NCBI GenBank assembly: GCA_965227295.1 | Contig: OZ245742.1 | Coordinates: 4,096,001-4,160,000 of the forward strand | Length of the DNA stretch: 64,000 nucleotides | DNA from: Leptonemataceae bacterium | Lineage (GTDB): Bacteria; Spirochaetota; Leptospiria; Leptospirales; Leptonemataceae | Direction: 5' to 3' | Shown: one piece after another, positions 1 to 64,000 of the stretch | Layout: each line of letters starts with the position of its first letter | How positions within the stretch are numbered: the first letter of the stretch is position 1 | Program-made: the position numbers and the translations under genes | Notes under the pieces: model-generated | Databases searched by the model: none | Told to the model about the DNA's origin: nothing | Seen by the model: only the letters and a program-made list of their open reading frames with translations

Positions 1-258
1 CGTTGTTTCGGACGAAGGAACCATTCGCTATCTGACATACCGCAACCTGGTTTCTTCGTTACGCGGAGAAACAGTGGGTCTTGAGGAAATCTCCGAAAGG
101 CACAGACGGATACACTTTGCGAACGCGGTGCTCGGAGTGCTGGATGCATACACCGGAAAATTACTTGCATACAAGAACCCCATGACGATAATACAAGAGA
201 ACCAGGTGTAACCCATCGTCCCGGTTTGATGTGTTACCAATCAGCCAGTTTATTCACA
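1..258 (+). mobile_element. Right end of an IS481-family element
   Basis: Sub-terminal motifs TGTAACCCAT (207-216) and TGTTACCAAT (232-241) lie 25 bp apart and the end reads ACA (256-258), the same layout as the right end at 2014-2063. Confidence 0.8.
2..211 (+). CDS. IS481-family transposase, 3' end only (runs off window)
   Basis: Frame 2 reads VVSDEGTIRYLTYRNLVSSLRGETVGLEEISERHRRIHFANAVLGVLDAYTGK...*, which aligns directly with the C-terminus of the transposase at 345..1541. Confidence 0.9.
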   Translation, partial: VVSDEGTIRYLTYRNLVSSLRGETVGLEEISERHRRIHFANAVLGVLDAYTGKLLAYKNPMTIIQENQV

Positions 259-344
259 AGACGGTCCGGTCCGGTTAGATAGGTAACAAGACATTCCTGG
301 CACATAGGTAACAGATTTCAGTCTCGACATCGGAGGAAAATCCG

Positions 345-1541
345 ATGCCGTGGAAGGAGTCTAATGTGCAGGAAGAAAGAGTTAAGTTCGTTGCCGCGTG
401 GAAGACCGGCGGCTGGACGATGACCGATCTCTGCCGGGAATTCGGAATCAGCCGAAAGACCGGATACAAGTACCTCGAACGATACCAGGAAGAGGGCGTG
501 GACGGCCTGAAATGCAAGTCCCGCGCCCGCAAATTCCATCCGAACGCCACCCGCCCGGAGCTGGTGGAACTCATCATCGATATGCGCCAGCAGCATCCTT
601 CGTGGGGGCCGCGTAAGTTGCTCGCACGTCTGCGCGGTCGCTATCCGAGAATCAAAGACAGCGACTGGCCGTGTCACTCGACGATCTCAGAAATCCTGAA
701 ACGCGCGGGCCTTGTGCGCCAGGTGAAGAAGCGCCGCCGTGCTCCGCCGACGTTGTTTCCGTTCGCGCACGTCGGCAATCCGAATGATCTCTGGTGCGCG
801 GATTTCAAAGGTCATTTCACCGTCGGGAACGGCGAGCGCTGCGATCCCTTAACCATCACTGATGCGCACTCACGCTTTCTGCTGGATTGCCGGGCCGTCA
901 TGGCCACGAACACAAAGAACGTACAGAAGGTCTTCGAGAAAGTCTTTCAGGAATACGGACTGCCGCGAGCCATCCGCACGGACAACGGCTCACCGTTCGC
1001 AGCAACCGCGCTGGGCGGCCTTAGCAGGCTTTCGGTGTGGTGGTTGAAGCTGGGGATCTCGCTGGAGCGCATAGAGCCCGGGAAACCGCAGCAGAACGGC
1101 CGTCACGAGCGTATGCACCTGACTTTGAAGAAAGAGACCGCATTGCCGCCCATGTCGTCTCTGAGGCGCCAGCAGCAGGAATTTGACCGGTTTCGGGAGG
1201 AATACAACGTGGAACGGCCACATGAGGCACTTTCATACCGTGCGCCGGCAGATGTCTACAAGCGCTCTCGCCGGCGTTTCCCGAAGAAGGTGCCGGAACT
1301 GCACTATCCCACGCACATGGAGTCGACGGTGGTCTCGGACGAAGGCACGATCCGGTATGGGATTCACCGGGTGTTTCTGAGTTCTGCGCTCCGGGGCGAG
1401 CGGATCGGGCTGGAGGAAATCGATGAGCGGCACCGGCGGATTAATTTTGCCCACGCCGTGCTGGGGGTGCTGGACGTGTATACTGGAAAAGTCTTGAAGT
1501 ATGATTCGCCGAAGTACGCGCGGGTGGCTTTAGAGAAATAG
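345..1541 (+). CDS. IS481-family transposase (HTH + rve DDE)
   Basis: MPWKE start, HTH, WGPRKL, W-x-ADFKG, IRTDNGSPF, PQQNGRHERMH, YNxERPHEAL; GGAGG RBS. Confidence 0.95.
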   Translation: MPWKESNVQEERVKFVAAWKTGGWTMTDLCREFGISRKTGYKYLERYQEEGVDGLKCKSRARKFHPNATRPELVELIIDMRQQHPSWGPRKLLARLRGRYPRIKDSDWPCHSTISEILKRAGLVRQVKKRRRAPPTLFPFAHVGNPNDLWCADFKGHFTVGNGERCDPLTITDAHSRFLLDCRAVMATNTKNVQKVFEKVFQEYGLPRAIRTDNGSPFAATALGGLSRLSVWWLKLGISLERIEPGKPQQNGRHERMHLTLKKETALPPMSSLRRQQQEFDRFREEYNVERPHEALSYRAPADVYKRSRRRFPKKVPELHYPTHMESTVVSDEGTIRYGIHRVFLSSALRGERIGLEEIDERHRRINFAHAVLGVLDVYTGKVLKYDSPKYARVALEK

Positions 1542-1615
1542 GATCTTTCGTATTATACCTTACTAAACAATTCAGCCGGAACAAGCGGCTGAATTCAAAC
1601 GAAAGGAAGCTTTAA

Positions 1616-1885
1616 ATGAAAAAGTACCAACCTATATTTCCGACCGTTACGGTCTTGCTGTCGCTGGATGCTCCGGGAGACAATTCGAGCATCGTAAGGC
1701 GAGTTCTTGAAGATCAAGGCTGGACGCACACAGGTGTTGAATCGACCTACGAAAGTCGATTATACTCGGAACGCGTTGGCGAGGAAGTAAATCGTCATCT
1801 CGATCTGGCCGGAAAAGAACTTGGCCGGAAGATAGTCGATGCCGTCTGGCTACAATCTGATAGTGCGATCATTCGGCGAAGGTAA
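1616..1885 (+). CDS. Small hypothetical passenger protein (89 aa), possible Cas2/VapD-like ferredoxin fold
   Basis: AAAGGAAG RBS. It lies inside the IS ends and is flanked by hairpins at about 1569-1595 and 1897-1927. The fold is inferred from the pattern VLLSLD...L...GW...STYE. Confidence 0.55.
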   Translation: MKKYQPIFPTVTVLLSLDAPGDNSSIVRRVLEDQGWTHTGVESTYESRLYSERVGEEVNRHLDLAGKELGRKIVDAVWLQSDSAIIRRR

Positions 1886-2107
1886 GGACTTTGCGAGCCG
1901 CAGGTCCCGGGCTACGGGGCCTGCGGCCGTATCCGAAGATCCTCAAGCACAAGAAAGTACTCAGTAAACGCTTCCAATCATGCCGAAGAATGGAATAAGT
2001 AACAGTACGGATCTGTCACCCATGTGACCGGACAGAAGTGTTACCTATGTACCCGACCATACAAAACGGTCCCCACCCCGTGTGACATAAGATAGATTAT
2101 CGGAAGT

Positions 2108-4459
2108 GTGCGACACGAAGTCGCTATCCTGAAGTTCAGGAGACTAAAGTAGAACAAAAGAAGGTTAACCTGATGGCCCAGTGGCGGGCATCATTCCCAA
2201 CCGGCACATGCGAACCCCGGCAACGGATCGTGTGAAGCTGCTGGTAGATCGTAATGGACGTTCCGAACCCCCGGAACCCCTGCGAGCGGGAAAGTCGAAA
2301 ATGGCGAACGAAAGTGAATCTGATCAGCTCCGTTATAATGACCTCGCAATTCGGGGGAATCGGCGAGCTTGCAGACCCGGGAACCCGCGATGCTACCACG
2401 CGGACGCAGCCTCCCCATAGTGTCTGCCGGAGTAAGTGCAGGCGCCTGCCCTCGACGTATCTTCGGATAGTGAAACGTGGTAAGCCCGATGAAGTCCCGT
2501 GCCCTCACGTGCGGGTAAGTCGATCGCAAGAAAGGCCGAACTCTTCAGCGGGTAAAGGATCACCGAAAAAGCAAACGTCCGCAGGTCGAAAGGCCACGGG
2601 AACCCATAACCGGCGGAATAGATCATCTGATCGAGTTGAAAGACTGCTGACTTCGGTGTGGTGGTTCACTGAGTGCATCTGTGAGGCCGACTAAGGATAG
2701 TCGAGTTTTGACGCTGTGAACAACAGTGAAAACAGAATATCCGCGACCGTTTGGAATTCCGTCGATTGGCGGAAGACCGAACGAGAAGTGCGTCGTCTGA
2801 GGCAGAGAATCTACAGAGCCGAAAAATCAGGGAACGCGCGCAAGGTTCGTTCCCTGCAAAAGCTCATGCTGCGAAGCCATTCGAACCGGCTGCTGTCGGT
2901 CAGGCGGGTGACGCAGCATAATCGAGGAAAGAATACGCCGGGCGTCGATAAGCTTCTGGTGAAGACGCCCACACAACGGGCCCGACTGGTTGACTCTTTG
3001 GCTTCTCTGGAGCCATGGAAGCCGGTCCCCGTTCGCAGGGTTTACATTCCGAAGGCGAACGGCAAACGACGACCTCTGGGAATTCCGGTGATACGTGACC
3101 GCGCGCTCCAGGCCGTGGTCAAAAACGCACTGGAGCCCCAATGGGAGGCCCGGTTTGAAGCCTGTTCGTACGGCTTTCGGCCGGGGCGACGTGCTCACGA
3201 TGCCATCACTTTGATTTCCAGACGAATTGCGCGCAGAGCGCACAAACCCTGGGTCATCGATGCGGACATCGAGAGTGCATTTGATCGCATCTCCCATGAT
3301 TTTCTTCTAAAGAAGATTGGAGGTTTTCCGGCACGCGAGCTGGTCAAACAATGGCTCAAAGCCGGAGTCGTCGAAGCGGACGGTCTGCTTGTTCCCACGG
3401 GTGAAGGCACTCCCCAGGGCGGCGTAATCTCGCCCCTGCTCGCCAACATTGCGCTGGACGGCATGGAAGACCTGATTCCGGCCGGACGTCTGGTACGCTA
3501 CGCGGACGATCTAATCGTCTTCTGCAAAACGAGAGCCGAGGCCGAAGCCATCGAAGACATGATGCAATCATGGCTCGGGAAGCGCGGTCTACGGCTCTCG
3601 CCGGAGAAAACACGCATTACGCATGTGACCGAAGGATTCGACTTCTTGGGCTTCCATGTGAGGGTGTTGAGAACTCCGGCCCGCAAACGCAGAAAGGCGA
3701 CGCTGACTCCCGATGTTCGCGACGAATACAAGGTCCGGATCTGGCCCGCGAAAAAAGGCCAACTGGCCTTACGCGGTAAGGTTCGCTCCATTGTTCGTCA
3801 GCATCGGGCCGCTCCCCAGGCGGCGCTGGTTCGAAATCTGACGCCGGTACTTCGCGGCTGGGCCAACTACTACAAGTACTGCTCGGCTACAAAGACCTTC
3901 GCGAAACTGGACCACTACACATGGTGGCTCCTGTGGCGCTGGGCTCTGCACCGACATCCGAAGAAAGGCCGGCGCTGGCTCAAGAAGAGATACTGGGGTC
4001 AATATGCGAAAGGCCGACGGGATCACTGGGTCTTTGGGGAACCGACAGAAAGCGGCTTCGTTCACCTCGCCAAACTGGCCTGGACGAATATCGAACGATA
4101 CCAGATGGTGAAAGGAGACTCCTCCCCCGATGACCCGGATCTGGTTTCGTACTGGGAAGATCGTCGACGCCAGGGTGCTAAAAACCTGCGAGCGTATTTT
4201 AAGATCCTCTATATTCTGCAAAAGGGCCTCTGCCCGCACTGCGGCGGAGAACTGGACAACGGTGAGGAACTTCACCGGCATCACAAGAATCCGCGCTCAG
4301 CAGGCGGAGAAGATGTCTTGCAGAATCTGGAGCTTGTGCACCTGATGTGTCATCAGCAGGTGCATTCAAAGGCGCGAACTGCTTGAGCCGTATGCGGGGA
4401 AACTCGCACGTACGGTTCTTAGAGGGGGTTGGCCCGGAAACGGGCTGACCCTACTCGAC
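2108..4459 (+). mobile_element. Group II intron (IIB/chloroplast-like type), apparently full length
   Basis: 5' end GTGCG at 2108; domain V GAGCCGTATGCGGGGAAACTCGCACGTACGGTTC at 4385; domain VI ends ...CCTACTCGAC at 4459; encloses an RT ORF. Confidence 0.93.
2716..4386 (+). CDS. ltrA: Group II intron reverse transcriptase/maturase with C-terminal HNH endonuclease
   Basis: N-terminal WNSVDWRK...[74 protein letters not shown]...HH...N..LVH..CH. Confidence 0.97.
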
Positions 4460-4465
4460 CACATT

Positions 4466-4524
4466 TTGCCTCATGATAAAAAGTACTCGTAATCAGCGCT
4501 GTTGCCTCAACTAAATATGTACTC
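4466..4524 (+). repeat. Direct repeats TTGCCTCA-N9-10-GTACTC, probable left-end motifs of the downstream IS
   Basis: ttgcctcatgataaaaagtactc and ttgcctcaactaaatatgtactc lie just upstream of the transposase ATG at 4577. Confidence 0.6.
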
Positions 4525-4576
4525 CTGCTATTCCTGATGGAATGGGACTTCCGCATGGGAACCTCCGGAGTACACG

Positions 4577-5260
4577 ATGAGGCTGACCATGAACGAACGA
4601 CGTACCCTGACGAAGGTGTTCGCCGACCGGTACCGTAAGGCCGGGAAAAAAGACAAGATTCTGCTGCTCAATGAGTTTGTCGTACTGACCGGCTACAATC
4701 GCAGCTACGCCACCCGCGCGCTCAGAGACTTCAAGCCCGTGCGCGCCGTTCGTAAGAAACGACCCTCGCGTGTCGTCTATGACTCCGACGTGCGGCTGGC
4801 ACTGGAGAAGATCTGGACAGTGCTCGATTATGTCTGCGGCAAACGCCTTGTGGCCGTTTTACCCGAGGTACTCGAAAAGCTGATCGCCCTCGATGAGATC
4901 AAAGTCTCGCGCGATGTGAAAGCAAAGCTCGTGCGTATCTCTGCGGCCACCGCCGACCGCCTGCTTGCCGGCGCCCGGGATCGGCTCGGCCCCTGCCGTG
5001 ATTCGCCGCAACGTCGGCTACTTTCGCTACGAAGAGGCCCACCGGAAAATCCTCGCCGAACTTTATGACAACCTGAACCTGTATGCGAATTTCTTTCAGC
5101 CGATTATGATGCCAACGGTGAGCAATACCGCCCCCGGCCGCCGGGCGCCTCGACGATACCACGAAGGCCGCGAACACTTTCATGGACCGCGTGCGACTGC
5201 AGCGGCTGAAGAGCGACATGCAAAAACTCTGGGATCGCCGCGCCGCGGCTGACCTTTCGA
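4577..5260 (+). pseudogene. Integrase-core (ISNCY-type) transposase remnant with internal deletion and frameshifts
   Basis: The N-terminus (RYRKAGKKDK..LNEF...TGYNRSYA; CGKRL; ISAATADRLL) jumps near 4990 into another frame encoding C-terminal motifs (AVIRRNVGYFRY...LNLYANFFQP). The DDE core is missing. Confidence 0.8.
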
Positions 5261-5262
5261 GT

Positions 5263-5343
5263 GTGCGACACGAAGTCGCTATCCTTTGGCCCGGTGGCGG
5301 GCATCATTCCCAACCGGCACATGCGAACTCCGGCAACGGATCG
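5263..5343 (+). mobile_element. Truncated second copy of the group II intron 5' end
   Basis: GTGCGACACGAAGTCGCTATCCT...TGGCCC.GTGGCGGGCATCATTCCCAACCGGCACATGCGAAC.CCGGCAACGGATCG matches 2108-2230 except for a missing segment of about 43 nt. Confidence 0.88.
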
Positions 5344-5666
5344 ATCCGATACCGGCGACATCAGCTCGATGACGCAGGATATTTCAGGGGCCATCATAAA
5401 TTGATGGAGGCGCCTCGGCTTTCCCACCGCGGGTGGTACGAGACTGCGCTTCGAAGTCAGCCTCATGTCTTCCGACGCGAAACTCCGGCCGCTGCTAACG
5501 CTCAACAATCTACACCTTTCGCTCAAAGATATCGCGGATCCCTCTCCCGGGTTGATTTTCCCGCGGCTTTGCCAAAAAAAACTTGCTCGCAGCCCCGAGT
5601 TCACAGCCTGCTCATCCCTCCGAAAACGCCACGTTTCGGCCGCGGCAGCGCGCTAACTGTATTCTA

Positions 5667-6695
5667 ATGAAAGACCAACTCATATGCATCACCGGCGGCG
5701 GCGGCTTCATCGGTGGTCATTTGATCGCCGATCTCCGGCGCGCGGGCTTCCGTCGCATCCGGGCCGTGGACTGTAAGCCCCTGGAGTCCTGGCACCAGAG
5801 ATTCGACGATGTCGAGAACCTGGTCCTGGACCTGATGCAACCCGGGCAATGTTCTCGGGCCGCCCGGGACGCGTTCAGCATTTACAACCTGGCGTCGGAC
5901 ATGGGCGGCATGGGTTTCATTGAAAACAACCGGGCCCTGTGCATGCTCTCGGTAATGATCAACACCCGGATGCTTACGGCGGCGCGAGAAGCCGGCACCG
6001 CGAACTACTTTTTCTCTTCTTCCGCCTGCGTCTACAGCGCGGAAAAACAGGCCTCGCCGGAAGTTACGGCCCTGAAAGAATCGGACGCCTACCCGGCCAT
6101 GCCCGAGGACGGCTACGGCTGGGAGAAACTATTTTCGGAGCGCATGTGCCGCCACTTCCGCGAAGACTTCGGCCTGTCCACACGCATCGCGCGTTATCAC
6201 AACGTCTATGGTCCGCTCGGTACCTTCGAAGGCGGACGGGAGAAGGTCCCCGCGGCCATGTGTCGTAAGATTATCGCGGCAAAACTCAGCGGCCACCAGC
6301 AGATCGAAATCTGGGGCGACGGTTCCCAGACCCGGAGCTTCACCTTTGTGGACGACTGCGTCATCGGCACCCGTAAGATCATGGAATCTGATGTTACGGA
6401 GCCGCTGAACCTCGGTTCCAGCCGGCTCGTGAGCATCAACCAGCTCGTGGACATAATCGAAGACATCGCGGGGGTGCGACTTAAGCGCATTTACAAACCG
6501 GACGCGCCGCGGGGAGTGGCCGGCCGGAACAGCGACAACACGCTCATCCGGGAACGCCTGGGCTGGGAGCCCTCTATCTCCCTGGCCGACGGCCTGGAGC
6601 GAACCTACGCCTGGATTTACGATCAAATGCGCGACCGCTATCCCGGGCGATCGGCTGCCCCGGTGAAGGCGAGCGGAGCCCGGCGCCCGGCTTAA
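5667..6695 (+). CDS. NAD-dependent epimerase, GDP-mannose 3',5'-epimerase-like
   Basis: TGGGGFIG, DMGGMGFI, SSACVY, EDGYGWEKLFSE, GGREKVPAAMCRK, GVAGRNSDN; ATG at 5667 preferred as start. Confidence 0.88.
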   Translation: MKDQLICITGGGGFIGGHLIADLRRAGFRRIRAVDCKPLESWHQRFDDVENLVLDLMQPGQCSRAARDAFSIYNLASDMGGMGFIENNRALCMLSVMINTRMLTAAREAGTANYFFSSSACVYSAEKQASPEVTALKESDAYPAMPEDGYGWEKLFSERMCRHFREDFGLSTRIARYHNVYGPLGTFEGGREKVPAAMCRKIIAAKLSGHQQIEIWGDGSQTRSFTFVDDCVIGTRKIMESDVTEPLNLGSSRLVSINQLVDIIEDIAGVRLKRIYKPDAPRGVAGRNSDNTLIRERLGWEPSISLADGLERTYAWIYDQMRDRYPGRSAAPVKASGARRPA

Positions 6696-7976
6696 ATGAG
6701 AATCGTAAAGGTCAGCGAGTTCTACGCGTCCATCGGGCAGAGTACGGACTGCTTTTATTCCTTCTTTTATCTGGACCAAACGCTCTTTTCCGTTCACCGC
6801 CGGCACCGGCTGTTTTCATACCACAATTGGCCGCGCAGCCAATCCGAGAACCTGAGCCAGATCGTACTCACCGGGTACGCGAACAAAGACCCCGGGAAAA
6901 TCGAGTCCGAAGAAGTGCTATGCGACGGGAACGATCCGCGCGTTGTCTCCAATGGAAGCGAGGCCTTCGTGCTTTCCGAGGGCGCGGTGCATTCCGGTGT
7001 GGATTTTACCTTAACCAGGCTACCCTCCCGTGAACAAACCCGACTAAAGCGAGGCCCCGGCGTGCCTCCCGGTAAAAACTGGCAGCCCTTTCTGCGGGAC
7101 GGCCGGTTGTGTGTGGTGGACAGCATTGCCCCGTTCCGAACAAAGCAGATAAACATCACTTCGGGAGAAGTTACGCGCAGTCAGGAGTGGCCCCTGGATC
7201 TTGACCTGCCGGCGGCCCACGACGACTATCCCATTCTGCGCGGCGGTTCGAACGCGATTCTGCACGAGGACACCCTGTACGGCTGGGGTCACGCCACCGT
7301 CCGGCCGTACATGCACCAGCCGTACATCTGGAAGCTGAGCGATGCGGGCCCCACGGTCAGTTTTCTGAATCTACACGGGATGTTCCGCGATCGGGGCTAC
7401 AGCATCGTCGACCCCACCTCGTTCTTCGAATGGGACGCCGATCATTTCGCCCTGGGCCTGTCCTGTTCCCAACGGGACTGGTTTCATCCCCAGTGGTTTC
7501 TCAACGTTCTGGTGCTCATCGAGAAACATGTGTTCTTTCGTACCACGCCTTTCGCTCTGAACTGCGACACGCTGCGAAGTTCCATCATCTTCCACGCCGA
7601 CGACCTGGACAGTCTCATCGATTCCGTGTCTCAGAACGGCGGCATCTCTAACAACGGTCACAAGGGCTGCCTGGTTTGCGGCCCCAGCCGGACCATTGAT
7701 CTCAGCAAACGCTGGGCCATTGAACTTTGCTACTCCAGTATGGCGGCGACGTCGAAACGAGTCGGAGATTTCGATGTCCTCTTAAACATAGACGGGGTTG
7801 ACAGGATTGTCGCGAGCACGCACATCTTCGGCACGGTCGGCGAGTCGCAACGAGTGCGCCTTACCTTCGACCTCAGACATGCGGCCGGGTCGGCTCTGAT
7901 TCAAACGCGAGTATTCACCCGGCGCCGGTCGGCCGTCACCGCCTACTTTTTCGAACTCATCCATGAAAACCAATAA
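6696..7976 (+). CDS. Hypothetical glyco-enzyme, predicted five-bladed beta-propeller (GH130/GT91/GT108-like) plus C-terminal beta domain
   Basis: DPR, GKNWQPF, LRGG and SIVDPTS motifs; paralog of 13098..14609; abuts both neighbours. Confidence 0.6.
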   Translation: MRIVKVSEFYASIGQSTDCFYSFFYLDQTLFSVHRRHRLFSYHNWPRSQSENLSQIVLTGYANKDPGKIESEEVLCDGNDPRVVSNGSEAFVLSEGAVHSGVDFTLTRLPSREQTRLKRGPGVPPGKNWQPFLRDGRLCVVDSIAPFRTKQINITSGEVTRSQEWPLDLDLPAAHDDYPILRGGSNAILHEDTLYGWGHATVRPYMHQPYIWKLSDAGPTVSFLNLHGMFRDRGYSIVDPTSFFEWDADHFALGLSCSQRDWFHPQWFLNVLVLIEKHVFFRTTPFALNCDTLRSSIIFHADDLDSLIDSVSQNGGISNNGHKGCLVCGPSRTIDLSKRWAIELCYSSMAATSKRVGDFDVLLNIDGVDRIVASTHIFGTVGESQRVRLTFDLRHAAGSALIQTRVFTRRRSAVTAYFFELIHENQ

Positions 7977-9189
7977 CGAAAAAGGAAGATCGTTCGTAGT
8001 GGATTTCGGCTGCTGCCTGCCCTTCGGCCATAACCTCTACAGCGTAAAACTTTACCAGAAGCGCGAGGAAGCCCGGCAGCGCGAAACAAAGGCGATCGTG
8101 TGTCGCCGGGCCAAATCCTACGAGAGCTTCCAGCTCAAGAATTTCTTTTTTACGTTACCGGTACTCTACCCGGAAGTCATCGTAGACGCCGAACAGAACA
8201 AGCTCAAACGCATTCTCCTGCGAATCTCCCAGGGCCTGTCGTTTTTGCTCGGCGGCGCACTCATCCGGGACCTGCGCGCGAACCTCGCCGTCCGGCGTAT
8301 GTTCCGGCGGCACCGCATCGGCCCGGACGACCTGATCATCTTTCCCAGTGCGGACTACTACGGGACCAGGGCGCTCCTGAAGAAATTTCAGAAGATCCCG
8401 ATGTCGGCCCGGCCTCGCATGCATCTGCGCTTCATTGGCGTGCTGGAGCTGGCCCGGCATTCGTTTCGCAACAGCCTGCTGGATCTCACCACGCGCCTGA
8501 ATCAAATTCCCGACCGTGTCACGGTCAGCGCGGAAGTACCCCGTTATGCTCGCTATCTGGATACGATTCTGCCGGGTCGCTCCGTAATCGCGGAACCGTT
8601 CCCCGTCGAAACGAAAGCGCTTCCCGCGGCGAAGGCCGACAGGTCCCGGAAGCGGCAGCAGTTCACGCTGCTCTTGCCGGGTGTCAACCGCGCGGACAAG
8701 GGCTACTTCGAGCTTTTTAATCTGGCGAAGGAACTCTTCTTTCGTTTTCCGAACGTGAAGATCGTTATTCAGGACATGAAGAAGTGGGACCGGCACTTCC
8801 GGAAGAAGTACCAGCGAAAGCTCCAACGCCTGGTGAACGTGGAGCTCCTGCCGCCGATCCTGTCCCGGGAAGAAATCATGGAATCGTACCGCAGAGCGGA
8901 TCTCATTCTCCTGCACTACGAGCCCTCGGTGTACTTCTTTCGAGGTTCGGCGATTCACTACGAAGCCATTGCGAATCGCATCCCCGTGCTGGCCAGGAAA
9001 GGGTCCGGCTTTGTCCAGGAAGTCGAAAGCTGGTCTTCCGGCTGGACCTACGAAACCAAGCCGGAACTATTTGCGCGTCTGGAAGAGATCATGAACTACA
9101 CGCCGCCCGGTATCGAAAAGAAGATGGATGCCGCGTTTTCAAAATTCGAGCAGGAAGTACATGAAGCGACTCTTCATTATCTGTCATAA
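7963..9189 (+). CDS. Putative GT-B glycosyltransferase
   Basis: N-terminal GH, R-x-DKG, YRRADLILL, RGSAIHYEAI (GT-B C-terminal signature); polysaccharide operon context. Confidence 0.7.
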   Translation: MKTNNEKGRSFVVDFGCCLPFGHNLYSVKLYQKREEARQRETKAIVCRRAKSYESFQLKNFFFTLPVLYPEVIVDAEQNKLKRILLRISQGLSFLLGGALIRDLRANLAVRRMFRRHRIGPDDLIIFPSADYYGTRALLKKFQKIPMSARPRMHLRFIGVLELARHSFRNSLLDLTTRLNQIPDRVTVSAEVPRYARYLDTILPGRSVIAEPFPVETKALPAAKADRSRKRQQFTLLLPGVNRADKGYFELFNLAKELFFRFPNVKIVIQDMKKWDRHFRKKYQRKLQRLVNVELLPPILSREEIMESYRRADLILLHYEPSVYFFRGSAIHYEAIANRIPVLARKGSGFVQEVESWSSGWTYETKPELFARLEEIMNYTPPGIEKKMDAAFSKFEQEVHEATLHYLS

Positions 9190-10327
9190 GGACCATCTGG
9201 TCTCGGGCTCCTACGCTTTTTTTCAGGAGCTGCTGCAAGACGAGTTCGCGATTGAGATCATCGTGTACGACTTTCGCCTGCATTTTATCGAGACCCTGGT
9301 GAAGGCGCATCCCGACGCCGTCTACTTCCTGTTTCAGACGGAATTTCTCGCGCCCTGGTTCCTCACCCGGGGCATCAAGACGGTGGTCTTTCCCATGTTC
9401 GACGGCTGCGCCAACGCGCCGCCGGGTTACTTTCGCGTGCTGGATAACGCGTACGTGTTCAACTTTTCGAAGAAGCTGCACGCCCGCTGCACGAAGTCGG
9501 GCATCGTATCGTATCCGCTGACGTACTACCCGCCCGTGAAGACGAAGCCGGTCTCCTGGAAGGCGAAACAGGACCGACTATTCTACTGGCTACGCCGGCC
9601 GCTGGAAAAAATGCCGGAACACCGCATCGTGGAATTCTTCTCGCCGTATGTCGGCGGTTTTCACATTCACGACCGCCCGGACGGCTACAACTTCCTGAGT
9701 TCCACTTCGCGGAGCCCGGACCAATTCACCGCGACTTCGGACTGGTTCGAACAGCGCCAGGAGCTGGACCAAATCGTCGCGAATTCCAGGTTCTATCTCG
9801 CTCCACGACTGAGCGAAGGCATCGGCATGGCTTTTCTCGAGGCCATGTCCATGGGCTGCGTGGTGTTCGCGAACAACAACTCCACCCACGACCAGTACAT
9901 CTACCACGGCCACAACGGTTTCCTCATCGACTTTGAGTCGAAAGACAACGCCCTCATTCGCGCGCAGATTCGCGACGCCTTCGAGATCATTCGATCCGGT
10001 AAGCCCATCGGCGAAAACGCCCGGGAGTTTATGCGGACGGGACGGCCGGTATGGATCCGGCAGGCGGAACACCTGCGGACGATGGCCGTCGCGCTGCATG
10101 CAGCGCCGCCGGCCCGGCCGGGAGACTACACCGTGATCGAGCGCCTGCTCGGACGTTTGCTGGCGCAGGTCTACTATGTCGCTCACGCCTACGGTTACTA
10201 TGTCCTCGCCCTGGTGGCCGAGCGCATTGGAACCTTCGCCCCGTTAAGGAACAAAAGCTGGCTGTTAAAGTTGATTCGCACGGCGCGGAAACCGGTGCGA
10301 GCGGTGCTGGGTGGGAAATGGCAGTGA
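9161..10327 (+). CDS. Glycosyltransferase (GT4-like)
   Basis: APRLSEGIGMAFLEAMSMG (E-x7-E motif), HGHNGFL. Confidence 0.85.
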   Translation: MKRLFIICHKDHLVSGSYAFFQELLQDEFAIEIIVYDFRLHFIETLVKAHPDAVYFLFQTEFLAPWFLTRGIKTVVFPMFDGCANAPPGYFRVLDNAYVFNFSKKLHARCTKSGIVSYPLTYYPPVKTKPVSWKAKQDRLFYWLRRPLEKMPEHRIVEFFSPYVGGFHIHDRPDGYNFLSSTSRSPDQFTATSDWFEQRQELDQIVANSRFYLAPRLSEGIGMAFLEAMSMGCVVFANNNSTHDQYIYHGHNGFLIDFESKDNALIRAQIRDAFEIIRSGKPIGENAREFMRTGRPVWIRQAEHLRTMAVALHAAPPARPGDYTVIERLLGRLLAQVYYVAHAYGYYVLALVAERIGTFAPLRNKSWLLKLIRTARKPVRAVLGGKWQ

Positions 10328-11088
10328 GGCACTTCGCCGAATTAGTCGCTTACACCGTTCTGTTCAACCTGAAAGCGGCGACCAGAAACTACGCCCTGGG
10401 CTACCTGTGGTGGATCATCGAACCGGTCTTGCATCTGCTGATCCTGTTTCTGGTCTTCGGCGTTTTTTTTGGCCAGAGCGCCCAGGAGCACTACATTCCC
10501 TTCTTGCTGTGCGGCCTGGTGCCCTGGATCTGGTTCCACAAATCCGTCTCGGGCGGCATGGGCTCGATTGTCAGCGGCCGTAGCATCATCATGGACGCGG
10601 ACATTCCCAAAGTATTTTTCCCCACCGTGGCGATCCTGCAGGACTTCACGCGGGAGCTGATCGTGCTTGCCTGTCTCATCGTGACGCTGCTCATCGCCGG
10701 CGTTGCGCCACGCTCCGCCTGGCTCTTCCTGCCGGTTGTGATCGCGCTCCAGTTGATCCTGATCGCCTCCGTGGTTTACCTGCTCTCCATCGGCCTGCCC
10801 TATCTCCTGGACCTGGGGCAAATCATGCCGGCGCTGCTGCAGGTGTTGATGTTCGGCTCGGGTACTTTTTACGATTATCGCGATATGCCGGAAGCCTTTC
10901 AGCCACTCTTCCTGCTGAACCCCGTCGCCCTGCTCATCGGAATGTACCGGGATGTGCTGATCCACGGCACGCCCATCAATTTACAGGACTGCGCTTATAT
11001 CCTGGGGATCGCCGGCGTACTCGGGCTCATGAATCTCGCGCTGTATCGGACACTGGATAAAGACGTGCCCAGAATTTTGTTTCGTTAA
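10318..11088 (+). CDS. wzm: ABC-2 polysaccharide export permease
   Basis: LGYLWWIIEP, PFLLCGLVPW.WF, LNPV; about six TM segments. Confidence 0.9.
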   Translation: MAVRHFAELVAYTVLFNLKAATRNYALGYLWWIIEPVLHLLILFLVFGVFFGQSAQEHYIPFLLCGLVPWIWFHKSVSGGMGSIVSGRSIIMDADIPKVFFPTVAILQDFTRELIVLACLIVTLLIAGVAPRSAWLFLPVVIALQLILIASVVYLLSIGLPYLLDLGQIMPALLQVLMFGSGTFYDYRDMPEAFQPLFLLNPVALLIGMYRDVLIHGTPINLQDCAYILGIAGVLGLMNLALYRTLDKDVPRILFR

Positions 11089-11090
11089 CT

Positions 11091-11801
11091 ATGCACCCCT
11101 TACTGGAATTGGAAAACGTTTCTTTCTCGTATAGAACGGGCCACTCGATCTTCTCGAAATGGAAGACACGCAAACGAGTCTTACAGGATCTTTCCTTCGA
11201 CATTCTGCGGGGCGAAACGCTGGGAATCCTGGGGCGAAACGGTGCCGGCAAGAGTACCCTCTTGCGGTTGTTGTCCGGGATCGTGGTCCCGGACAGTGGA
11301 AACATCATCAAAAATTGCCGGAAGGTCAGCCTGCTGTCCATCGAGCTGGGATTCTCCGGGCAGCTCACCGGTATCGAGAACATTTTTCTGAGCGGCCTGT
11401 ATAACTCGTTCTCCAAACGCGAGATCAGCGCACTGATGCCCGAGATCATCGCCTTCGCGGACATCGGCAACGCCATCCACGATCCGCTGATCACATACTC
11501 TTCCGGGATGCGCGCCCGGCTCGGTTTTTCCATCGCGTATTTTCTGAAGCCGGACCTGCTCTTGATCGACGAGATCCTCGGCGTCGGGGACATTGATTTC
11601 CAGGTAAAATCGGAACGACTCATGAAAGCGAAGATTCAGTCCGATCAAACCGTGGTCCTGGTCACGCATGATCCGAACCTGGTTCGGAGCGTGTGTACGC
11701 GCGCACTCTGGATCGAAAACGGCCGGCTTCAATCCGTCGGTCCCACCGGGCAGGTGGTCGATGAATACCTGGCTCATATGCTCCCGGAAGAGAGTCGCTG
11801 A
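11091..11801 (+). CDS. wzt: Polysaccharide ABC exporter ATPase without a C-terminal carbohydrate-binding domain
   Basis: GRNGAGKST, YSSGMRARLGF, LLLIDE.LGVGD; 236 aa. Confidence 0.93.
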   Translation: MHPLLELENVSFSYRTGHSIFSKWKTRKRVLQDLSFDILRGETLGILGRNGAGKSTLLRLLSGIVVPDSGNIIKNCRKVSLLSIELGFSGQLTGIENIFLSGLYNSFSKREISALMPEIIAFADIGNAIHDPLITYSSGMRARLGFSIAYFLKPDLLLIDEILGVGDIDFQVKSERLMKAKIQSDQTVVLVTHDPNLVRSVCTRALWIENGRLQSVGPTGQVVDEYLAHMLPEESR

Positions 11802-11802
11802 C

Positions 11803-13101
11803 ATGTACGGTTCGATGAAACACATCCTCGCCCGGGCCATCCAGGTTTTCCGGCGGCTCCGGGCGCGGATCACCGGCCGGACTTCCGGGGACAATCATGC
11901 AACGATACACTTTCGATTTCGCGATCGAACCTTTACACTCAACGCCGGCACGCCCGCCCTGAACGTAATCGATACCATCGCTCCGGACGGTTCGTATGAG
12001 CCCTGGGTGTTGAAGTATCTGGAAATTACCTCGGACTATTTCGGTCCCGACAAAGACGCGGTGGATATTGGAGCGAACATCGGCATCGTTTCGCTCGCTC
12101 TGGCCGGCTTGCAGCATCAGGGCAACGTCGTCGCCATTGAGCCGGTATCGTTCTTGTTTGCTTGTCTGCAATCCAACCTGGAACAGAACCAGGTCCCGAA
12201 CGTCACAGCCCGCCGGGCGATCATAGATGACCGGGATGGGATGGTACGCGAAATCCAGGTCCCCGCGGGAGCGCCCGGGGGAGCCACCGTCGCGGGCAGC
12301 CCGGATAGAACACGCATCATCGCGCATTCCGAAACGGTACCCACCGCAAAGCTGGACACGTATCTACGGGAACAACATCCCGGACTACATGTTAAGATCT
12401 TGAAAATCGACGTGGAGAACTGGGAACTCCCGGTACTGAACGGAGCGGCGGAAACCATCCGGAGCGATGATCCTGTTACCCTGATTGAATTCAACGTACA
12501 ACATCGTTCTCTCGAGGTGGAGCGCGGCGGCTTTGACCTGTATCAGCGCCTGTCGTCCCTGTTTAAGCACCTGTTTTTGATCGACCGACTGCATCATGAT
12601 CTGATACCGATCCGGTCCTACGCGGAACTGCGCGGAGCCATGCTCACCGGACACTTTGTCGAAGACCTGCTCTGCTTCAACGACGCGAACTTTCTGGAGC
12701 ACCTTCGCCCTCATGTTTCGGCCCCCCGCTTCCCGACCTACTTCGCGGGAAAGCTCACGCTGAGCCGGAGCGGCCGGGAAAGCATCGTCAGTCTTTCACA
12801 CTATCCCGACAACTGGTGTCACGGGCACGATTTTTTTCTCCATGCCCGGGTTCCCGTTCACATCACGCTGACCAACGCGGGCCCGCACGAGAAGGTTCGC
12901 TTGCGGATCGCCGACGGCAATGCAGTCAGCGAATTCACGCTGGCGCGCCAGCCGGTGGAGCGCGTCTACGGCGTAAACGATGACGGCACTTTCATTCACG
13001 TCTTCGTGGAGCAAATCTTCAGCGCGGCCGGGTACTTTCAAAACGAAGACCCCCGCGAACCTGGCATACAGATTTCCGTACGGGAAGGCTCTTCAGAGTG
13101 A
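11803..13101 (+). CDS. FkbM-family methyltransferase with C-terminal extension
   Basis: VDIGANIG, VAIEP, LKIDVE.WE..VL.GA. The start could be 11803 or 11815. Confidence 0.85.
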   Translation: MYGSMKHILARAIQVFRRLRARITGRTSGDNHATIHFRFRDRTFTLNAGTPALNVIDTIAPDGSYEPWVLKYLEITSDYFGPDKDAVDIGANIGIVSLALAGLQHQGNVVAIEPVSFLFACLQSNLEQNQVPNVTARRAIIDDRDGMVREIQVPAGAPGGATVAGSPDRTRIIAHSETVPTAKLDTYLREQHPGLHVKILKIDVENWELPVLNGAAETIRSDDPVTLIEFNVQHRSLEVERGGFDLYQRLSSLFKHLFLIDRLHHDLIPIRSYAELRGAMLTGHFVEDLLCFNDANFLEHLRPHVSAPRFPTYFAGKLTLSRSGRESIVSLSHYPDNWCHGHDFFLHARVPVHITLTNAGPHEKVRLRIADGNAVSEFTLARQPVERVYGVNDDGTFIHVFVEQIFSAAGYFQNEDPREPGIQISVREGSSE

Positions 13102-14609
13102 GCGAGAACTTCGTAAACCGAACGTTACCCGTGTCGAGAATCATCGACCGGTTTCACAGGTACCCCGTAAAGGTCCTGTGGCACGAAACGTTTTGGGCCG
13201 AGGCGGATTCTATTTTCGCGGCGTTCTATTCGTTCTGCAAGGTCGGCGAGAAGTACGTCTCTTTGCACGGGGAAATGAAAATCGAAACGTTTCACCAGCG
13301 ACGCAAAGCCGGCGCGAAAATCGCGGAGCTGTACAAAACCGAATACGAACTTACAGACAACGGACTGGTGCCCACGGGCCGGCGTCGCATCGGTCTGGGC
13401 GCGGACCCCCGGATGGTCAGCGACGGCGAAAACTGTTATGCCTACGTCATCGGCTACGGAGAGGCCGGCCATCCGGCCTTTCTCTACGTCGAAAAGGACG
13501 ACTCCCTGCGCCCGCTCCAGGCCCCGGACGATTTTTTCTGGGGCAAGAACTGGCAGCCGTATCTGGAAGACGGCCGGCTGTTTATCGTTCACGAGCTGAC
13601 TCCGTATCGAATCTATGAAGTCGACCTGGCAACCTGCGTTCTGGAGGAAGTGCACCAGGGACGAACGGACCCGGGACTTTCGGCCCATCATACGCACTAC
13701 TCGATGTTACGCGGCGGCGCCAACGCCATCGCCGAAAATGATTACGTCTACGGGATCGGCCGGGCGTCGACACAACCCTACAAACACTTTCCGTTTCTCT
13801 GGTCGAGTTACCGGCGGGAAGCCCCCGTCGTCCAGTTCATCGATATCTTTTGCGGTCTTGTCGAGAAAGGCTTCAGCATTCTCGATCCCACCTCTATGTG
13901 GAAGGACGGCGCGGGCCTGGCCTTTGGACTGGCCTGCTCCGAAACGTGTTGGTTTTTCGAGCAACGTTTCCTGAACCTGCTGCTGTTCATCGACGCGGAA
14001 GGCAAGTATCCGAATTTGCCGACGCTGGATGATTTTTTGACAGACTTCGAGGATCACTACACCAACGGCACGCCGCGCCTGGAAAGACACATCTTTCACT
14101 GCGATCAAATGCAGCACGACGTCGCCCATACGTTCGAATACGGTGTCCGGTCCAGCGGCATGCCCGGCGCCCTGGTCTACGGGCCGTACATTCGCCCGGC
14201 CAGAGCGATGTTCCTCGCCGTCGAGTTGACCTATCTGACCATGCACCCGGCCGGAGGCTGCCCCGGGGTCTTTGATATCATGCTATCGCGAGAGGATGAT
14301 ACCGGCGAGGTCGAGTTCGTCCGGGCCGCAGAGTGCCGCCTGGAAAACACGGATCGTGAGATCGCGTCCGCGATGCTCTACCTCGACACCGGCAAATACA
14401 TCGGATGGAAAATAGAATTTCGAGTCATCGTGAACGAAGGTATCGAGCTCAACGCCTTTCATGTTCGAACACAAGAAATCCCGGGCCCGATCCCTGCGCC
14501 GGCACAGACGCCGCAAAAACAAACAGACGACGCCGGTCACTCGCGCTCTTTCACGGAGACGATGTTTCACAAGGCGATGAGCTTGCTCCACTTTTTGCGG
14601 CCGCGATGA
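13098..14609 (+). CDS. Hypothetical glyco-enzyme, paralog of 6696..7976
   Basis: ADPR, GKNWQPY, LRGGANAI, SILDPTS; the C-terminal domain begins GALVYGPYI. Confidence 0.6.
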   Translation: MSENFVNRTLPVSRIIDRFHRYPVKVLWHETFWAEADSIFAAFYSFCKVGEKYVSLHGEMKIETFHQRRKAGAKIAELYKTEYELTDNGLVPTGRRRIGLGADPRMVSDGENCYAYVIGYGEAGHPAFLYVEKDDSLRPLQAPDDFFWGKNWQPYLEDGRLFIVHELTPYRIYEVDLATCVLEEVHQGRTDPGLSAHHTHYSMLRGGANAIAENDYVYGIGRASTQPYKHFPFLWSSYRREAPVVQFIDIFCGLVEKGFSILDPTSMWKDGAGLAFGLACSETCWFFEQRFLNLLLFIDAEGKYPNLPTLDDFLTDFEDHYTNGTPRLERHIFHCDQMQHDVAHTFEYGVRSSGMPGALVYGPYIRPARAMFLAVELTYLTMHPAGGCPGVFDIMLSREDDTGEVEFVRAAECRLENTDREIASAMLYLDTGKYIGWKIEFRVIVNEGIELNAFHVRTQEIPGPIPAPAQTPQKQTDDAGHSRSFTETMFHKAMSLLHFLRPR

Positions 14610-14635
14610 TGGAACACGGAGCTGAGAGGTCGATG

Positions 14636-15340
14636 TTAACAACATCCACTGCCCGGCCCCCCGCTCTCTTCCTCCTGCGCGCAACGAATGCGTTCGTAGG
14701 CCAATGCGCCCAGGCAGGTACCTGCAACGGGAACAATCATATACAACCACAGCATATCCAGCTCGCCGCTCAACAACGCCGGCCCGAGAGAGCGCGCTGG
14801 ATTCATGGACGCGCCGGTGAGCGGGCCGCCGACGAACGCACAGACCGTCACCGTGGTACCAATGGCAATGCCCGCGAGTTCGCCGACGGCGCGGGCATCC
14901 GTCGCCACGCTGATGATCACAAACATCAGCGCGAAGCTGAGCAAAAGTTCGAGAAAGATGCCGGGGCCGATGCCGGTGTTCAGCGCGGTTGCGCCGAAAG
15001 AATGTCCGATCCCCCAGACAAAACGATGCGCCAGGGAGGCCAGCACGGCGCCGAGACATTGCGAAAAAATGTAGCCCGGGATCCGCGAGACATCCAGGCG
15101 ACCGCTCATCCAGAACGCGATGGTGACCGCGGGATTAAAATGCGCGCCGGAGATGTGACCGACGGCGTAGATCATGATCGCCACCGTCGCGCCGAAGACC
15201 ACCGGGATCGCCGGGCCCGGTTCCGTCATTCCGGTCTCGGCCAGGATGACGGAACCGCAGCCGAAGAACACGAGAAAGAAGGTTCCGATCAACTCGGCGT
15301 AGTAATGCGGAAGCGTGAGATGCGAACGCAGCCAGGCCAT
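14636..15340 (-). CDS. MIP-family aquaporin/aquaglyceroporin
   Basis: SGAHFNPAVT and GASMNPARS (two NPA boxes); ends in ...SGCC. Confidence 0.95.
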   Translation of the reverse strand: MAWLRSHLTLPHYYAELIGTFFLVFFGCGSVILAETGMTEPGPAIPVVFGATVAIMIYAVGHISGAHFNPAVTIAFWMSGRLDVSRIPGYIFSQCLGAVLASLAHRFVWGIGHSFGATALNTGIGPGIFLELLLSFALMFVIISVATDARAVGELAGIAIGTTVTVCAFVGGPLTGASMNPARSLGPALLSGELDMLWLYMIVPVAGTCLGALAYERIRCAQEEESGGPGSGCC

Positions 15341-15387
15341 GCGTTCATCGTTTAATTGCGATGAATGCCGTCAAGGACTCCGCAACC

Positions 15388-16692
15388 CTACAGCATCGCA
15401 CTCAGCCGGCGTAGATAGCGAATGTACTCGAAGTGCCGGACCGCCGCCTTGTGTCGTTCGTTGCGCATGTATTTCACGCCGCCGGACAGTTCGGGTCGGT
15501 GGCCGTTCTTGAGCGCGATCAATTTGCGCGCCCCGCGTTTTCCTTTGCGCTGCGCCTGGATGAAACGGGCGATTACTTCGGATTGATAGTACGCCGGCAC
15601 GTTGAAGCTCCCGTCATTTACATAGAGGCCGACCATGAACAGGTTCTCGAAGTCCGGCGCAAAAAAATGTGCGAACAGGTCCGGGTAGGTTTTGTTCCAG
15701 TTCAAGTGCTCTTTGTCGATGAACGGATACGTATAGCGATACCCGGTCGCGTAGATGACCGTATCCGCCTCGATGCTGGTTCCGTCGCTGAAGTGCACGG
15801 TACGATCCTCGAAACGTTCAATGTCCGGACGCACGTCGATTCGGCCGTGGCTCAGATAATAAAACATCAGTGAGTTGATGACCGGATGCGATTCGTAGAG
15901 TTTATGATCCGGCGCCGGCATGCCGACCCGCGTCATATCACCGTAGAGTCTGCGCAGCATCCACGGTTCCACGCGCTGGCGGATCCATACCGGCGTGCGC
16001 AGTTTCGCGAACAGGTGGCCGATGGCGTCCGCCGGAAGACCGAAGATGTGCTTGGGAACGAAGTAGTAGCCGCGGCGAACACTCAGGCTGGTCGAGCGCG
16101 CGTGTAACGCCGCTTCCACGGCGATGTCGCAGCCGGAGTTACCCGCGCCCACAATCACCACGCGTTTGTCCTTGATCTGCGCGGGTTTCTTGTAATGGAG
16201 CGAGTGAAAGAGTTCTCCCGTAAAGGTACCTTCGTAACGCGGCATCTTCGGATTCCAGTTGTGTCCCGTGGCAATGACCACGCCGCCGTACAGACGCGTC
16301 TCCCCGCCGTCCAGATGAACCCGAAAACAATCACCCTCCGGTTCGACGTTTTCCACCGTGCGGTTAAACTCGATCTTTTGTCCGACACCGAGGTGACGCG
16401 CATACGAACGCAGGTATTTCAAAACGAGCGTATGATGCGGGTAATCCGGATAGTCTTCGGGCATCGGGAAGTCCGGAAAACCGGACAGCCGGCTCGATGA
16501 AATGAAGTGCGTCGATTCGTAGATCGGATTCGCGGGATTGCCGTAGTCCCAGAGCCCGCCGGTATCCGCCGATCGTTCCAGGCAATCGAAGGCGATGTCG
16601 TACTTCAAAAAATTGGCGCACGCGGCCAATCCGGCGGCGCCGGCTCCGATGATGCAGTAACGTTCCGATCGATCAATCATTGTTTCATTCAT
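15388..16692 (-). CDS. Flavin-containing monooxygenase (class B FMO)
   Basis: GAGAAG, ATGH, FTGELFHSLHYK (FxGxxxHxxxY), GAGNSG, ATGY. The start at 16692 overlaps the MFS stop (ATGA). Confidence 0.92.
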   Translation of the reverse strand: MNETMIDRSERYCIIGAGAAGLAACANFLKYDIAFDCLERSADTGGLWDYGNPANPIYESTHFISSSRLSGFPDFPMPEDYPDYPHHTLVLKYLRSYARHLGVGQKIEFNRTVENVEPEGDCFRVHLDGGETRLYGGVVIATGHNWNPKMPRYEGTFTGELFHSLHYKKPAQIKDKRVVIVGAGNSGCDIAVEAALHARSTSLSVRRGYYFVPKHIFGLPADAIGHLFAKLRTPVWIRQRVEPWMLRRLYGDMTRVGMPAPDHKLYESHPVINSLMFYYLSHGRIDVRPDIERFEDRTVHFSDGTSIEADTVIYATGYRYTYPFIDKEHLNWNKTYPDLFAHFFAPDFENLFMVGLYVNDGSFNVPAYYQSEVIARFIQAQRKGKRGARKLIALKNGHRPELSGGVKYMRNERHKAAVRHFEYIRYLRRLSAML

Positions 16693-17930
16693 ATAATTTC
16701 TCCTGTAGGTTTTTCCGCCGATACGAACATCATCAGCAGGCCGGCCGTGCCGAAGCCGCCGAGGCCGAAGAACAACGCGGCGTACATCGGATGGCTTCCG
16801 AAGAGTTCGTAACCGATCAAAGGAAACAACGCGCCGCCGGCGTAGGAACAGGCGGTGGCCAGGCCGAGGGCCGCCCCGGAACGGCGCGGGTCTCCGAGAA
16901 TTTCGTGATTCATAAACAGCGCGAAGTAGATGCCGATGGCTCCCGTGGTAAATCCCTGGAGGCCGAGAAAGATCCACAGCGCAAAGGCGCCCGGGGTTTG
17001 CGCCGTCCACCAGGTGGCGAGTAACATCAACCCGCTGAGCCCCGTGGAAACGAGAAAGATCACCCGGCGATAACCGAGCGCATCGCTTAAGTACGGAACC
17101 AACACACAACCGGACACGAAGGCGAGCGTCGCCACGGCCGGGGCCGAACCCGCCGCTTCCGCGGACCAGCCGCTTCGTTCGAGGTAGTACGGCAGCAGTC
17201 CGGAAATACCGAGATACGCCCCGGTAAACAGAAAGTAGATCGCGCACAGCGTGTAGGTATCCCGACACGCGAGCAACTCCCTGGCGCTGTGGCGCAGCGC
17301 TTCGCCGACGGTGTTCTCTGCCTGTGCCGGCGGCCGGGTATCGTGGACGCTGTAGAGCCAGGCGAACGAAATCACCGCGGCCGCCCCGGCGAAGACGAGT
17401 AACGTAACATGCCAGCCGCCGAACCAGGCGGAGAGCGGAGCGGCCAGAACCGTCGCCAGTGCCGCACCGAATCCGTAACTGGCGAACAGAATGCCCTGGG
17501 CCAGCGCGCTGTGTTCGTCGGGAAAGTACGCCGCGACGAGTTTCGGAAGATTCACATAGGCCACCGCGGATGCGAAACCGTAGAGCGCCATGAAAGCGGC
17601 AAACAACGGATACTCATCGGACACGCCCCGGAGTCCGGCAAAGAGGGCGGCGGCAAACAACGCCGCCGCCCCCGCATACTTGAGGCCGAAGCGATCCGTC
17701 AAAGAACCGCCCAGGATGGAACCGGGAATGGACGCCAGGGGAATCCAGGCCCAGGCCTGATTGAGTTCGCGCATGGACATGTGCGTCTTCTGCGTCATTT
17801 CGTAAAAGAGCGCCGGCATGCACATGTAGAGCATGCCCAGGGAAACCAGGTGCGCGAGGGACGCGATGCTCAGCATGCTCCAGCGCTCCGATGCGTATCG
17901 AAACGGAGTGATGATTGCGGAAGTGGACAT
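16689..17930 (-). CDS. MFS transporter
   Basis: About 12 hydrophobic segments; motif A GSLTDRFGLK and LSDALGYRR. Confidence 0.92.
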   Translation of the reverse strand: MSTSAIITPFRYASERWSMLSIASLAHLVSLGMLYMCMPALFYEMTQKTHMSMRELNQAWAWIPLASIPGSILGGSLTDRFGLKYAGAAALFAAALFAGLRGVSDEYPLFAAFMALYGFASAVAYVNLPKLVAAYFPDEHSALAQGILFASYGFGAALATVLAAPLSAWFGGWHVTLLVFAGAAAVISFAWLYSVHDTRPPAQAENTVGEALRHSARELLACRDTYTLCAIYFLFTGAYLGISGLLPYYLERSGWSAEAAGSAPAVATLAFVSGCVLVPYLSDALGYRRVIFLVSTGLSGLMLLATWWTAQTPGAFALWIFLGLQGFTTGAIGIYFALFMNHEILGDPRRSGAALGLATACSYAGGALFPLIGYELFGSHPMYAALFFGLGGFGTAGLLMMFVSAEKPTGEII

Positions 17931-17937
17931 CTCTCAA

Positions 17938-19500
17938 TCAACTCCGCGAAATCATCTGTAAGTACGCGCTGATAAACCGTTGTACGGGAAGTTCCAGGAG
18001 CGAATACCGACCTGGCCGGTAGTAACGGGAACGCACGCCGGCGTGGTTGTCCTCGGTAATGCGCGTGTCCTGTTCGATGGTATGGCGCCACATCCAGGTG
18101 AGCCGATCCAGGTCGTAGTCGCGCCCCGCCTCGGCCCCGCCGTCTACGAGCCAGGTGACGGTGACTTCGGTTTTCTCCGGAGCGAGGGGCGTGAAACGAA
18201 ACAGCGTCGCATGATCCGCGGCGGCACTGACAAAGTGAATCGGCCCGAGGGCCACGACGGTTTCCCCGCCGTCGAATTCCCGGAAGTTACCCATGAGCGG
18301 GGCAATGGGTTTTCCGTCCTCGCTCAGGGTCTCAAAACCCTCACGAATGGGCTGGCGATAACATACGATGGGTTGTTCGGTGAGGACCCGGGTGACGTGA
18401 TCGCTCATGCCGACGATGCCGTTCTTTGCGCGGACGCCCTCCTCCCAGTGCGCGGTTAATTTTTGATAGGCTTCGATATCTCTCTGTTTTCCCAGGGAGT
18501 TCCCGGCCGCGTGGGCGTTGACCTTGCAGTACTGCGGATGCGTCGGCACGCAGTGGTAACATTCCAGAAAGTTCTCGCTGACCAGCTTCCAGTTGGCCCG
18601 CACGACCGTGCGATCGATGTGCGCGACCCGCGCATCACCAAAGCCGTGCGGCCCGAGGTACTCGTCCAGCATCGAAGACGCCCGGGAAAAATCCGGTGGC
18701 ACGCCGTCGCGTTTCAGGTTGATGAAGATCATCCCGTGGACCAACTGCACATGGCAGGCCATAAGACCGTTCGCCGCCGGATCAAAATCCGCGGGCATGG
18801 CCCGGGCGCCTTTCAACGAGCCGTTGAGATCGTACGACCAGGCATGGTACGGGCAGACCAGCGTCCGCGTTTTACCGGTAGGATTTGTACAGATGTGCGA
18901 GCCGCGATGGCGACAGACGTTGTGGAAGGCGCGCACGTCCCCGTCCTGGTCGCGCAGAATGATGATGGAATCCCCGGCCACATCGAATAGAAAGTAACAA
19001 CCGGTCTCCGGGATCTGAGATACATGGCCCGCATACAACCAGAGGTGCTGGAAGACGTAACGCACGTCCGTCTCGAAGACGTCGTTGTGAGTGTAAAATT
19101 CACGCGGCAGGCTGTAGCCGTGTTCGTACGCGGCAATCCACTGCCGGATGCCTTCGTTCCCGGCCGGCGCGGCCGAAGGCTCCGCAGCAATATCTTCGAA
19201 GTTCGTTTCATTGTCGGCGGATTCCATCGTAAACGCTTCGACCAGTCCCTCCTCGATGGTCTTTTCGACGATGGAACGGAACGGCCGCATGAGCAGGCTC
19301 AGTTCAATGTCGATGTCGACGCGCTGTGCTCCCAGGCGGACCTCGCCCTGGATGCCCGTGCCGGCAATGCGACAGTGATCCCCTTCCCACGTACTGTTGA
19401 TGCCTTCGTCCTGTTGCATGCGTTGCAGAAAGAGACGGACGCGCTCTTTCGCTTCTTGTGCAGAGACTGAAAAGTCTCGTGCGATCGTGATCTGAGTCAT
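17938..19500 (-). CDS. Rieske non-heme iron oxygenase alpha subunit (GbcA/choline monooxygenase-like) with N-terminal PHA_gran_rgn-like domain
   Basis: CRH-x17-CPYH Rieske motif, ENFLECYHC..TH and EQD iron ligands. Residues 1-90 resemble the 'polyhydroxyalkanoic acid system' small protein. A GGGGGA RBS precedes ATG 19500. Confidence 0.88.
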   Translation of the reverse strand: MTQITIARDFSVSAQEAKERVRLFLQRMQQDEGINSTWEGDHCRIAGTGIQGEVRLGAQRVDIDIELSLLMRPFRSIVEKTIEEGLVEAFTMESADNETNFEDIAAEPSAAPAGNEGIRQWIAAYEHGYSLPREFYTHNDVFETDVRYVFQHLWLYAGHVSQIPETGCYFLFDVAGDSIIILRDQDGDVRAFHNVCRHRGSHICTNPTGKTRTLVCPYHAWSYDLNGSLKGARAMPADFDPAANGLMACHVQLVHGMIFINLKRDGVPPDFSRASSMLDEYLGPHGFGDARVAHIDRTVVRANWKLVSENFLECYHCVPTHPQYCKVNAHAAGNSLGKQRDIEAYQKLTAHWEEGVRAKNGIVGMSDHVTRVLTEQPIVCYRQPIREGFETLSEDGKPIAPLMGNFREFDGGETVVALGPIHFVSAAADHATLFRFTPLAPEKTEVTVTWLVDGGAEAGRDYDLDRLTWMWRHTIEQDTRITEDNHAGVRSRYYRPGRYSLLELPVQRFISAYLQMISRS

Positions 19501-19727
19501 AGTTTCCCCCGACAGCATTTGAAGTTCGTCGGACTGTAAGCGATCGTGAACGACGAGTCAATATGCGGCGGAGTGAATGACAAAACATCGGCATGTCTGA
19601 CAGTACCGGGACGACTGACGTTCAGTACGTGATGTTGTCGTTCGTTGCCCCCACCGTTGACCGGCCCTGCCGTTCCGGCGTATATTCTTCAAAACGAAAG
19701 CGCAGAGCTTTCCGGAGGAAGCTGTAA

Positions 19728-20120
19728 TTGAAAACTCTCAGACCATTTTTCTTATTCGTGGATATCGGATTTATCATCTACTGGGTGATCACGTTCTGGA
19801 AGTTGATACCGGGTGAATATCTCTTCCCGGATTATCACAACGTGCTCATGGTCACCTGGAACTGGTCCTTTTTCCCGCTGGACATTTTCGTTTCGCTGAC
19901 CGGGCTCACGAGCGTGTACTTCTACGGTCGCGATCACGAGCTGTGGAAACCGCTGGCCCTGCTGTCCCTGGTGTTGACGTTCACGTCCGGCCTGCAGGCC
20001 ATCGCGTTCTGGACGATCCAGGGCTGGTTCGATTGGAGCTGGTGGTTGCCCAACCTGTTCCTAATGATCTACCCGCTGTTTTTTATTCCCCGCTTCGTGC
20101 GGGAGTACGGTCGGTCTTAG
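19728..20120 (+). CDS. YvaD/DUF5360-family membrane protein
   Basis: D.GF..YW, DY.N..MV.WNWSFFPLD, SGLQAIAFW, WW.PNLFL; GGAGGA RBS, TTG start. Confidence 0.8.
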   Translation: MKTLRPFFLFVDIGFIIYWVITFWKLIPGEYLFPDYHNVLMVTWNWSFFPLDIFVSLTGLTSVYFYGRDHELWKPLALLSLVLTFTSGLQAIAFWTIQGWFDWSWWLPNLFLMIYPLFFIPRFVREYGRS

Positions 20121-20121
20121 T

Positions 20122-20934
20122 TCAGCGGGCGTTGCGAAGTACGGCGCGCAGTTCGTTTAAGTAACTGCGGCCGACCGGAATCACACTATCGTCCTCGTCG
20201 CGCAGACGCAGGACGTACGTGCCGCCGAAGGCGTGTTCCACGTTTTCGATGAAGTCCAGGTTCGCGGCGAAAGACTTGTGCACGCGTACGATGTTGGGCG
20301 GCGCGTGTTCGAGTAATGATTTGAGGAGCCGGCTCGTTTCGTAATCGCGGGTTAACGTATGGATCGTCGACTTCTTACCCCGCGACGCCACGTACAGAAT
20401 GTCGGCAAACGGAATCGCAATGCTTGCGGATCGTTCACGAATTTCCAGTTTCGAGCGGCCCGGAGCATCGGTGTCGGGATTCCTCAGCAAAGAATTCGGG
20501 CGAGCCTGAAACTTCCGCACGGCGGCCTGTAGTTTTCGCGTGGAATCGTAAAGCCGAATGAAGTAGGCGCTCGTTGCGAAGACCAACAGCGCGGGAATGA
20601 AGAAGATGTATACATAGTCCGAAAACTGCAGCGTATCCGGGGCGATGGCGAACGTAGTCAGCGTCACGGAAATCGTGGTAACACAGGCGGCGGTAAACAA
20701 CGCGGCAAGCAGCAGGCTCAGTGCAAAACGCGTTCGCGATTCATTGTTCCCCTCACGGTACTTCCGTGAGAAAAGAGCGGCGGAACCGAAGATCAAAAAA
20801 GTATTCACGCTGGCGATGAAGACGCGCTGTGCCAGCGTGAGGCAACCGTCGTCGTAGCGAAAGAGTCCGATCACGGACCCCGTAACGATGCTGAACACCA
20901 GGAGCTGCGCAGTGTAGAGAAAGTACGTGAACAT
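20122..20934 (-). CDS. Membrane-anchored LytTR-domain transcriptional regulator
   Basis: Four N-terminal TM helices; C-terminal I.F.DILY, RVHKSFAAN, IPVGRSY. Confidence 0.88.
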   Translation of the reverse strand: MFTYFLYTAQLLVFSIVTGSVIGLFRYDDGCLTLAQRVFIASVNTFLIFGSAALFSRKYREGNNESRTRFALSLLLAALFTAACVTTISVTLTTFAIAPDTLQFSDYVYIFFIPALLVFATSAYFIRLYDSTRKLQAAVRKFQARPNSLLRNPDTDAPGRSKLEIRERSASIAIPFADILYVASRGKKSTIHTLTRDYETSRLLKSLLEHAPPNIVRVHKSFAANLDFIENVEHAFGGTYVLRLRDEDDSVIPVGRSYLNELRAVLRNAR

Positions 20935-20983
20935 CGCCGGAATTGAGAATCAGCGAGCCGCGCATAACGGCAAGCAGAAACCT

Positions 20984-22537
20984 TCAAACGCGAAAGTGGC
21001 GGATCAACTCCGAAACCTGCTCGCCGCCCCGGCGCACGTCTGCGCCGATCGTCTTAATCTCCAGGGCCTCGTCACTGATGGCCTGGGTGTCGTTGGAAAG
21101 GCTCATGATACTGTCGGCGATCTCCCGGGCCGAGCGGCGTTCTTCATCGACGGCGCGGGTAAGGTCCACGGCGAACTGATTCGCGGAGTTCACGAACGCT
21201 TCGATGCGTTCCGAGCGCCGGCCCTCCTCTTCGACGATACCGGCAATCTCCGTCACACCGACTTCCATGCGACGCACGGAATCGCCCACCTCTCGAATAC
21301 CGTCCACGGCGCGTTCGACCTCGGCCGTCCCGTCGGTAACGGAGACCACCGTGGCATTCACGTAATTGCCGATTTCTTTTACGCTGTGCGCGGTCTGATC
21401 GGCCAGCCTGGAGATTTCGTCCGCGACGACTGCGAATCCGCGACCCTGCTCGCCGGCCCGGGCCGCTTCGATAGCGGCGTTCAGCGAAAGTAAGTTGATG
21501 CGTTCGGAAATGTCCCGAATGATGTCGATGATGTTGCCGATTTCCTCGGAGCTGTTGCGGATCTCCTTCATCGATTGAATGGCCTGGCCGACCTTGCGCT
21601 CGCTGTCCCCGGCCAGGTCGGAGCATTGTTTCGAAACCCCGGCCAGTCCCCCGGCCGATTCCCGGGCCCGGCCCAGGCCCGCGGCCAGATCCCGGGAATC
21701 TCCGGCAATGAGCTTAATATCTTCTTTCTGCTTGTTAACGTTGTTGCCGGTAACTTCAAAGGACGCGGTCAGTTGTTCCACCGCCGATGAGATCTCTTCC
21801 GCCGCCGCGGCCTGGCTCGACGCGTTGTCGGACATGCGTTCGGCGGAATCGGCCAGTCGCCGGGCCAGGTCCTGCTGCGCTTCGTTTTGTGTTCGCACCT
21901 GGAACAGAATGCCCCACAGACTCACCGACAGACTGTTTACGGAATCGTAGATCCGCCGGAACAAGAATCCGGCGCCTTTCTGCTCGTGGGCGTCGCGCAG
22001 GCCGATCAAATCTCCCCGCAACAGCAGGCCCAGGGCCCCTTCGATGCGCCGGATCGCGGCGGCGGTTCCGGTCAGGATTGGTACGAAGCGCTCCAGGATG
22101 CGCCGGAAGCGGGATTGTTCGAGGCGATCCCGGCGCCAGGCTTTGCGATATAGAGCTTCCCAGCGCCGGATCTCCGCTTCTCCGGCCCGGCGGCGGACGG
22201 ACATGTACCCGGTAATCGCGCCGTTTTCATGAACCGGTGTGACCATAGCTTCTACCCAGTAGAAGTTACCGCTGCTGGCCCGGTTCTTCACGATGCCCCG
22301 CCAGGCGTTGCCCGCTTTGATCGTCTCCCAGAGGTCCGCGAAGACGGCCGGGGGAACGTCCGGATGGCGGACGATGTTGTGCGCTTTGCCGATCATGTCT
22401 TCCGGGGCAAATTCACTGAGCCGGGCGAAGTCCGGGCTCACGTAAACGATGCGCCCTTTGAGATCGGTACGAGAAATGATTACGTCCGAGTCCCGAACGG
22501 GATTTTCCTGGTCTGTAACGGGGAGATTCTGCCTCAC
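20984..22537 (-). CDS. PAS-domain methyl-accepting chemotaxis protein (Aer-like)
   Basis: SRTDLKGRI, HNIVRHPDVP, W.GIVKN, YWVEA; MCP hairpin INLLSLNAAIEAARAGEQGRGFAVVADE. Confidence 0.93.
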   Translation of the reverse strand: MRQNLPVTDQENPVRDSDVIISRTDLKGRIVYVSPDFARLSEFAPEDMIGKAHNIVRHPDVPPAVFADLWETIKAGNAWRGIVKNRASSGNFYWVEAMVTPVHENGAITGYMSVRRRAGEAEIRRWEALYRKAWRRDRLEQSRFRRILERFVPILTGTAAAIRRIEGALGLLLRGDLIGLRDAHEQKGAGFLFRRIYDSVNSLSVSLWGILFQVRTQNEAQQDLARRLADSAERMSDNASSQAAAAEEISSAVEQLTASFEVTGNNVNKQKEDIKLIAGDSRDLAAGLGRARESAGGLAGVSKQCSDLAGDSERKVGQAIQSMKEIRNSSEEIGNIIDIIRDISERINLLSLNAAIEAARAGEQGRGFAVVADEISRLADQTAHSVKEIGNYVNATVVSVTDGTAEVERAVDGIREVGDSVRRMEVGVTEIAGIVEEEGRRSERIEAFVNSANQFAVDLTRAVDEERRSAREIADSIMSLSNDTQAISDEALEIKTIGADVRRGGEQVSELIRHFRV

Positions 22538-22646
22538 ACGTCCAACGTTAGTAATAACGCATGCGCAGGCGAATGATTTTACATCCCGGGTGTGGATTCC
22601 GGCGGATCTATCCTGAGACGGGAAACATTCCCGGCCGCTCCCCGTC

Positions 22647-23483
22647 TCACCGGCTTCCCCCCAGGGTCTCCTCGAACGCCTGGGGATCCCGGCCGGTAAG
22701 GTCCTTTACCGCCGAAGAAAGCGACTCCATCTCTCCGGCCGCCATGGCCAGGTACGTGCCGATCCACACGTCCTGTTCCCACTGCGGGACGTCGAACTCC
22801 GCCCGCCATTTGCGGCCGTCGGCCTCGCTTTCTTCTTCGTACGTAAACTTCCGGCCGAGAACTTTCGAGAGCCGCGCCGCCGTGGCATCCAGGTCCAGGG
22901 CCTCGGGACCCGTAAGTTCGTACCGCTGAGAGTTAGCCGGCGGCTGGACGAGCAGTTGGGCGGCGACCCGCGCCACATCGTCTCGCGCCACCCAGGCGAC
23001 CTTGCCGTTCCCGGCCGGCCCGCGGATGCGATCCTGGTCGTCGGTGAGATGCGGGGCGATGTCCTGGTAGAGCGAATCCTGCAATGATGAAAAAGATATG
23101 CCGCTCGCTTCGAGATACAGCTCCGTTTGATGATGATCGCGGCCGTACGGAAACTTCGACTCCGGCGTGGCGCATTGAAACGAAGTGTACACCAGGTGCC
23201 GGACGCCCGCTGCGGCCGCGGCGTCGATGGCGTTCTTGTGCAAGAGTGCGCGCTTCATCGGCTCCGCGTATACCGAGACGATCAGCGCCGCCTGTACGCC
23301 GTCCATTGCTGACGCGAGGCTCTCCGGTTTTTCGTACTCGCCGGTAACGATTTCGCACGACTGCAAATCATCCGGCACGCGCGACGGATCTCGCGCGAGG
23401 AGCCGCACCCGCGCTCCGTCCTTGTGTAAGATTCTTGCAACGCGACTGCCGACGGCGCCGCTGCTTCCGGTAACGAGGATCAT
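22647..23483 (-). CDS. NmrA-like/atypical SDR NAD(P)H-binding oxidoreductase
   Basis: ILVTGSSGAVG, AAAAAGVRHLVYTS, VARDDVA, YELTGPEAL. Confidence 0.88.
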   Translation of the reverse strand: MILVTGSSGAVGSRVARILHKDGARVRLLARDPSRVPDDLQSCEIVTGEYEKPESLASAMDGVQAALIVSVYAEPMKRALLHKNAIDAAAAAGVRHLVYTSFQCATPESKFPYGRDHHQTELYLEASGISFSSLQDSLYQDIAPHLTDDQDRIRGPAGNGKVAWVARDDVARVAAQLLVQPPANSQRYELTGPEALDLDATAARLSKVLGRKFTYEEESEADGRKWRAEFDVPQWEQDVWIGTYLAMAAGEMESLSSAVKDLTGRDPQAFEETLGGSR

Positions 23484-23541
23484 GGGCCTTGAGACGCGTG
23501 TTCGGCGCGACGGTTACGTGAAACGTTCCACACGCCCGAAA

Positions 23542-23973
23542 TCAACCATCCTCCGTAAGAAACAACGGGAAGGCCGGCCGTCCCAGGGGTTTCGCCGCCA
23601 GCGAAAGCAACAGCATTTCGCTATCGTCGGGAGCAATGCGATTCGAATGAATGACACCGCAACCGCGACATCGATGCAGCAGGACCCATTCGTCGCTGCG
23701 TACCCATATGGCGATCGGTTCCATGATGCTGCCGCAGTCCGCGGCCCGATCCCCCGGGCGATGATCTACGTGCAGGCTGTGCAAACAGAGCGGACAATGA
23801 TTGCGTTGCGTCGTACCGGAATGCGCCGGGCCGATTAGAGCCCGACACTTGCGGCAGCGAAAGTCAGCGCCGGCCTTCTGTTTCTGATGAGGCTTCGGTG
23901 CGTGATCGTGGGCGGAACGCCCGCGTTTTACTGGAATCTTCTCGAAAGAGAAGTCATCGGATTTTCGTATCAT
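23542..23973 (-). CDS. RNHCP domain protein
   Basis: FRCRKC, QRNHCPLCLHSLHVD, PGDRAADCG, HRCRGCG, NRIAPDD. Confidence 0.92.
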   Translation of the reverse strand: MIRKSDDFSFEKIPVKRGRSAHDHAPKPHQKQKAGADFRCRKCRALIGPAHSGTTQRNHCPLCLHSLHVDHRPGDRAADCGSIMEPIAIWVRSDEWVLLHRCRGCGVIHSNRIAPDDSEMLLLSLAAKPLGRPAFPLFLTEDG

Positions 23974-24211
23974 CTCCTGTAACGGCGAGGATGGGCTGGA
24001 GGCCCGGGACAGGAGTGAGTCCGCGCAGGCGAAGCTTGCGAGCAGAACACAACGAGAGAAGGCCGCCGTCGGCCGTTACGAAGTATTATTGTGGGCTGCC
24101 CGGAGTCGCGGTGCGCCGACCCTTACGAATGATTGGCCGCGATAAACACGACACCAGGGGAATCCAGGGCGGCCGTTCCGTCAATCGCTTTCGCCGACGC
24201 GGCAAGATACA

Positions 24212-27200
24212 TCACGCCGACGGTACATTTTGCCGGCGCTCGTCCCTGGTCTCCAGCGCGCGCACGGCAATGTTGCACGTATCGTGGAGCGCGCCCGAGG
24301 TAAATCGATCCAGGCGTTCCAGCCAGGCGGCGGGTAGTTTGCTTTCCACCATCCGAAACAGGTTCAGGTCCGCAGGCACTGCGCTCATTAACAGGAGCTC
24401 GCGGGAAACGGCGAGCTGTAAGATGCAGCCGCGCACCAGGTCACTCAGCAGTTCCGTCTCCCGCGGATTGTGCGAGCCGCCGTAGCTGCGTTCCATCATC
24501 AGCACCTGACCGCTTTCTTCCAGGTGCACCGGGCGCACCTCCTGTTGTTTGGCGCGATCGATGCCGACCTCGTACTGCTTCGCAATCTGCGCGATCATCT
24601 CCGCCACCCGATCCAGATAACGCCGGGTGACCTCGTTTTTTTCCGAGCGCAGGTCGATGGACAGGCGCGCCTTCGAACTGCTGCGAATGTAGCTCACGTG
24701 ATCCATGCGGCAGAGGCGGACGCCCTCCCCGCCGCGTTCCACGTTCTTTGCTAATGTTGTCGCAGCGTAAGCTTGCAGATCGCGCACAAGATCTTCGCGT
24801 TGTTCCTCGTCCAGGCGATCCCCTTCCACGGCCAGGGAAAAACTCACCGAGCCCGGGATGACGTTGCGGTTCGTACCCGGTTGCAGGCGCACGTTACCGG
24901 CCACGGCGCGGAATTCTCGATCGTCTCCTGCGCTTGCGTCCAACTCCTGGACGAGTTCAATGAACTTATGCGTGAACCGGCCCGCGGCCACCCCCGGATC
25001 CCGACGATCGTACGTCGGCGTGGCGCCGGCGTGATTCATCTCCCCCTCGAACGTCCAGCGCGTCGCCAGGTTCGTCTCCTCGTGACAGGTAGAAGTATCC
25101 GAGGTCTCCGACTCGTCCTGGTGCTCGCCCTCGAGGATGCCCACGGTCAGACGCACGTCGTCGTCGCCTTCCAGGAATTCCAGAACCAGTTCCCGCAGAC
25201 GGCGGTTCATTTCCAGTGCCGCGGCCTCGGCCTGATCGCCTTCGAAGAAGAAGTCCTCCTGGTAGATGCCCATGATCGTACCCACCATCACGATGGGCAC
25301 GCCGTTGCGGTCGAGGATCGGCCCCTGTTCGATGTGACGTTCGTAGCTGTGCGGTGAATAGAACTCCGTGGGATCATAGCACGCTTCGAGTAACTCCGCA
25401 AAGTCCGTGGGCGTATGACCGTCGGCGGAGGCCTCGGGTTTCGGCAGATCATTCAACAGCTGGATGTCGCCGCTTTGTTGAACGGCGGCCAGTTGCACGA
25501 GCATGTGATGCAATAGATCGCCCCAGCGTTCGCCGTTGCCGTTGGTCATATCGTGGATGAGTTCCGGTGTCGCCCGCCCGGCCACCGCCGCACTGCCGGG
25601 CATGGATACGCCCTGGCCGGTAAACGTCATCTCCTCGCCGATGAACGCGCTCACCAACAGACGCACAGGGCGGTCTTTCGTAACGATGGTATGACTGCAG
25701 TACTGCTCGAGGTCGTGCAACGTGTGGGCCGTTTCGATGCCGGACAGGACGCCCAGGCGGCCGTCGAATTTGCCCCCGTCGTTCACCGTATCGATGTGCG
25801 AACCGTGGGCGACGGTGTGGCGCAGCACGTCCGCGATCTTAAGTTCCCCGGAACGGATCTTAGCGTCTTCGCCGGGAGCCAGAAGCAAACCGTGCAGATT
25901 GCCCACCCGGTCCACGGCCACGGAGAGCCCCGCCGCCTGCATGTCCTGGATCGTAAGAATCGTGGAACGCACGAATCCCGGCGTAAGCGCCCGGGCGTCA
26001 ATGCGGCCGTCCTCTTCTTTGGAGACCGCGCCGAGACGGTCGATGCGGCGGCGCAGTCGCACCCCGACGCCGCGCAAGCGTTCCAGTTCGCGGACATCAC
26101 TCAGGAACCTGCTGATGTCCGCGCCTTCTTCCAGTTCCCGGCCGATATGATTCAGAGTATTGTAGTATACGATCACGCAGGCCACGTCCGCGAGGACTTC
26201 CAGTTCCTGCTCGGACCAACGCGCGTCTTCGCGAACGATGTGTTCGAGGTTCGTATCGCGTACGAGCTGGCGCAGTTCCGCGAGTATGGCGGGCACGTCA
26301 CCGCTGCGTTCCTCCCGGGCGTATATCAACAGCCGCGCGAGGTCCGCGAAGGCGTCTCCGCGTCCCGTGCGGCGATCCCGATCGTCGTCCCGGGGCGTGG
26401 GATCGTGGTGGCCCATGTGTTCGACGGTGATGTTGTTCGCGTAGGTCCACGTTTCCGGATCGCCGATGCTGCCCGGCTCGGCTCCGCTGAGCCGGCGCAC
26501 GAGATCCGCATGATCCTTAAGTTCTATTGCACGTAAGTTAATCTCGGAGGCGTCGCATTCCAGAAGCTCGCTGATGTGGTGACGCTGTTCGATGGTGAGT
26601 TCGTGTTCGTCCAGGCGGAAGTGGCCGAGGAGCGGCGCACGAAAGACCAGGGCGTCCGGGGAGTGCAGGAACTCCCGCACGAGAGCCACCGGGAACGGCT
26701 CGTTGACGTACAGGGTCGGATCGATCACCCGTTCCACGGCCCGGCCGTTGTCCTCGTCCCAGAACGTGCAGACGGTGAAGATGTGCGTGCGCGCGATGGC
26801 GAACTGTACGCGCTCCTCGTGATGCAACACGTAGTTTCCGGCGTGAATCTCACCGGCTTCGATCTCCACGTCAGGACACGTCTCCACGAGCATCTTTCGC
26901 AGCCGCGGATCGTTGAGGTCTCCCAGACTGTGCAGAGGATTATCGAGAACGAGGGCGTGCTTGCGTTTTTCGAGATCGCCCTCCTGCAGGGCCGCCGGCG
27001 ACATGTTGCGTTCCATAATCAGGCCGCGAGCCAGAGCATAGGACGGAATGCCCAGTTGCACAAGATACTCGATGATGAGCGACGCCTTCTTACCGCAGCC
27101 GTACTCCGCCACGGAGTACGGCAGGGCCAGATACGCCAGGATCAGATCAAAGATGTCGTCCTGCTCATGCAACATCGGCAGGCCCGTGGAGGCGTCGCGA

Positions 27201-27247
27201 TCTATACTTACCGGAAGGGTCTCAGGTTTCGAACCGAATACGAGCAT
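24212..27247 (-). CDS. Fusion protein: N-terminal Cys-His-Asp (protein-glutaminase-like) domain plus M20 Zn amidohydrolase (allantoate amidohydrolase/N-carbamoylase-like)
   Basis: The M20 half has GSHIDTV..GGKFDG..GV, GEE, HIEQGP, NHAGATP, SHNPRE and SGALHD. The N-terminal half has PY...GC..KA, HIFTV and VIDPTL. Confidence 0.75.
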   Translation of the reverse strand: MLVFGSKPETLPVSIDRDASTGLPMLHEQDDIFDLILAYLALPYSVAEYGCGKKASLIIEYLVQLGIPSYALARGLIMERNMSPAALQEGDLEKRKHALVLDNPLHSLGDLNDPRLRKMLVETCPDVEIEAGEIHAGNYVLHHEERVQFAIARTHIFTVCTFWDEDNGRAVERVIDPTLYVNEPFPVALVREFLHSPDALVFRAPLLGHFRLDEHELTIEQRHHISELLECDASEINLRAIELKDHADLVRRLSGAEPGSIGDPETWTYANNITVEHMGHHDPTPRDDDRDRRTGRGDAFADLARLLIYAREERSGDVPAILAELRQLVRDTNLEHIVREDARWSEQELEVLADVACVIVYYNTLNHIGRELEEGADISRFLSDVRELERLRGVGVRLRRRIDRLGAVSKEEDGRIDARALTPGFVRSTILTIQDMQAAGLSVAVDRVGNLHGLLLAPGEDAKIRSGELKIADVLRHTVAHGSHIDTVNDGGKFDGRLGVLSGIETAHTLHDLEQYCSHTIVTKDRPVRLLVSAFIGEEMTFTGQGVSMPGSAAVAGRATPELIHDMTNGNGERWGDLLHHMLVQLAAVQQSGDIQLLNDLPKPEASADGHTPTDFAELLEACYDPTEFYSPHSYERHIEQGPILDRNGVPIVMVGTIMGIYQEDFFFEGDQAEAAALEMNRRLRELVLEFLEGDDDVRLTVGILEGEHQDESETSDTSTCHEETNLATRWTFEGEMNHAGATPTYDRRDPGVAAGRFTHKFIELVQELDASAGDDREFRAVAGNVRLQPGTNRNVIPGSVSFSLAVEGDRLDEEQREDLVRDLQAYAATTLAKNVERGGEGVRLCRMDHVSYIRSSSKARLSIDLRSEKNEVTRRYLDRVAEMIAQIAKQYEVGIDRAKQQEVRPVHLEESGQVLMMERSYGGSHNPRETELLSDLVRGCILQLAVSRELLLMSAVPADLNLFRMVESKLPAAWLERLDRFTSGALHDTCNIAVRALETRDERRQNVPSA

Positions 27248-27336
27248 AGGGTAAGCTTAGCGCGGCCCCACGGATTAGTCAACCGCAGCACAACGGCCCC
27301 GACCGTCGACATGCCGGCCGAGCGAGAAGTCTCGCT

Positions 27337-27825
27337 CTAACCGGCGTTCTTTTTTGATTGTCTGGACGATTTTTTGGCGGCGGTTTTCTTGCGCGCGGAT
27401 GCCTGAGGTTTCGTTGCGGCCGGCCGTGAGCGTTTCCCGGGCTGCGCCTCTTCCACGGCTTTGAGGGCGGCCAGGCAGATGGCCCGGGCGGCGGTGGGCG
27501 CGACGGCCTTGAAGAGCAGGGCCGCGGCCTTGCTTTTGCCCGGTTGTTTGATCAGCGTGCACTCGAAGTTCCCGTCCAGCTCCGGACGTTGCGACAGACA
27601 TTCGAGGCGAATTTTCTTTGCGGCCAGCGCCGTGAGCACCTCTTCGACAGCCGTGGAGGCGTCGTCGGAGTACGCGGGAATAAAACCATGACCGCGGCTG
27701 TGACGGAAGCCGTATTCGCCGCGGTCCGGCCAGAGGCGATCGTGGCGATTGCGGACCCAGCCCATGACGTGTTCGGCCACCCGGGCGTCGAGCTTGAAGT
27801 CGCTATGTTCGATGGGTCTGCGCAC
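27337..27825 (-). CDS. Phage ABA-sandwich (BC1872-like) domain protein with Lys/Ala-rich tail
   Basis: LDARVAEHVMGW, PAYS.D...A, A.TAARAICLAALKA; GTG start at 27825 assumed. Confidence 0.7.
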   Translation of the reverse strand: MRRPIEHSDFKLDARVAEHVMGWVRNRHDRLWPDRGEYGFRHSRGHGFIPAYSDDASTAVEEVLTALAAKKIRLECLSQRPELDGNFECTLIKQPGKSKAAALLFKAVAPTAARAICLAALKAVEEAQPGKRSRPAATKPQASARKKTAAKKSSRQSKKNAG

Positions 27826-27927
27826 TGCTATAAGTATCGGCCGGCGCGCGTTTCGCGGCCGTGCGAATCCGGGAAAATATTTACGAAAATCGATTGCGGG
27901 CCGGCTCGCGGGGATCACAGTCCGGGC

Positions 27928-28830
27928 ATGCGCATTTCGATCATCGTGCCCACTCTCAACGAAGAAGAGTTCCTTCCGGTCTTGCTTGAGTCCGTAAAAA
28001 AACAGTCCTTCACGGATTACGAAATCATTGTGGCCGATGCAGGCTCCACGGATCGCACCGCGAAAATCGCGAAGAGTTACGGGGCGCAGGTGGTGCCCGG
28101 CGGCATGCCCGGTCCGGGACGGAACCGCGGCGCCGAGGTGGCCCAGGGGGAGTTCTTATTCTTCTTCGATGCCGACGTCGAACTGGAGGACCGCGACTTT
28201 CTTGCGAAGGCTCTCTCCGAACTGGACGAACGTTTCCTGGACGTGGCCACCTGCGAGTTCTGGCCGAAATCGGACCTGCGCCTGGACGACGTCATGTTTC
28301 GTGTCACGAATCTTTCCATGAAAATGAACGAGTCTATCAGCCCGCGCGCACCGGGCTTCTGTATCCTGATCACCCGGCGCCTCTTCCGACGCATCAATGG
28401 ATTCGACGAAACACTGAAGCTGGCCGAGGACCACGATCTCGTGCAGCGCGCCGCGGAGTTTCGCACGTTTCGCGTACTGAAAAATTCTTCTATTAAAGTG
28501 AGCATCCGCCGCCTGGAAAAAGAAGGCCGCTTCGCCCTCACGCAAAAGTATCTCCAGGTGGAAATGCATCTGCTCTTTAAGGGCAACATTCGCGACGAAA
28601 TCGTGGAATACGAGTTCGGCAACTTCGGAAACGAGAAAGACGGCAAGGGCATTCTGGATCGCCTGGAAAGCTCGATCATCGATCTGGAAAAGGCCTACGA
28701 TCGGCAGTTCGGCAAGAACGCGGACGGCGATACGGCGGACGACAAGACCGGCGACTCCGCCTTCGAAAAACTGCGTTCCGGCTTCGACAGCGCCGTGAAG
28801 TCCCTGGGCGATCTGCTAAAGGTACGATGA
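27928..28830 (+). CDS. Glycosyltransferase family 2
   Basis: ISIIVPTLNEE, IIVADAGSTDRT, RNRGA, FFDAD, GFDE...AED. Confidence 0.92.
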   Translation: MRISIIVPTLNEEEFLPVLLESVKKQSFTDYEIIVADAGSTDRTAKIAKSYGAQVVPGGMPGPGRNRGAEVAQGEFLFFFDADVELEDRDFLAKALSELDERFLDVATCEFWPKSDLRLDDVMFRVTNLSMKMNESISPRAPGFCILITRRLFRRINGFDETLKLAEDHDLVQRAAEFRTFRVLKNSSIKVSIRRLEKEGRFALTQKYLQVEMHLLFKGNIRDEIVEYEFGNFGNEKDGKGILDRLESSIIDLEKAYDRQFGKNADGDTADDKTGDSAFEKLRSGFDSAVKSLGDLLKVR

Positions 28831-28837
28831 TCGAACG

Positions 28838-30538
28838 TTAGAGTCCGATGCCGAACGCCGAGTTCCCCTGCTCGCCGGTAATCGTGACGTCGGCATCGGC
28901 CGGCCCGCTGACATGGGCAAACCCCGGCCGGCCGTAGAAAATATAAATGCGCCCCTGGAAGAGTCCGAGCCCGCCGTCGAGGCGGTGCGCGCCGACGACC
29001 AGGTCCGCAATCCCGTCGCGATTCAGGTCCGCCGTCGCGGCGATGTTCCCGAAGCCGCCGTTGGCCGTATCCCCCACCAGGATCTGTGTCGCGGCCGCAT
29101 CCGTAAAAGTGGCCGGCGGTGTTCCGTCATAAATGTACAGTCTTCCCAGCGAAGACGAAAACGACGGAGCAAAGTATACGATCTCATCGACGTTATCGCC
29201 GTCCGTATCGAAACACTGGATGATGGTGCCGCTCGTCGGTTTGCCGGACGCGTCGGCGGCCGAGTCCAGGCGGTCGAAGCTCGCGACAGACGAGCCCATA
29301 AAGAAGTACATCTGCGGCGAGACGCTGCTTTCCACGGCGAAATCCGTTACGCCGTCGTTGTTGATATCACAGGCCTCCGGTGCGGTACCGAACTCATCCG
29401 CGAGAGTTCCGGTAAACGTTGCCGCAGATAAACTTAGCGCAGAACCGGACAGACCGTCCGTACGCCCGTGAATGACGTACGCGCGGCCGTTATTGGCGCC
29501 GGAGGCGTAGCCCGCGGCACCGACGATCAGGTCCGCGAAATTGTCGTCGTTGAAGTATCCGATGTCCGAAGCCACGGCGAGGGTGTCGCCGGTGTTTTCC
29601 GCATCCAGCAGAAAGTCCGCCGCCTGGGCGTTGCGGCTGCTGATGCCCGACGCCGTACCGTAGTGGAGAAAAAGATTGTTCTGCCCCTGAATACGCGCGG
29701 CAAGATCCGCGAAGCCGTCGCCGTTCAAATCGCCGACGGATATGGACCGGGCCTGGCCGAAGAACGCGGTGGTCTGAGATTCGATCAGGGTGTTCGCGGT
29801 ACTCACGCTCCGATCGCCGGAGAACCGCGTGCTGCCTCCGTGAAAGATGTAGACCGCGCCGGCGCTGCCCACGGGAACCGAGCGATCCCGCGCGGGCACG
29901 AAGATATCGGCATAACCGTCGCCGTTCACGTCGCCGAAGAGAATGCGGCTGCCGAAGTTCTCGCCGCTCACCACGCCGGAAATCGTCGCGTCGGCGGACG
30001 CGGCGGAGGTCACCGAAGAAAACGAGCTGTCCGGTGAATAGAAGATATAGACCCGCCCCTCGTTCGTTGCGTTTGTATCGTAGAGTTCGGCTCCAACCAC
30101 CAGGTCCGCGTAGCCGTCGCCGTCCAGGTCGCGATTTTCACCGGTGCGCACGGTGGCGCTGACCGTAGCGGACTCGTTCCAGAACACGGACGACGTGCGG
30201 ATGAAGACGGCGTGACTCGTCCCGGGCCGCACCGACGGCCAGCGAAAGCGCCAGGAAGTACCGTCCGCATCGAAGGTGGCCGGTTGATAAGCCCCGCCGT
30301 CGATGGAGACCTCGACACCCCGGCCGCCGGAGAGCGCCGGCACGGTGCCGGTAATGAAGCCGCTGTTGATTTGCCCGCCTTCGACGAGATTCACGTTCTC
30401 CGGCCCGAGGGGTTTGCCCCAGATGAAAAATGCCGCGGGCTGGCAGAACACGTCCGCGGCGGTGCAACTGCTCTCCGTCCCGCTGCAGTGCGCGCCCAGG
30501 AACAGTGCGCAGCTAAAAACTAAAGTTGCTCGAATCAT
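28838..30538 (-). CDS. FG-GAP/integrin-alpha-repeat lipoprotein
   Basis: Signal peptide ending FLGAHC; repeated D.NGDG.AD..VGA...G..Y.F.G blades. Confidence 0.88.
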   Translation of the reverse strand: MIRATLVFSCALFLGAHCSGTESSCTAADVFCQPAAFFIWGKPLGPENVNLVEGGQINSGFITGTVPALSGGRGVEVSIDGGAYQPATFDADGTSWRFRWPSVRPGTSHAVFIRTSSVFWNESATVSATVRTGENRDLDGDGYADLVVGAELYDTNATNEGRVYIFYSPDSSFSSVTSAASADATISGVVSGENFGSRILFGDVNGDGYADIFVPARDRSVPVGSAGAVYIFHGGSTRFSGDRSVSTANTLIESQTTAFFGQARSISVGDLNGDGFADLAARIQGQNNLFLHYGTASGISSRNAQAADFLLDAENTGDTLAVASDIGYFNDDNFADLIVGAAGYASGANNGRAYVIHGRTDGLSGSALSLSAATFTGTLADEFGTAPEACDINNDGVTDFAVESSVSPQMYFFMGSSVASFDRLDSAADASGKPTSGTIIQCFDTDGDNVDEIVYFAPSFSSSLGRLYIYDGTPPATFTDAAATQILVGDTANGGFGNIAATADLNRDGIADLVVGAHRLDGGLGLFQGRIYIFYGRPGFAHVSGPADADVTITGEQGNSAFGIGL

Positions 30539-30541
30539 AAG

Positions 30542-31894
30542 TTAACGTTTTAGAAAGTCGCGGTACCACAGCCCGCTGTCTTTGATGGTTCGTTTCTGCG
30601 TTTCGAAATCGACATGCACGATGCCGAAACGTTTTGCGTAGCCTTCGCGCCATTCCAGGTTGTCCAGCAGGCTCCAGGCGAAGTAGCCCGTGAGATTGAC
30701 GCCTTCCTGCTGCGCCTGGAGACAGCGCGCGAGATAGTTCCGATAATAGGCGACGCGGCGTTCGTCGCGCACGCGGCCGTCCGCCCCGGGCCCTTCCGGA
30801 AACGCCGCGCCGTTTTCAGTGATCATGAGCGCGGGAATTTCCGGATAGTCGCCGAACTTTTTCAGGATTTGATAGATGCCCGGAGGATAGATTTCCCAGC
30901 CCATGTCCGTACGCTCGGCGTGTTTCGGTAACTTCTGCTCGCGGAACTTTAAGAACGGCACGTACCAGGCCGGACGCACCACGGCGCGGGAGTAATGGTT
31001 GATACCCAGGAAGTGAAACGGAAACTGCACGGTGTCCATGTCGCCGTCTTCGATGTAGCGTTCCATTTTGCGCAGCACGGGCAAGGACTCCACGGGATAG
31101 CCGCGACCGACGACCGGGTCCACGTAGAGGCGATTGAAAAACGCGTCGTGACGCTCCAGGGCCCGTATGTCCCGCGGCCCGTCGGAGCGCGGGTAGCCGG
31201 CGAGCGTGGAAATCGTGGTGCCGATGTTTGCGCCCGGACGTTCGGCGGCCACGGCCCGGGCAGCGCGGCCCTGGGCGAGCATGCAGTAGTGTGATGCCTT
31301 GAGCAGCGTTCGCAGGCCGAAGCGTTGCGGGGGGAAGTACCGAATGCCGTAGCCGAGCATGAGAAAGACGAAGGGTTCGTTGATGATGATCCAGTCTTCG
31401 ACAAGATCGCCCAACTCCCTTGCACACGTTTGCGCATACTCCGCGAAGTGGTCGGCGATTTCCCGCGAGGCCCAGCCGCCGCGGCGTTCCAGTTCCAGTG
31501 GCAGGTCCCAGTGATACAACGTGGCATAAGGACGGATGCCGGCGGAGTGCAGTGCTTCGGCCAGGCGTTTGTAAAAGTCCATGCCCTTCGCATTCAAACC
31601 GCCCGCGCGCGTGCCGTCGGGAAAAACACGTGGCCACGAGATGGAAAAACGATACGCATCCAGGCCCAACTCGCTCATGAGCGCGACGTCTTCGCGCACA
31701 CGATGATAATGATCGCAGGCGACGTTGCCGGTGTCGCCGTTTTTGATTTTCCCGCGCCGGGCAAAATCGTCCCAGATGGACGGTCCCTTGCCGTCTTCGT
31801 CATGGGCCCCTTCGATCTGATACGAGGCCGTGGCCGCGCCCCATACGAAATCCTTTCCGAAATCCGAGGCGCGCAGTTCCGTGACTTCGTTCAT
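30542..31894 (-). CDS. GH1 beta-glucosidase
   Basis: FVWGAATASYQIEG, YRFSISWPR, TLYHWDLP, INEP, ITENG, WSLLDNLEW. Confidence 0.96.
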   Translation of the reverse strand: MNEVTELRASDFGKDFVWGAATASYQIEGAHDEDGKGPSIWDDFARRGKIKNGDTGNVACDHYHRVREDVALMSELGLDAYRFSISWPRVFPDGTRAGGLNAKGMDFYKRLAEALHSAGIRPYATLYHWDLPLELERRGGWASREIADHFAEYAQTCARELGDLVEDWIIINEPFVFLMLGYGIRYFPPQRFGLRTLLKASHYCMLAQGRAARAVAAERPGANIGTTISTLAGYPRSDGPRDIRALERHDAFFNRLYVDPVVGRGYPVESLPVLRKMERYIEDGDMDTVQFPFHFLGINHYSRAVVRPAWYVPFLKFREQKLPKHAERTDMGWEIYPPGIYQILKKFGDYPEIPALMITENGAAFPEGPGADGRVRDERRVAYYRNYLARCLQAQQEGVNLTGYFAWSLLDNLEWREGYAKRFGIVHVDFETQKRTIKDSGLWYRDFLKR

Positions 31895-32036
31895 GCGTAC
31901 GCAGAGTACAGACGAAGCACGAGCACCGCAACAGGAAATATCATGCAAAACCGAAGCATCTTTTCGTCGGCGGCTCCGGCTTCGTCGGGAATTTCGTGCT
32001 TTCCCGGAGACACCGTCGTGATGCCATCGACCGCTC

Positions 32037-34463
<2,427 letters not shown>

Positions 34464-34511
34464 AGGCAAATGTCTGTTGCGCCACGATTCGCCGTACATC
34501 TAATTGCTCGT

Positions 34512-36290
34512 ATGCGTTTTTGTCTTGTTGCCGTTTCGATTTTTCTGCTCGCCGCCTGCGGGCCGCGCCCCGTGGTTCTGGACGGCATCGAGGTGCCGGC
34601 CGGAGAACTCAGCCGGCCGAAGACCGGAAGTCACAGCCGCTACTGGACGCGCTCCCAAAAATACATGATCGCCACCGACGCCCCCGAGGCCTCCGCGGCC
34701 GGCGTGGAGATGTACGAGGCCGGCGGCAACATCGTCGACGCGGCGGTGGCCGTGAGTTTTGCCATTTCAGTGGTACGCCCGCAATCCACCGGTCTCGGCG
34801 GCGGCGGATTTTTGGTCCTGCACCTCGCCGATTCAGAACGCACCGAGTCTTTTGATTTTCGCGAGCGCGCGCCGCTCTCCGCTCACCGCGACATGTACCT
34901 CGACGAAGACGGTACGGTCTCCAAAGAAGATCAAGCGTCGCTCTTCGGGCCGCGGGCAGTGGGCGTTCCAGGAACCGTCGCAGGACTCGTGGAGATCCAT
35001 GCGAAGTACGGCAAACTACCGCTCGCGAAAACCATTGAACCGGCGCTGCGCCTGGCCCGGGACGGCTTCCCGGTTTACCCGGACTTGAAACGTTCCATTA
35101 TGCTGGCCCGGACGGACTTCGACGATGAGATGGCCCGGGTCTTTCTGCCCGGCGGACGACTCCCCGACGTCGGCGACGTTCTCGTACAAAGTGATCTTGC
35201 AAAGACATTAAGAATCGTAGCCGAGAACGGCAGGGCACCGCTCTATTCCGCGGACGGCGAAATCGCGAAGGCCCTGGCCGGGTACATGCAGGCGAACGGC
35301 GGTTTGATCACGACGAAGGATCTTACGCAGTACCGGGTCCTGGCCGGGCCACCGTTGCGAACGAAATACCGGGACCGTTTTGAAGTGGCGATTATGCCGC
35401 CGCCGTCCTCGGGCGTGTTCATCCTCGAGATGCTGCACATGCTCGAAACGAAAGACCTGCGTGCGCTTTATGAAAGCGACCGCGTGCAATACGAACACTT
35501 CCTGGCCGAGGTCTTTCGCCGGGGGTACGCCGATCGCGCCGCCTACGGCGGGGACGCACGCTTTTTTGACGTTCCCGCGGCGCAACTCACCTCGCGCCGG
35601 TACGCCCGGGAGCGAATTGCTAACTTTTCTCCGGAAAAAGTTACGGAAAACGCCGCGGTGGCGCCGGCAGTCCTCGCCCCGGCCCTCCCGGACGAATCCA
35701 ACGAGACCACGCACTTTTCGATCATGGACGCGGACGGCAACGCCGTGGCCTCGACACAGTCGGTGAACTACGGCTTCGGCGCCCGGGTGATGCTGCCGGG
35801 CTGGGGCATTGTGCTCAACGACACCATGGACGACTTCAGCAAGTCGCCGGGCGTGCCCAACGCCTATGGGTTGATCGGCGGGGAAGCCAACGCCATCGCC
35901 CCCGGTAAAACGCCGCTTTCGAGTATGTCACCGACGATCGTCTTCGACGAAGACGGCCGCGCTCTCATGGCCGTGGGCGCGCCGGGCGGCTCGCGCATTA
36001 TCACCGGCATCCTGCAAACCATGCTGCACGACCTCGATCTGGGTTTGCATCCCTACGTCTCCGTGGCCCGGGGACGCATCCATCACCAGTTTTTGCCGAA
36101 CAAGCTTTCCATCGCGGATTCTCCGCGCGGTCGGTCCCGGGCGGGCGCTCTGAAAAAACTGGGTCACGACACGGTCACGGCGCGCTGGCAGGCGAAAGTA
36201 TTTTTCGTGCGGCGGGATGAACAGGGCTTTGTCGGCGTTTCGGACCCGCGCGGGGACGGACAACCGATGGGCGAGCCGCCAGGGAATTAA
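34512..36290 (+). CDS. ggt: Gamma-glutamyltransferase (lipoprotein)
   Basis: Lipobox LLAAC, GGNIVDAAVA, GLGGGGF, DFRERAP, ETTHFS nucleophile, PLSSMSP, GAPGGSRI. Confidence 0.95.
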   Translation: MRFCLVAVSIFLLAACGPRPVVLDGIEVPAGELSRPKTGSHSRYWTRSQKYMIATDAPEASAAGVEMYEAGGNIVDAAVAVSFAISVVRPQSTGLGGGGFLVLHLADSERTESFDFRERAPLSAHRDMYLDEDGTVSKEDQASLFGPRAVGVPGTVAGLVEIHAKYGKLPLAKTIEPALRLARDGFPVYPDLKRSIMLARTDFDDEMARVFLPGGRLPDVGDVLVQSDLAKTLRIVAENGRAPLYSADGEIAKALAGYMQANGGLITTKDLTQYRVLAGPPLRTKYRDRFEVAIMPPPSSGVFILEMLHMLETKDLRALYESDRVQYEHFLAEVFRRGYADRAAYGGDARFFDVPAAQLTSRRYARERIANFSPEKVTENAAVAPAVLAPALPDESNETTHFSIMDADGNAVASTQSVNYGFGARVMLPGWGIVLNDTMDDFSKSPGVPNAYGLIGGEANAIAPGKTPLSSMSPTIVFDEDGRALMAVGAPGGSRIITGILQTMLHDLDLGLHPYVSVARGRIHHQFLPNKLSIADSPRGRSRAGALKKLGHDTVTARWQAKVFFVRRDEQGFVGVSDPRGDGQPMGEPPGN

Positions 36291-36321
36291 TACATTATTG
36301 TAGAAATCATCTGAAAATCTC

Positions 36322-37893
36322 ATGTCCCTTCCGAAAACCCTCATTCACACCAGCGATCGTTTCGGCCTGGAGCGCGAGAGCCTGCGCGTCGATAGCCGGG
36401 GCCGCCTCTCGTTGAACCCGCATCCACGGGAACTGGGTTCCTCGCTTACATCCCCTTTTATAACGACGGACTTCAGCGAGTCTCAGATCGAGTTTACGAC
36501 GAGCGCCCACGCGAAACCCGACGCCGTGCTCCGGGAACTCGAACAACTGCAGTACTTCACGCAGGAAAACCTGGATCGTTCCGGGGAGTTGCTCTGGCCG
36601 CTCAGCATGCCGGCGGAGTTGCCCGCCGAGGGACGCATCCCCATTGCCTGGTACGGGCCCTCGGAGGTCGGCCGACGCAAACACGTGTATCGCCAGGGCC
36701 TGGCCCGGCGTTACGGCCGGCGCATGCAGACGGTCTCCGGCGTGCACTTTAACTTTTCCTTCGGCGCGGACTTCTGGCAGGAACTCGGCGACCTGGCGCT
36801 GCGAACGCCGGCCTACTTCGGGATGATCCGTAACTTTCAACGAAGAGCAGTTTATTTTCTGTATCTCTTCGGCGGCAGCCCGGCTTTCGATAAATCGTTC
36901 CTGCCGCAAACGGCCATGCACGGCGAAGCCCTCACCCGCCCCGCGGCCGCCGAAGACGAGCGCCTGCGGACCGTCGGCTCGCGGACCTTCTTCGGCGAGT
37001 TTGCGACGTCGCTGCGCCAGAGTGAGATCGGCTATACGAACAGCAATCAGTGCGAGCTGGCGATTTCCTACGACTCGCTCGAAGAGTACGTGAGCACCAT
37101 GTGTACGGCGGTCAGTCGGCCGAACCCGGCCTTCTCGCGCTGGAGTTTCGAGAAGGGTCAGCAGTTGAACGATCACTTCTTGCAGATCGAAAACGAGCAC
37201 TACGGCGTCATCCGACCCAAGCAGAATCTGCGCGACGGGGAACGACCGCTCACGGCCCTGGAACGCCGGGGCGTCGCTTACTTAGAAGTCCGATGCCTGG
37301 ACCTGGATCCGTTCTGCGCCGGAGGCATCGATCGCGACCGCATGGATTTCACGCATCTCGTGTTGATGCACTGCCTGGAAAGCCCGTCGCCGGGACTTTC
37401 ACGGAAAGATTGCAGCCGTCAGCGAGACGAACATAAAAAGGTCGCCTGGTACGGGCGCAAACCGGGCCTCAAGATCTTCGACCTGGCGGAACACAAGAGC
37501 GTGGCGCTGCGCGACGCCGGACGACGCTGGCTGGACGCCCTGGAAGGCATCGCGGAGCGCCTGGACCGCGAAAGCGGCGGCAATCGTTATCGGAGCAGCC
37601 TCGACAATCAACGCGCTAAGTTTGCCGAAGTAGAACTTACGCCGTCGGCGCGCATCGTACGGGAAATGCACGAACAAAAAGCCGGGCACATCGACTACGG
37701 CCTGGAACTCGCTCACCGCCACGCTCGCAGCCTGAAGGACTTCGGCCGGCGGCTCTCCCCGGCGGTCCGGCGCAAACTGGAAAGCGCGGCAAGTCGGTCC
37801 CTGGAGCGCCAGGCCGAAATCGAAGCCCGGGCCGCGGAATTGCCGGCCGCCGGCGCCGCCCCGGAAGTCTGCACCGCCGGCTCCGGCGGCTAG
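36322..37893 (+). CDS. gshA: Glutamate--cysteine ligase
   Basis: GLERESLR, ITTDFSESQIEF, LWPLSMP, GVHFNFS, ATSLR, LQIENE.Y..IRPK, YLEVR.LDL.PF. Confidence 0.95.
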   Translation: MSLPKTLIHTSDRFGLERESLRVDSRGRLSLNPHPRELGSSLTSPFITTDFSESQIEFTTSAHAKPDAVLRELEQLQYFTQENLDRSGELLWPLSMPAELPAEGRIPIAWYGPSEVGRRKHVYRQGLARRYGRRMQTVSGVHFNFSFGADFWQELGDLALRTPAYFGMIRNFQRRAVYFLYLFGGSPAFDKSFLPQTAMHGEALTRPAAAEDERLRTVGSRTFFGEFATSLRQSEIGYTNSNQCELAISYDSLEEYVSTMCTAVSRPNPAFSRWSFEKGQQLNDHFLQIENEHYGVIRPKQNLRDGERPLTALERRGVAYLEVRCLDLDPFCAGGIDRDRMDFTHLVLMHCLESPSPGLSRKDCSRQRDEHKKVAWYGRKPGLKIFDLAEHKSVALRDAGRRWLDALEGIAERLDRESGGNRYRSSLDNQRAKFAEVELTPSARIVREMHEQKAGHIDYGLELAHRHARSLKDFGRRLSPAVRRKLESAASRSLERQAEIEARAAELPAAGAAPEVCTAGSGG

Positions 37894-37912
37894 CTTTCAT
37901 TCAAGTAATCTT

Positions 37913-38911
37913 ATGAGCGAGTACACCCTCCCCGGATTCGAAGACCTCGAGATCTCGACGCAAATCGTGATTCGCGACGCCCGGGCCCGGGACATCCGGG
38001 TAGAGGTCCTGGATCGCAAGGCGCACTTCCTGCGACTCTCGAAGGGTGATCATGTTGAGTACGTGAAAGAGGCGAGTAAGACCCGTTTGGATTCGTACAT
38101 CACCTTTCTCTTGATGGAGCATAAGGAGATGTCGAAGATCATCCTGCAAGAAGGCGGCCTGCGCGTCCCGGCCGGACGGCAGTACCATGATCCCGAGGCG
38201 GTGTTCGCGGACCTGGAGTTCTGGAAGACGAAGCGGCCCGTGGTCAAACCCGTCGCCACGAATTTCGGCGTGGGCATCACGGTCTTCGCGGCGGACTTCG
38301 ACGACGACGCCTTCCGCGACGCCGTGCGGGAGGCGTTTTCTCACGGCGATTCCATCATCGTCGAAGAGTTCGCGGAGGGGGATGAGTTTCGTTTTCTCGT
38401 GATCGGCGACGTCTGCGCGGCCGTGGCAAACCGCGTACCGGCGAATGTTAAGGGCGACGGTACTTCTACGATTCGCGAGCTGGTGGTGAAGAAGAACGAG
38501 GACGTGCGGCGCGGCGTGGGACACGTGACGCCGCTGGAGAAGATCCAGCTCGCCGAAACGGAATTGAGTTACCTCAAGCGGCAGCAGCTGACACCGGAAG
38601 GCGTTCCGGACGCGAACGAGACGGTCTTTCTGCGCAAGAATTCGAACATCTCAACGGGCGGCGACTCCATCGATCGCACGGACGACGTGCATGCGAGCTA
38701 CAAGGACCTGGCCGTACGGGCGGCGGCGGCAGCAAACGCTAAGATCTGCGGAGTGGACATTATGATCCCGCACCCGGAACGGCCGGCCACGGCGGACAAC
38801 TACGCGATATTGGAGATCAACTTCAATCCGGTTCTGTACATTCACAATTTTCCGTACGAGGGAAAGAATCGCGACGTGGGGAATCTGATCCTGGATGCGC
38901 TGGGGTTTTAG
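37913..38911 (+). CDS. ATP-grasp glutathione synthetase, stand-alone homolog of the GshF C-terminal domain
   Basis: LEISTQ, HVEYVK.A..T..DSY, VVKP..TNFG.GIT, RVPANV.GDG..TI.ELV..KN, NSNISTGGDSID.TD, GVD, EINFNP. Confidence 0.88.
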   Translation: MSEYTLPGFEDLEISTQIVIRDARARDIRVEVLDRKAHFLRLSKGDHVEYVKEASKTRLDSYITFLLMEHKEMSKIILQEGGLRVPAGRQYHDPEAVFADLEFWKTKRPVVKPVATNFGVGITVFAADFDDDAFRDAVREAFSHGDSIIVEEFAEGDEFRFLVIGDVCAAVANRVPANVKGDGTSTIRELVVKKNEDVRRGVGHVTPLEKIQLAETELSYLKRQQLTPEGVPDANETVFLRKNSNISTGGDSIDRTDDVHASYKDLAVRAAAAANAKICGVDIMIPHPERPATADNYAILEINFNPVLYIHNFPYEGKNRDVGNLILDALGF

Positions 38912-38919
38912 GATGATAC

Positions 38920-38964
38920 ACTCCGAGGACCGGGGCAACCTCGGCCCCTCGGTCCTCGGAGTCA
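38920..38964. repeat. REP-like inverted pair ACTCCGAGGACCG/CGGTCCTCGGAGT, probable bidirectional terminator
   Basis: 13-bp perfect inverted repeat between convergent genes; the same unit recurs at about 53.0 and 55.7 kb. Confidence 0.75.
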
Positions 38965-39219
38965 AACCCCGGCCGTGAACTTAGCACGCAGATATTGAAT
39001 GATGTCCGCGCTCTCGTACATGCTCACGTCGCCGTCCGTAAGAAACGGTACCTGGTTGCGGCCGCCGATGGCCAGCATCTCCTCCCGGCCCTCGGAGCCG
39101 CGCGGGGCGTGTACGAGTTCGTAGTCCCGCCCTTCGGTGAGACCGAGGCGCCGCGCTTCGCTTACCACCATCACGCAGAACGGGCACGAGCTGGTCTGGT
39201 AGATGCGGACCACTTTCAA
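38962..39219 (-). CDS. Dithiol glutaredoxin/GST N-terminal-domain protein
   Basis: CPFC, GGRNQVPFL, MYESADIIQYL. Confidence 0.88.
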   Translation of the reverse strand: MKVVRIYQTSSCPFCVMVVSEARRLGLTEGRDYELVHAPRGSEGREEMLAIGGRNQVPFLTDGDVSMYESADIIQYLRAKFTAGV

Positions 39220-39540
39220 TTAGCCCAGCATCTTCTGGAGTTCGCCGGACTGCGCCATCTGCACGACGATGTCGTGACCGCCGACGAACTCGCCGTCGAC
39301 ATACAGCTGCGGGATGGTCGGCCAGTTGGCGTATTCTTTGATGCCCTGGCGTACGCCCTCGTCGGCCAGGACGTTGAAGGAACCGTAGTCCGCGCCAACC
39401 TGATTCAGGACGCTGACCACGCCCGCGGAAAAACCGCACATGGGTTGCTGCGGCGTTCCCTTCATGAACAGAAAGATTTTTTTGGATTTAATGTTGGTTT
39501 CGATTTTATCTTTCAGTGCTTCGTCCATTCTGATGCTCAC
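39220..39540 (-). CDS. grxD: Monothiol glutaredoxin (Grx4)
   Basis: FMKGTP..PMCGFS, WPTIPQLY, FVGG.DI. An alternative start is at 39528. Confidence 0.95.
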   Translation of the reverse strand: MSIRMDEALKDKIETNIKSKKIFLFMKGTPQQPMCGFSAGVVSVLNQVGADYGSFNVLADEGVRQGIKEYANWPTIPQLYVDGEFVGGHDIVVQMAQSGELQKMLG

Positions 39541-39578
39541 TTTGATGATATAGTTGTGCGTTGATCCGGCCCCGACAC

Positions 39579-39803
39579 TCAGGTTACCCGCGTTTCGAGG
39601 GCCAGCGCGTGCAACTCGCCTTTCAGTTCTTCCTGAAAGAGATCGTACACCATGCGGTGTTGCTGGATGAGCGGCTTGCCTTCGAAGCCGGCGTAAACCA
39701 CGATTGCTTTGATGTGCACGCCGTCGTTCATGGGATCCAGAATCTCCACCTGCGATCCTTCGAGACCCTGCTCAATGCGTTGCTGTACTTCTGCAATAGT
39801 CAT
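39579..39803 (-). CDS. BolA/IbaG-family protein
   Basis: DGVH, FEGK.LIQQHRMVY, ELHAL. Confidence 0.9.
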   Translation of the reverse strand: MTIAEVQQRIEQGLEGSQVEILDPMNDGVHIKAIVVYAGFEGKPLIQQHRMVYDLFQEELKGELHALALETRVT

Positions 39804-39861
39804 ATTGTCTACACATGTAAGTAGCGCATTTCCGCGCATCCGAAAACCAAAAATTCCCCGC

Positions 39862-40539
39862 TCAGGCGGATTGTTTTTCCCGGAAGAGCCCCGCCACGTA
39901 AGCCCCCTGGTCCCGGGCATAGTCGAGATACAATTCCGTGAACTCCGGAACGACCGAAGTTTTTACCGACTCGTGCCCGAGCAGGCTCTCGGCCCACTGT
40001 GCGACCTTCGGCGCATTGTCGTAGAGATTCAGCGGTCGATCGAGGGCGTCTTGCAGTACGGCGAAACGCATGAAGAGCGGGGCCGCGGCGGCGTCTACTA
40101 ACGAAAACTCCGCTCCGTTAAAAAACGGTCCCGTGACGACTTCCTCCAGGCGTTCCAGTTTGTTCCGGGCGGCGGCCAGGCTGTCCTCGAAGCCGGCCTC
40201 GTCTTTCGCAATGAAGTTGCGGTACTGGTCCATGAGAATCTGCGAGGTGAACTCGATCCAGGCCCGGTTCTTCGCACGCTGCAGCGGTTCGGCCGGATGA
40301 TACTGCGGCGGGTTGGTTTCGTCGAGGTACTCGTTGATGACGGCGGATTCGAAGAGCACGTCGTCGCCGACCTGCAGGACGGGGACCTTGCCCAGGGGCG
40401 AGAGCTTTAGGAACCAGTCGGGTTTGTTGGAGAGATCGATGTAAGTGACGTCGTGGTCCACGTCCTTTTCACGCAGGGTGATGACCGAACGCTGCACGAA
40501 CGGGCAGATCTTGAAGCTGATTAAGTGCGGTTTACTCAT
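39862..40539 (-). CDS. Glutathione S-transferase (omega-like)
   Basis: ICPFVQR, KPDWFL.LSPLGKVPVL, ESAVINEYLDE, FSLVD. Confidence 0.92.
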   Translation of the reverse strand: MSKPHLISFKICPFVQRSVITLREKDVDHDVTYIDLSNKPDWFLKLSPLGKVPVLQVGDDVLFESAVINEYLDETNPPQYHPAEPLQRAKNRAWIEFTSQILMDQYRNFIAKDEAGFEDSLAAARNKLERLEEVVTGPFFNGAEFSLVDAAAAPLFMRFAVLQDALDRPLNLYDNAPKVAQWAESLLGHESVKTSVVPEFTELYLDYARDQGAYVAGLFREKQSA

Positions 40540-40551
40540 TGTTAACAATCC

Positions 40552-40824
40552 TTATGTATCGGGCGCGTTGGTATGCAGGGCCAGGGCATGAACGCCGTCG
40601 CGCAGTTCGTCGGCGAGGAGTTCGTAGACCAGGCGGTGCTGCTGTACCATACTGAGGCCGCGGAATTTTTCCGCCACAATGCTCACGCGAAAGTGTGATT
40701 CGCCGCTGCCAGGGGAACTCGCGTGCCCGGCGTGGGCGTCGCTTTCGTTGGCGACTTCCAGCCGGGCCGGCTCCAGCGCCGATTTCAGTTTGGCCTCGAT
40801 GCGCGCCTGTATGGTTGGAATCAT
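40552..40824 (-). CDS. bolA: BolA-family protein
   Basis: NES..HAGH, ESHF, QHRLVY.LL, GVHAL. Confidence 0.9.
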   Translation of the reverse strand: MIPTIQARIEAKLKSALEPARLEVANESDAHAGHASSPGSGESHFRVSIVAEKFRGLSMVQQHRLVYELLADELRDGVHALALHTNAPDT

Positions 40825-40838
40825 GCTGTGGCTCCTGG

Positions 40839-41870
40839 TTACGCGGGATGCATGAATTCTCGAAGCAGCACCGTGGCGTAGCTCCCCGGTCTTAGAAAAA
40901 AGCGAAATCGCAGGCCATCGTCCACCACGGCGTGGGTGAACTCCAGCTCGTCGCAGGGGATGCCGGCCGCGCGCCGGCTGCCCTGAAGCTCGCGGTGTTG
41001 CAGGACGGCCCGGCCCTCGTCGCTCGTCGGGTCCAGGATCATGTCTTCCAGTTCCGCGGGGCGGCCGGTGGGCCGGCGCATCTTACTGCCGTAGAGCGGA
41101 CCGGTGAAATCGATCTCGTGTGATTGGAATCGCTCCCGGTCCACGGCCGGGTCCTCGACGACGAAGATGCCGCCGGATTCGGTCTTCCGCGCGACGTCGC
41201 CGGCCAGGATGTCCGCGAAGAGTTCGTGTTCGATGCGTAACGCGAGCCAGCGATTGAAGAGGTCGGACTGATAGGCCGACAACAGAAGCTTCGCGAGCCA
41301 GCGGGACGGCCGTTTGCCGCGTTTCAATACCAGGTCCCGGCCGCGCAGAGCGTTGTCACCTTCGGCACCGAAGCGTTGTTCGCCGTAATAATTCGGTAAC
41401 CGTCCGCCGCTGAAGTACTCCTGTTTGCGTTGCAATCGTTCGACTGCATCCGGGACGACGTCGCGCAACAGAATGTCGAAGCGGTTCCCGCGCAAATGAC
41501 CGGTCTTCAGTTTGTTGCGATGCCGCGAAGCGCTTTCAATGTTTACGCCCAACTCGCTTTCCATGCGGCGGGCGACGTCTTCCGGATCGGCGGTGTGCAG
41601 GTGCAGCGAGAACGTCTGCGTCGTACGCGCGTGGCGATCCTTGAGGCCGGCGGTACCAATGCCCCTGTCGGAAATTGCAAAGAGGCGCGTGAGATCTTTC
41701 ACGAGGTCGCGGGTGTTGCGGTCTTCGCGGGTGAGGCGTACGTAGACGTGCTCGCCTTCCCCGCACGGTTCGTAGAGCGGTTCCTCTACGACGATGAAGT
41801 CGGTCGCGGATTGTTTGAGCGTGCCGCCGGTGCCGGGAAGATGCGCGCTGAGAATCGGATGGTCGAGCAC
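40839..41870 (-). CDS. truD: tRNA pseudouridine(13) synthase
   Basis: DF.V.E, GEGEH, AGLKDRHA.T.Q, GHLRGNRF, PNYYGEQRFG, SAYQS.LFN, GSYATVLLRE. The start is uncertain (41870 or 41909). Confidence 0.93.
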   Translation of the reverse strand: MLDHPILSAHLPGTGGTLKQSATDFIVVEEPLYEPCGEGEHVYVRLTREDRNTRDLVKDLTRLFAISDRGIGTAGLKDRHARTTQTFSLHLHTADPEDVARRMESELGVNIESASRHRNKLKTGHLRGNRFDILLRDVVPDAVERLQRKQEYFSGGRLPNYYGEQRFGAEGDNALRGRDLVLKRGKRPSRWLAKLLLSAYQSDLFNRWLALRIEHELFADILAGDVARKTESGGIFVVEDPAVDRERFQSHEIDFTGPLYGSKMRRPTGRPAELEDMILDPTSDEGRAVLQHRELQGSRRAAGIPCDELEFTHAVVDDGLRFRFFLRPGSYATVLLREFMHPA

Positions 41871-42003
41871 GGGGCGAGTCTGAGAGTTCGAGGCGTTACC
41901 GCAATTCAATTAAGCCGCAGTGACCTTGCCCCCGTAATTCGGTCCACTCTGAAGGTGAAAATCCTCTTGTACACGAGACAGTGAAGAAACAAGAGGTAAA
42001 CCA

Positions 42004-42270
42004 ATGAAGCGAAAGAGATTCACCGAAACGCAGATCCACGCGATCCTGAAGGAGTCGGACGCGGGGCTGGGCACGGCCGAGTTGTGCCGCAAGTACGGCA
42101 TCAGCCAGAACACATTCTACCGCTGGAAGTCGAAATACGGTGGAATGGAATTGAGCGAGCTGAAGCGGATCAAGCAGCTCGAAGACGAAAACGCGAAGCT
42201 GAAACGGCTCGTAGCCGATCAGGCTCTGGACATTCAGGCGTTGAAGGTCGTCGTCGAAAAAAAGTGGTAA
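42004..42270 (+). CDS. IS3 transposase OrfA
   Basis: [35 protein letters not shown]. Confidence 0.95.
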
Positions 42271-43097
42271 GCCGTTCGCAGCGTCGTCGCGCCATCGATC
42301 TGATGATCGAACTCGCGGCGATCAGTGAACGGCGTGCATGCCAACTCATTCGCATGGCTCGTTCCGCGTACCGGCGAAAGCCACAACGACCGGACGACTC
42401 TGAACTGCGCAGCCGCATCCGTGAAATCGCGTTCCGGCGCCGCCGCTACGGTTACCGCATGATCACGGACATGATCAGGATGACCTTCACGGTGAACCAC
42501 AAGCGCGTCTATCGCATCTACAGCGAGGAAGGGCTGAAGCTGCGCCGCCGACGCAAGAAGCGGCGTGTGGCTCCGGAACAGCGTCGACCGCTGGTGCCGG
42601 CGCCACGTCCGAACATTCGCTGGTCCATCGACTTCGTGTCGGATGTGATGCGCGGTGGCCGTAGGTTCCGCGTGTTGAACATCATCGACGATTGTACGCG
42701 CGAGTATCTACGAGAAGTCGTCGATACTTCCATCAACGGTAAGCGCGTGCGACGTGAACTTAGTGCGCTGGTCGAGATGATCGGGCGCCCCGCTCAGATC
42801 GTGCTCGACAACGGCCCCGAGTTCGTCTGCAACACGCTTGCGGATTGGGCGGAGGAGATCGGCGTCGAACTCGCGCACATCGAGAAAGGCAAGCCGCAGC
42901 AAAACGCGTTCGTCGAAAGCTTCAACGGCCGCTTCCGGGACGAGTGTCTGAACGAGCACCTGTTCCAGAGCCTGGCAGACGCACGCAGGATCATCGCGGA
43001 GTGGCGGGAGCACTACAACAACGAACGTCCCCATAGTGCGCTGGGTGGCATCCCGCCGAAGTTGTTCGCAAAGAGATTCAAATCAAATGCAGCCTGA
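42258..43097 (+). CDS. IS3 transposase OrfB (reached by -1 frameshift)
   Basis: A-AAA-AAG slippery site at 42258-42264; OrfB is in the -1 frame; [38 protein letters not shown]. Confidence 0.93.
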
Positions 43098-43174
43098 GGA
43101 TTTACACCAAAAGAACTGGACCTGATGTTGGGGGCAGGTCAGCAGGAATTCGCGCAGATCACAGGCGGTTGTGT

Positions 43175-43304
43175 GGGGGTAGCGGAGAACCGAAAGCGAC
43201 ACGGCAGGGCTGCCCGGAGGGTGGCCCGGTCGCCGCAGGCGAGCCGTGGCGCGGTCGCGCGCAGCGCGATTCGGGTCGGAGCGAGGGGGAGCGTAGCTCC
43301 CCCA
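43175..43304 (+). repeat. Palindromic dispersed repeat of about 130 bp (REP/MITE-like), copy 1
   Basis: A diverged reverse-complement copy is at 55372-55496 (shared blocks GCGGAGAACCG, GCCCGGAGGGTG, CCGGTCGCCG, GGGTCGGAGC, GGGGAGCG.AGCTCCCCC). Confidence 0.85.
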
Positions 43305-43336
43305 TCCAAAAACTCTAACTTCTTTTCTTCAGAAGC

Positions 43337-44167
43337 TTAGTTGCAGCTGAAGCCGTTGACCGTGGTGGCCTTGCAGTCGTTCCATTCGCGCTTCGTGGCG
43401 TCGTTGATGGAAGAGCTGTCGTCACCGACGTGCGTGCGGTTGTAGGCCTTCTTACTGGAACTGTAGTTGTTGTTGTTATTGTACGAACCGTCCCAGATGT
43501 AGTGGTAGCTGTAACGGCTCTGCGTGCACGAGGTGTGCGAGCCGGTGCTGCTGTGACCGCAGGTGCTGTGCAGAGACACGGCGCCGTCGTCGTCGCCGGG
43601 CAGCAGCCAGCCTACGTACCACTGCGACTTGTAACCGGCGATGGCCCAGATGCCGACGCCTTTCGTGTCGTTGTGGTTGTAGGAGCCGCGGGCGTTGGCG
43701 GTCTTGAGCGCGTTGTCCATTCCACCGGAGCCGGCCCAGAACGCCAGGTTCGCGAGCTCGGAACCGCCGGCCGCGCTGGAAGAGGCCATAACGAAATCGA
43801 TGTTGTAGCTGCCCGATGCTTTATCGAGGAAGTACTCAACGGCATAACAACCGGCGCTGTGGCAGATCACCTTGCAGTTGTTCGAACCGGTGCAGCGCTG
43901 ATTAAAGACCGTGTTGATGTTCGACTGTGCGCGGCAGGAACCCCAGGAGCGCGGGTCGGTGGATCCGTCGTAGCCGACGAAGTACTTCGTGGTGGACGTG
44001 TTGATGTTTTTCGCGGCTCCCCAGTAGTTGCCGTTATCGCTGGTGCCGGTGCCGCAGTGGTTCGTGCCGGACCGGCCGTGCACGAAGATGGTGTAGTCGG
44101 CTGCGCTCAGGCCGGTGGTCATTCCGGCGACGAGCAGCGCCGCGAGTACGTAGACGCTTTGTTTCAT
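43337..44167 (-). CDS. Secreted alpha/beta-hydrolase (lipase-like), Cys/Ser/Asn-rich
   Basis: Signal peptide, IFVHG, nucleophile elbow CHSAG, GGSELA, DDGAV, terminal H. Confidence 0.7.
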   Translation of the reverse strand: MKQSVYVLAALLVAGMTTGLSAADYTIFVHGRSGTNHCGTGTSDNGNYWGAAKNINTSTTKYFVGYDGSTDPRSWGSCRAQSNINTVFNQRCTGSNNCKVICHSAGCYAVEYFLDKASGSYNIDFVMASSSAAGGSELANLAFWAGSGGMDNALKTANARGSYNHNDTKGVGIWAIAGYKSQWYVGWLLPGDDDGAVSLHSTCGHSSTGSHTSCTQSRYSYHYIWDGSYNNNNNYSSSKKAYNRTHVGDDSSSINDATKREWNDCKATTVNGFSCN

Positions 44168-44653
44168 GAACTTCTTTTCCTGTTGCACCGCCGTTGGCCG
44201 GCAGTGTCTTGATTTTTGCCGATTGTTTTGCAAGCGCTGTGCCCGGCTCGCGCAGCGGCGGGAAATTCGTGTGGGATGAGTACGCGTTCGCTATTGTTTG
44301 ATATCGAACTTTCTGCGAGATGATGAAAGCTCGCCGGCCGGGCGTCGCGTTTTGTGGCGGGCGGGCCTGGCTGAATGATAAGCCGCTCGTGCGTTTTGGT
44401 GCGCGAAAGTTAAGCCGGCGAATTTTTGGCGGCGGTTTTTCGAGCACTGCATGGTTTTCTGGCGGTTGGGAGGGGAGTCAGGTCAGATCGGATAGATTTG
44501 TTTTTAAGCATTTGGGTGGGTTGCGCGGATCGTGAATGGGCCGAGGGCTGGATGGGGTTAGGCGAAGTTCGGGTAAGGCGGTTTTCTGCTTGAATCTACG
44601 AATGCGTGGTTATGATGAAGGCGAGCGATTCGTACGTTATTCGATCAATAGAC

Positions 44654-45560
44654 GTTATCCGAGAGCGCAACAGAAAGGAATACAATGATTGTTCAGAATG
44701 GTGACGTTGCTATATTTACCGAGTCTTTCGGAAACAAAGGGAACGAGCCACTCATTCTCATTATGGGTGCTACAGCTTCTATGCTCTGGTGGGACGCTTC
44801 TTTTTGCTCCCGACTGGCCAGCAAAGGCTTTTTTGTCATTCGTTATGACAACAGAGATACAGGAAAGTCCACATCATACGCCCCAGGGTCGATTAACTAC
44901 GATATAATGGATTTGAAAGCTGATACGATGGCCATTCTTAAAGAATACAATATTAGCAAAGCTAATTTCGCCGGGATGTCTCTCGGAGGAATGATTGCCC
45001 AAATCATAGCAATTGAAAATCCAGAAGTGGTTAAATCGCTTATATTAATTTCTTCCAGCCCATTTGATGCCAATGAAGATCTCCCCGGAATAGACCAAAA
45101 AGTTTTAAATCATTTTGCCGGTTCTACATCGGTCAATTGGTCAGACAAAGAATCTGTAATCGAATATATGGCTATCGGTCTCAGAATTCAAACCGGAACG
45201 AGACATCCATTCAATGAAAAAAAAGCAAAAGAATTAATCTCTAATGACATTCAACGAACAGAAAATATCCTTTCAAGTTATAATCACACCCTGATGGGCG
45301 GAGGAGAAAGTTTATATGGAAAGTATAGTTCGATTAAGAAACCGATTCTTATAATTCATGGGACTCTGGATCCAGTATTACCTTTTCAGCATGCAGAAAG
45401 ATTAAACCAATTGGAAAACTCCGAATTGTTTCCGCTTGAGAATGCTGGCCACGAAATACATGAAGAAGATTGGAGCATGATCATAGCCAGAATGGAAGAG
45501 TTTATCAAAAACATCTGACTGTCCACCTCCGAATAACTGCATTTTTACTGCTGCGGCGGG
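44654..45560 (+). mobile_element. Integron-type gene-cassette remnant carrying the esterase
   Basis: Core-like GTTATCCG (44654) sits 31 bp before the ATG, and its near-complement CGAATAAC (45530-45537) sits just after the stop. The AT-rich segment coincides with these limits. No complete attC hairpin or integrase was seen. Confidence 0.55.
44685..45518 (+). CDS. Alpha/beta-hydrolase, EstT/EstX-like esterase (possible macrolide esterase)
   Basis: TESFGN, GAT.SML.WD..FC, FFVIRYDNRD.GKST.Y.PG, GMSLGG, IIHGT.D, GHEIH..DW. The gene is markedly AT-rich. Confidence 0.8.
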   Translation: MIVQNGDVAIFTESFGNKGNEPLILIMGATASMLWWDASFCSRLASKGFFVIRYDNRDTGKSTSYAPGSINYDIMDLKADTMAILKEYNISKANFAGMSLGGMIAQIIAIENPEVVKSLILISSSPFDANEDLPGIDQKVLNHFAGSTSVNWSDKESVIEYMAIGLRIQTGTRHPFNEKKAKELISNDIQRTENILSSYNHTLMGGGESLYGKYSSIKKPILIIHGTLDPVLPFQHAERLNQLENSELFPLENAGHEIHEEDWSMIIARMEEFIKNI

Positions 45561-45570
45561 CCACCCTGAC

Positions 45571-46173
45571 TTATCCTGGCTTATCCCCGTTTTCCGACAC
45601 ACCGAGCACAATACCACCCTCGACCGCAGCCGCAAGATCATCAAACACCCGCACCCCCGCCAACTCCGCACGCAATTCCTCATCATCCGCCGCCTTCTTC
45701 AACACACGCTCTCCCTTCCCCGTCCTGACCAACACGAACGCCACACCCGCCGCCCGCGCGGCCCGCAGATCACTCAAATTATCACCGATAAACACGGTCT
45801 TCTCCCGCGCCGCGCCGAATTCCCGCATCAACTCCAACAACATCCCCGGCCTGGGCTTCCGGCAATCACAACCGTCATCCGGATGATGCGGGCAGTACAC
45901 AATCTTATCAATCTTCGCCGCCGGATCCACGGCCGCCAGCTCTCGTGCTAACTTCGCATGCATGGCATCTAACGTCGCCACATCAAAATAACCCCGCGCC
46001 AACGAAGACTGGTTCGTCGCCACCGCCACGGTGATCCCGGCCGCCTTCAGTCTCGCAATGGCTTCCAGGCTCGCCGGGTATGGCCGAAATTCGTCGACGG
46101 ACTTGATATACGAGTCGGAGTCCTCATTGATCACCCCATCGCGGTCCAGGATGATAAGATCGTACGGCCGCAT
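45571..46173 (-). CDS. gmhB: D-glycero-D-manno-heptose 1,7-bisphosphate phosphatase
   Basis: ILDRDGVIN, ATNQS, CPH.P.D.C.CRKP, IGD..SD, VRTGKG. Confidence 0.93.
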   Translation of the reverse strand: MRPYDLIILDRDGVINEDSDSYIKSVDEFRPYPASLEAIARLKAAGITVAVATNQSSLARGYFDVATLDAMHAKLARELAAVDPAAKIDKIVYCPHHPDDGCDCRKPRPGMLLELMREFGAAREKTVFIGDNLSDLRAARAAGVAFVLVRTGKGERVLKKAADDEELRAELAGVRVFDDLAAAVEGGIVLGVSENGDKPG

Positions 46174-46174
46174 C

Positions 46175-46951
46175 TTACGTCCGCACACCGACGCCGCGGC
46201 GCAACAACACCAGGTTCAACGTAAACATGCCCGCGGCAAACACGCCCGCGATGACGAAGGCGTGCAGCAACGGAATGTCCGACACGCCCAGGAAACCGAA
46301 ACGAAAGGCGTTGATCATATAGAGGATTGGATTCGCGAGCGAGATCGTATACCAGGGTTCGGGCAAAAGCTCCACCGAATAAAAGACGCCGCCCAGGTAC
46401 GTAAGCGGGGTCAGTACGAACGTGGGCACGATCGAAATATCGTCGAAACGCCTGGCGAACATGGCGTTCAGAAAACCCGCCTGGGAAAACAGGATCGACG
46501 TGAGCACCACGGTGCCGAGCAGCACCGGCACGCTGTGAATTTTCAGGTTGCTGAAGAACAGCGAGACGCCGAGGACCATGGTGCCCACCATGAGGCCGCG
46601 GACGATGCCGCCCACGGAAAAGCCGGCGATGATCACCGACGCCGGCACCGGGGCGACCAGGAGTTCTTCGACGCTCTTGTTGAAGCGTGCCCCGAAGAAC
46701 GACGACACGACGTTCGAATACGTATTGGTGATGACGGACATGAGAATCAGCCCCGGCACGATGAAGTCCATGTAATCGTAGCCGCCCATCTGGCCCACGC
46801 GGCTCCCCACCAGTTCGCCGAAGATCAAAAAATACAGCGACATGGTAATCACCGGCGGGATCAGCGTCTGGATCCAGATGCGCAGAATGCGGGTCACTTC
46901 TTTCGTGACGATGGTCTGGAAGGCGATGCGGGCGATGAAGGCCTGATTCAT
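46175..46951 (-). CDS. ABC-2 transporter permease (YadH-like)
   Basis: RILRIWIQTLIPP, FIVPGLILM, PTFVLTPLTYLGGVFYS, NPILYMINAFR. Confidence 0.92.
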   Translation of the reverse strand: MNQAFIARIAFQTIVTKEVTRILRIWIQTLIPPVITMSLYFLIFGELVGSRVGQMGGYDYMDFIVPGLILMSVITNTYSNVVSSFFGARFNKSVEELLVAPVPASVIIAGFSVGGIVRGLMVGTMVLGVSLFFSNLKIHSVPVLLGTVVLTSILFSQAGFLNAMFARRFDDISIVPTFVLTPLTYLGGVFYSVELLPEPWYTISLANPILYMINAFRFGFLGVSDIPLLHAFVIAGVFAAGMFTLNLVLLRRGVGVRT

Positions 46952-46955
46952 GGCG

Positions 46956-47906
46956 TTAACTTCTCTTCTCCGTAAGTTTAACGAAGAGTTCTTCCAGACG
47001 ATTGGCCTTGTTGCGCATGCTGGTAATGTGCAGGCCCACACGACTGAATTCGGCGAACAGATTGTTGATGTCCTTGCCGCGCTGAATGTCCACTTCCAGG
47101 GTCCGCGGGTCGGCCAGGCGCGCCGGGAATTCCGCACCGGCGTTGAGTCTTTCGATCCGCGCATCGTCGGCCCGGGTTTCCTCGCGCAGATCAAAAACGA
47201 ACGTCTCACTGTCGAGCTGGCTGATCAGTTCGCGGGTGGACGTGTTTTCGATGATCTCTCCGTGATCGATGATGGCGATATCACGACACAGCGACTCGGC
47301 TTCTTCTAAGTAGTGCGTCGTCAGGATGATCGTGGTGCCCTCCGCGTTCAGTGCGCGCAGAAAATCCCACATGGATCGCCGCAATTCGATGTCGACGCCG
47401 GCCGTGGGTTCGTCGAGAATCAGGAGCCGTGGTTCGTGGATCAACGCCCGGGCGATCATGAGCCGGCGCTTCATGCCGCCGGAGAGCCGACCGGCGCCCT
47501 CATCGCGTTTCTCCCACAGGCCGAGTTGTTTCAGATACTTTTCCGAACGTTCCAGGGCCTTCGAACGCGGCAGCCCGTAGTAACCGGCCTGGTTGACCAC
47601 GATCTGTTGCACCTTTTCGAAGATGTTGAAGTTGAATTCCTGCGGAACGACGCCGAGCTGGGTCTTCGCCTCGACCAGGTGCGTATCGATGTCGTAGTCG
47701 AAGACCTTAACTTTTCCCGAACTCTTGTTAACCAGCGAGGAAATGATGCCGATGATCGTCGTTTTGCCGGCACCGTTGGGGCCCAGCAGGCCGAAGAAGT
47801 CGCCCTCTTTCACCTCCAGGTCCACCCCCTTTAACGCCTCAACGGCGGCCCCCTCGCCTTTGCCCGGGTAGGTCTTCCGCAATGCCTGGATCGATAACGC
47901 TTTCAG
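46956..47906 (-). CDS. ABC transporter ATP-binding protein (YadG-like)
   Basis: GPNGAGKTT, LSGGMKRR, ILDEPTAGVD, TTHYLEEAE. The probable start is CTG at 47906; otherwise TTG at 47882. Confidence 0.92.
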   Translation of the reverse strand: MKALSIQALRKTYPGKGEGAAVEALKGVDLEVKEGDFFGLLGPNGAGKTTIIGIISSLVNKSSGKVKVFDYDIDTHLVEAKTQLGVVPQEFNFNIFEKVQQIVVNQAGYYGLPRSKALERSEKYLKQLGLWEKRDEGAGRLSGGMKRRLMIARALIHEPRLLILDEPTAGVDIELRRSMWDFLRALNAEGTTIILTTHYLEEAESLCRDIAIIDHGEIIENTSTRELISQLDSETFVFDLREETRADDARIERLNAGAEFPARLADPRTLEVDIQRGKDINNLFAEFSRVGLHITSMRNKANRLEELFVKLTEKRS

Positions 47907-49213
47907 GAACTCGCCTCCGGAGCCGTACCGGCCTCGCCGCTTTCCTTTTCAATCGATGCCACCGCCGCGTTCGCCGCATCCTCGATGCGATCCGCCAATC
48001 CGCACAACTCCGCGACGCGCACGATCACCTGATCCACCAGGGCGTCCGGACAACTGGCCCCGGAGGTAACGACGATGTCCACCGGCGGCGCGCTGACTGC
48101 ATCGGCACGGGCGGCGGCGGGCAACCAATCCGTGGAGGTGATGACGCCCTGGTGCAAGTCCAGGTGGCGGATGGTTTCCGCGTCCAGGATTTCTTCGCGA
48201 TCCTTGATGTAGTAGGCGGGCATGCGTTGTTCGAGCAGTTCCACGAGATGCGAGGTGTTCGAGGAATTGTAACCACCGACGATCAACGCCAGGTCCCCGC
48301 CGGAATCCATGAGACCCAGCGTGGCGTTCTGATTCTCCTGGGTCGCGTAACACAACGTGTCCCGCGTATCGGCGAAGTGTTCGGCTAAGTTCTCGCCGCC
48401 GTAACGTGCAATGATCGCATCTTTAAGAAGATTGCTGATGGCCTGGGTTTCCTGAGCGAGCATGGTCGTTTGATTTACGACGCCGAAACGCGCCAGATGT
48501 TTCTCCGGAACAAAATCGTCGGAGTAGCGGCCGGCAAAGTAGTCGTCGAAGTTCGCAAAGTCCGTGAAGCCGTCTTCCGTGCCGTAAATGAATTTCGCGA
48601 GCGTGCGCGCCTCGTCCATGTCGCGAATGATCAAAGCCGGGGCGTCCTGGCGGGCGTGAGAGAACGTGGCGCGGGTTTCTTCGTGCGTATGCCGGCCGTG
48701 GATGATGATGGCGTAACCCTGGCGGCCCAACTGGGAACTGCGGTTCCAGACCTTTTCGACGAACGGGCAAGTGGTATTGTAGGTTTGCGGATCGATACCC
48801 AACTCGCGCAGGCGCCCGAAGATTTCGACGGTGGTACCGAAGGCCGGCACGATTACCACGTCCTGGGGCTGCAATTTTTCCAGCGGAAAGAGTTCGGTGC
48901 CGTCGGTCTTTTGTAAGAATTGTACGCCGCGCTCGGTAAGATCCGTGTTGACGTGGGGGTTATGGATCATTTCACTCAAAAGAAAGACGCGCTTGTCCGG
49001 GTTCTCGGCGATGGCCCGGTAGGCGATCTCGATGGCGTTCTCGACACCGTAGCAGAAGCCGAAGTGCCGCGCGAGTTTGAAACGCAGCCGGCCCAGATCC
49101 ACGACGGAAGGGGCCGTGTCTTTTTTGTAGCGATCCGCCTCCCGCCGCGCGCTCTTCACGCGCGAGATAATAGGCGAACGATAGAATAAAGGAATGTCAA
49201 AGTCCCGCGCCAT
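47903..49213 (-). CDS. ispH: 4-hydroxy-3-methylbut-2-enyl diphosphate reductase (long form)
   Basis: FGFCYGV, IHNPHV, TTCPFV, HEET, NQTTM, DTLCYATQ, GGYNSSNT.HL, TSGASCP. Confidence 0.95.
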   Translation of the reverse strand: MARDFDIPLFYRSPIISRVKSARREADRYKKDTAPSVVDLGRLRFKLARHFGFCYGVENAIEIAYRAIAENPDKRVFLLSEMIHNPHVNTDLTERGVQFLQKTDGTELFPLEKLQPQDVVIVPAFGTTVEIFGRLRELGIDPQTYNTTCPFVEKVWNRSSQLGRQGYAIIIHGRHTHEETRATFSHARQDAPALIIRDMDEARTLAKFIYGTEDGFTDFANFDDYFAGRYSDDFVPEKHLARFGVVNQTTMLAQETQAISNLLKDAIIARYGGENLAEHFADTRDTLCYATQENQNATLGLMDSGGDLALIVGGYNSSNTSHLVELLEQRMPAYYIKDREEILDAETIRHLDLHQGVITSTDWLPAAARADAVSAPPVDIVVTSGASCPDALVDQVIVRVAELCGLADRIEDAANAAVASIEKESGEAGTAPEASS

Positions 49214-49271
49214 AGCTTCCTCGCCAGTGTCGATCGGAGCCGTCGTCTGTCAACGTACGTGCATCGCACTG

Positions 49272-49478
49272 TTGCTGCTTCAAACGCACTGTTTGTTCAT
49301 CAACGCCGGCACACGTTCTCCGTCCACGTTTCTCTTCGCCGGCATCGGCGTGCTCATGCTCATCGCCGGGCTGCGCTTTGTGCTCCTGCGCATGCAGCGC
49401 CGCCCCGAGGACCGCCCGCCGGCCTGGCTGCGTTTCGCCGTCGGCGTATTCGCGGGCATCATCATCTTCGTGGCGTGA
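49272..49478 (+). CDS. Small hypothetical membrane protein (start uncertain)
   Basis: Two hydrophobic segments in the 49194..49478 frame, directly upstream of the NfeD gene. Confidence 0.35.
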   Translation: MLLQTHCLFINAGTRSPSTFLFAGIGVLMLIAGLRFVLLRMQRRPEDRPPAWLRFAVGVFAGIIIFVA

Positions 49479-49496
49479 GTCTTTCTTTCTATAGTA

Positions 49497-49895
49497 ATGC
49501 GCACGCTGATCGTCTACTCACTCTTGCAAATTCCCGGGATCTCCGTGGTCGGCCTGATTGCGTACGCGGGCTGGCACTTCGGCTGGATTTCACCGATCGT
49601 TGCCGGCGTGATTATCGGCGCCTGGCTCCTCAAGGACGTGGTAATGTATCCCTTCGTGGCCCCGGCCTACGCTTCCATGCTCGCTTCCTCCGCCGCGCCC
49701 TCGGGGCCGGCGGCTTTGATCGGCCTGGCCGGGGAAACGGTGCAACCGGTGTCGGCCGACACACCTGGCTTTGTGCGGGTACGCGGGGAGCTCTGGCAGG
49801 CCCGCGCGAAAGCAGGCGCGGAGATTGAGAAAGGAACGCATGTGACCGTGGAAGCTGCGGAGGGACGGGTGTTGATTGTAAGTTTCACTGAGTAA
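49497..49895 (+). CDS. NfeD-family protein
   Basis: N-terminal TM helices; C-terminal OB-fold LIG..G, G.VRVRGELWQAR, V.V...EG..L.V. Confidence 0.85.
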   Translation: MRTLIVYSLLQIPGISVVGLIAYAGWHFGWISPIVAGVIIGAWLLKDVVMYPFVAPAYASMLASSAAPSGPAALIGLAGETVQPVSADTPGFVRVRGELWQARAKAGAEIEKGTHVTVEAAEGRVLIVSFTE

Positions 49896-49900
49896 TCATT

Positions 49901-50017
49901 TGGGCGCATCGCCGCTCGGCGGCGACCGGGCTTTCCAGGGCTCCGCTGTCGCTGCGGTCCTCCGCGCTTCGCGCTCCGGACTTGCGGCTTCGCCGCAACC
50001 CTTCCAATCCCTTGCGC
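49901..50017. repeat. Multi-hairpin REP-like element between convergent genes
   Basis: Nested hairpins TCGCCGC..GCGGCGA, GCGCTTCGCGC and TTGCGGCTTCGCCGCAA; only one copy in the window. Confidence 0.5.
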
Positions 50018-50025
50018 GAAGAAAC

Positions 50026-51249
50026 TTACCGATAGTCTTCCGCCGCGTCCAGGTCCACCCGCCGCGGCTCATCTTTGTGAATCAAGAACGGACGCACCTG
50101 TTCGATCCACTCCGCCTCCGCCGCGCGCATCTTTTCGCGCACGTCCGCGAAATTCACGCCGCCCGCTCCGTTCAGGTACGCTAACATCGTCTCATCGCCG
50201 GCTAAGATCTCGATGGCCGGGCGGTCCGAGCGAAACTCGTACTCCTCCGTGCGCCAGGCGAAGTCGGCCGGTCGTTCCTCGCGACACCAGCGCAGCAGCT
50301 TCAACGTATGCGCCAGGGAATGATAGTCCGCGCCGTCACGCACATGAATCTGAAAGCCCGCGCAGACTTCACCGCCCCACTTGTGAAACGTGGGAATAAA
50401 CCGCAACGGTCGCAACGTCGCGCCGGCCTGCACCGGCGCCGTTCCCGGATCCAGTCCGTCCAGATACGGTGCGCCGAAGATTTCGAACGGGCGGGTGTTG
50501 CCGCGGCCCTCGCTCAAATTCGTGCCTTCGAGCAAACACTGCCCGGAGTACACGAGCGGCGTAACCGGCGACGGCATGTTCGGCGACGGCGGAATCTCGA
50601 ATGCCGGCGCGCGGTTGTACTCGAACGACGGTTCGTACACGATCTCCAGATCGAAACTACCGTTTACCTGAGCGCGAAAAAATCGGCACAGCTCGCCGAT
50701 CGTCAATCCGTGGCGATGAATCATCCCCGGCCGGCCGACGAACGACTGGAACGCCTCCGGAAGCACCGTGCCCTCCACGAGTCGCCCGGCGGGATTCGGA
50801 CGTTCGATGACGATCACGGGCAGATCGATGCCGTGCTGTGCTAATGTATCAAAAACGTAACTTACGGTCGTGGCGAACGTATAGTAGCGCGCGCCGACGT
50901 CCTGGACGTCGACGATCAATGCATCCAGATCGCTCAGCATTGCGGGCGTGGCCGCGAGGCTCTGTTCGTTGCTGCCGTAGAGCGAAACGAACTCCGCCCC
51001 GGGCGCGGCGTTCCGATAAAACTCCGGCACCGCCTCCGGCCCGAGGTCGAGGGCGATCTGATCCTGCAATTCGGCGAAGAGGCCGTGCTCCGGTAAAAAC
51101 AGGCGCCGCAGAACGCCGGCCTCCGCCAGGATCTCAAACAGATAGCGACCGCGCGCGTACGAGTACGCAGTCTGATTGCACAACAGGCCACAGTTTCGAA
51201 ACGCAAAGGTTCCGCTTGAAAACTTTTCCAGAAAAATCTCTATGCTCAT
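50026..51249 (-). CDS. Exo-beta-N-acetylmuramidase NamZ family (DUF1343)
   Basis: GLLCNQT, PEHG, SLYG, DVQDVGARYYT, RPNP, HGLTIGEL, PSPNMP, EGTNLSEGRG.T.PFE..GAP. Confidence 0.92.
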   Translation of the reverse strand: MSIEIFLEKFSSGTFAFRNCGLLCNQTAYSYARGRYLFEILAEAGVLRRLFLPEHGLFAELQDQIALDLGPEAVPEFYRNAAPGAEFVSLYGSNEQSLAATPAMLSDLDALIVDVQDVGARYYTFATTVSYVFDTLAQHGIDLPVIVIERPNPAGRLVEGTVLPEAFQSFVGRPGMIHRHGLTIGELCRFFRAQVNGSFDLEIVYEPSFEYNRAPAFEIPPSPNMPSPVTPLVYSGQCLLEGTNLSEGRGNTRPFEIFGAPYLDGLDPGTAPVQAGATLRPLRFIPTFHKWGGEVCAGFQIHVRDGADYHSLAHTLKLLRWCREERPADFAWRTEEYEFRSDRPAIEILAGDETMLAYLNGAGGVNFADVREKMRAAEAEWIEQVRPFLIHKDEPRRVDLDAAEDYR

Positions 51250-51373
51250 GTTCGTCTCCTGACAGAATGACAGAGACACGTCGAATCGTCAGCCCTCTTT
51301 CAGTCGCTGGTCGTTTCCCCGGGTTTCGGCTACATTGAGTCGGGGCGCGAATCTTGCGTCTTCAGTAACGCCC

Positions 51374-52345
51374 ATGGGTCTCTTTCGCAACATACCACCC
51401 GTAACAAAGGCGATCCTCTACGCAAACATCGCCGCGTTCGTTTTGATCAACCTCATGCTGGCCGGCACCCCGGCTTCGCTGCAATCCATGTTCGAGGTCT
51501 TCGGCCTGGTGCCCGCCCTCTTCTGGAAGCAGGGTTACTTCTGGCAGCCGCTGACTTCCATGTTCATGCACGGTTCGTTCATTCACATCCTGGCGAACAT
51601 GATCGGCGTGTGGTCCATCGGCACCTTCCTCGAACGCAGCCTGGGCTCGGCGAAGTACGGCTGGTTGTATTTTATCAGCGGACTCACCGGCGCGCTCTTC
51701 GTCATCGGCGGGCAGTTCCTGGACGGAAGCTGGGCCGACGGCCGGCCGACGGTGGGTGCCTCGGGTGCGCTGCTCGGACTTCTGGGAGCGATTGCCGTGC
51801 TCACACCGAACTCGCGATTGTTGATCTTCATCTTTCCGGTGAAGGCACGCACCGCGGCCATCGGCATCGGTCTCATCTCGTTGTTTTTTTCGATTTACGA
51901 TACCGGCGGTATCATCTCGCACCTGGGTCACCTCGGCGGCCTGGTCGGCGGACTCATTTATACCTGGCTGGCCCTCGCCCCGGAACTCAAGCACGGTCGC
52001 ATGCACGATCGCATGGCGAGCGGCGGCGGATTCTTCGGGGGCGCGGGCGGGCCCTTCGGCGGCGAACCGAATTCCGGCGGACCGTTCGGCGGCGGCGGAC
52101 GTACTACCGCCCGCGACGAACAGGTGGCACGGTTAATGGAAGAGATGATGCGTCGCATGCAGGGCGGCAGCCCCGGACGTTCGCCGTACAGCAGCGGCGG
52201 ACGCGGCGAAAAAGTCATTAACCCACGCCCTGATGATGTTAGCGGCGAGCGTACGTACGATGAACCGCCGCGACCGAGCGGCGGCGGTCGTAAGATCGTG
52301 TACTACGATCCCGTGAGCGGCCGGTTCTACGTGAAAGAAGTTTGA
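51374..52345 (+). CDS. Rhomboid intramembrane serine protease with Gly-rich cytoplasmic tail
   Basis: WQPLTSMFMH, HILANM, GASG, SHLGHLGG. Confidence 0.93.
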   Translation: MGLFRNIPPVTKAILYANIAAFVLINLMLAGTPASLQSMFEVFGLVPALFWKQGYFWQPLTSMFMHGSFIHILANMIGVWSIGTFLERSLGSAKYGWLYFISGLTGALFVIGGQFLDGSWADGRPTVGASGALLGLLGAIAVLTPNSRLLIFIFPVKARTAAIGIGLISLFFSIYDTGGIISHLGHLGGLVGGLIYTWLALAPELKHGRMHDRMASGGGFFGGAGGPFGGEPNSGGPFGGGGRTTARDEQVARLMEEMMRRMQGGSPGRSPYSSGGRGEKVINPRPDDVSGERTYDEPPRPSGGGRKIVYYDPVSGRFYVKEV

Positions 52346-52348
52346 TCC

Positions 52349-52382
52349 AAAAAACACCGCGCCCGATCGCACCCGGGCGCGG
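52349..52382 (-). terminator. Intrinsic terminator hairpin between convergent genes
   Basis: CCGCGCCCG...CGGGCGCGG stem with an A-run on its left (U-tract on the minus strand). Confidence 0.6.
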
Positions 52383-52438
52383 CAGCAAGTGGAAACACCG
52401 GCGCACAGTTGCCGGGAACCTGTTCGATCGAAAGTACC

Positions 52439-52648
52439 TCAGCCCCGGTCTTCCCAGGAGAGCGTGAGTTCACGATAACGCCTGCACGCCAGCATCATGG
52501 CACCGGCGAGATCGAAGAACGCCTCCGGGCTGATCTGCACGGTCACACCGCCGGTCGTAACGTAGACGGCCCCGCCGCGGTACTCAATGCGGCACTGATC
52601 TCCCACGGCCAGGGCGGCCCGTGCTCCTGAATTTTCCTGATACGCCAT
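52439..52648 (-). CDS. Small hypothetical protein (69 aa), paralog-like to 52648..52881
   Basis: TGATG stop/start coupling with the upstream gene; similar beta-beta-helix pattern. Confidence 0.6.
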   Translation of the reverse strand: MAYQENSGARAALAVGDQCRIEYRGGAVYVTTGGVTVQISPEAFFDLAGAMMLACRRYRELTLSWEDRG

Positions 52649-52881
52649 CAGTTCCCCCTGTGACTCACGTGGCCGAGATAGGGCTCGCCGGCGAACCCCA
52701 CGGCCGCCGCGAAATGGACGAACTCGTCGGGATTCATCTGAAAGTATGCGTTGCGCACGCGGACATGCAGGGTTCCGCAGCTACAGCGGTCCACGCGGCA
52801 AATGTCGGTGCTGATGATGTTCTGAATGCGATGATCGGGCCCGTTCGGGGCCGATTCAAAGAACTCCGGCAGTGCATTCAT
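52648..52881 (-). CDS. Small hypothetical protein (77 aa) with C..CSCG.LH motif
   Basis: GGAGG RBS; Fur-like boxes directly upstream. Confidence 0.65.
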   Translation of the reverse strand: MNALPEFFESAPNGPDHRIQNIISTDICRVDRCSCGTLHVRVRNAYFQMNPDEFVHFAAAVGFAGEPYLGHVSHRGN

Positions 52882-52889
52882 GCGCGCCT

Positions 52890-52962
52890 CCGTAATTGAG
52901 AATTTATCTCATTACGGCCGGGACGCGAGAATTGTCCAGATCTTTTTGAGATTTATTCTCAA
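52890..52962. promoter_or_regulatory. Two Fur/PerR-like boxes
   Basis: TTGAGAATTTATCTCAT (52896-52912, within a longer palindrome next to the RBS) and TTGAGATTTATTCTCAA (52946-52962). Confidence 0.7.
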
Positions 52963-52982
52963 TAACAAGAGAGGATATGGCC

Positions 52983-53105
52983 ACTCCGAGGACCGAGGTA
53001 CCGAGAAAAAAAATCCTGAGAGCCATCATAACCCGATCGCTTTCCCACAAAGAACATGCTCCAATTCTTCCTCTCGGTCCCTCGGTCCCTCGGTCCTCGG
53101 AGTCA
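52983..53105. repeat. REPIN-like inverted pair of the CCTCGGTCCTCGGAGT repeat
   Basis: ACTCCGAGGACCGAGG (52983-52998) and CCTCGGTCCTCGGAGT (53088-53103), with tandem CTCGGTCC iterations. Confidence 0.75.
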
Positions 53106-53113
53106 CATCTTCT

Positions 53114-54007
53114 TCACCGCCGGGCGCTGAAGAAGATCCGCACGGGCGCCGGGTAGCCCTCGACCGTCTTCGACGGATCCTCCGGATCCAGGTTGTCATT
53201 GAGGCCCGGCAGCACGTCCGTCGCCACCTGCTCGTCCGCGTAGCCGAACTCGCCGTGACACACGACGTCCGCGAAACCGGCGGCCTCGATCCACTCGCCT
53301 AACTTGCGCGCGTTGGGTATTACGCGATGCCCCCGCGCCCCGGCATAACGGCCCTTCTCCGGACGAATCTCCGCCGCTTCCGCACTGTAACTTTCCGGCA
53401 GACCCAGGCTCTCCACGACGAGCTGCCCGCCCGGTCGCAGTGCATTGTATAAGATCTTTAAGATTTCCAGCGGCTCTTCGTGATGATACAAAATGCCCAT
53501 GCACAGGATCACGTCAAAGGCGGCGTGAAACTCTTCGCCCGCGAGCAGATCGTAGCCCGCTTCCCGAAACTCGACGCCGTCGGCCCAGGGGGCGTTGGGG
53601 CCGGCGGTTACAAAGGTATTCAAGAATTCAAAGCACTGCCGAAACGGCGTGGTGGGATCGAGACCGAGCAGCGACGCCGGTTGCTGGTGCATCATGCGAA
53701 ACAGATAATAGCCGTTCCCCGTGCCGACATCGCAGACGTCTTTGTCGCGCAGCGGATCGAGGATGCCCAGGACGCGCTGCCACTTGATGTGGGACTTCCA
53801 GTTGGCGTCGATGTCGTGTCCGAAGATACGCCACGGTCCTTTGCGCCACGGTCCCAGGGCGTCGAGATATTCGCGGAGTTCCTCGTGTTCGTTTTCGTTC
53901 AGCTCGTCGTCCGCACCGATGATCACGCGATCGCGGGCGAAGTCGATGAAGTGGGTGCCGTGGGACTGAGCGAAGGCCAGGGCCTGTTCGAATTGTGTGT
54001 CATCCAT
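53114..54007 (-). CDS. cmoB: tRNA U34 carboxymethyltransferase
   Basis: PWRKGP, IDA.W.S..KW, DVG.GNGYY, G.DP, MGILYH, TVEGYPAP.R. Confidence 0.92.
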   Translation of the reverse strand: MDDTQFEQALAFAQSHGTHFIDFARDRVIIGADDELNENEHEELREYLDALGPWRKGPWRIFGHDIDANWKSHIKWQRVLGILDPLRDKDVCDVGTGNGYYLFRMMHQQPASLLGLDPTTPFRQCFEFLNTFVTAGPNAPWADGVEFREAGYDLLAGEEFHAAFDVILCMGILYHHEEPLEILKILYNALRPGGQLVVESLGLPESYSAEAAEIRPEKGRYAGARGHRVIPNARKLGEWIEAAGFADVVCHGEFGYADEQVATDVLPGLNDNLDPEDPSKTVEGYPAPVRIFFSARR

Positions 54008-54048
54008 AATTGTAATGCGCGAATCGGGCGCCGGAAGTAGATGGGACC

Positions 54049-54804
54049 ATGAGCGAGTACATCATCTGGCGGGCGATCAAGTTTCTGGGGCTCGTGCTTT
54101 TATCCGGCGGCGTATTCGCTGCGACCCTGAGTACCGCCGCGCCGAACCGCATGCGCGGACTCGTGCTCACGAGCCTGGGCCTGGTACTCACCTGGGCCGC
54201 GGGTTACATGATGATGCACAGTACCGGCATGCGGATCACGGAACCCTGGATCCTGGCGGCTGTCGGCATGAGTCTCGTTTCGTTGTTCTCTACGGCGGAT
54301 CTGGCTCATGCGGCCACGAAGCGATGGCGACGTCTGCGGGCCGGCGTTGCCGCGGGTGGTATCTTCGCGGCCGTGCTGGTGATGATCTTTCACAGCGCCG
54401 AGCCCTGGGTTTCGGCCTTGCTGATCGGCATCTCGCTCGCTCTGGCCGTGCCGCTGATGTTTGCCTTTCTGGATGATCGTGCCGACATCACGGCGCCGGA
54501 AGCACGGAGCACCTGGGATTGGTTTAAGTGGATCGCCCGCGCGGAAGGCGTGACGCTGATCTTGCTGGTGCTGGTGAATCTGCCGCTCAAGCGTTTTGCC
54601 GGTCTCTCCCTCGACGGCGGTACCGGTCTGCTCGGATGGGTGCATGGTACGTTGTTCTTTCTATATATACAGGGGCTCTGGAACAGCGGCAACGCATTGC
54701 AGTGGTCGTGGCTGCAACGTGCGGTTGGATTTGCACTGTCGTTGATTCCGTTCGGTACGTTTGTTTTCGAGTATCTGCGACGCAAGGACGTGGACGCGCG
54801 CTGA
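54049..54804 (+). CDS. Integral membrane protein (DUF2269-like N-terminal half, DUF3817-like C-terminal half)
   Basis: Multiple TM segments; C-terminal IARAEG.T...L, GWVHG.LF..Y, SLIPFGTF.FE. Confidence 0.7.
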   Translation: MSEYIIWRAIKFLGLVLLSGGVFAATLSTAAPNRMRGLVLTSLGLVLTWAAGYMMMHSTGMRITEPWILAAVGMSLVSLFSTADLAHAATKRWRRLRAGVAAGGIFAAVLVMIFHSAEPWVSALLIGISLALAVPLMFAFLDDRADITAPEARSTWDWFKWIARAEGVTLILLVLVNLPLKRFAGLSLDGGTGLLGWVHGTLFFLYIQGLWNSGNALQWSWLQRAVGFALSLIPFGTFVFEYLRRKDVDAR

Positions 54805-55159
54805 ATATTTCATAGTTCGTACGTCGATACTACGTCGATTGCCGACGCAAGCGCTTTTATTTCAGCCATGTACCGCGAGACAAGCGGACGCCGATTGTAC
54901 TTCCACGCGCGGCGTAAACTTACGGGCAAAGAGGATTAATCAGAGGAACACCGGGTCCTGGATCGTGCGGTTGACCAAAAGAGTCCCGGGATACTCTTTC
55001 GTTTCAGACGATGCCGATCGAAAAGGGACAGATCTCCCCAGTTTACATCGTAGCACAAGGGTGTGACATTTTCGGTGGACAGCCGGCGCTTTGTCTGATA
55101 TAAACCCCGGCACCGGATCGGCCGCGCCGCCTGCCCGGATTCCTTCTTTACTCCCTCCG

Positions 55160-55350
55160 CCAAAAAAGATCCACCCACAGGGGGTGGGCAAGGTGTGTCT
55201 TCGCGCAAGGGCTCACTATGTCGCGCGTCAGCACGAGTCACCGCGAAACGGGTGCAGCTCTCGGCCCTCCTGGCCTTCGCTGCATAAAGCCCTCCGTGGC
55301 TAAAACCGAAGCCGACGGCACGGGGCTGACCAATAAGTGGCCTGTCAGAA
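55160..55350 (-). ncRNA. Candidate structured non-coding RNA (unassigned)
   Basis: Four to five consecutive hairpins ending in a stem plus U6 on the minus strand, in an intergenic region with no credible CDS. Confidence 0.3.
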
Positions 55351-55371
55351 AAGATAGGGCATACATTTTAG

Positions 55372-55496
55372 TGGGGGGAGCTCCGCTCCCCCTGGCTCCG
55401 ACCCGCGTCGCTACGCGAACGCCCGGGCCTCGCCTTCGGCGACCGGCTCACCCTCCGGGCAAGCCTGGCCCGGGCTCGCGGTTCTCCGCCACCCCC
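55372..55496 (-). repeat. Palindromic dispersed repeat of about 125 bp, copy 2
   Basis: Diverged reverse complement of 43175-43304. Confidence 0.85.
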
Positions 55497-55716
55497 TCGG
55501 TGTGCAGCATCCGTTCGCGACTCATTCTCTTAACATTATGGGCAAGATAGAACAACCCGGCGTGCATTCTGCAATCCGGAGGCGCGCAGTACTCACGGCT
55601 GTGCTCCACAAACCCCGTGTGCGATGCCCTCGTTATTACCGGGCCGCATGATGCCGTCTTGCATGCGCATCGAGCACAAACAGACTACGACCACCCTCCC
55701 CATCTTCCCCTCGATA

Positions 55717-55734
55717 CCTCGGTCCTCGGAGTCA
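55717..55734. repeat. Single CCTCGGTCCTCGGAGTCA repeat after the clpB stop
   Basis: Identical 18-mer at 38947-38964 and 53088-53105. Confidence 0.75.
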
Positions 55735-55739
55735 TCTTC

Positions 55740-58325
55740 TCAGCCCTTCAACTTCAGCTTCTCCCCATCCAGCACCGGCGTGTACTCCGTCTCCGGATCG
55801 AACTCGCCTTTCAGGATGACCCGACTCAGCAGATTGCCGACGGCCTGCTGAATCAAACGTTTCAGCGGCCGCGCACCGAATTGCGGATCGTAGCCGCGTT
55901 CGGCGAGCCAGCTCAAAATCTTTTTGTCCGGCATCTTCACGTGCAGCCCGCTTTCCGCGGCGCGGTCGATCAGCAACTGCACGTGATGCGTTACGATCTT
56001 CTGCAACGATTCCAGGCTGATCGGGTTAAAGAAGATGATGTCGTCCAGGCGGTTCAGGAACTCCGGCTTGAACGCGCGGTGCAGTTCCTCCCGGACGCGG
56101 CCCTCTTTCTCCTCGCCGGAAAGCTCGTCGTTCATGAGATGCATGGAACCGATGTTCGACGTCATGATGATGATCGTATTCTTGAAGTCCACTAATCGCC
56201 CTTTGGCATCGGTTAAGCGACCGTCGTCGAAAATTTGCAGAAAGATGTTGAATACCTCCGGGTGCGCCTTCTCGATCTCGTCGAAGAGGATCACCTGGTA
56301 CGGCCGGCGGCGGACGGCTTCCGTCAACTGACCGCCCTCCTCGTAACCGACGTACCCCGGCGGCGCACCGATCAGTCGCGCCACGGCGTGTTTCTCCATG
56401 TACTCGGACATGTCGATGCGCACCATGGCCTGCTCATCATCAAATAGAAACTGCGAGAGCGCGCGCGCCGTTTCGGTCTTGCCGACGCCGGTGGGCCCCA
56501 GGAACAAAAAGACACCCACGGGACGGTTCGGATCGGAGAGCCCCGAGCGCGAGCGCTGGATGGCCTCGGTCACTGAAGCGAGCGCATCGTCCTGGCCCAC
56601 GACGCGGTCCTTGAGGGTATCGAGCATGCCGAGCAGACGTTCGCGCTCGCCCTGCATCATCTTCGATACGGGGATGCCCGTCCAGCGCGAGACGATCGCC
56701 GCGATGTCTTCATAAGTGACTTCTTCTTTTAAGTACTGGGACTCGCGCTCCTGGATCTTCGCTTCGAGCTGCTCCATTTCCTTCTCGCGTTGCACGATTT
56801 TGCCGTAGCGCAGCTCCGCAACCTTGTTCAGATCGCCCAGGCGCTCGAACTCTTTTTCCTGAACGCGCAGTTGATCGATCTCCTCGCGCAACTGCTTCAC
56901 GCGTTCCACCTCGGAACGTTCGGCCTCCCAGATGCCTTTCTTTTGCGCGAAGTCTTCTTCGAGGTCGGCCAGGGTCTGCTCGACGGTGGCCAGGCGTTCT
57001 TTCGAAGCCTTGTCCTTTTCCATCTTAAGAGCTTCTCGCTGTACCTTAAGCTGTTGGATGTCCTTCTGGACCCGGTCCAGTTCTTCGGGCAGGGAATCCA
57101 GTTCAATGCGCATCTTCGAACACGCCTCGTCGATCAGGTCCACCGCCTTGTCCGGAAGAAAACGATCCGTAATGTAACGGTCCGAGAGTTTCGCCGCGCC
57201 CATGACGGCGCCGTCGGTGATCTTGATGCCGTGATGCAACTCATAACGATCCTTAAGGCCGCGCAGGATCATGATCGTCTCGTCGACTCCCGGTTCGTTG
57301 ACGTAGACCGGTTGAAAACGGCGTTCGAGCGCCTGATCTTTTTCGATGTACTTCTGGTACTCTTTCAACGTGGTCGCGCCGATGCAGCGCAACTCGCCGC
57401 GGGCGAGTGCGGGTTTGATCATGTTCGAGGCGTCGAGACTGCCTTCGCTGGCACCGGCGCCCACGAGCGTATGCAGCTCGTCGACAAACAACACGATGCG
57501 TCCGTCGGACTTCTGCACTTCCGTGAGCACGGCCTTGAACCGATCCTCGAACTCGCCGCGGTACTTCGCCCCGGCGACCATGGCGCCCAGGTCGAGGGCG
57601 TAGATTTCTTTATCCAGCAATCCTTCCGGGACCTCGCCCGCCACGATCTTACCCGCCAGACCCTCGACGATGGCGGTCTTACCGACGCCGGGCTCACCGA
57701 TCAGCATGGGGTTGTTCTTCGTGCGCCGGCTTAAGACCTGCATGATTCTGCGAATCTCTTCGTCACGGCCGATCACCGGATCGAGTTTGCCCTTGCGGGC
57801 CGCGCCGTTTAAATGGATGGCGTACTTGCCGAGGGCGTCCATGGCATCCTCGGGGTTGTCGCTGTTGATGGGTTGTCCGCTGCGTAAATCGTTCACCACT
57901 TCCTCCACGGCCTGGGCGGTCAGCCCCAGACGTTCCAGTTCCGAACTCAAGCGCGCGGTGCGATCCTGCAGATACGCGAGCAGCATGTGTTCGGTGGAGA
58001 GATACTGATCTCCCCGCTTGCGCATGAGATTCTCGGCCTGGGTTAAAAGACGCCCCAGGCTCTGCGAAGCCCGCACCTCGGTGGCCGTGCCGCCGCCGCT
58101 CTGCACGCGCGGCAGAGACTGCACCGCCCCTTCGAAAAGCGGAAGCACCGAAGCGGATGTAATATCGAGACGATCAAGAACCATCGGTCCAATGCCGTCG
58201 TCCTGCCGAAAGATTTCCAACAGCAGATGCTCGGAGGTCAACTCCGGGTTACCGTTTTCCTGGGCCTGGAACTGCGCCTGGTTCAGCGCTTCGCCCGCCT
58301 TATGAGTAATTCGATCTAAAGACAT
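55740..58325 (-). CDS. clpB: ATP-dependent disaggregase ClpB
   Basis: Two AAA+ modules ([16 protein letters not shown]), long coiled-coil M domain, [18 protein letters not shown]; no ClpP-binding IGF loop seen. Confidence 0.97.
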
Positions 58326-58354
58326 ACTATGATCCTCCCAACCCGCACAGCTTA

Positions 58355-58371
58355 TTGAGAACTAATCTCAA
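58355..58371. promoter_or_regulatory. Fur/PerR-like box upstream of clpB
   Basis: TTGAGAACTAATCTCAA, the same palindrome as at 52896 and 52946. Confidence 0.6.
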
Positions 58372-58790
58372 ATTTGCGCACCATTGATGCTTGTACCATT
58401 TCCCGGCCGAGTGTGTATGATTCATTTTCTCTATAATAATTCATCTCAGTGTGTTCGTTGCAAAGCTCAGACCAGCCCGTTGTGCGGCCTGCGCCTTCGA
58501 CAGCGTCAGATATTTCCGACGTGCATGTCACGATGACAGCAGGCCTGTAACAACGTCCGTCGCCGCGTTGATGAAGCTTATACTGTTAAAATCGGCGGAT
58601 TTTTGCGAGCGCCGCTCTGCTTCCGCGAATGGAATGGGCGCAAACGACATTTTTTAGTAAAAAGCGGCCCTCATATCGCAAAATCATTGCGCAAATATGG
58701 TTCGGCAAACACACAGTCTTCGATGTATAGCGACGTTGCAACGCTTCGTCGATTGTTCAGCTGGAATAGAAACCCGGATTCCTGATTATT

Positions 58791-59393
58791 ATGGCCGAAT
58801 TCGTTACCATCCTCAAGAAACACAGCGCCAAATTCATTCTTCTTGCGACGACCGTTGTTCTCATCTACTGGGTCTGGATCGTTCCGCCGAAGTACCAGGG
58901 CTACCAGCCCGACCAACCCGTTCCCTTCTCTCACAAAATTCACGCCGGTGAAATGAACATGGACTGCCGGTTCTGTCACGCGTCGGTCGAGAAGGGACCG
59001 CATGCTTCGGTGCCGGATACCGCAACCTGCATGAAGTGTCACCAACAGGTCGCATCGGACAGCCCGTACATTCAGTACGTCCGCCAGTCCTACGAACAGG
59101 GAGTGCCCATCCGCTGGATCAAAGCGCACGACCTTCCCGACCACGCACGGTTCAGTCACAAACCGCACATCGCTTTTCTGGGCGGGCAGCCCGGAGTGGA
59201 GAACACTGCCGAGACCTGTGCCCACTGCCACGGTGATATGCGCGAAGTCGAAGGCAAGGTCGCCGTCGCCTCCGAGTTCAACATGGGCTGGTGCGTGAAC
59301 TGCCACCGCAGTTACGAAAACCAGGTCCAGGATACACCGGCCGGTTTCAACCAGGCCTCCAATCTAACCACGTGCGGCACATGCCATTATTAA
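58791..59393 (+). CDS. actA: Alternative complex III pentaheme cytochrome c
   Basis: N-terminal TM, GYQPDQPVPFSHKIHAG, five CxxCH motifs. Confidence 0.93.
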   Translation: MAEFVTILKKHSAKFILLATTVVLIYWVWIVPPKYQGYQPDQPVPFSHKIHAGEMNMDCRFCHASVEKGPHASVPDTATCMKCHQQVASDSPYIQYVRQSYEQGVPIRWIKAHDLPDHARFSHKPHIAFLGGQPGVENTAETCAHCHGDMREVEGKVAVASEFNMGWCVNCHRSYENQVQDTPAGFNQASNLTTCGTCHY

Positions 59394-59485
59394 TTCCTCT
59401 GTTTCGGATTGCTCCTGAATAGCCGAACCGAGGACAGCCAAGCAAAAGAGCAGCGAAGACCAACAGACGTTCAGCCTGAAATACT

Positions 59486-62400
59486 ATGAAGCATTCGCAG
59501 AAATCAGCCCAAACCGCCGGAACGTTTAAGAAATACTGGCAATCCCTCGAAGAGAAACAGGACCTGGCGCTTACCGACTGGGAGCGCCCGGAATTTCCGG
59601 AACGCCCGGAAACGTCCGCGAAGTCCGGCTTCTCGCGCCGGGACTTCCTGAAGTTCATGGGGGCCGGTGCCGTCATGGCCACCGCGGCCTGCCGCCGTCC
59701 CACCGAGCAGATCGTTCCCGCGGTCAAAGCACCGCCGGAACAGGTCCCCGGTTTGCCCACGTTCTACTCCAGCACCACCCCGGGCGGTTCCGGCATTGTC
59801 GTGCGCACCCGCGACGGACGCCCGGTAAAAATCGCCGGCAACCCCGACCATCCGCTGACCCACGGAGGTGTGACCGCCTCGGAAGTTGCATCGATCATGG
59901 ACCTCTACGATCCGGATCGTCTACGCAAGCCGGTCGTCTTCGAAGAGAAGAACGGCAAGCGCCGCAAGCAGGTCAGCACGGACAGCGCCATCGTCTCCGC
60001 GGCCACCGCCAAACTTGCGAGCGGCGAAAGTTACCTGCTCTTCACCGGTCCGGTGGACAGCCCGTCGACGCGCTCCCTCGTCGCCGATTTTCTGCGCAAG
60101 TATCCCGGCGGTCGTCACGTAGAGTTTCGTCCGGATCCGGCGCTCCGCCAGATCGCCGAAGGCCAGCGGGAATCTTACGGCCAGGACCTCGTCCCGAACT
60201 ATCGCTTCGATCGTGCCGACCTGGTCGTCTCCATTGACGGCGACTTCCTGGGCACGCTCATTCACCCGGCCTACTTTTCACACGCCTTCACTTCGAAGCG
60301 CGACCTGCGCAAGAGCAAGAAGTCCATCAACCGACTGGTGGCTTTCGAGTCCATGTTCACGCTCACCGGTTCCAACGCCGACGAACGCTACGGCATCCGT
60401 CCCGGGGACCAAACGCTCATCGCCCTCGCCATCGCATCGTACTTAATCGTTGAACAACGTCGCAGCAATCTGGCCGGCAACGCCGCCGTGCGTTCGCTGC
60501 TGCAACAGTATCGCCCGGAAACCATTGCCAACGCGCTCAAGCAAGAGAGCGGCCTGTACCGCAAGGGTCACTTCGAAGAGGTGATTGCCCGCGTCGCCGA
60601 CGAACTGTGGAACCATCGCGGTCGCAGCCTGGTCATCGGCGGTTCGCCCCTGGCCGCGACCGGCAACAACGCCGCCGCTCAAATTGCGGTGAACCTGTTA
60701 AACTCGATCCTCGGCAACGACGGAGTGACCGTGGCCTACGGGCAGCCGCTCCAGTACAGCACCGGCATCTCCGATCGCGAACTCCAGGCGGTCATCGGCG
60801 ACATCGGCAAACGCTACAAAACGATCATCCTCGCGGCCAACCCGGTCTATCATTTGCCCCAGAATCTGAATGCCCATGCGGCGCTGGCCAAGGCCGACTA
60901 CGTGCTGGCCCTGAGCGATCGCCTGGACGAAAGCGCACAACTGGCCGACGCCGTGTTGCCGCTCAGTCACTGGCTGGAAGCCTGGGGCGACAGCGAAGTC
61001 ATCGCCGGAGTACACGGCATTCGTCAGCCGGTCATCCGTCCGCTCTACAATACACTTTCACTCGAAGATCGCTTGATCCAGCTCGCCGGCGGAAACCTCG
61101 GCGGGCAGTCCACGTTCCACGACTACGTGAAGAACCGCTGGCGCGGGCTTGCGGGTGGGAAGAACTTCCGTAAGTTCTGGGTCTCCGTCCTCCAGGCCGG
61201 CTACTACGCCCCCGGCCGGTCCGCCCTGAAAGGCTCGCGTCCGGCCCGTACGTTTCGTCCGGGCGCCCTCGGCCGACTGCCGCAATTCTCGAGTGCGTCC
61301 GGTCCGGAAACGGACAGCGGCAAACTCGTCCTCGGCCTCTACTATAACGTGCAGGTTCTCGACGGCAGCGGCGCGAACAACGCCTACCGCCAGGAACTGC
61401 CCGATCCCGTGACGAAGATCGTCTGGGACAACTACGTGGCCATGTTGCCCGCCACGGCGCGCAGTCTCGGCCTGCAGCAGGGTTCGATGGTGGAACTCAC
61501 CACGAAGTCCGGCGCTAAGATGAAGCTGCCCGTGCACCTGCAGCCCGGCCTGCATCCTCAGGCGGCCCTGGTGGCCCTGGGCTACGGTCGCGAGGCGGCC
61601 GGCAAAATCGGCGACGGCGTGGGCAAGAAGGCCCTGGACATGGTCGTCATCGGCTCTGACTCACTGGCCTTCTCCGGCGACGTCGTCGAGGTCAAAGCCG
61701 CCGGTGGTCGTCATACCCTGGCCAGCACGCAAACGATCTACCGCCAGGGCTTCAACGATCAGAGCAAACGCAATCTTCCCGGCACGCCCGAGGGCGCGCA
61801 CGAGGTTCCCTTCGCCGGCTCATCTCTCTACACGGGGATGCGCGACGGCAAACACCAGCAACGCCCCATCGTCCGCGAAACGACCTGGAGCGAGTACAAA
61901 ACCGGCAAGTTCGAACTGCAACCGCCGGCCCTTTACTACCCGAAGGGCGCGGAACTCATGCCGGAGTGGAACTACAAAGATACGCGCTGGCACATGGTCA
62001 TCGACCTGAACGCCTGCACCGGTTGCGGCGCCTGCGTTACGTCGTGTAACAACGAGAACAACATCCCCATGGTCGGCCGTGATCAGGTGGCCCGGGGTCG
62101 CGAGATGCACTGGCTGCGCATCGATCGTTACTTCGTCACGACGGCGGAAGAGAGTCTGGACCAGGACGAAATCGAAGAAGCGCCGGTTATCGCGCACCAG
62201 CCGATGCTCTGTCAGCACTGTGAAAACGCACCGTGCGAAAACGTTTGTCCGGTGGCGGCCACGACGCACAACCACGAAGGTCTGAACGTCATGACCTACA
62301 ACCGCTGCGTCGGCACGCGCTATTGCGCGAACAACTGCCCTTACAAAGTACGTCGCTTTAACTGGTACGAAAACTGGAACTACATGGAAGGCCTGTGGCG

Positions 62401-62743
62401 CGGCATTCGCGACCCGCAGCATCTGGCCATGAACCCCGACGTCACCGTGCGCACGCGTGGTGTCATCGAGAAGTGCATGTTCTGTATTCAACGCATCGCG
62501 GTGGCTCGCCAGGAAAGCAAAGCCCGCGGCGAAAGCTACGTTCCGGACGGCTCCGTGGTTACGGCCTGCCAGGAAGTCTGCCCCACCGGCGGCATCAGTT
62601 TCGGAAACATCCTCGATCCGGACAGCGACGTGCAGAAGCTCAAGAAGAAAGAAGAGCAGCGCTCCTTCCAGGTCCTCGACTTCCTCGGGGTTAAACCCTC
62701 GATCACTTACCTGGCACGGGTTCGAAACAAGGGGCAGAGCTGA
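59486..62743 (+). CDS. actB: Alternative complex III subunit B (Tat-exported molybdopterin-oxidoreductase-like + Fe-S domain)
   Basis: YWQSLEE, SRRDFLK Tat motif, CTGCGAC...C, CQHCENAPC..VCP, CVGTRYCANNCPY, EKC.FC.QR. Confidence 0.95.
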   Translation: MKHSQKSAQTAGTFKKYWQSLEEKQDLALTDWERPEFPERPETSAKSGFSRRDFLKFMGAGAVMATAACRRPTEQIVPAVKAPPEQVPGLPTFYSSTTPGGSGIVVRTRDGRPVKIAGNPDHPLTHGGVTASEVASIMDLYDPDRLRKPVVFEEKNGKRRKQVSTDSAIVSAATAKLASGESYLLFTGPVDSPSTRSLVADFLRKYPGGRHVEFRPDPALRQIAEGQRESYGQDLVPNYRFDRADLVVSIDGDFLGTLIHPAYFSHAFTSKRDLRKSKKSINRLVAFESMFTLTGSNADERYGIRPGDQTLIALAIASYLIVEQRRSNLAGNAAVRSLLQQYRPETIANALKQESGLYRKGHFEEVIARVADELWNHRGRSLVIGGSPLAATGNNAAAQIAVNLLNSILGNDGVTVAYGQPLQYSTGISDRELQAVIGDIGKRYKTIILAANPVYHLPQNLNAHAALAKADYVLALSDRLDESAQLADAVLPLSHWLEAWGDSEVIAGVHGIRQPVIRPLYNTLSLEDRLIQLAGGNLGGQSTFHDYVKNRWRGLAGGKNFRKFWVSVLQAGYYAPGRSALKGSRPARTFRPGALGRLPQFSSASGPETDSGKLVLGLYYNVQVLDGSGANNAYRQELPDPVTKIVWDNYVAMLPATARSLGLQQGSMVELTTKSGAKMKLPVHLQPGLHPQAALVALGYGREAAGKIGDGVGKKALDMVVIGSDSLAFSGDVVEVKAAGGRHTLASTQTIYRQGFNDQSKRNLPGTPEGAHEVPFAGSSLYTGMRDGKHQQRPIVRETTWSEYKTGKFELQPPALYYPKGAELMPEWNYKDTRWHMVIDLNACTGCGACVTSCNNENNIPMVGRDQVARGREMHWLRIDRYFVTTAEESLDQDEIEEAPVIAHQPMLCQHCENAPCENVCPVAATTHNHEGLNVMTYNRCVGTRYCANNCPYKVRRFNWYENWNYMEGLWRGIRDPQHLAMNPDVTVRTRGVIEKCMFCIQRIAVARQESKARGESYVPDGSVVTACQEVCPTGGISFGNILDPDSDVQKLKKKEEQRSFQVLDFLGVKPSITYLARVRNKGQS

Positions 62744-62775
62744 GCTCCTAACAATAGCTTACTGGTATTTAACGC

Positions 62776-64000
62776 ATGGCACAGGACAAAGACTCGGCAT
62801 ACGAAGAAGAGTGGCGGAAGATCAAACCGCCGCTCGTAACCGGCGATAAGGTCTACAAAGACGTCAACGATGACGTCGTCGCCCCCATTGACGCGTTCCC
62901 CACGAAGTTGTGGTGGATCGCGTTCGGCATTTCGGTAGGCCTCCTCGGGCTCCTGGGCATCGAGATCGGCTGGCTGATCGCCAACGGCATGGGCGTCGTC
63001 GGTGTGAACGTTCCCATCTCCTGGGGCTCGTTCATCATCACGTTCGTTTTCTGGATCGGCATCGGTCACGCGGGAACGTTGATTTCCGCGGTCCTGTATA
63101 TCTTCCGGCAACAGTGGCGCACGGCCATCAACCGTTCCGCGGAAGCCATGACCATCTTCGCGGTCGCCTGCGCGGGTATCTTCCCGATCATCCACGTCGG
63201 TCGTCCCTGGCTGGTACTCATCTGGTTCCCGCCGCTGCCCAACGAACGCGGCACGCTGTGGCCGAACTTCCGTTCGCCGCTGCTCTGGGACCTTTTTGCA
63301 ATCTCTACTTACTTAACAATTTCGCTGGTCTTCTGGTACCTCGGCCTCGTGCCGGACCTCGCGTCCATCCGCGACCGTATCAAGGGCAGTGACTTCTGGC
63401 AGAAAATCCGCAAAAACTTCTACTCCGCCCTGTCTCTGGGCTGGGTGGGCAGCGCGCGCTCCTGGGCGCACTACGAATCCACGGCGATGATCCTCGCCGG
63501 CCTTTCGACGCCGCTCGTCCTTTCGGTGCACTCCATCGTATCCTTCGACTTTGCGACGTCGGTCATCCCGGGCTGGCACACGACTATCTTCCCGCCCTAC
63601 TTCGTCGCGGGCGCCATCTTCTCCGGCTTCGGCATGGTACTCACGCTGCTCATTCTCATGCGTGAGCTCTTTCAACTGAAAGACTACATTACCATGAAAC
63701 ACCTGGAGAACATGGCGAAAGTCTGCACACTCACGGGCATGCTCGTCGGCCTCGCCTACGGCACCGAGTTCTTCGTGGCCTGGTATTCGGGCTCCGAGCC
63801 GGAAGCCTTCGCATTCATCAACCGCGCCTTCGGTCCGTACTGGTGGGCCTACTGGATCATGATCTCGTGCAACGTGATCAGCCCGCAGATCTTCTGGTTC
63901 AAACAACTGCGCACGAACATCTACGTGCTGTGGGTGGTTTCGATCTTTATCAACATCGGTATGTGGTTCGAGCGCTTCGTGATCGTTGTCACGTCGCTGC
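62776..64000 (+). CDS. actC: Alternative complex III subunit C (NrfD/PsrC family), runs off window
   Basis: From ATG 62776: [81 protein letters not shown]. Confidence 0.95.

Follow-up and report, generated by a model that had tools for sequence, protein, structure and literature searches.

The window, a 64,000-nucleotide stretch of DNA from a Leptonemataceae bacterium, contains a gene at positions 24212..27247 that encodes, from an ATG start to a TGA stop, a fusion protein of 1011 amino acids. The open reading frame list and the translation place the gene on the minus strand, which the initial annotation had left unstated; the plus-strand reading of the interval contains stops throughout, and all features described below are likewise on the minus strand. 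The three motifs reported in that annotation were recovered in the translation and at the codon level: the cysteine motif LPYSVAEYGCGKKA spans amino acids 42-55 and contains Cys51, HIFTV (155-159) begins with His155, and RVIDPTL (173-179) contains Asp176, giving the spacing of 21 between His155 and Asp176 that had been noted. In the AlphaFold model of the full-length protein (pLDDT 93.7, pTM 0.93) the N- and C-terminal domains are predicted to pack together as a single compact unit. The protein is probably soluble and cytoplasmic. Hydropathy analysis revealed neither a signal nor a membrane segment (the highest 19-residue value is 1.42), a hydrophobic N-terminal segment is absent by this measure in all 103 family members, and only ∼40 residues precede the cysteine motif. 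Scans for promoters and terminators around the gene returned nothing beyond shuffled expectation.

The N-terminal domain, as modelled, is a papain fold nearest to protein-glutaminase, with a conserved, predicted Cys51-His155-Asp176 triad. The core of the domain (amino acids 1-230; 26558..27247) was assigned from an AlphaFold model, Foldseek, VIA-align and hhalign. When the model of amino acids 1-390 (pLDDT 91.3, pTM 0.90) was searched with Foldseek the top six matches were all protein-glutaminases, and VIA-align superimposed it on 2zk9 with a Z score of 11.8 and an rmsd of 2.4 Å over 151 of the 185 residues of that structure. Only three of 48,161 PDB representatives reached a Z score of at least 8, all protein-glutaminases (Z 11.8, 11.5 and 10.8), the next best match scoring 7.1. 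These data bear out the papain/transglutaminase-like structure expected in the initial annotation, with protein-glutaminase the closest relative. Cys51 (27095..27097), the predicted nucleophile, lies at the N-terminal end of helix 51-64; His155 (26783..26785), the predicted general base, is in strand 154-164, and Asp176 (26720..26722), the predicted third member of the triad, is located just past strand 169-175. Across 103 aligned full-length homologues Cys51 is invariant in 101 of the 101 sequences that could be scored, the other two being N-terminally truncated, while His155 is present in 103/103 and Asp176 in 102/103, with a single Asn. The proposed triad is conserved to a degree well beyond chance and is in register with residues of the protein-glutaminase family, in which it was described as C156-H197-D217 in pro-form numbering (available text of PMC13298967).

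At the sequence level the connection to protein-glutaminase required an intermediate profile. The N-terminal domain has no Pfam match of its own, PF18626 going undetected at E≤1 with the full-length protein and at E≤0.01 with amino acids 1-390; its profile found no PDB match at E≤10, nor did the distant protein P0128 match the PDB, and the best ESM Atlas score for amino acids 1-390 was 0.82, which is below the useful range and provided only weak transglutaminase-like leads. In hhalign, however, the domain matched seven distant proteins, five of which (P0126-P0129 and P0133) exceed the Pfam cut-off for PF18626, with a probability of 99.4% (E 4.4e-21) and with the Cys, His and Asp in register. 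A profile of the distant PF18626-type proteins in turn matched protein-glutaminase (E 0.0034) at His83 and Asp103, the counterparts of His155 and Asp176. The register of Cys51 with the cysteine of protein-glutaminase comes from structural superposition only, the sequence alignment reaching the cysteine of PF18626-bearing relatives. In a merged 27-row alignment that includes the distant PF18626 proteins the sole invariant columns are M1, C51, R74, H155 and D176.

The resemblance to protein-glutaminase (Chryseobacterium proteolyticum 2ZK9 and 3A54/3A56, Flavobacterium 8Z3I; PF18626 Gln_deamidase_2) comprises the papain-like fold, a cysteine at a helix N-terminus, and a His and an Asp 20-21 residues apart within an ‘H..(20)..IDP' motif whose residues align one to one; the chemistry expected to be common to both is carboxamide hydrolysis through a thioester. 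In contrast, the fusion displays only about 13% identity to these enzymes and lacks their Pfam match, contains a ∼60-residue insertion between the Cys and the His and a 160-residue helical extension, has no signal or pro-peptide, and is joined to an M20 domain; it is probably cytoplasmic and would act on a small molecule rather than a protein. The helical region (amino acids 231-392; 26072..26557), defined by secondary structure and invariant columns, is partly packed on the core and leads into the M20 domain. It contains the invariant motif G262-D263-P264..W267..N271 and found only generic helical structure matches (Z about 6-7).

By sequence and model, the C-terminal domain (amino acids 393-1011; 24212..26071) belongs to the hydantoinase/carbamoylase branch of M20 as a diverged member, has an enlarged, intercalated lid/dimerisation domain and retains every metal ligand, as had been claimed for the C-terminal ∼620 residues. 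The assignment draws on NCBIfam, PDB sequence matching, Foldseek and hhalign. The best NCBIfam models were NF006771 (E 4.4e-42, 144 bits against a cut-off of 399) and TIGR01879 (E 1.7e-39, 135.9 bits against 204), the domain reaching no NCBIfam curated cut-off, while PF07687 (M20_dimer), with a cut-off of 21, scored 21.4 bits. A sequence search of the PDB identified 3n5f at E 8.5e-16, and Foldseek returned the same entry at E 2.5e-21; the top ∼36 structural matches are all from the hydantoinase/carbamoylase family, with peptidases at 1e-8 or worse. The hhalign probability against the canonical carbamoylase of the same genome was 99.5%.

Alignment with 3n5f and with further M20 sequences identified the metal ligands as His484 (25796..25798) in GSHIDTV, the bridging Asp495 (25763..25765) in FDGRLG, Glu539, which is adjacent to the catalytic base Glu538 (25631..25636 for the pair), His638 (25334..25336) in ERHIEQG and His926 (24470..24472) in GGSHNP. 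These residues are conserved in 103/103 homologues, except His926 (102/103). H484, D495, E538, E539, H638, Q641, H739, R748, H926 and E930 are identical throughout 70 M20 rows, which consist of 18 fusions, 26 carbamoylases from the gene cassette described below and 26 other carbamoylases. Q641, also in the ERHIEQG motif, is the counterpart of the carbamoyl-orienting Gln. With regard to the Glu538/Glu539 pair, Glu131 was described as a key residue of the solved carbamoyl-β-alanine amidohydrolase (PMC10952681, as far as available). The domain therefore has in common with the solved enzymes (3N5F L-N-carbamoylase, 8C46 N-carbamoyl-β-alanine amidohydrolase, 1Z2L/4PXD allantoate amidohydrolase and 1R3N β-alanine synthase; TIGR01879) the fold (Foldseek E 2.5e-21 to 1e-15), the five metal ligands, the catalytic Glu and the carbamoyl-orienting Gln and His.

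The fusion M20 domain differs from canonical members of the family in possessing ∼200 extra residues as insertions, which give the lid domain a second strand-helix unit among other things, in its very long branch and in the loss of the carboxylate-binding Arg. In 8C46, according to the accessible text of PMC10952681, Arg291 makes a salt bridge to the substrate carboxylate; on the basis of that text and the 3n5f sequence alignment the equivalent position in the fusion is Glu808 (24824..24826). An Arg occupies this position in 52/52 canonical rows, and in all 26 of the canonical cassette carbamoylases, but the position varies within the fusion family and is Arg in only 8 of 103 members. The DLR sequence at 865-867 was considered as the canonical Arg motif and dropped, as hhalign, HMMER and MAFFT all put the canonical Arg at 808; R794, D865 and R867 are new invariants of the fusion-family M20 domain. 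In the M20 tree the fusion and cassette carbamoylases are each monophyletic with no sister link, the fusion stem corresponding to 2.26 changes per site.

The fusion is one single family that extends across many phyla. Searches identified 110 homologues, 102 of which are near full length, and the family comprises 111 sequence clusters from at least eight phylum-level groups; judged by name, most of the carriers come from marine, saline or soda-lake settings. Fusion rather than separate genes is the norm: the 48 relatives of the N-terminal domain among 1.84 billion representatives are nearly all the fusion or fragments thereof. The view that the architecture was undescribed stands for the literature searched, in which no description of a fusion of a protein-glutaminase-like domain to an M20 enzyme or carbamoylase was found, and the available part of the PF18626 classification paper does not mention one. 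Databases already list the family, with all named members annotated ‘hypothetical' or generically.

Genome comparisons link the fusion family to a conserved gene cassette, a connection that is new in this follow-up. The cassette encodes a small membrane protein and a Na+/solute symporter together with two enzymes, one resembling aspartate carbamoyltransferase and the other an asparagine-synthase-like amidotransferase. Most organisms add two separate hydrolases, namely a cysteine amidohydrolase of the isochorismatase family and a canonical carbamoylase. No description of the cassette was found in the literature searched. Its components are widespread: the carbamoyltransferase-like enzyme has at least 1,677 relatives and the amidotransferase-like enzyme at least 2,356. 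The carbamoyltransferase-like enzyme retains the residues for carbamoyl phosphate and the Arg for the α-carboxylate, but lacks the R-x-Q motif that binds the side chain of aspartate. The isochorismatase-family enzyme is weakly similar to the biuret amidohydrolase BiuH and to RutB.

Of the 16 fusion-bearing genomes tested, 15 carry the cassette elsewhere, as marked by its specific carbamoyltransferase orthologue, compared with base rates of 4/401 and 25/400 (1-6%) in two samples of genomes, although the genomes are related and partly incomplete and hence the trials are not independent. The amidotransferase adjoins this orthologue in all six fusion-bearing genomes checked. Of 46 fusion loci, nine have cassette genes next to the fusion, arranged in four different orders, and 36 have unrelated and heterogeneous neighbours; in the Leptonemataceae genome the gene is about 0.77 Mb from the cassette. 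Outside Bacteroidota the neighbours included no recurrent partner except one isochorismatase gene (L043), and in one Alteromonas locus an isochorismatase orthologue is directly downstream of the fusion. Carbamoylase and isochorismatase-family genes occur in 20/20 cassettes from genomes that lack the fusion, and also in genomes G377 and G389, whereas in G003, G004 and G806 neither separate enzyme was found, leaving the fusion as the sole candidate hydrolase. Flavilitoribacter nigricans and Nitrosomonas aestuarii are examples of organisms in which the fusion is the sole candidate. The Leptonemataceae genome and G001 contain the fusion together with the separate pair, showing that strict replacement is not universal. 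Conversely, among genomes that bear the cassette the fusion is absent from 24 of 25 in one sample and three of four in the other, and it is thus dispensable for the cassette. We infer that the fusion replaces the pair in some genomes and accompanies it in others.

These data lend independent support, from gene context, to the original proposal of a two-active-site amide-processing enzyme. Both the synthesis and the degradation of a carbamoylated amino-acid amide are the probable function of the cassette. Its two enzymes that use ATP or carbamoyl phosphate would build the N-carbamoyl amino-acid amide, and the reading that we favour, with reasonable though far from full confidence, is that the fusion is a bifunctional amidohydrolase that dismantles this compound as the single-polypeptide counterpart of the cassette pair. 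The Cys domain would hydrolyse the carboxamide through a thioester, releasing NH3, and the M20 domain would hydrolyse the ureido group to CO2 and NH3, returning the parent amino acid. As the M20 domain lacks the carboxylate-clamping Arg it may accept the amide-capped form directly, and the two steps may therefore come in another order than with the separate enzymes. Fusion and pair have the same predicted chemistries, those of a cysteine amidase and a di-metal ureido hydrolase, and a common gene context, but the cysteine enzymes have unrelated folds (papain-like versus isochorismatase) and one polypeptide takes the place of two. Fusion and pair would together be a clear example of a gene displaced by one of unrelated fold.

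It is also conceivable, if rather unlikely, that the hydrolases act in biosynthesis, the carbamoyl serving as temporary protection in the way that acetyl does in arginine synthesis. An amino acid would be carbamoylated, amidated by the asparagine-synthase-like enzyme and then stripped of the carbamoyl and/or one amide by the pair or the fusion. In most cassettes the hydrolase genes share an operon and strand with the two biosynthetic genes, which is not typical of a module devoted purely to degradation, and the missing carboxylate-binding Arg of the fusion is as expected for an amidated intermediate. Three cassettes (L120, L121 and L122), however, contain no hydrolase gene at all, and the lack of linkage of the fusion in many genomes better fits an accessory or turnover role than an obligatory step. 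Loci in which osmolyte synthesis and a hydrolase are paired also have a precedent in the NAGGN ‘trio' (TIGR03104), where an AsnB-like amidotransferase, which amidates an N-blocked glutamine derivative, and an acetyltransferase/ligase are encoded beside an M42 hydrolase. The cassette would resemble that locus in combining an AsnB-like amidotransferase that amidates a carboxylate with a metallohydrolase, but its N-cap would be a carbamoyl instead of an acetyl group, its hydrolases are from other families, and the cassette amidotransferase scores 302 bits on TIGR03104 against a cut-off of 570.

That the enzyme is directed at proteins or peptides, the N-terminal domain deamidating glutamine side chains, the M20 domain trimming peptides and the cassette link being incidental, appears improbable. 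The nearest solved structures are indeed true protein-glutaminases, and many M20 enzymes are peptidases, as are lower-ranked Foldseek matches. Known protein-glutaminases are secreted. They are also made with a pro-peptide that shields the active site (PMC13298967, in the text available), whereas by hydropathy the fusion lacks a signal or pro-region. Moreover, the M20 domain groups with carbamoylases (E 1e-15 to 1e-21) rather than peptidases (1e-8 or worse) and retains the carbamoyl-orienting Gln, and the cassette association is specific (15/16 versus 1-6%). A role in purine or pyrimidine nitrogen salvage, as an allantoate, ureidoglycolate or β-ureidopropionate amidohydrolase whose N-terminal domain is accessory and perhaps regulatory, is highly improbable, for although the top NCBIfam names are ‘allantoate amidohydrolase' subfamilies and EcAAH, AtUAH and β-alanine synthase are among the solved relatives, the scores are far under the curated cut-offs (144 versus 399 bits), the Arg needed to bind the carboxylate of those substrates is not conserved, the invariant Cys-His-Asp argues against a merely regulatory domain, and no recurring purine or pyrimidine catabolic genes were found near the fusion.

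The bifunctional reading gives a family until now ‘hypothetical' or generic in name a concrete two-step mechanism that is open to test. It would mean that the protein-glutaminase fold, so far known from secreted protein-modifying enzymes, has been recruited intracellularly and joined to a carbamoylase; carbamoylases and protein-glutaminases are both industrial enzymes. The analysis also exposes a widespread, undescribed six-gene cassette whose chemistry predicts an N-carbamoyl amino-acid amide.

The available part of the literature naming the Ectothiorhodospira solute gives no genes. We tentatively consider it possible, while short of likely, that the cassette compound is this osmolyte and the fusion its dedicated catabolic enzyme. 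Glutamine capped at its amino and carboxyl groups resembles peptide-bound glutamine, which would explain how a protein-glutaminase-like domain accepts the osmolyte. Were the compound so identified, a 30-year-old gap in compatible-solute biochemistry would become testable. The observations counted in favour of this identity are the residue pattern of the carbamoyltransferase, the saline-type carriers and the Ectothiorhodospira orthologues. As predicted beforehand, close orthologues of the carbamoyltransferase (64-70% identity) are present in Ectothiorhodospira lacustris, E. magna, E. shaposhnikovii and E. sp. PHS-1, and in Thiohalobacter and Thiohalophilus.

The fusion protein is encoded on the minus strand at 24212-27247 by a single 1011-codon ORF with an ATG start, which matches that of homologues sharing the initial MLVFG...ETLP; the plus strand across the same interval is closed. 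Translation places the motifs described in the initial annotation exactly where they had been reported, with C51 in LPYSVAEYGCGKKA, H155 in HIFTV and D176 in RVIDPTL, and with 21 residues separating the His and the Asp. The gene is flanked by an RNHCP protein, an NmrA-like reductase, a chemoreceptor, a glycosyltransferase and others, and within the window these neighbours provide no functional clue to the fusion. The 143-aa RNHCP-domain zinc-ribbon protein (23542-23973, minus strand) lies 238 bp downstream on the same strand and is followed by the reductase; in L004, another fusion-bearing locus, the fusion is likewise followed by a NAD_binding_10/NmrA-like gene. A 193-aa ORF located 90 bp upstream (27337-27918, minus strand), with a lysine-rich C-terminal tail and a weak, sub-threshold match to Phage_ABA_S, overlaps a family-2 glycosyltransferase ORF on the opposite strand (27544-28830, plus strand), and thus one of these two calls may be spurious. 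A γ-glutamyltranspeptidase gene (34470-36290, plus strand), preceded by a hybrid histidine kinase that carries a 7TMR-DISM domain, is located 7 kb away; other genomes showed no link between it and the fusion. Elsewhere in the window, a 526-aa ORF (17938-19518, minus strand) joins Rieske and ring-hydroxylating oxygenase alpha catalytic domains to a PHA-granule-region domain (PF09650), which is unusual as an N-terminal extension of an oxygenase.

In a word-indexed search covering 5.8 billion proteins, the fusion family amounted to 111 clusters (query counted), 103 of which cover essentially the full length (920-1033 aa); the eight shorter clusters (578-898 aa, several labelled partial) were left out of the alignment. 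The fusion and its triad, the conservation of which the initial annotation had named as a check on its proposal, are both conserved: C51 is kept in all 101 rows that reach the position, H155 in 103/103 and D176 in 102/103. The metal ligands and catalytic Glu (E538) of the M20 domain are equally constant, with H484, D495, E538, E539 and H638 each present in 103/103 rows and H926 in 102/103. Named members derive from Alteromonadaceae, Pseudohongiellaceae, Nitrosomonas, Leptospiraceae, Saprospiraceae, Flavilitoribacter, Haloferula and Rhodomicrobium, and every one is annotated as 'hypothetical' or generically. A scan of one genome per species (46 loci, L001-L046) added Calditrichales, Phycisphaeraceae, Opitutales, Akkermansiaceae, Cyclobacteriaceae and a Melainabacteria MAG. 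In a tree of M20 domains the window protein clusters, within the fusion clade, with Leptospirales-type sequences, outside which Alteromonadaceae, Pseudohongiella and Opitutales branch next. As these groups cross phylum boundaries, the tree suggests that the fusion gene has spread laterally.

No Pfam or NCBIfam family matched aa 1-390. An AlphaFold2 model built from an alignment of 36 N-terminal domains (pLDDT 91.3, pTM 0.90) puts C51 at the N-terminal end of a helix, H155 within a strand and D176 immediately after the next strand, which, in the predicted structure, is the classical papain arrangement. All six of the best Foldseek matches to this model in the PDB are protein-glutaminases (E 3e-3 to 2e-2, probability 1.00), followed by N-terminal glutamine amidohydrolase. 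VIA-align superimposed the model on the protein-glutaminase 2zk9 with a Z of 11.8 (rmsd 2.4 Å, 151/185 residues), with 3a54 and 3a56 at Z 11.5, 8z3i at 10.8 and the next family, NTAQ1, at 6.3. In an independent all-against-representatives run only three of 48,161 chains, all protein-glutaminases, reached Z 8, the next match being a helical hairpin at 7.1. The papain/transglutaminase-like fold anticipated from the motifs alone is therefore borne out by the model. The resemblance to protein-glutaminase is not complete, however. The fusion domain contains an insertion of ~60 residues between the Cys and the His, carries a helical extension (aa 231-392) with an invariant GDP..W...N motif, and lacks the signal and pro-region; no hydrophobic N-terminal or transmembrane segment was evident in any member of the fusion family.

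Searched exhaustively as an HMM against 1.84 billion representatives, the profile of the 36 domains retrieved only 48 proteins, nearly all of which were the fusion or fragments of it, and the domain is thus found mostly within the fusion rather than as a separate gene. Seven distant proteins stood apart (350-784 aa, E 4.5e-11 to 1.9e-4); five pass the PF18626 (Gln_deamidase_2) cut-off, one falls just below it and one has no match, while three of the seven have signal-like N-termini. hhalign matched the two groups with a probability of 99.4% (E 4.4e-21, 233 columns), aligning C51 with the Cys of EYGC, H155 with GHIA and D176 with VIDP. The profile of the seven in turn matches protein-glutaminase (E 0.0034), with the His and Asp falling on His83 and Asp103 of the mature enzyme. 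PMC13298967 gives the triad of that enzyme as C156-H197-D217 in pro-form numbering, with a pro-peptide of 114 residues, and so C42/H83/D103 in the mature form. In a merged 27-row alignment exactly five columns are invariant, M1, C51, R74, H155 and D176, and its profile matched only four PDB entries at E<=10, all protein-glutaminases, weakly (E 0.29-0.59) and in unchanged register. The distant relatives (P0126-P0133) make up a small and very sparse set that falls between protein-glutaminase and the fusion domain; with the latter they have in common the insertion between Cys and His and a portion of the helical extension. P0128 has ~500 residues of lysine-rich repeats in front.

Residues ~394-930 match NCBIfam 'allantoate amidohydrolase' subfamilies, ErtE carbamoyl-glutamate amidohydrolase and TIGR01879 (E 1e-37 to 1e-42), every score being far below the respective cut-off. 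The closest solved structure by sequence is the L-N-carbamoylase 3n5f (E 8.5e-16). Foldseek with the full-length model (pLDDT 93.7, pTM 0.93) returned hydantoinase/carbamoylase-family enzymes as its first ~36 matches (E 2.5e-21 to 1e-15), other M20 enzymes appearing from 8e-9. With all metal ligands present, these matches uphold the assignment of the C-terminal half as an M20 amidohydrolase, and the high pTM over 1011 residues predicts that both halves form one rigid body. Across 70 aligned M20 sequences (18 fusion domains, 26 cassette carbamoylases and 26 other family members) the metal ligands, Q641, H739, R748 and E930 are identical in every row. In contrast, the Arg that follows the NV(I/L)PG strand in 52/52 canonical rows is E808 in the window protein, and is retained in only 8/103 fusion proteins. 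Alignment to solved relatives, together with the offset from the HIEQG glutamine, equates this position with Arg291 of PDB 8c46, which salt-bridges the substrate carboxylate, Gln196, Glu131 and His385 holding the carbamoyl group (PMC10952681). The fusion retains counterparts of these three residues, and R794, D865 and R867 are new invariants of its family. As the carbamoyl-binding residues are kept and the carboxylate-binding Arg is gone, the domain looks like a working ureido hydrolase with a remodelled hold on the distal end of its substrate.

At its Bacteroidota loci the fusion lies inside or directly next to a four-gene cassette, which occurs in four different arrangements. Two of the four genes encode a ~155-aa protein of no family and a Na+/solute symporter; the other two encode enzymes, one with the aspartate/ornithine-carbamoyltransferase fold and the other a glutamine-hydrolysing, asparagine-synthase-like protein. 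Of the 46 loci, 9 have cassette genes in the examined flanks of the fusion. In the genome to which the window belongs, the best matches to the carbamoyltransferase-like and amidotransferase-like enzymes (46% and 53% identity) occur together, 0.77 Mb from the fusion and outside the window, in a six-gene cassette on the minus strand (G000:C1:3347066-3354580; 7066-14580 of locus L090). Here a canonical carbamoylase (NF006771, 530 bits against a cut-off of 399) and an isochorismatase-family hydrolase, the best sub-threshold names of which are biuret amidohydrolase and RutB, sit between those two genes, the remaining members being the symporter and the ~155-aa protein of no family, with a signal peptide/TM segment. 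With at least 1,677 relatives of the carbamoyltransferase-like enzyme and at least 2,356 of the amidotransferase, the cassette is widespread; no description of it was found in the literature searched.

With all co-occurrence counts drawn from related, partly incomplete genomes, the specific carbamoyltransferase orthologue was present in 15 of 16 fusion-bearing genomes tested (43-78% identity, compared with 30-36% for the PyrB paralogue), the exception being a 2.4-Mb MAG, and the amidotransferase adjoined it in 6/6 checked. Among 401 genomes of the window's phylum the orthologue occurred in four and the fusion in one, the window's own; among 400 from the class around an Alteromonas genome the figures were 25 and one. 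Twenty cassettes were examined from the 24 other positive genomes of the class sample: every one had both the carbamoylase and an isochorismatase-family gene, and at the threshold used the symporter was present in 18 and the small protein in 15. The same pair of hydrolases accompanies the cassette in two fusion-less relatives from the phylum sample. Neither hydrolase was found anywhere in the Calditrichales, Nitrosomonas and Flavilitoribacter genomes, leaving the fusion as the sole hydrolase candidate there. Two Alteromonadaceae retain the carbamoylase beside the cassette, one with an isochorismatase orthologue directly behind the fusion gene, and the window's genome and a relative (G001) contain both the fusion and the separate pair.

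This pattern of gene context fits one functional module that occurs in two forms. The separate pair would comprise an isochorismatase-fold cysteine amidase and a canonical carbamoylase; in the fusion, the cysteine amidase would instead have a papain fold and be linked to a remodelled carbamoylase. The carbamoyltransferase-like protein retains STRTR, HPTQ and the Arg of the 'GRT' motif, and has N-S-I-A-W and a four-residue deletion in place of the R-x-Q-x-E-R of PyrB. R229 and Q231 of Escherichia coli ATCase, the R-x-Q positions, bind the side-chain carboxylate of aspartate; since they are replaced, the enzyme should not bind that carboxylate, and should still carbamoylate an α-amino acid. The AsnB-type enzyme would then convert a carboxylate to the amide, giving an N-carbamoyl amino-acid amide, which the hydrolases would strip of its amide and its ureido group, in either order, for turnover or as the last biosynthetic step. 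Such a compound is a plausible candidate substrate for the fusion. The fold, triad, M20 ligands and cassette link all favour the original proposal of a two-active-site amide-processing enzyme. The fusion is a new architectural variant assembled from two known kinds of hydrolase, and its linkage to an undescribed cassette is well supported.

The close carbamoyltransferase-like homologues include, as predicted beforehand, Ectothiorhodospira (E. lacustris, E. magna, E. shaposhnikovii and sp. PHS-1) and, in the same 64-70% identity range, an Ectothiorhodospiraceae isolate, together with Thiohalobacter and Thiohalophilus; E. marismortui was absent from those found. The isolate also carries the amidotransferase, on a contig equal in length to that of its carbamoyltransferase-like gene. 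The accessible portions of the literature naming the Ectothiorhodospira solute mention no genes for it, and the cassette also occurs commonly in organisms never examined for the solute. These homologues are consistent with, and no proof of, the tentative reading in which that osmolyte, a carbamoyl-glutamine amide, would be the cassette product and the fusion its dedicated catabolic enzyme. Directly upstream of the own-genome cassette, a 1058-aa protein with HAMP, PP2C (SpoIIE) and TPR domains (L090 15073-18249, minus strand) could be a regulator of the cassette.
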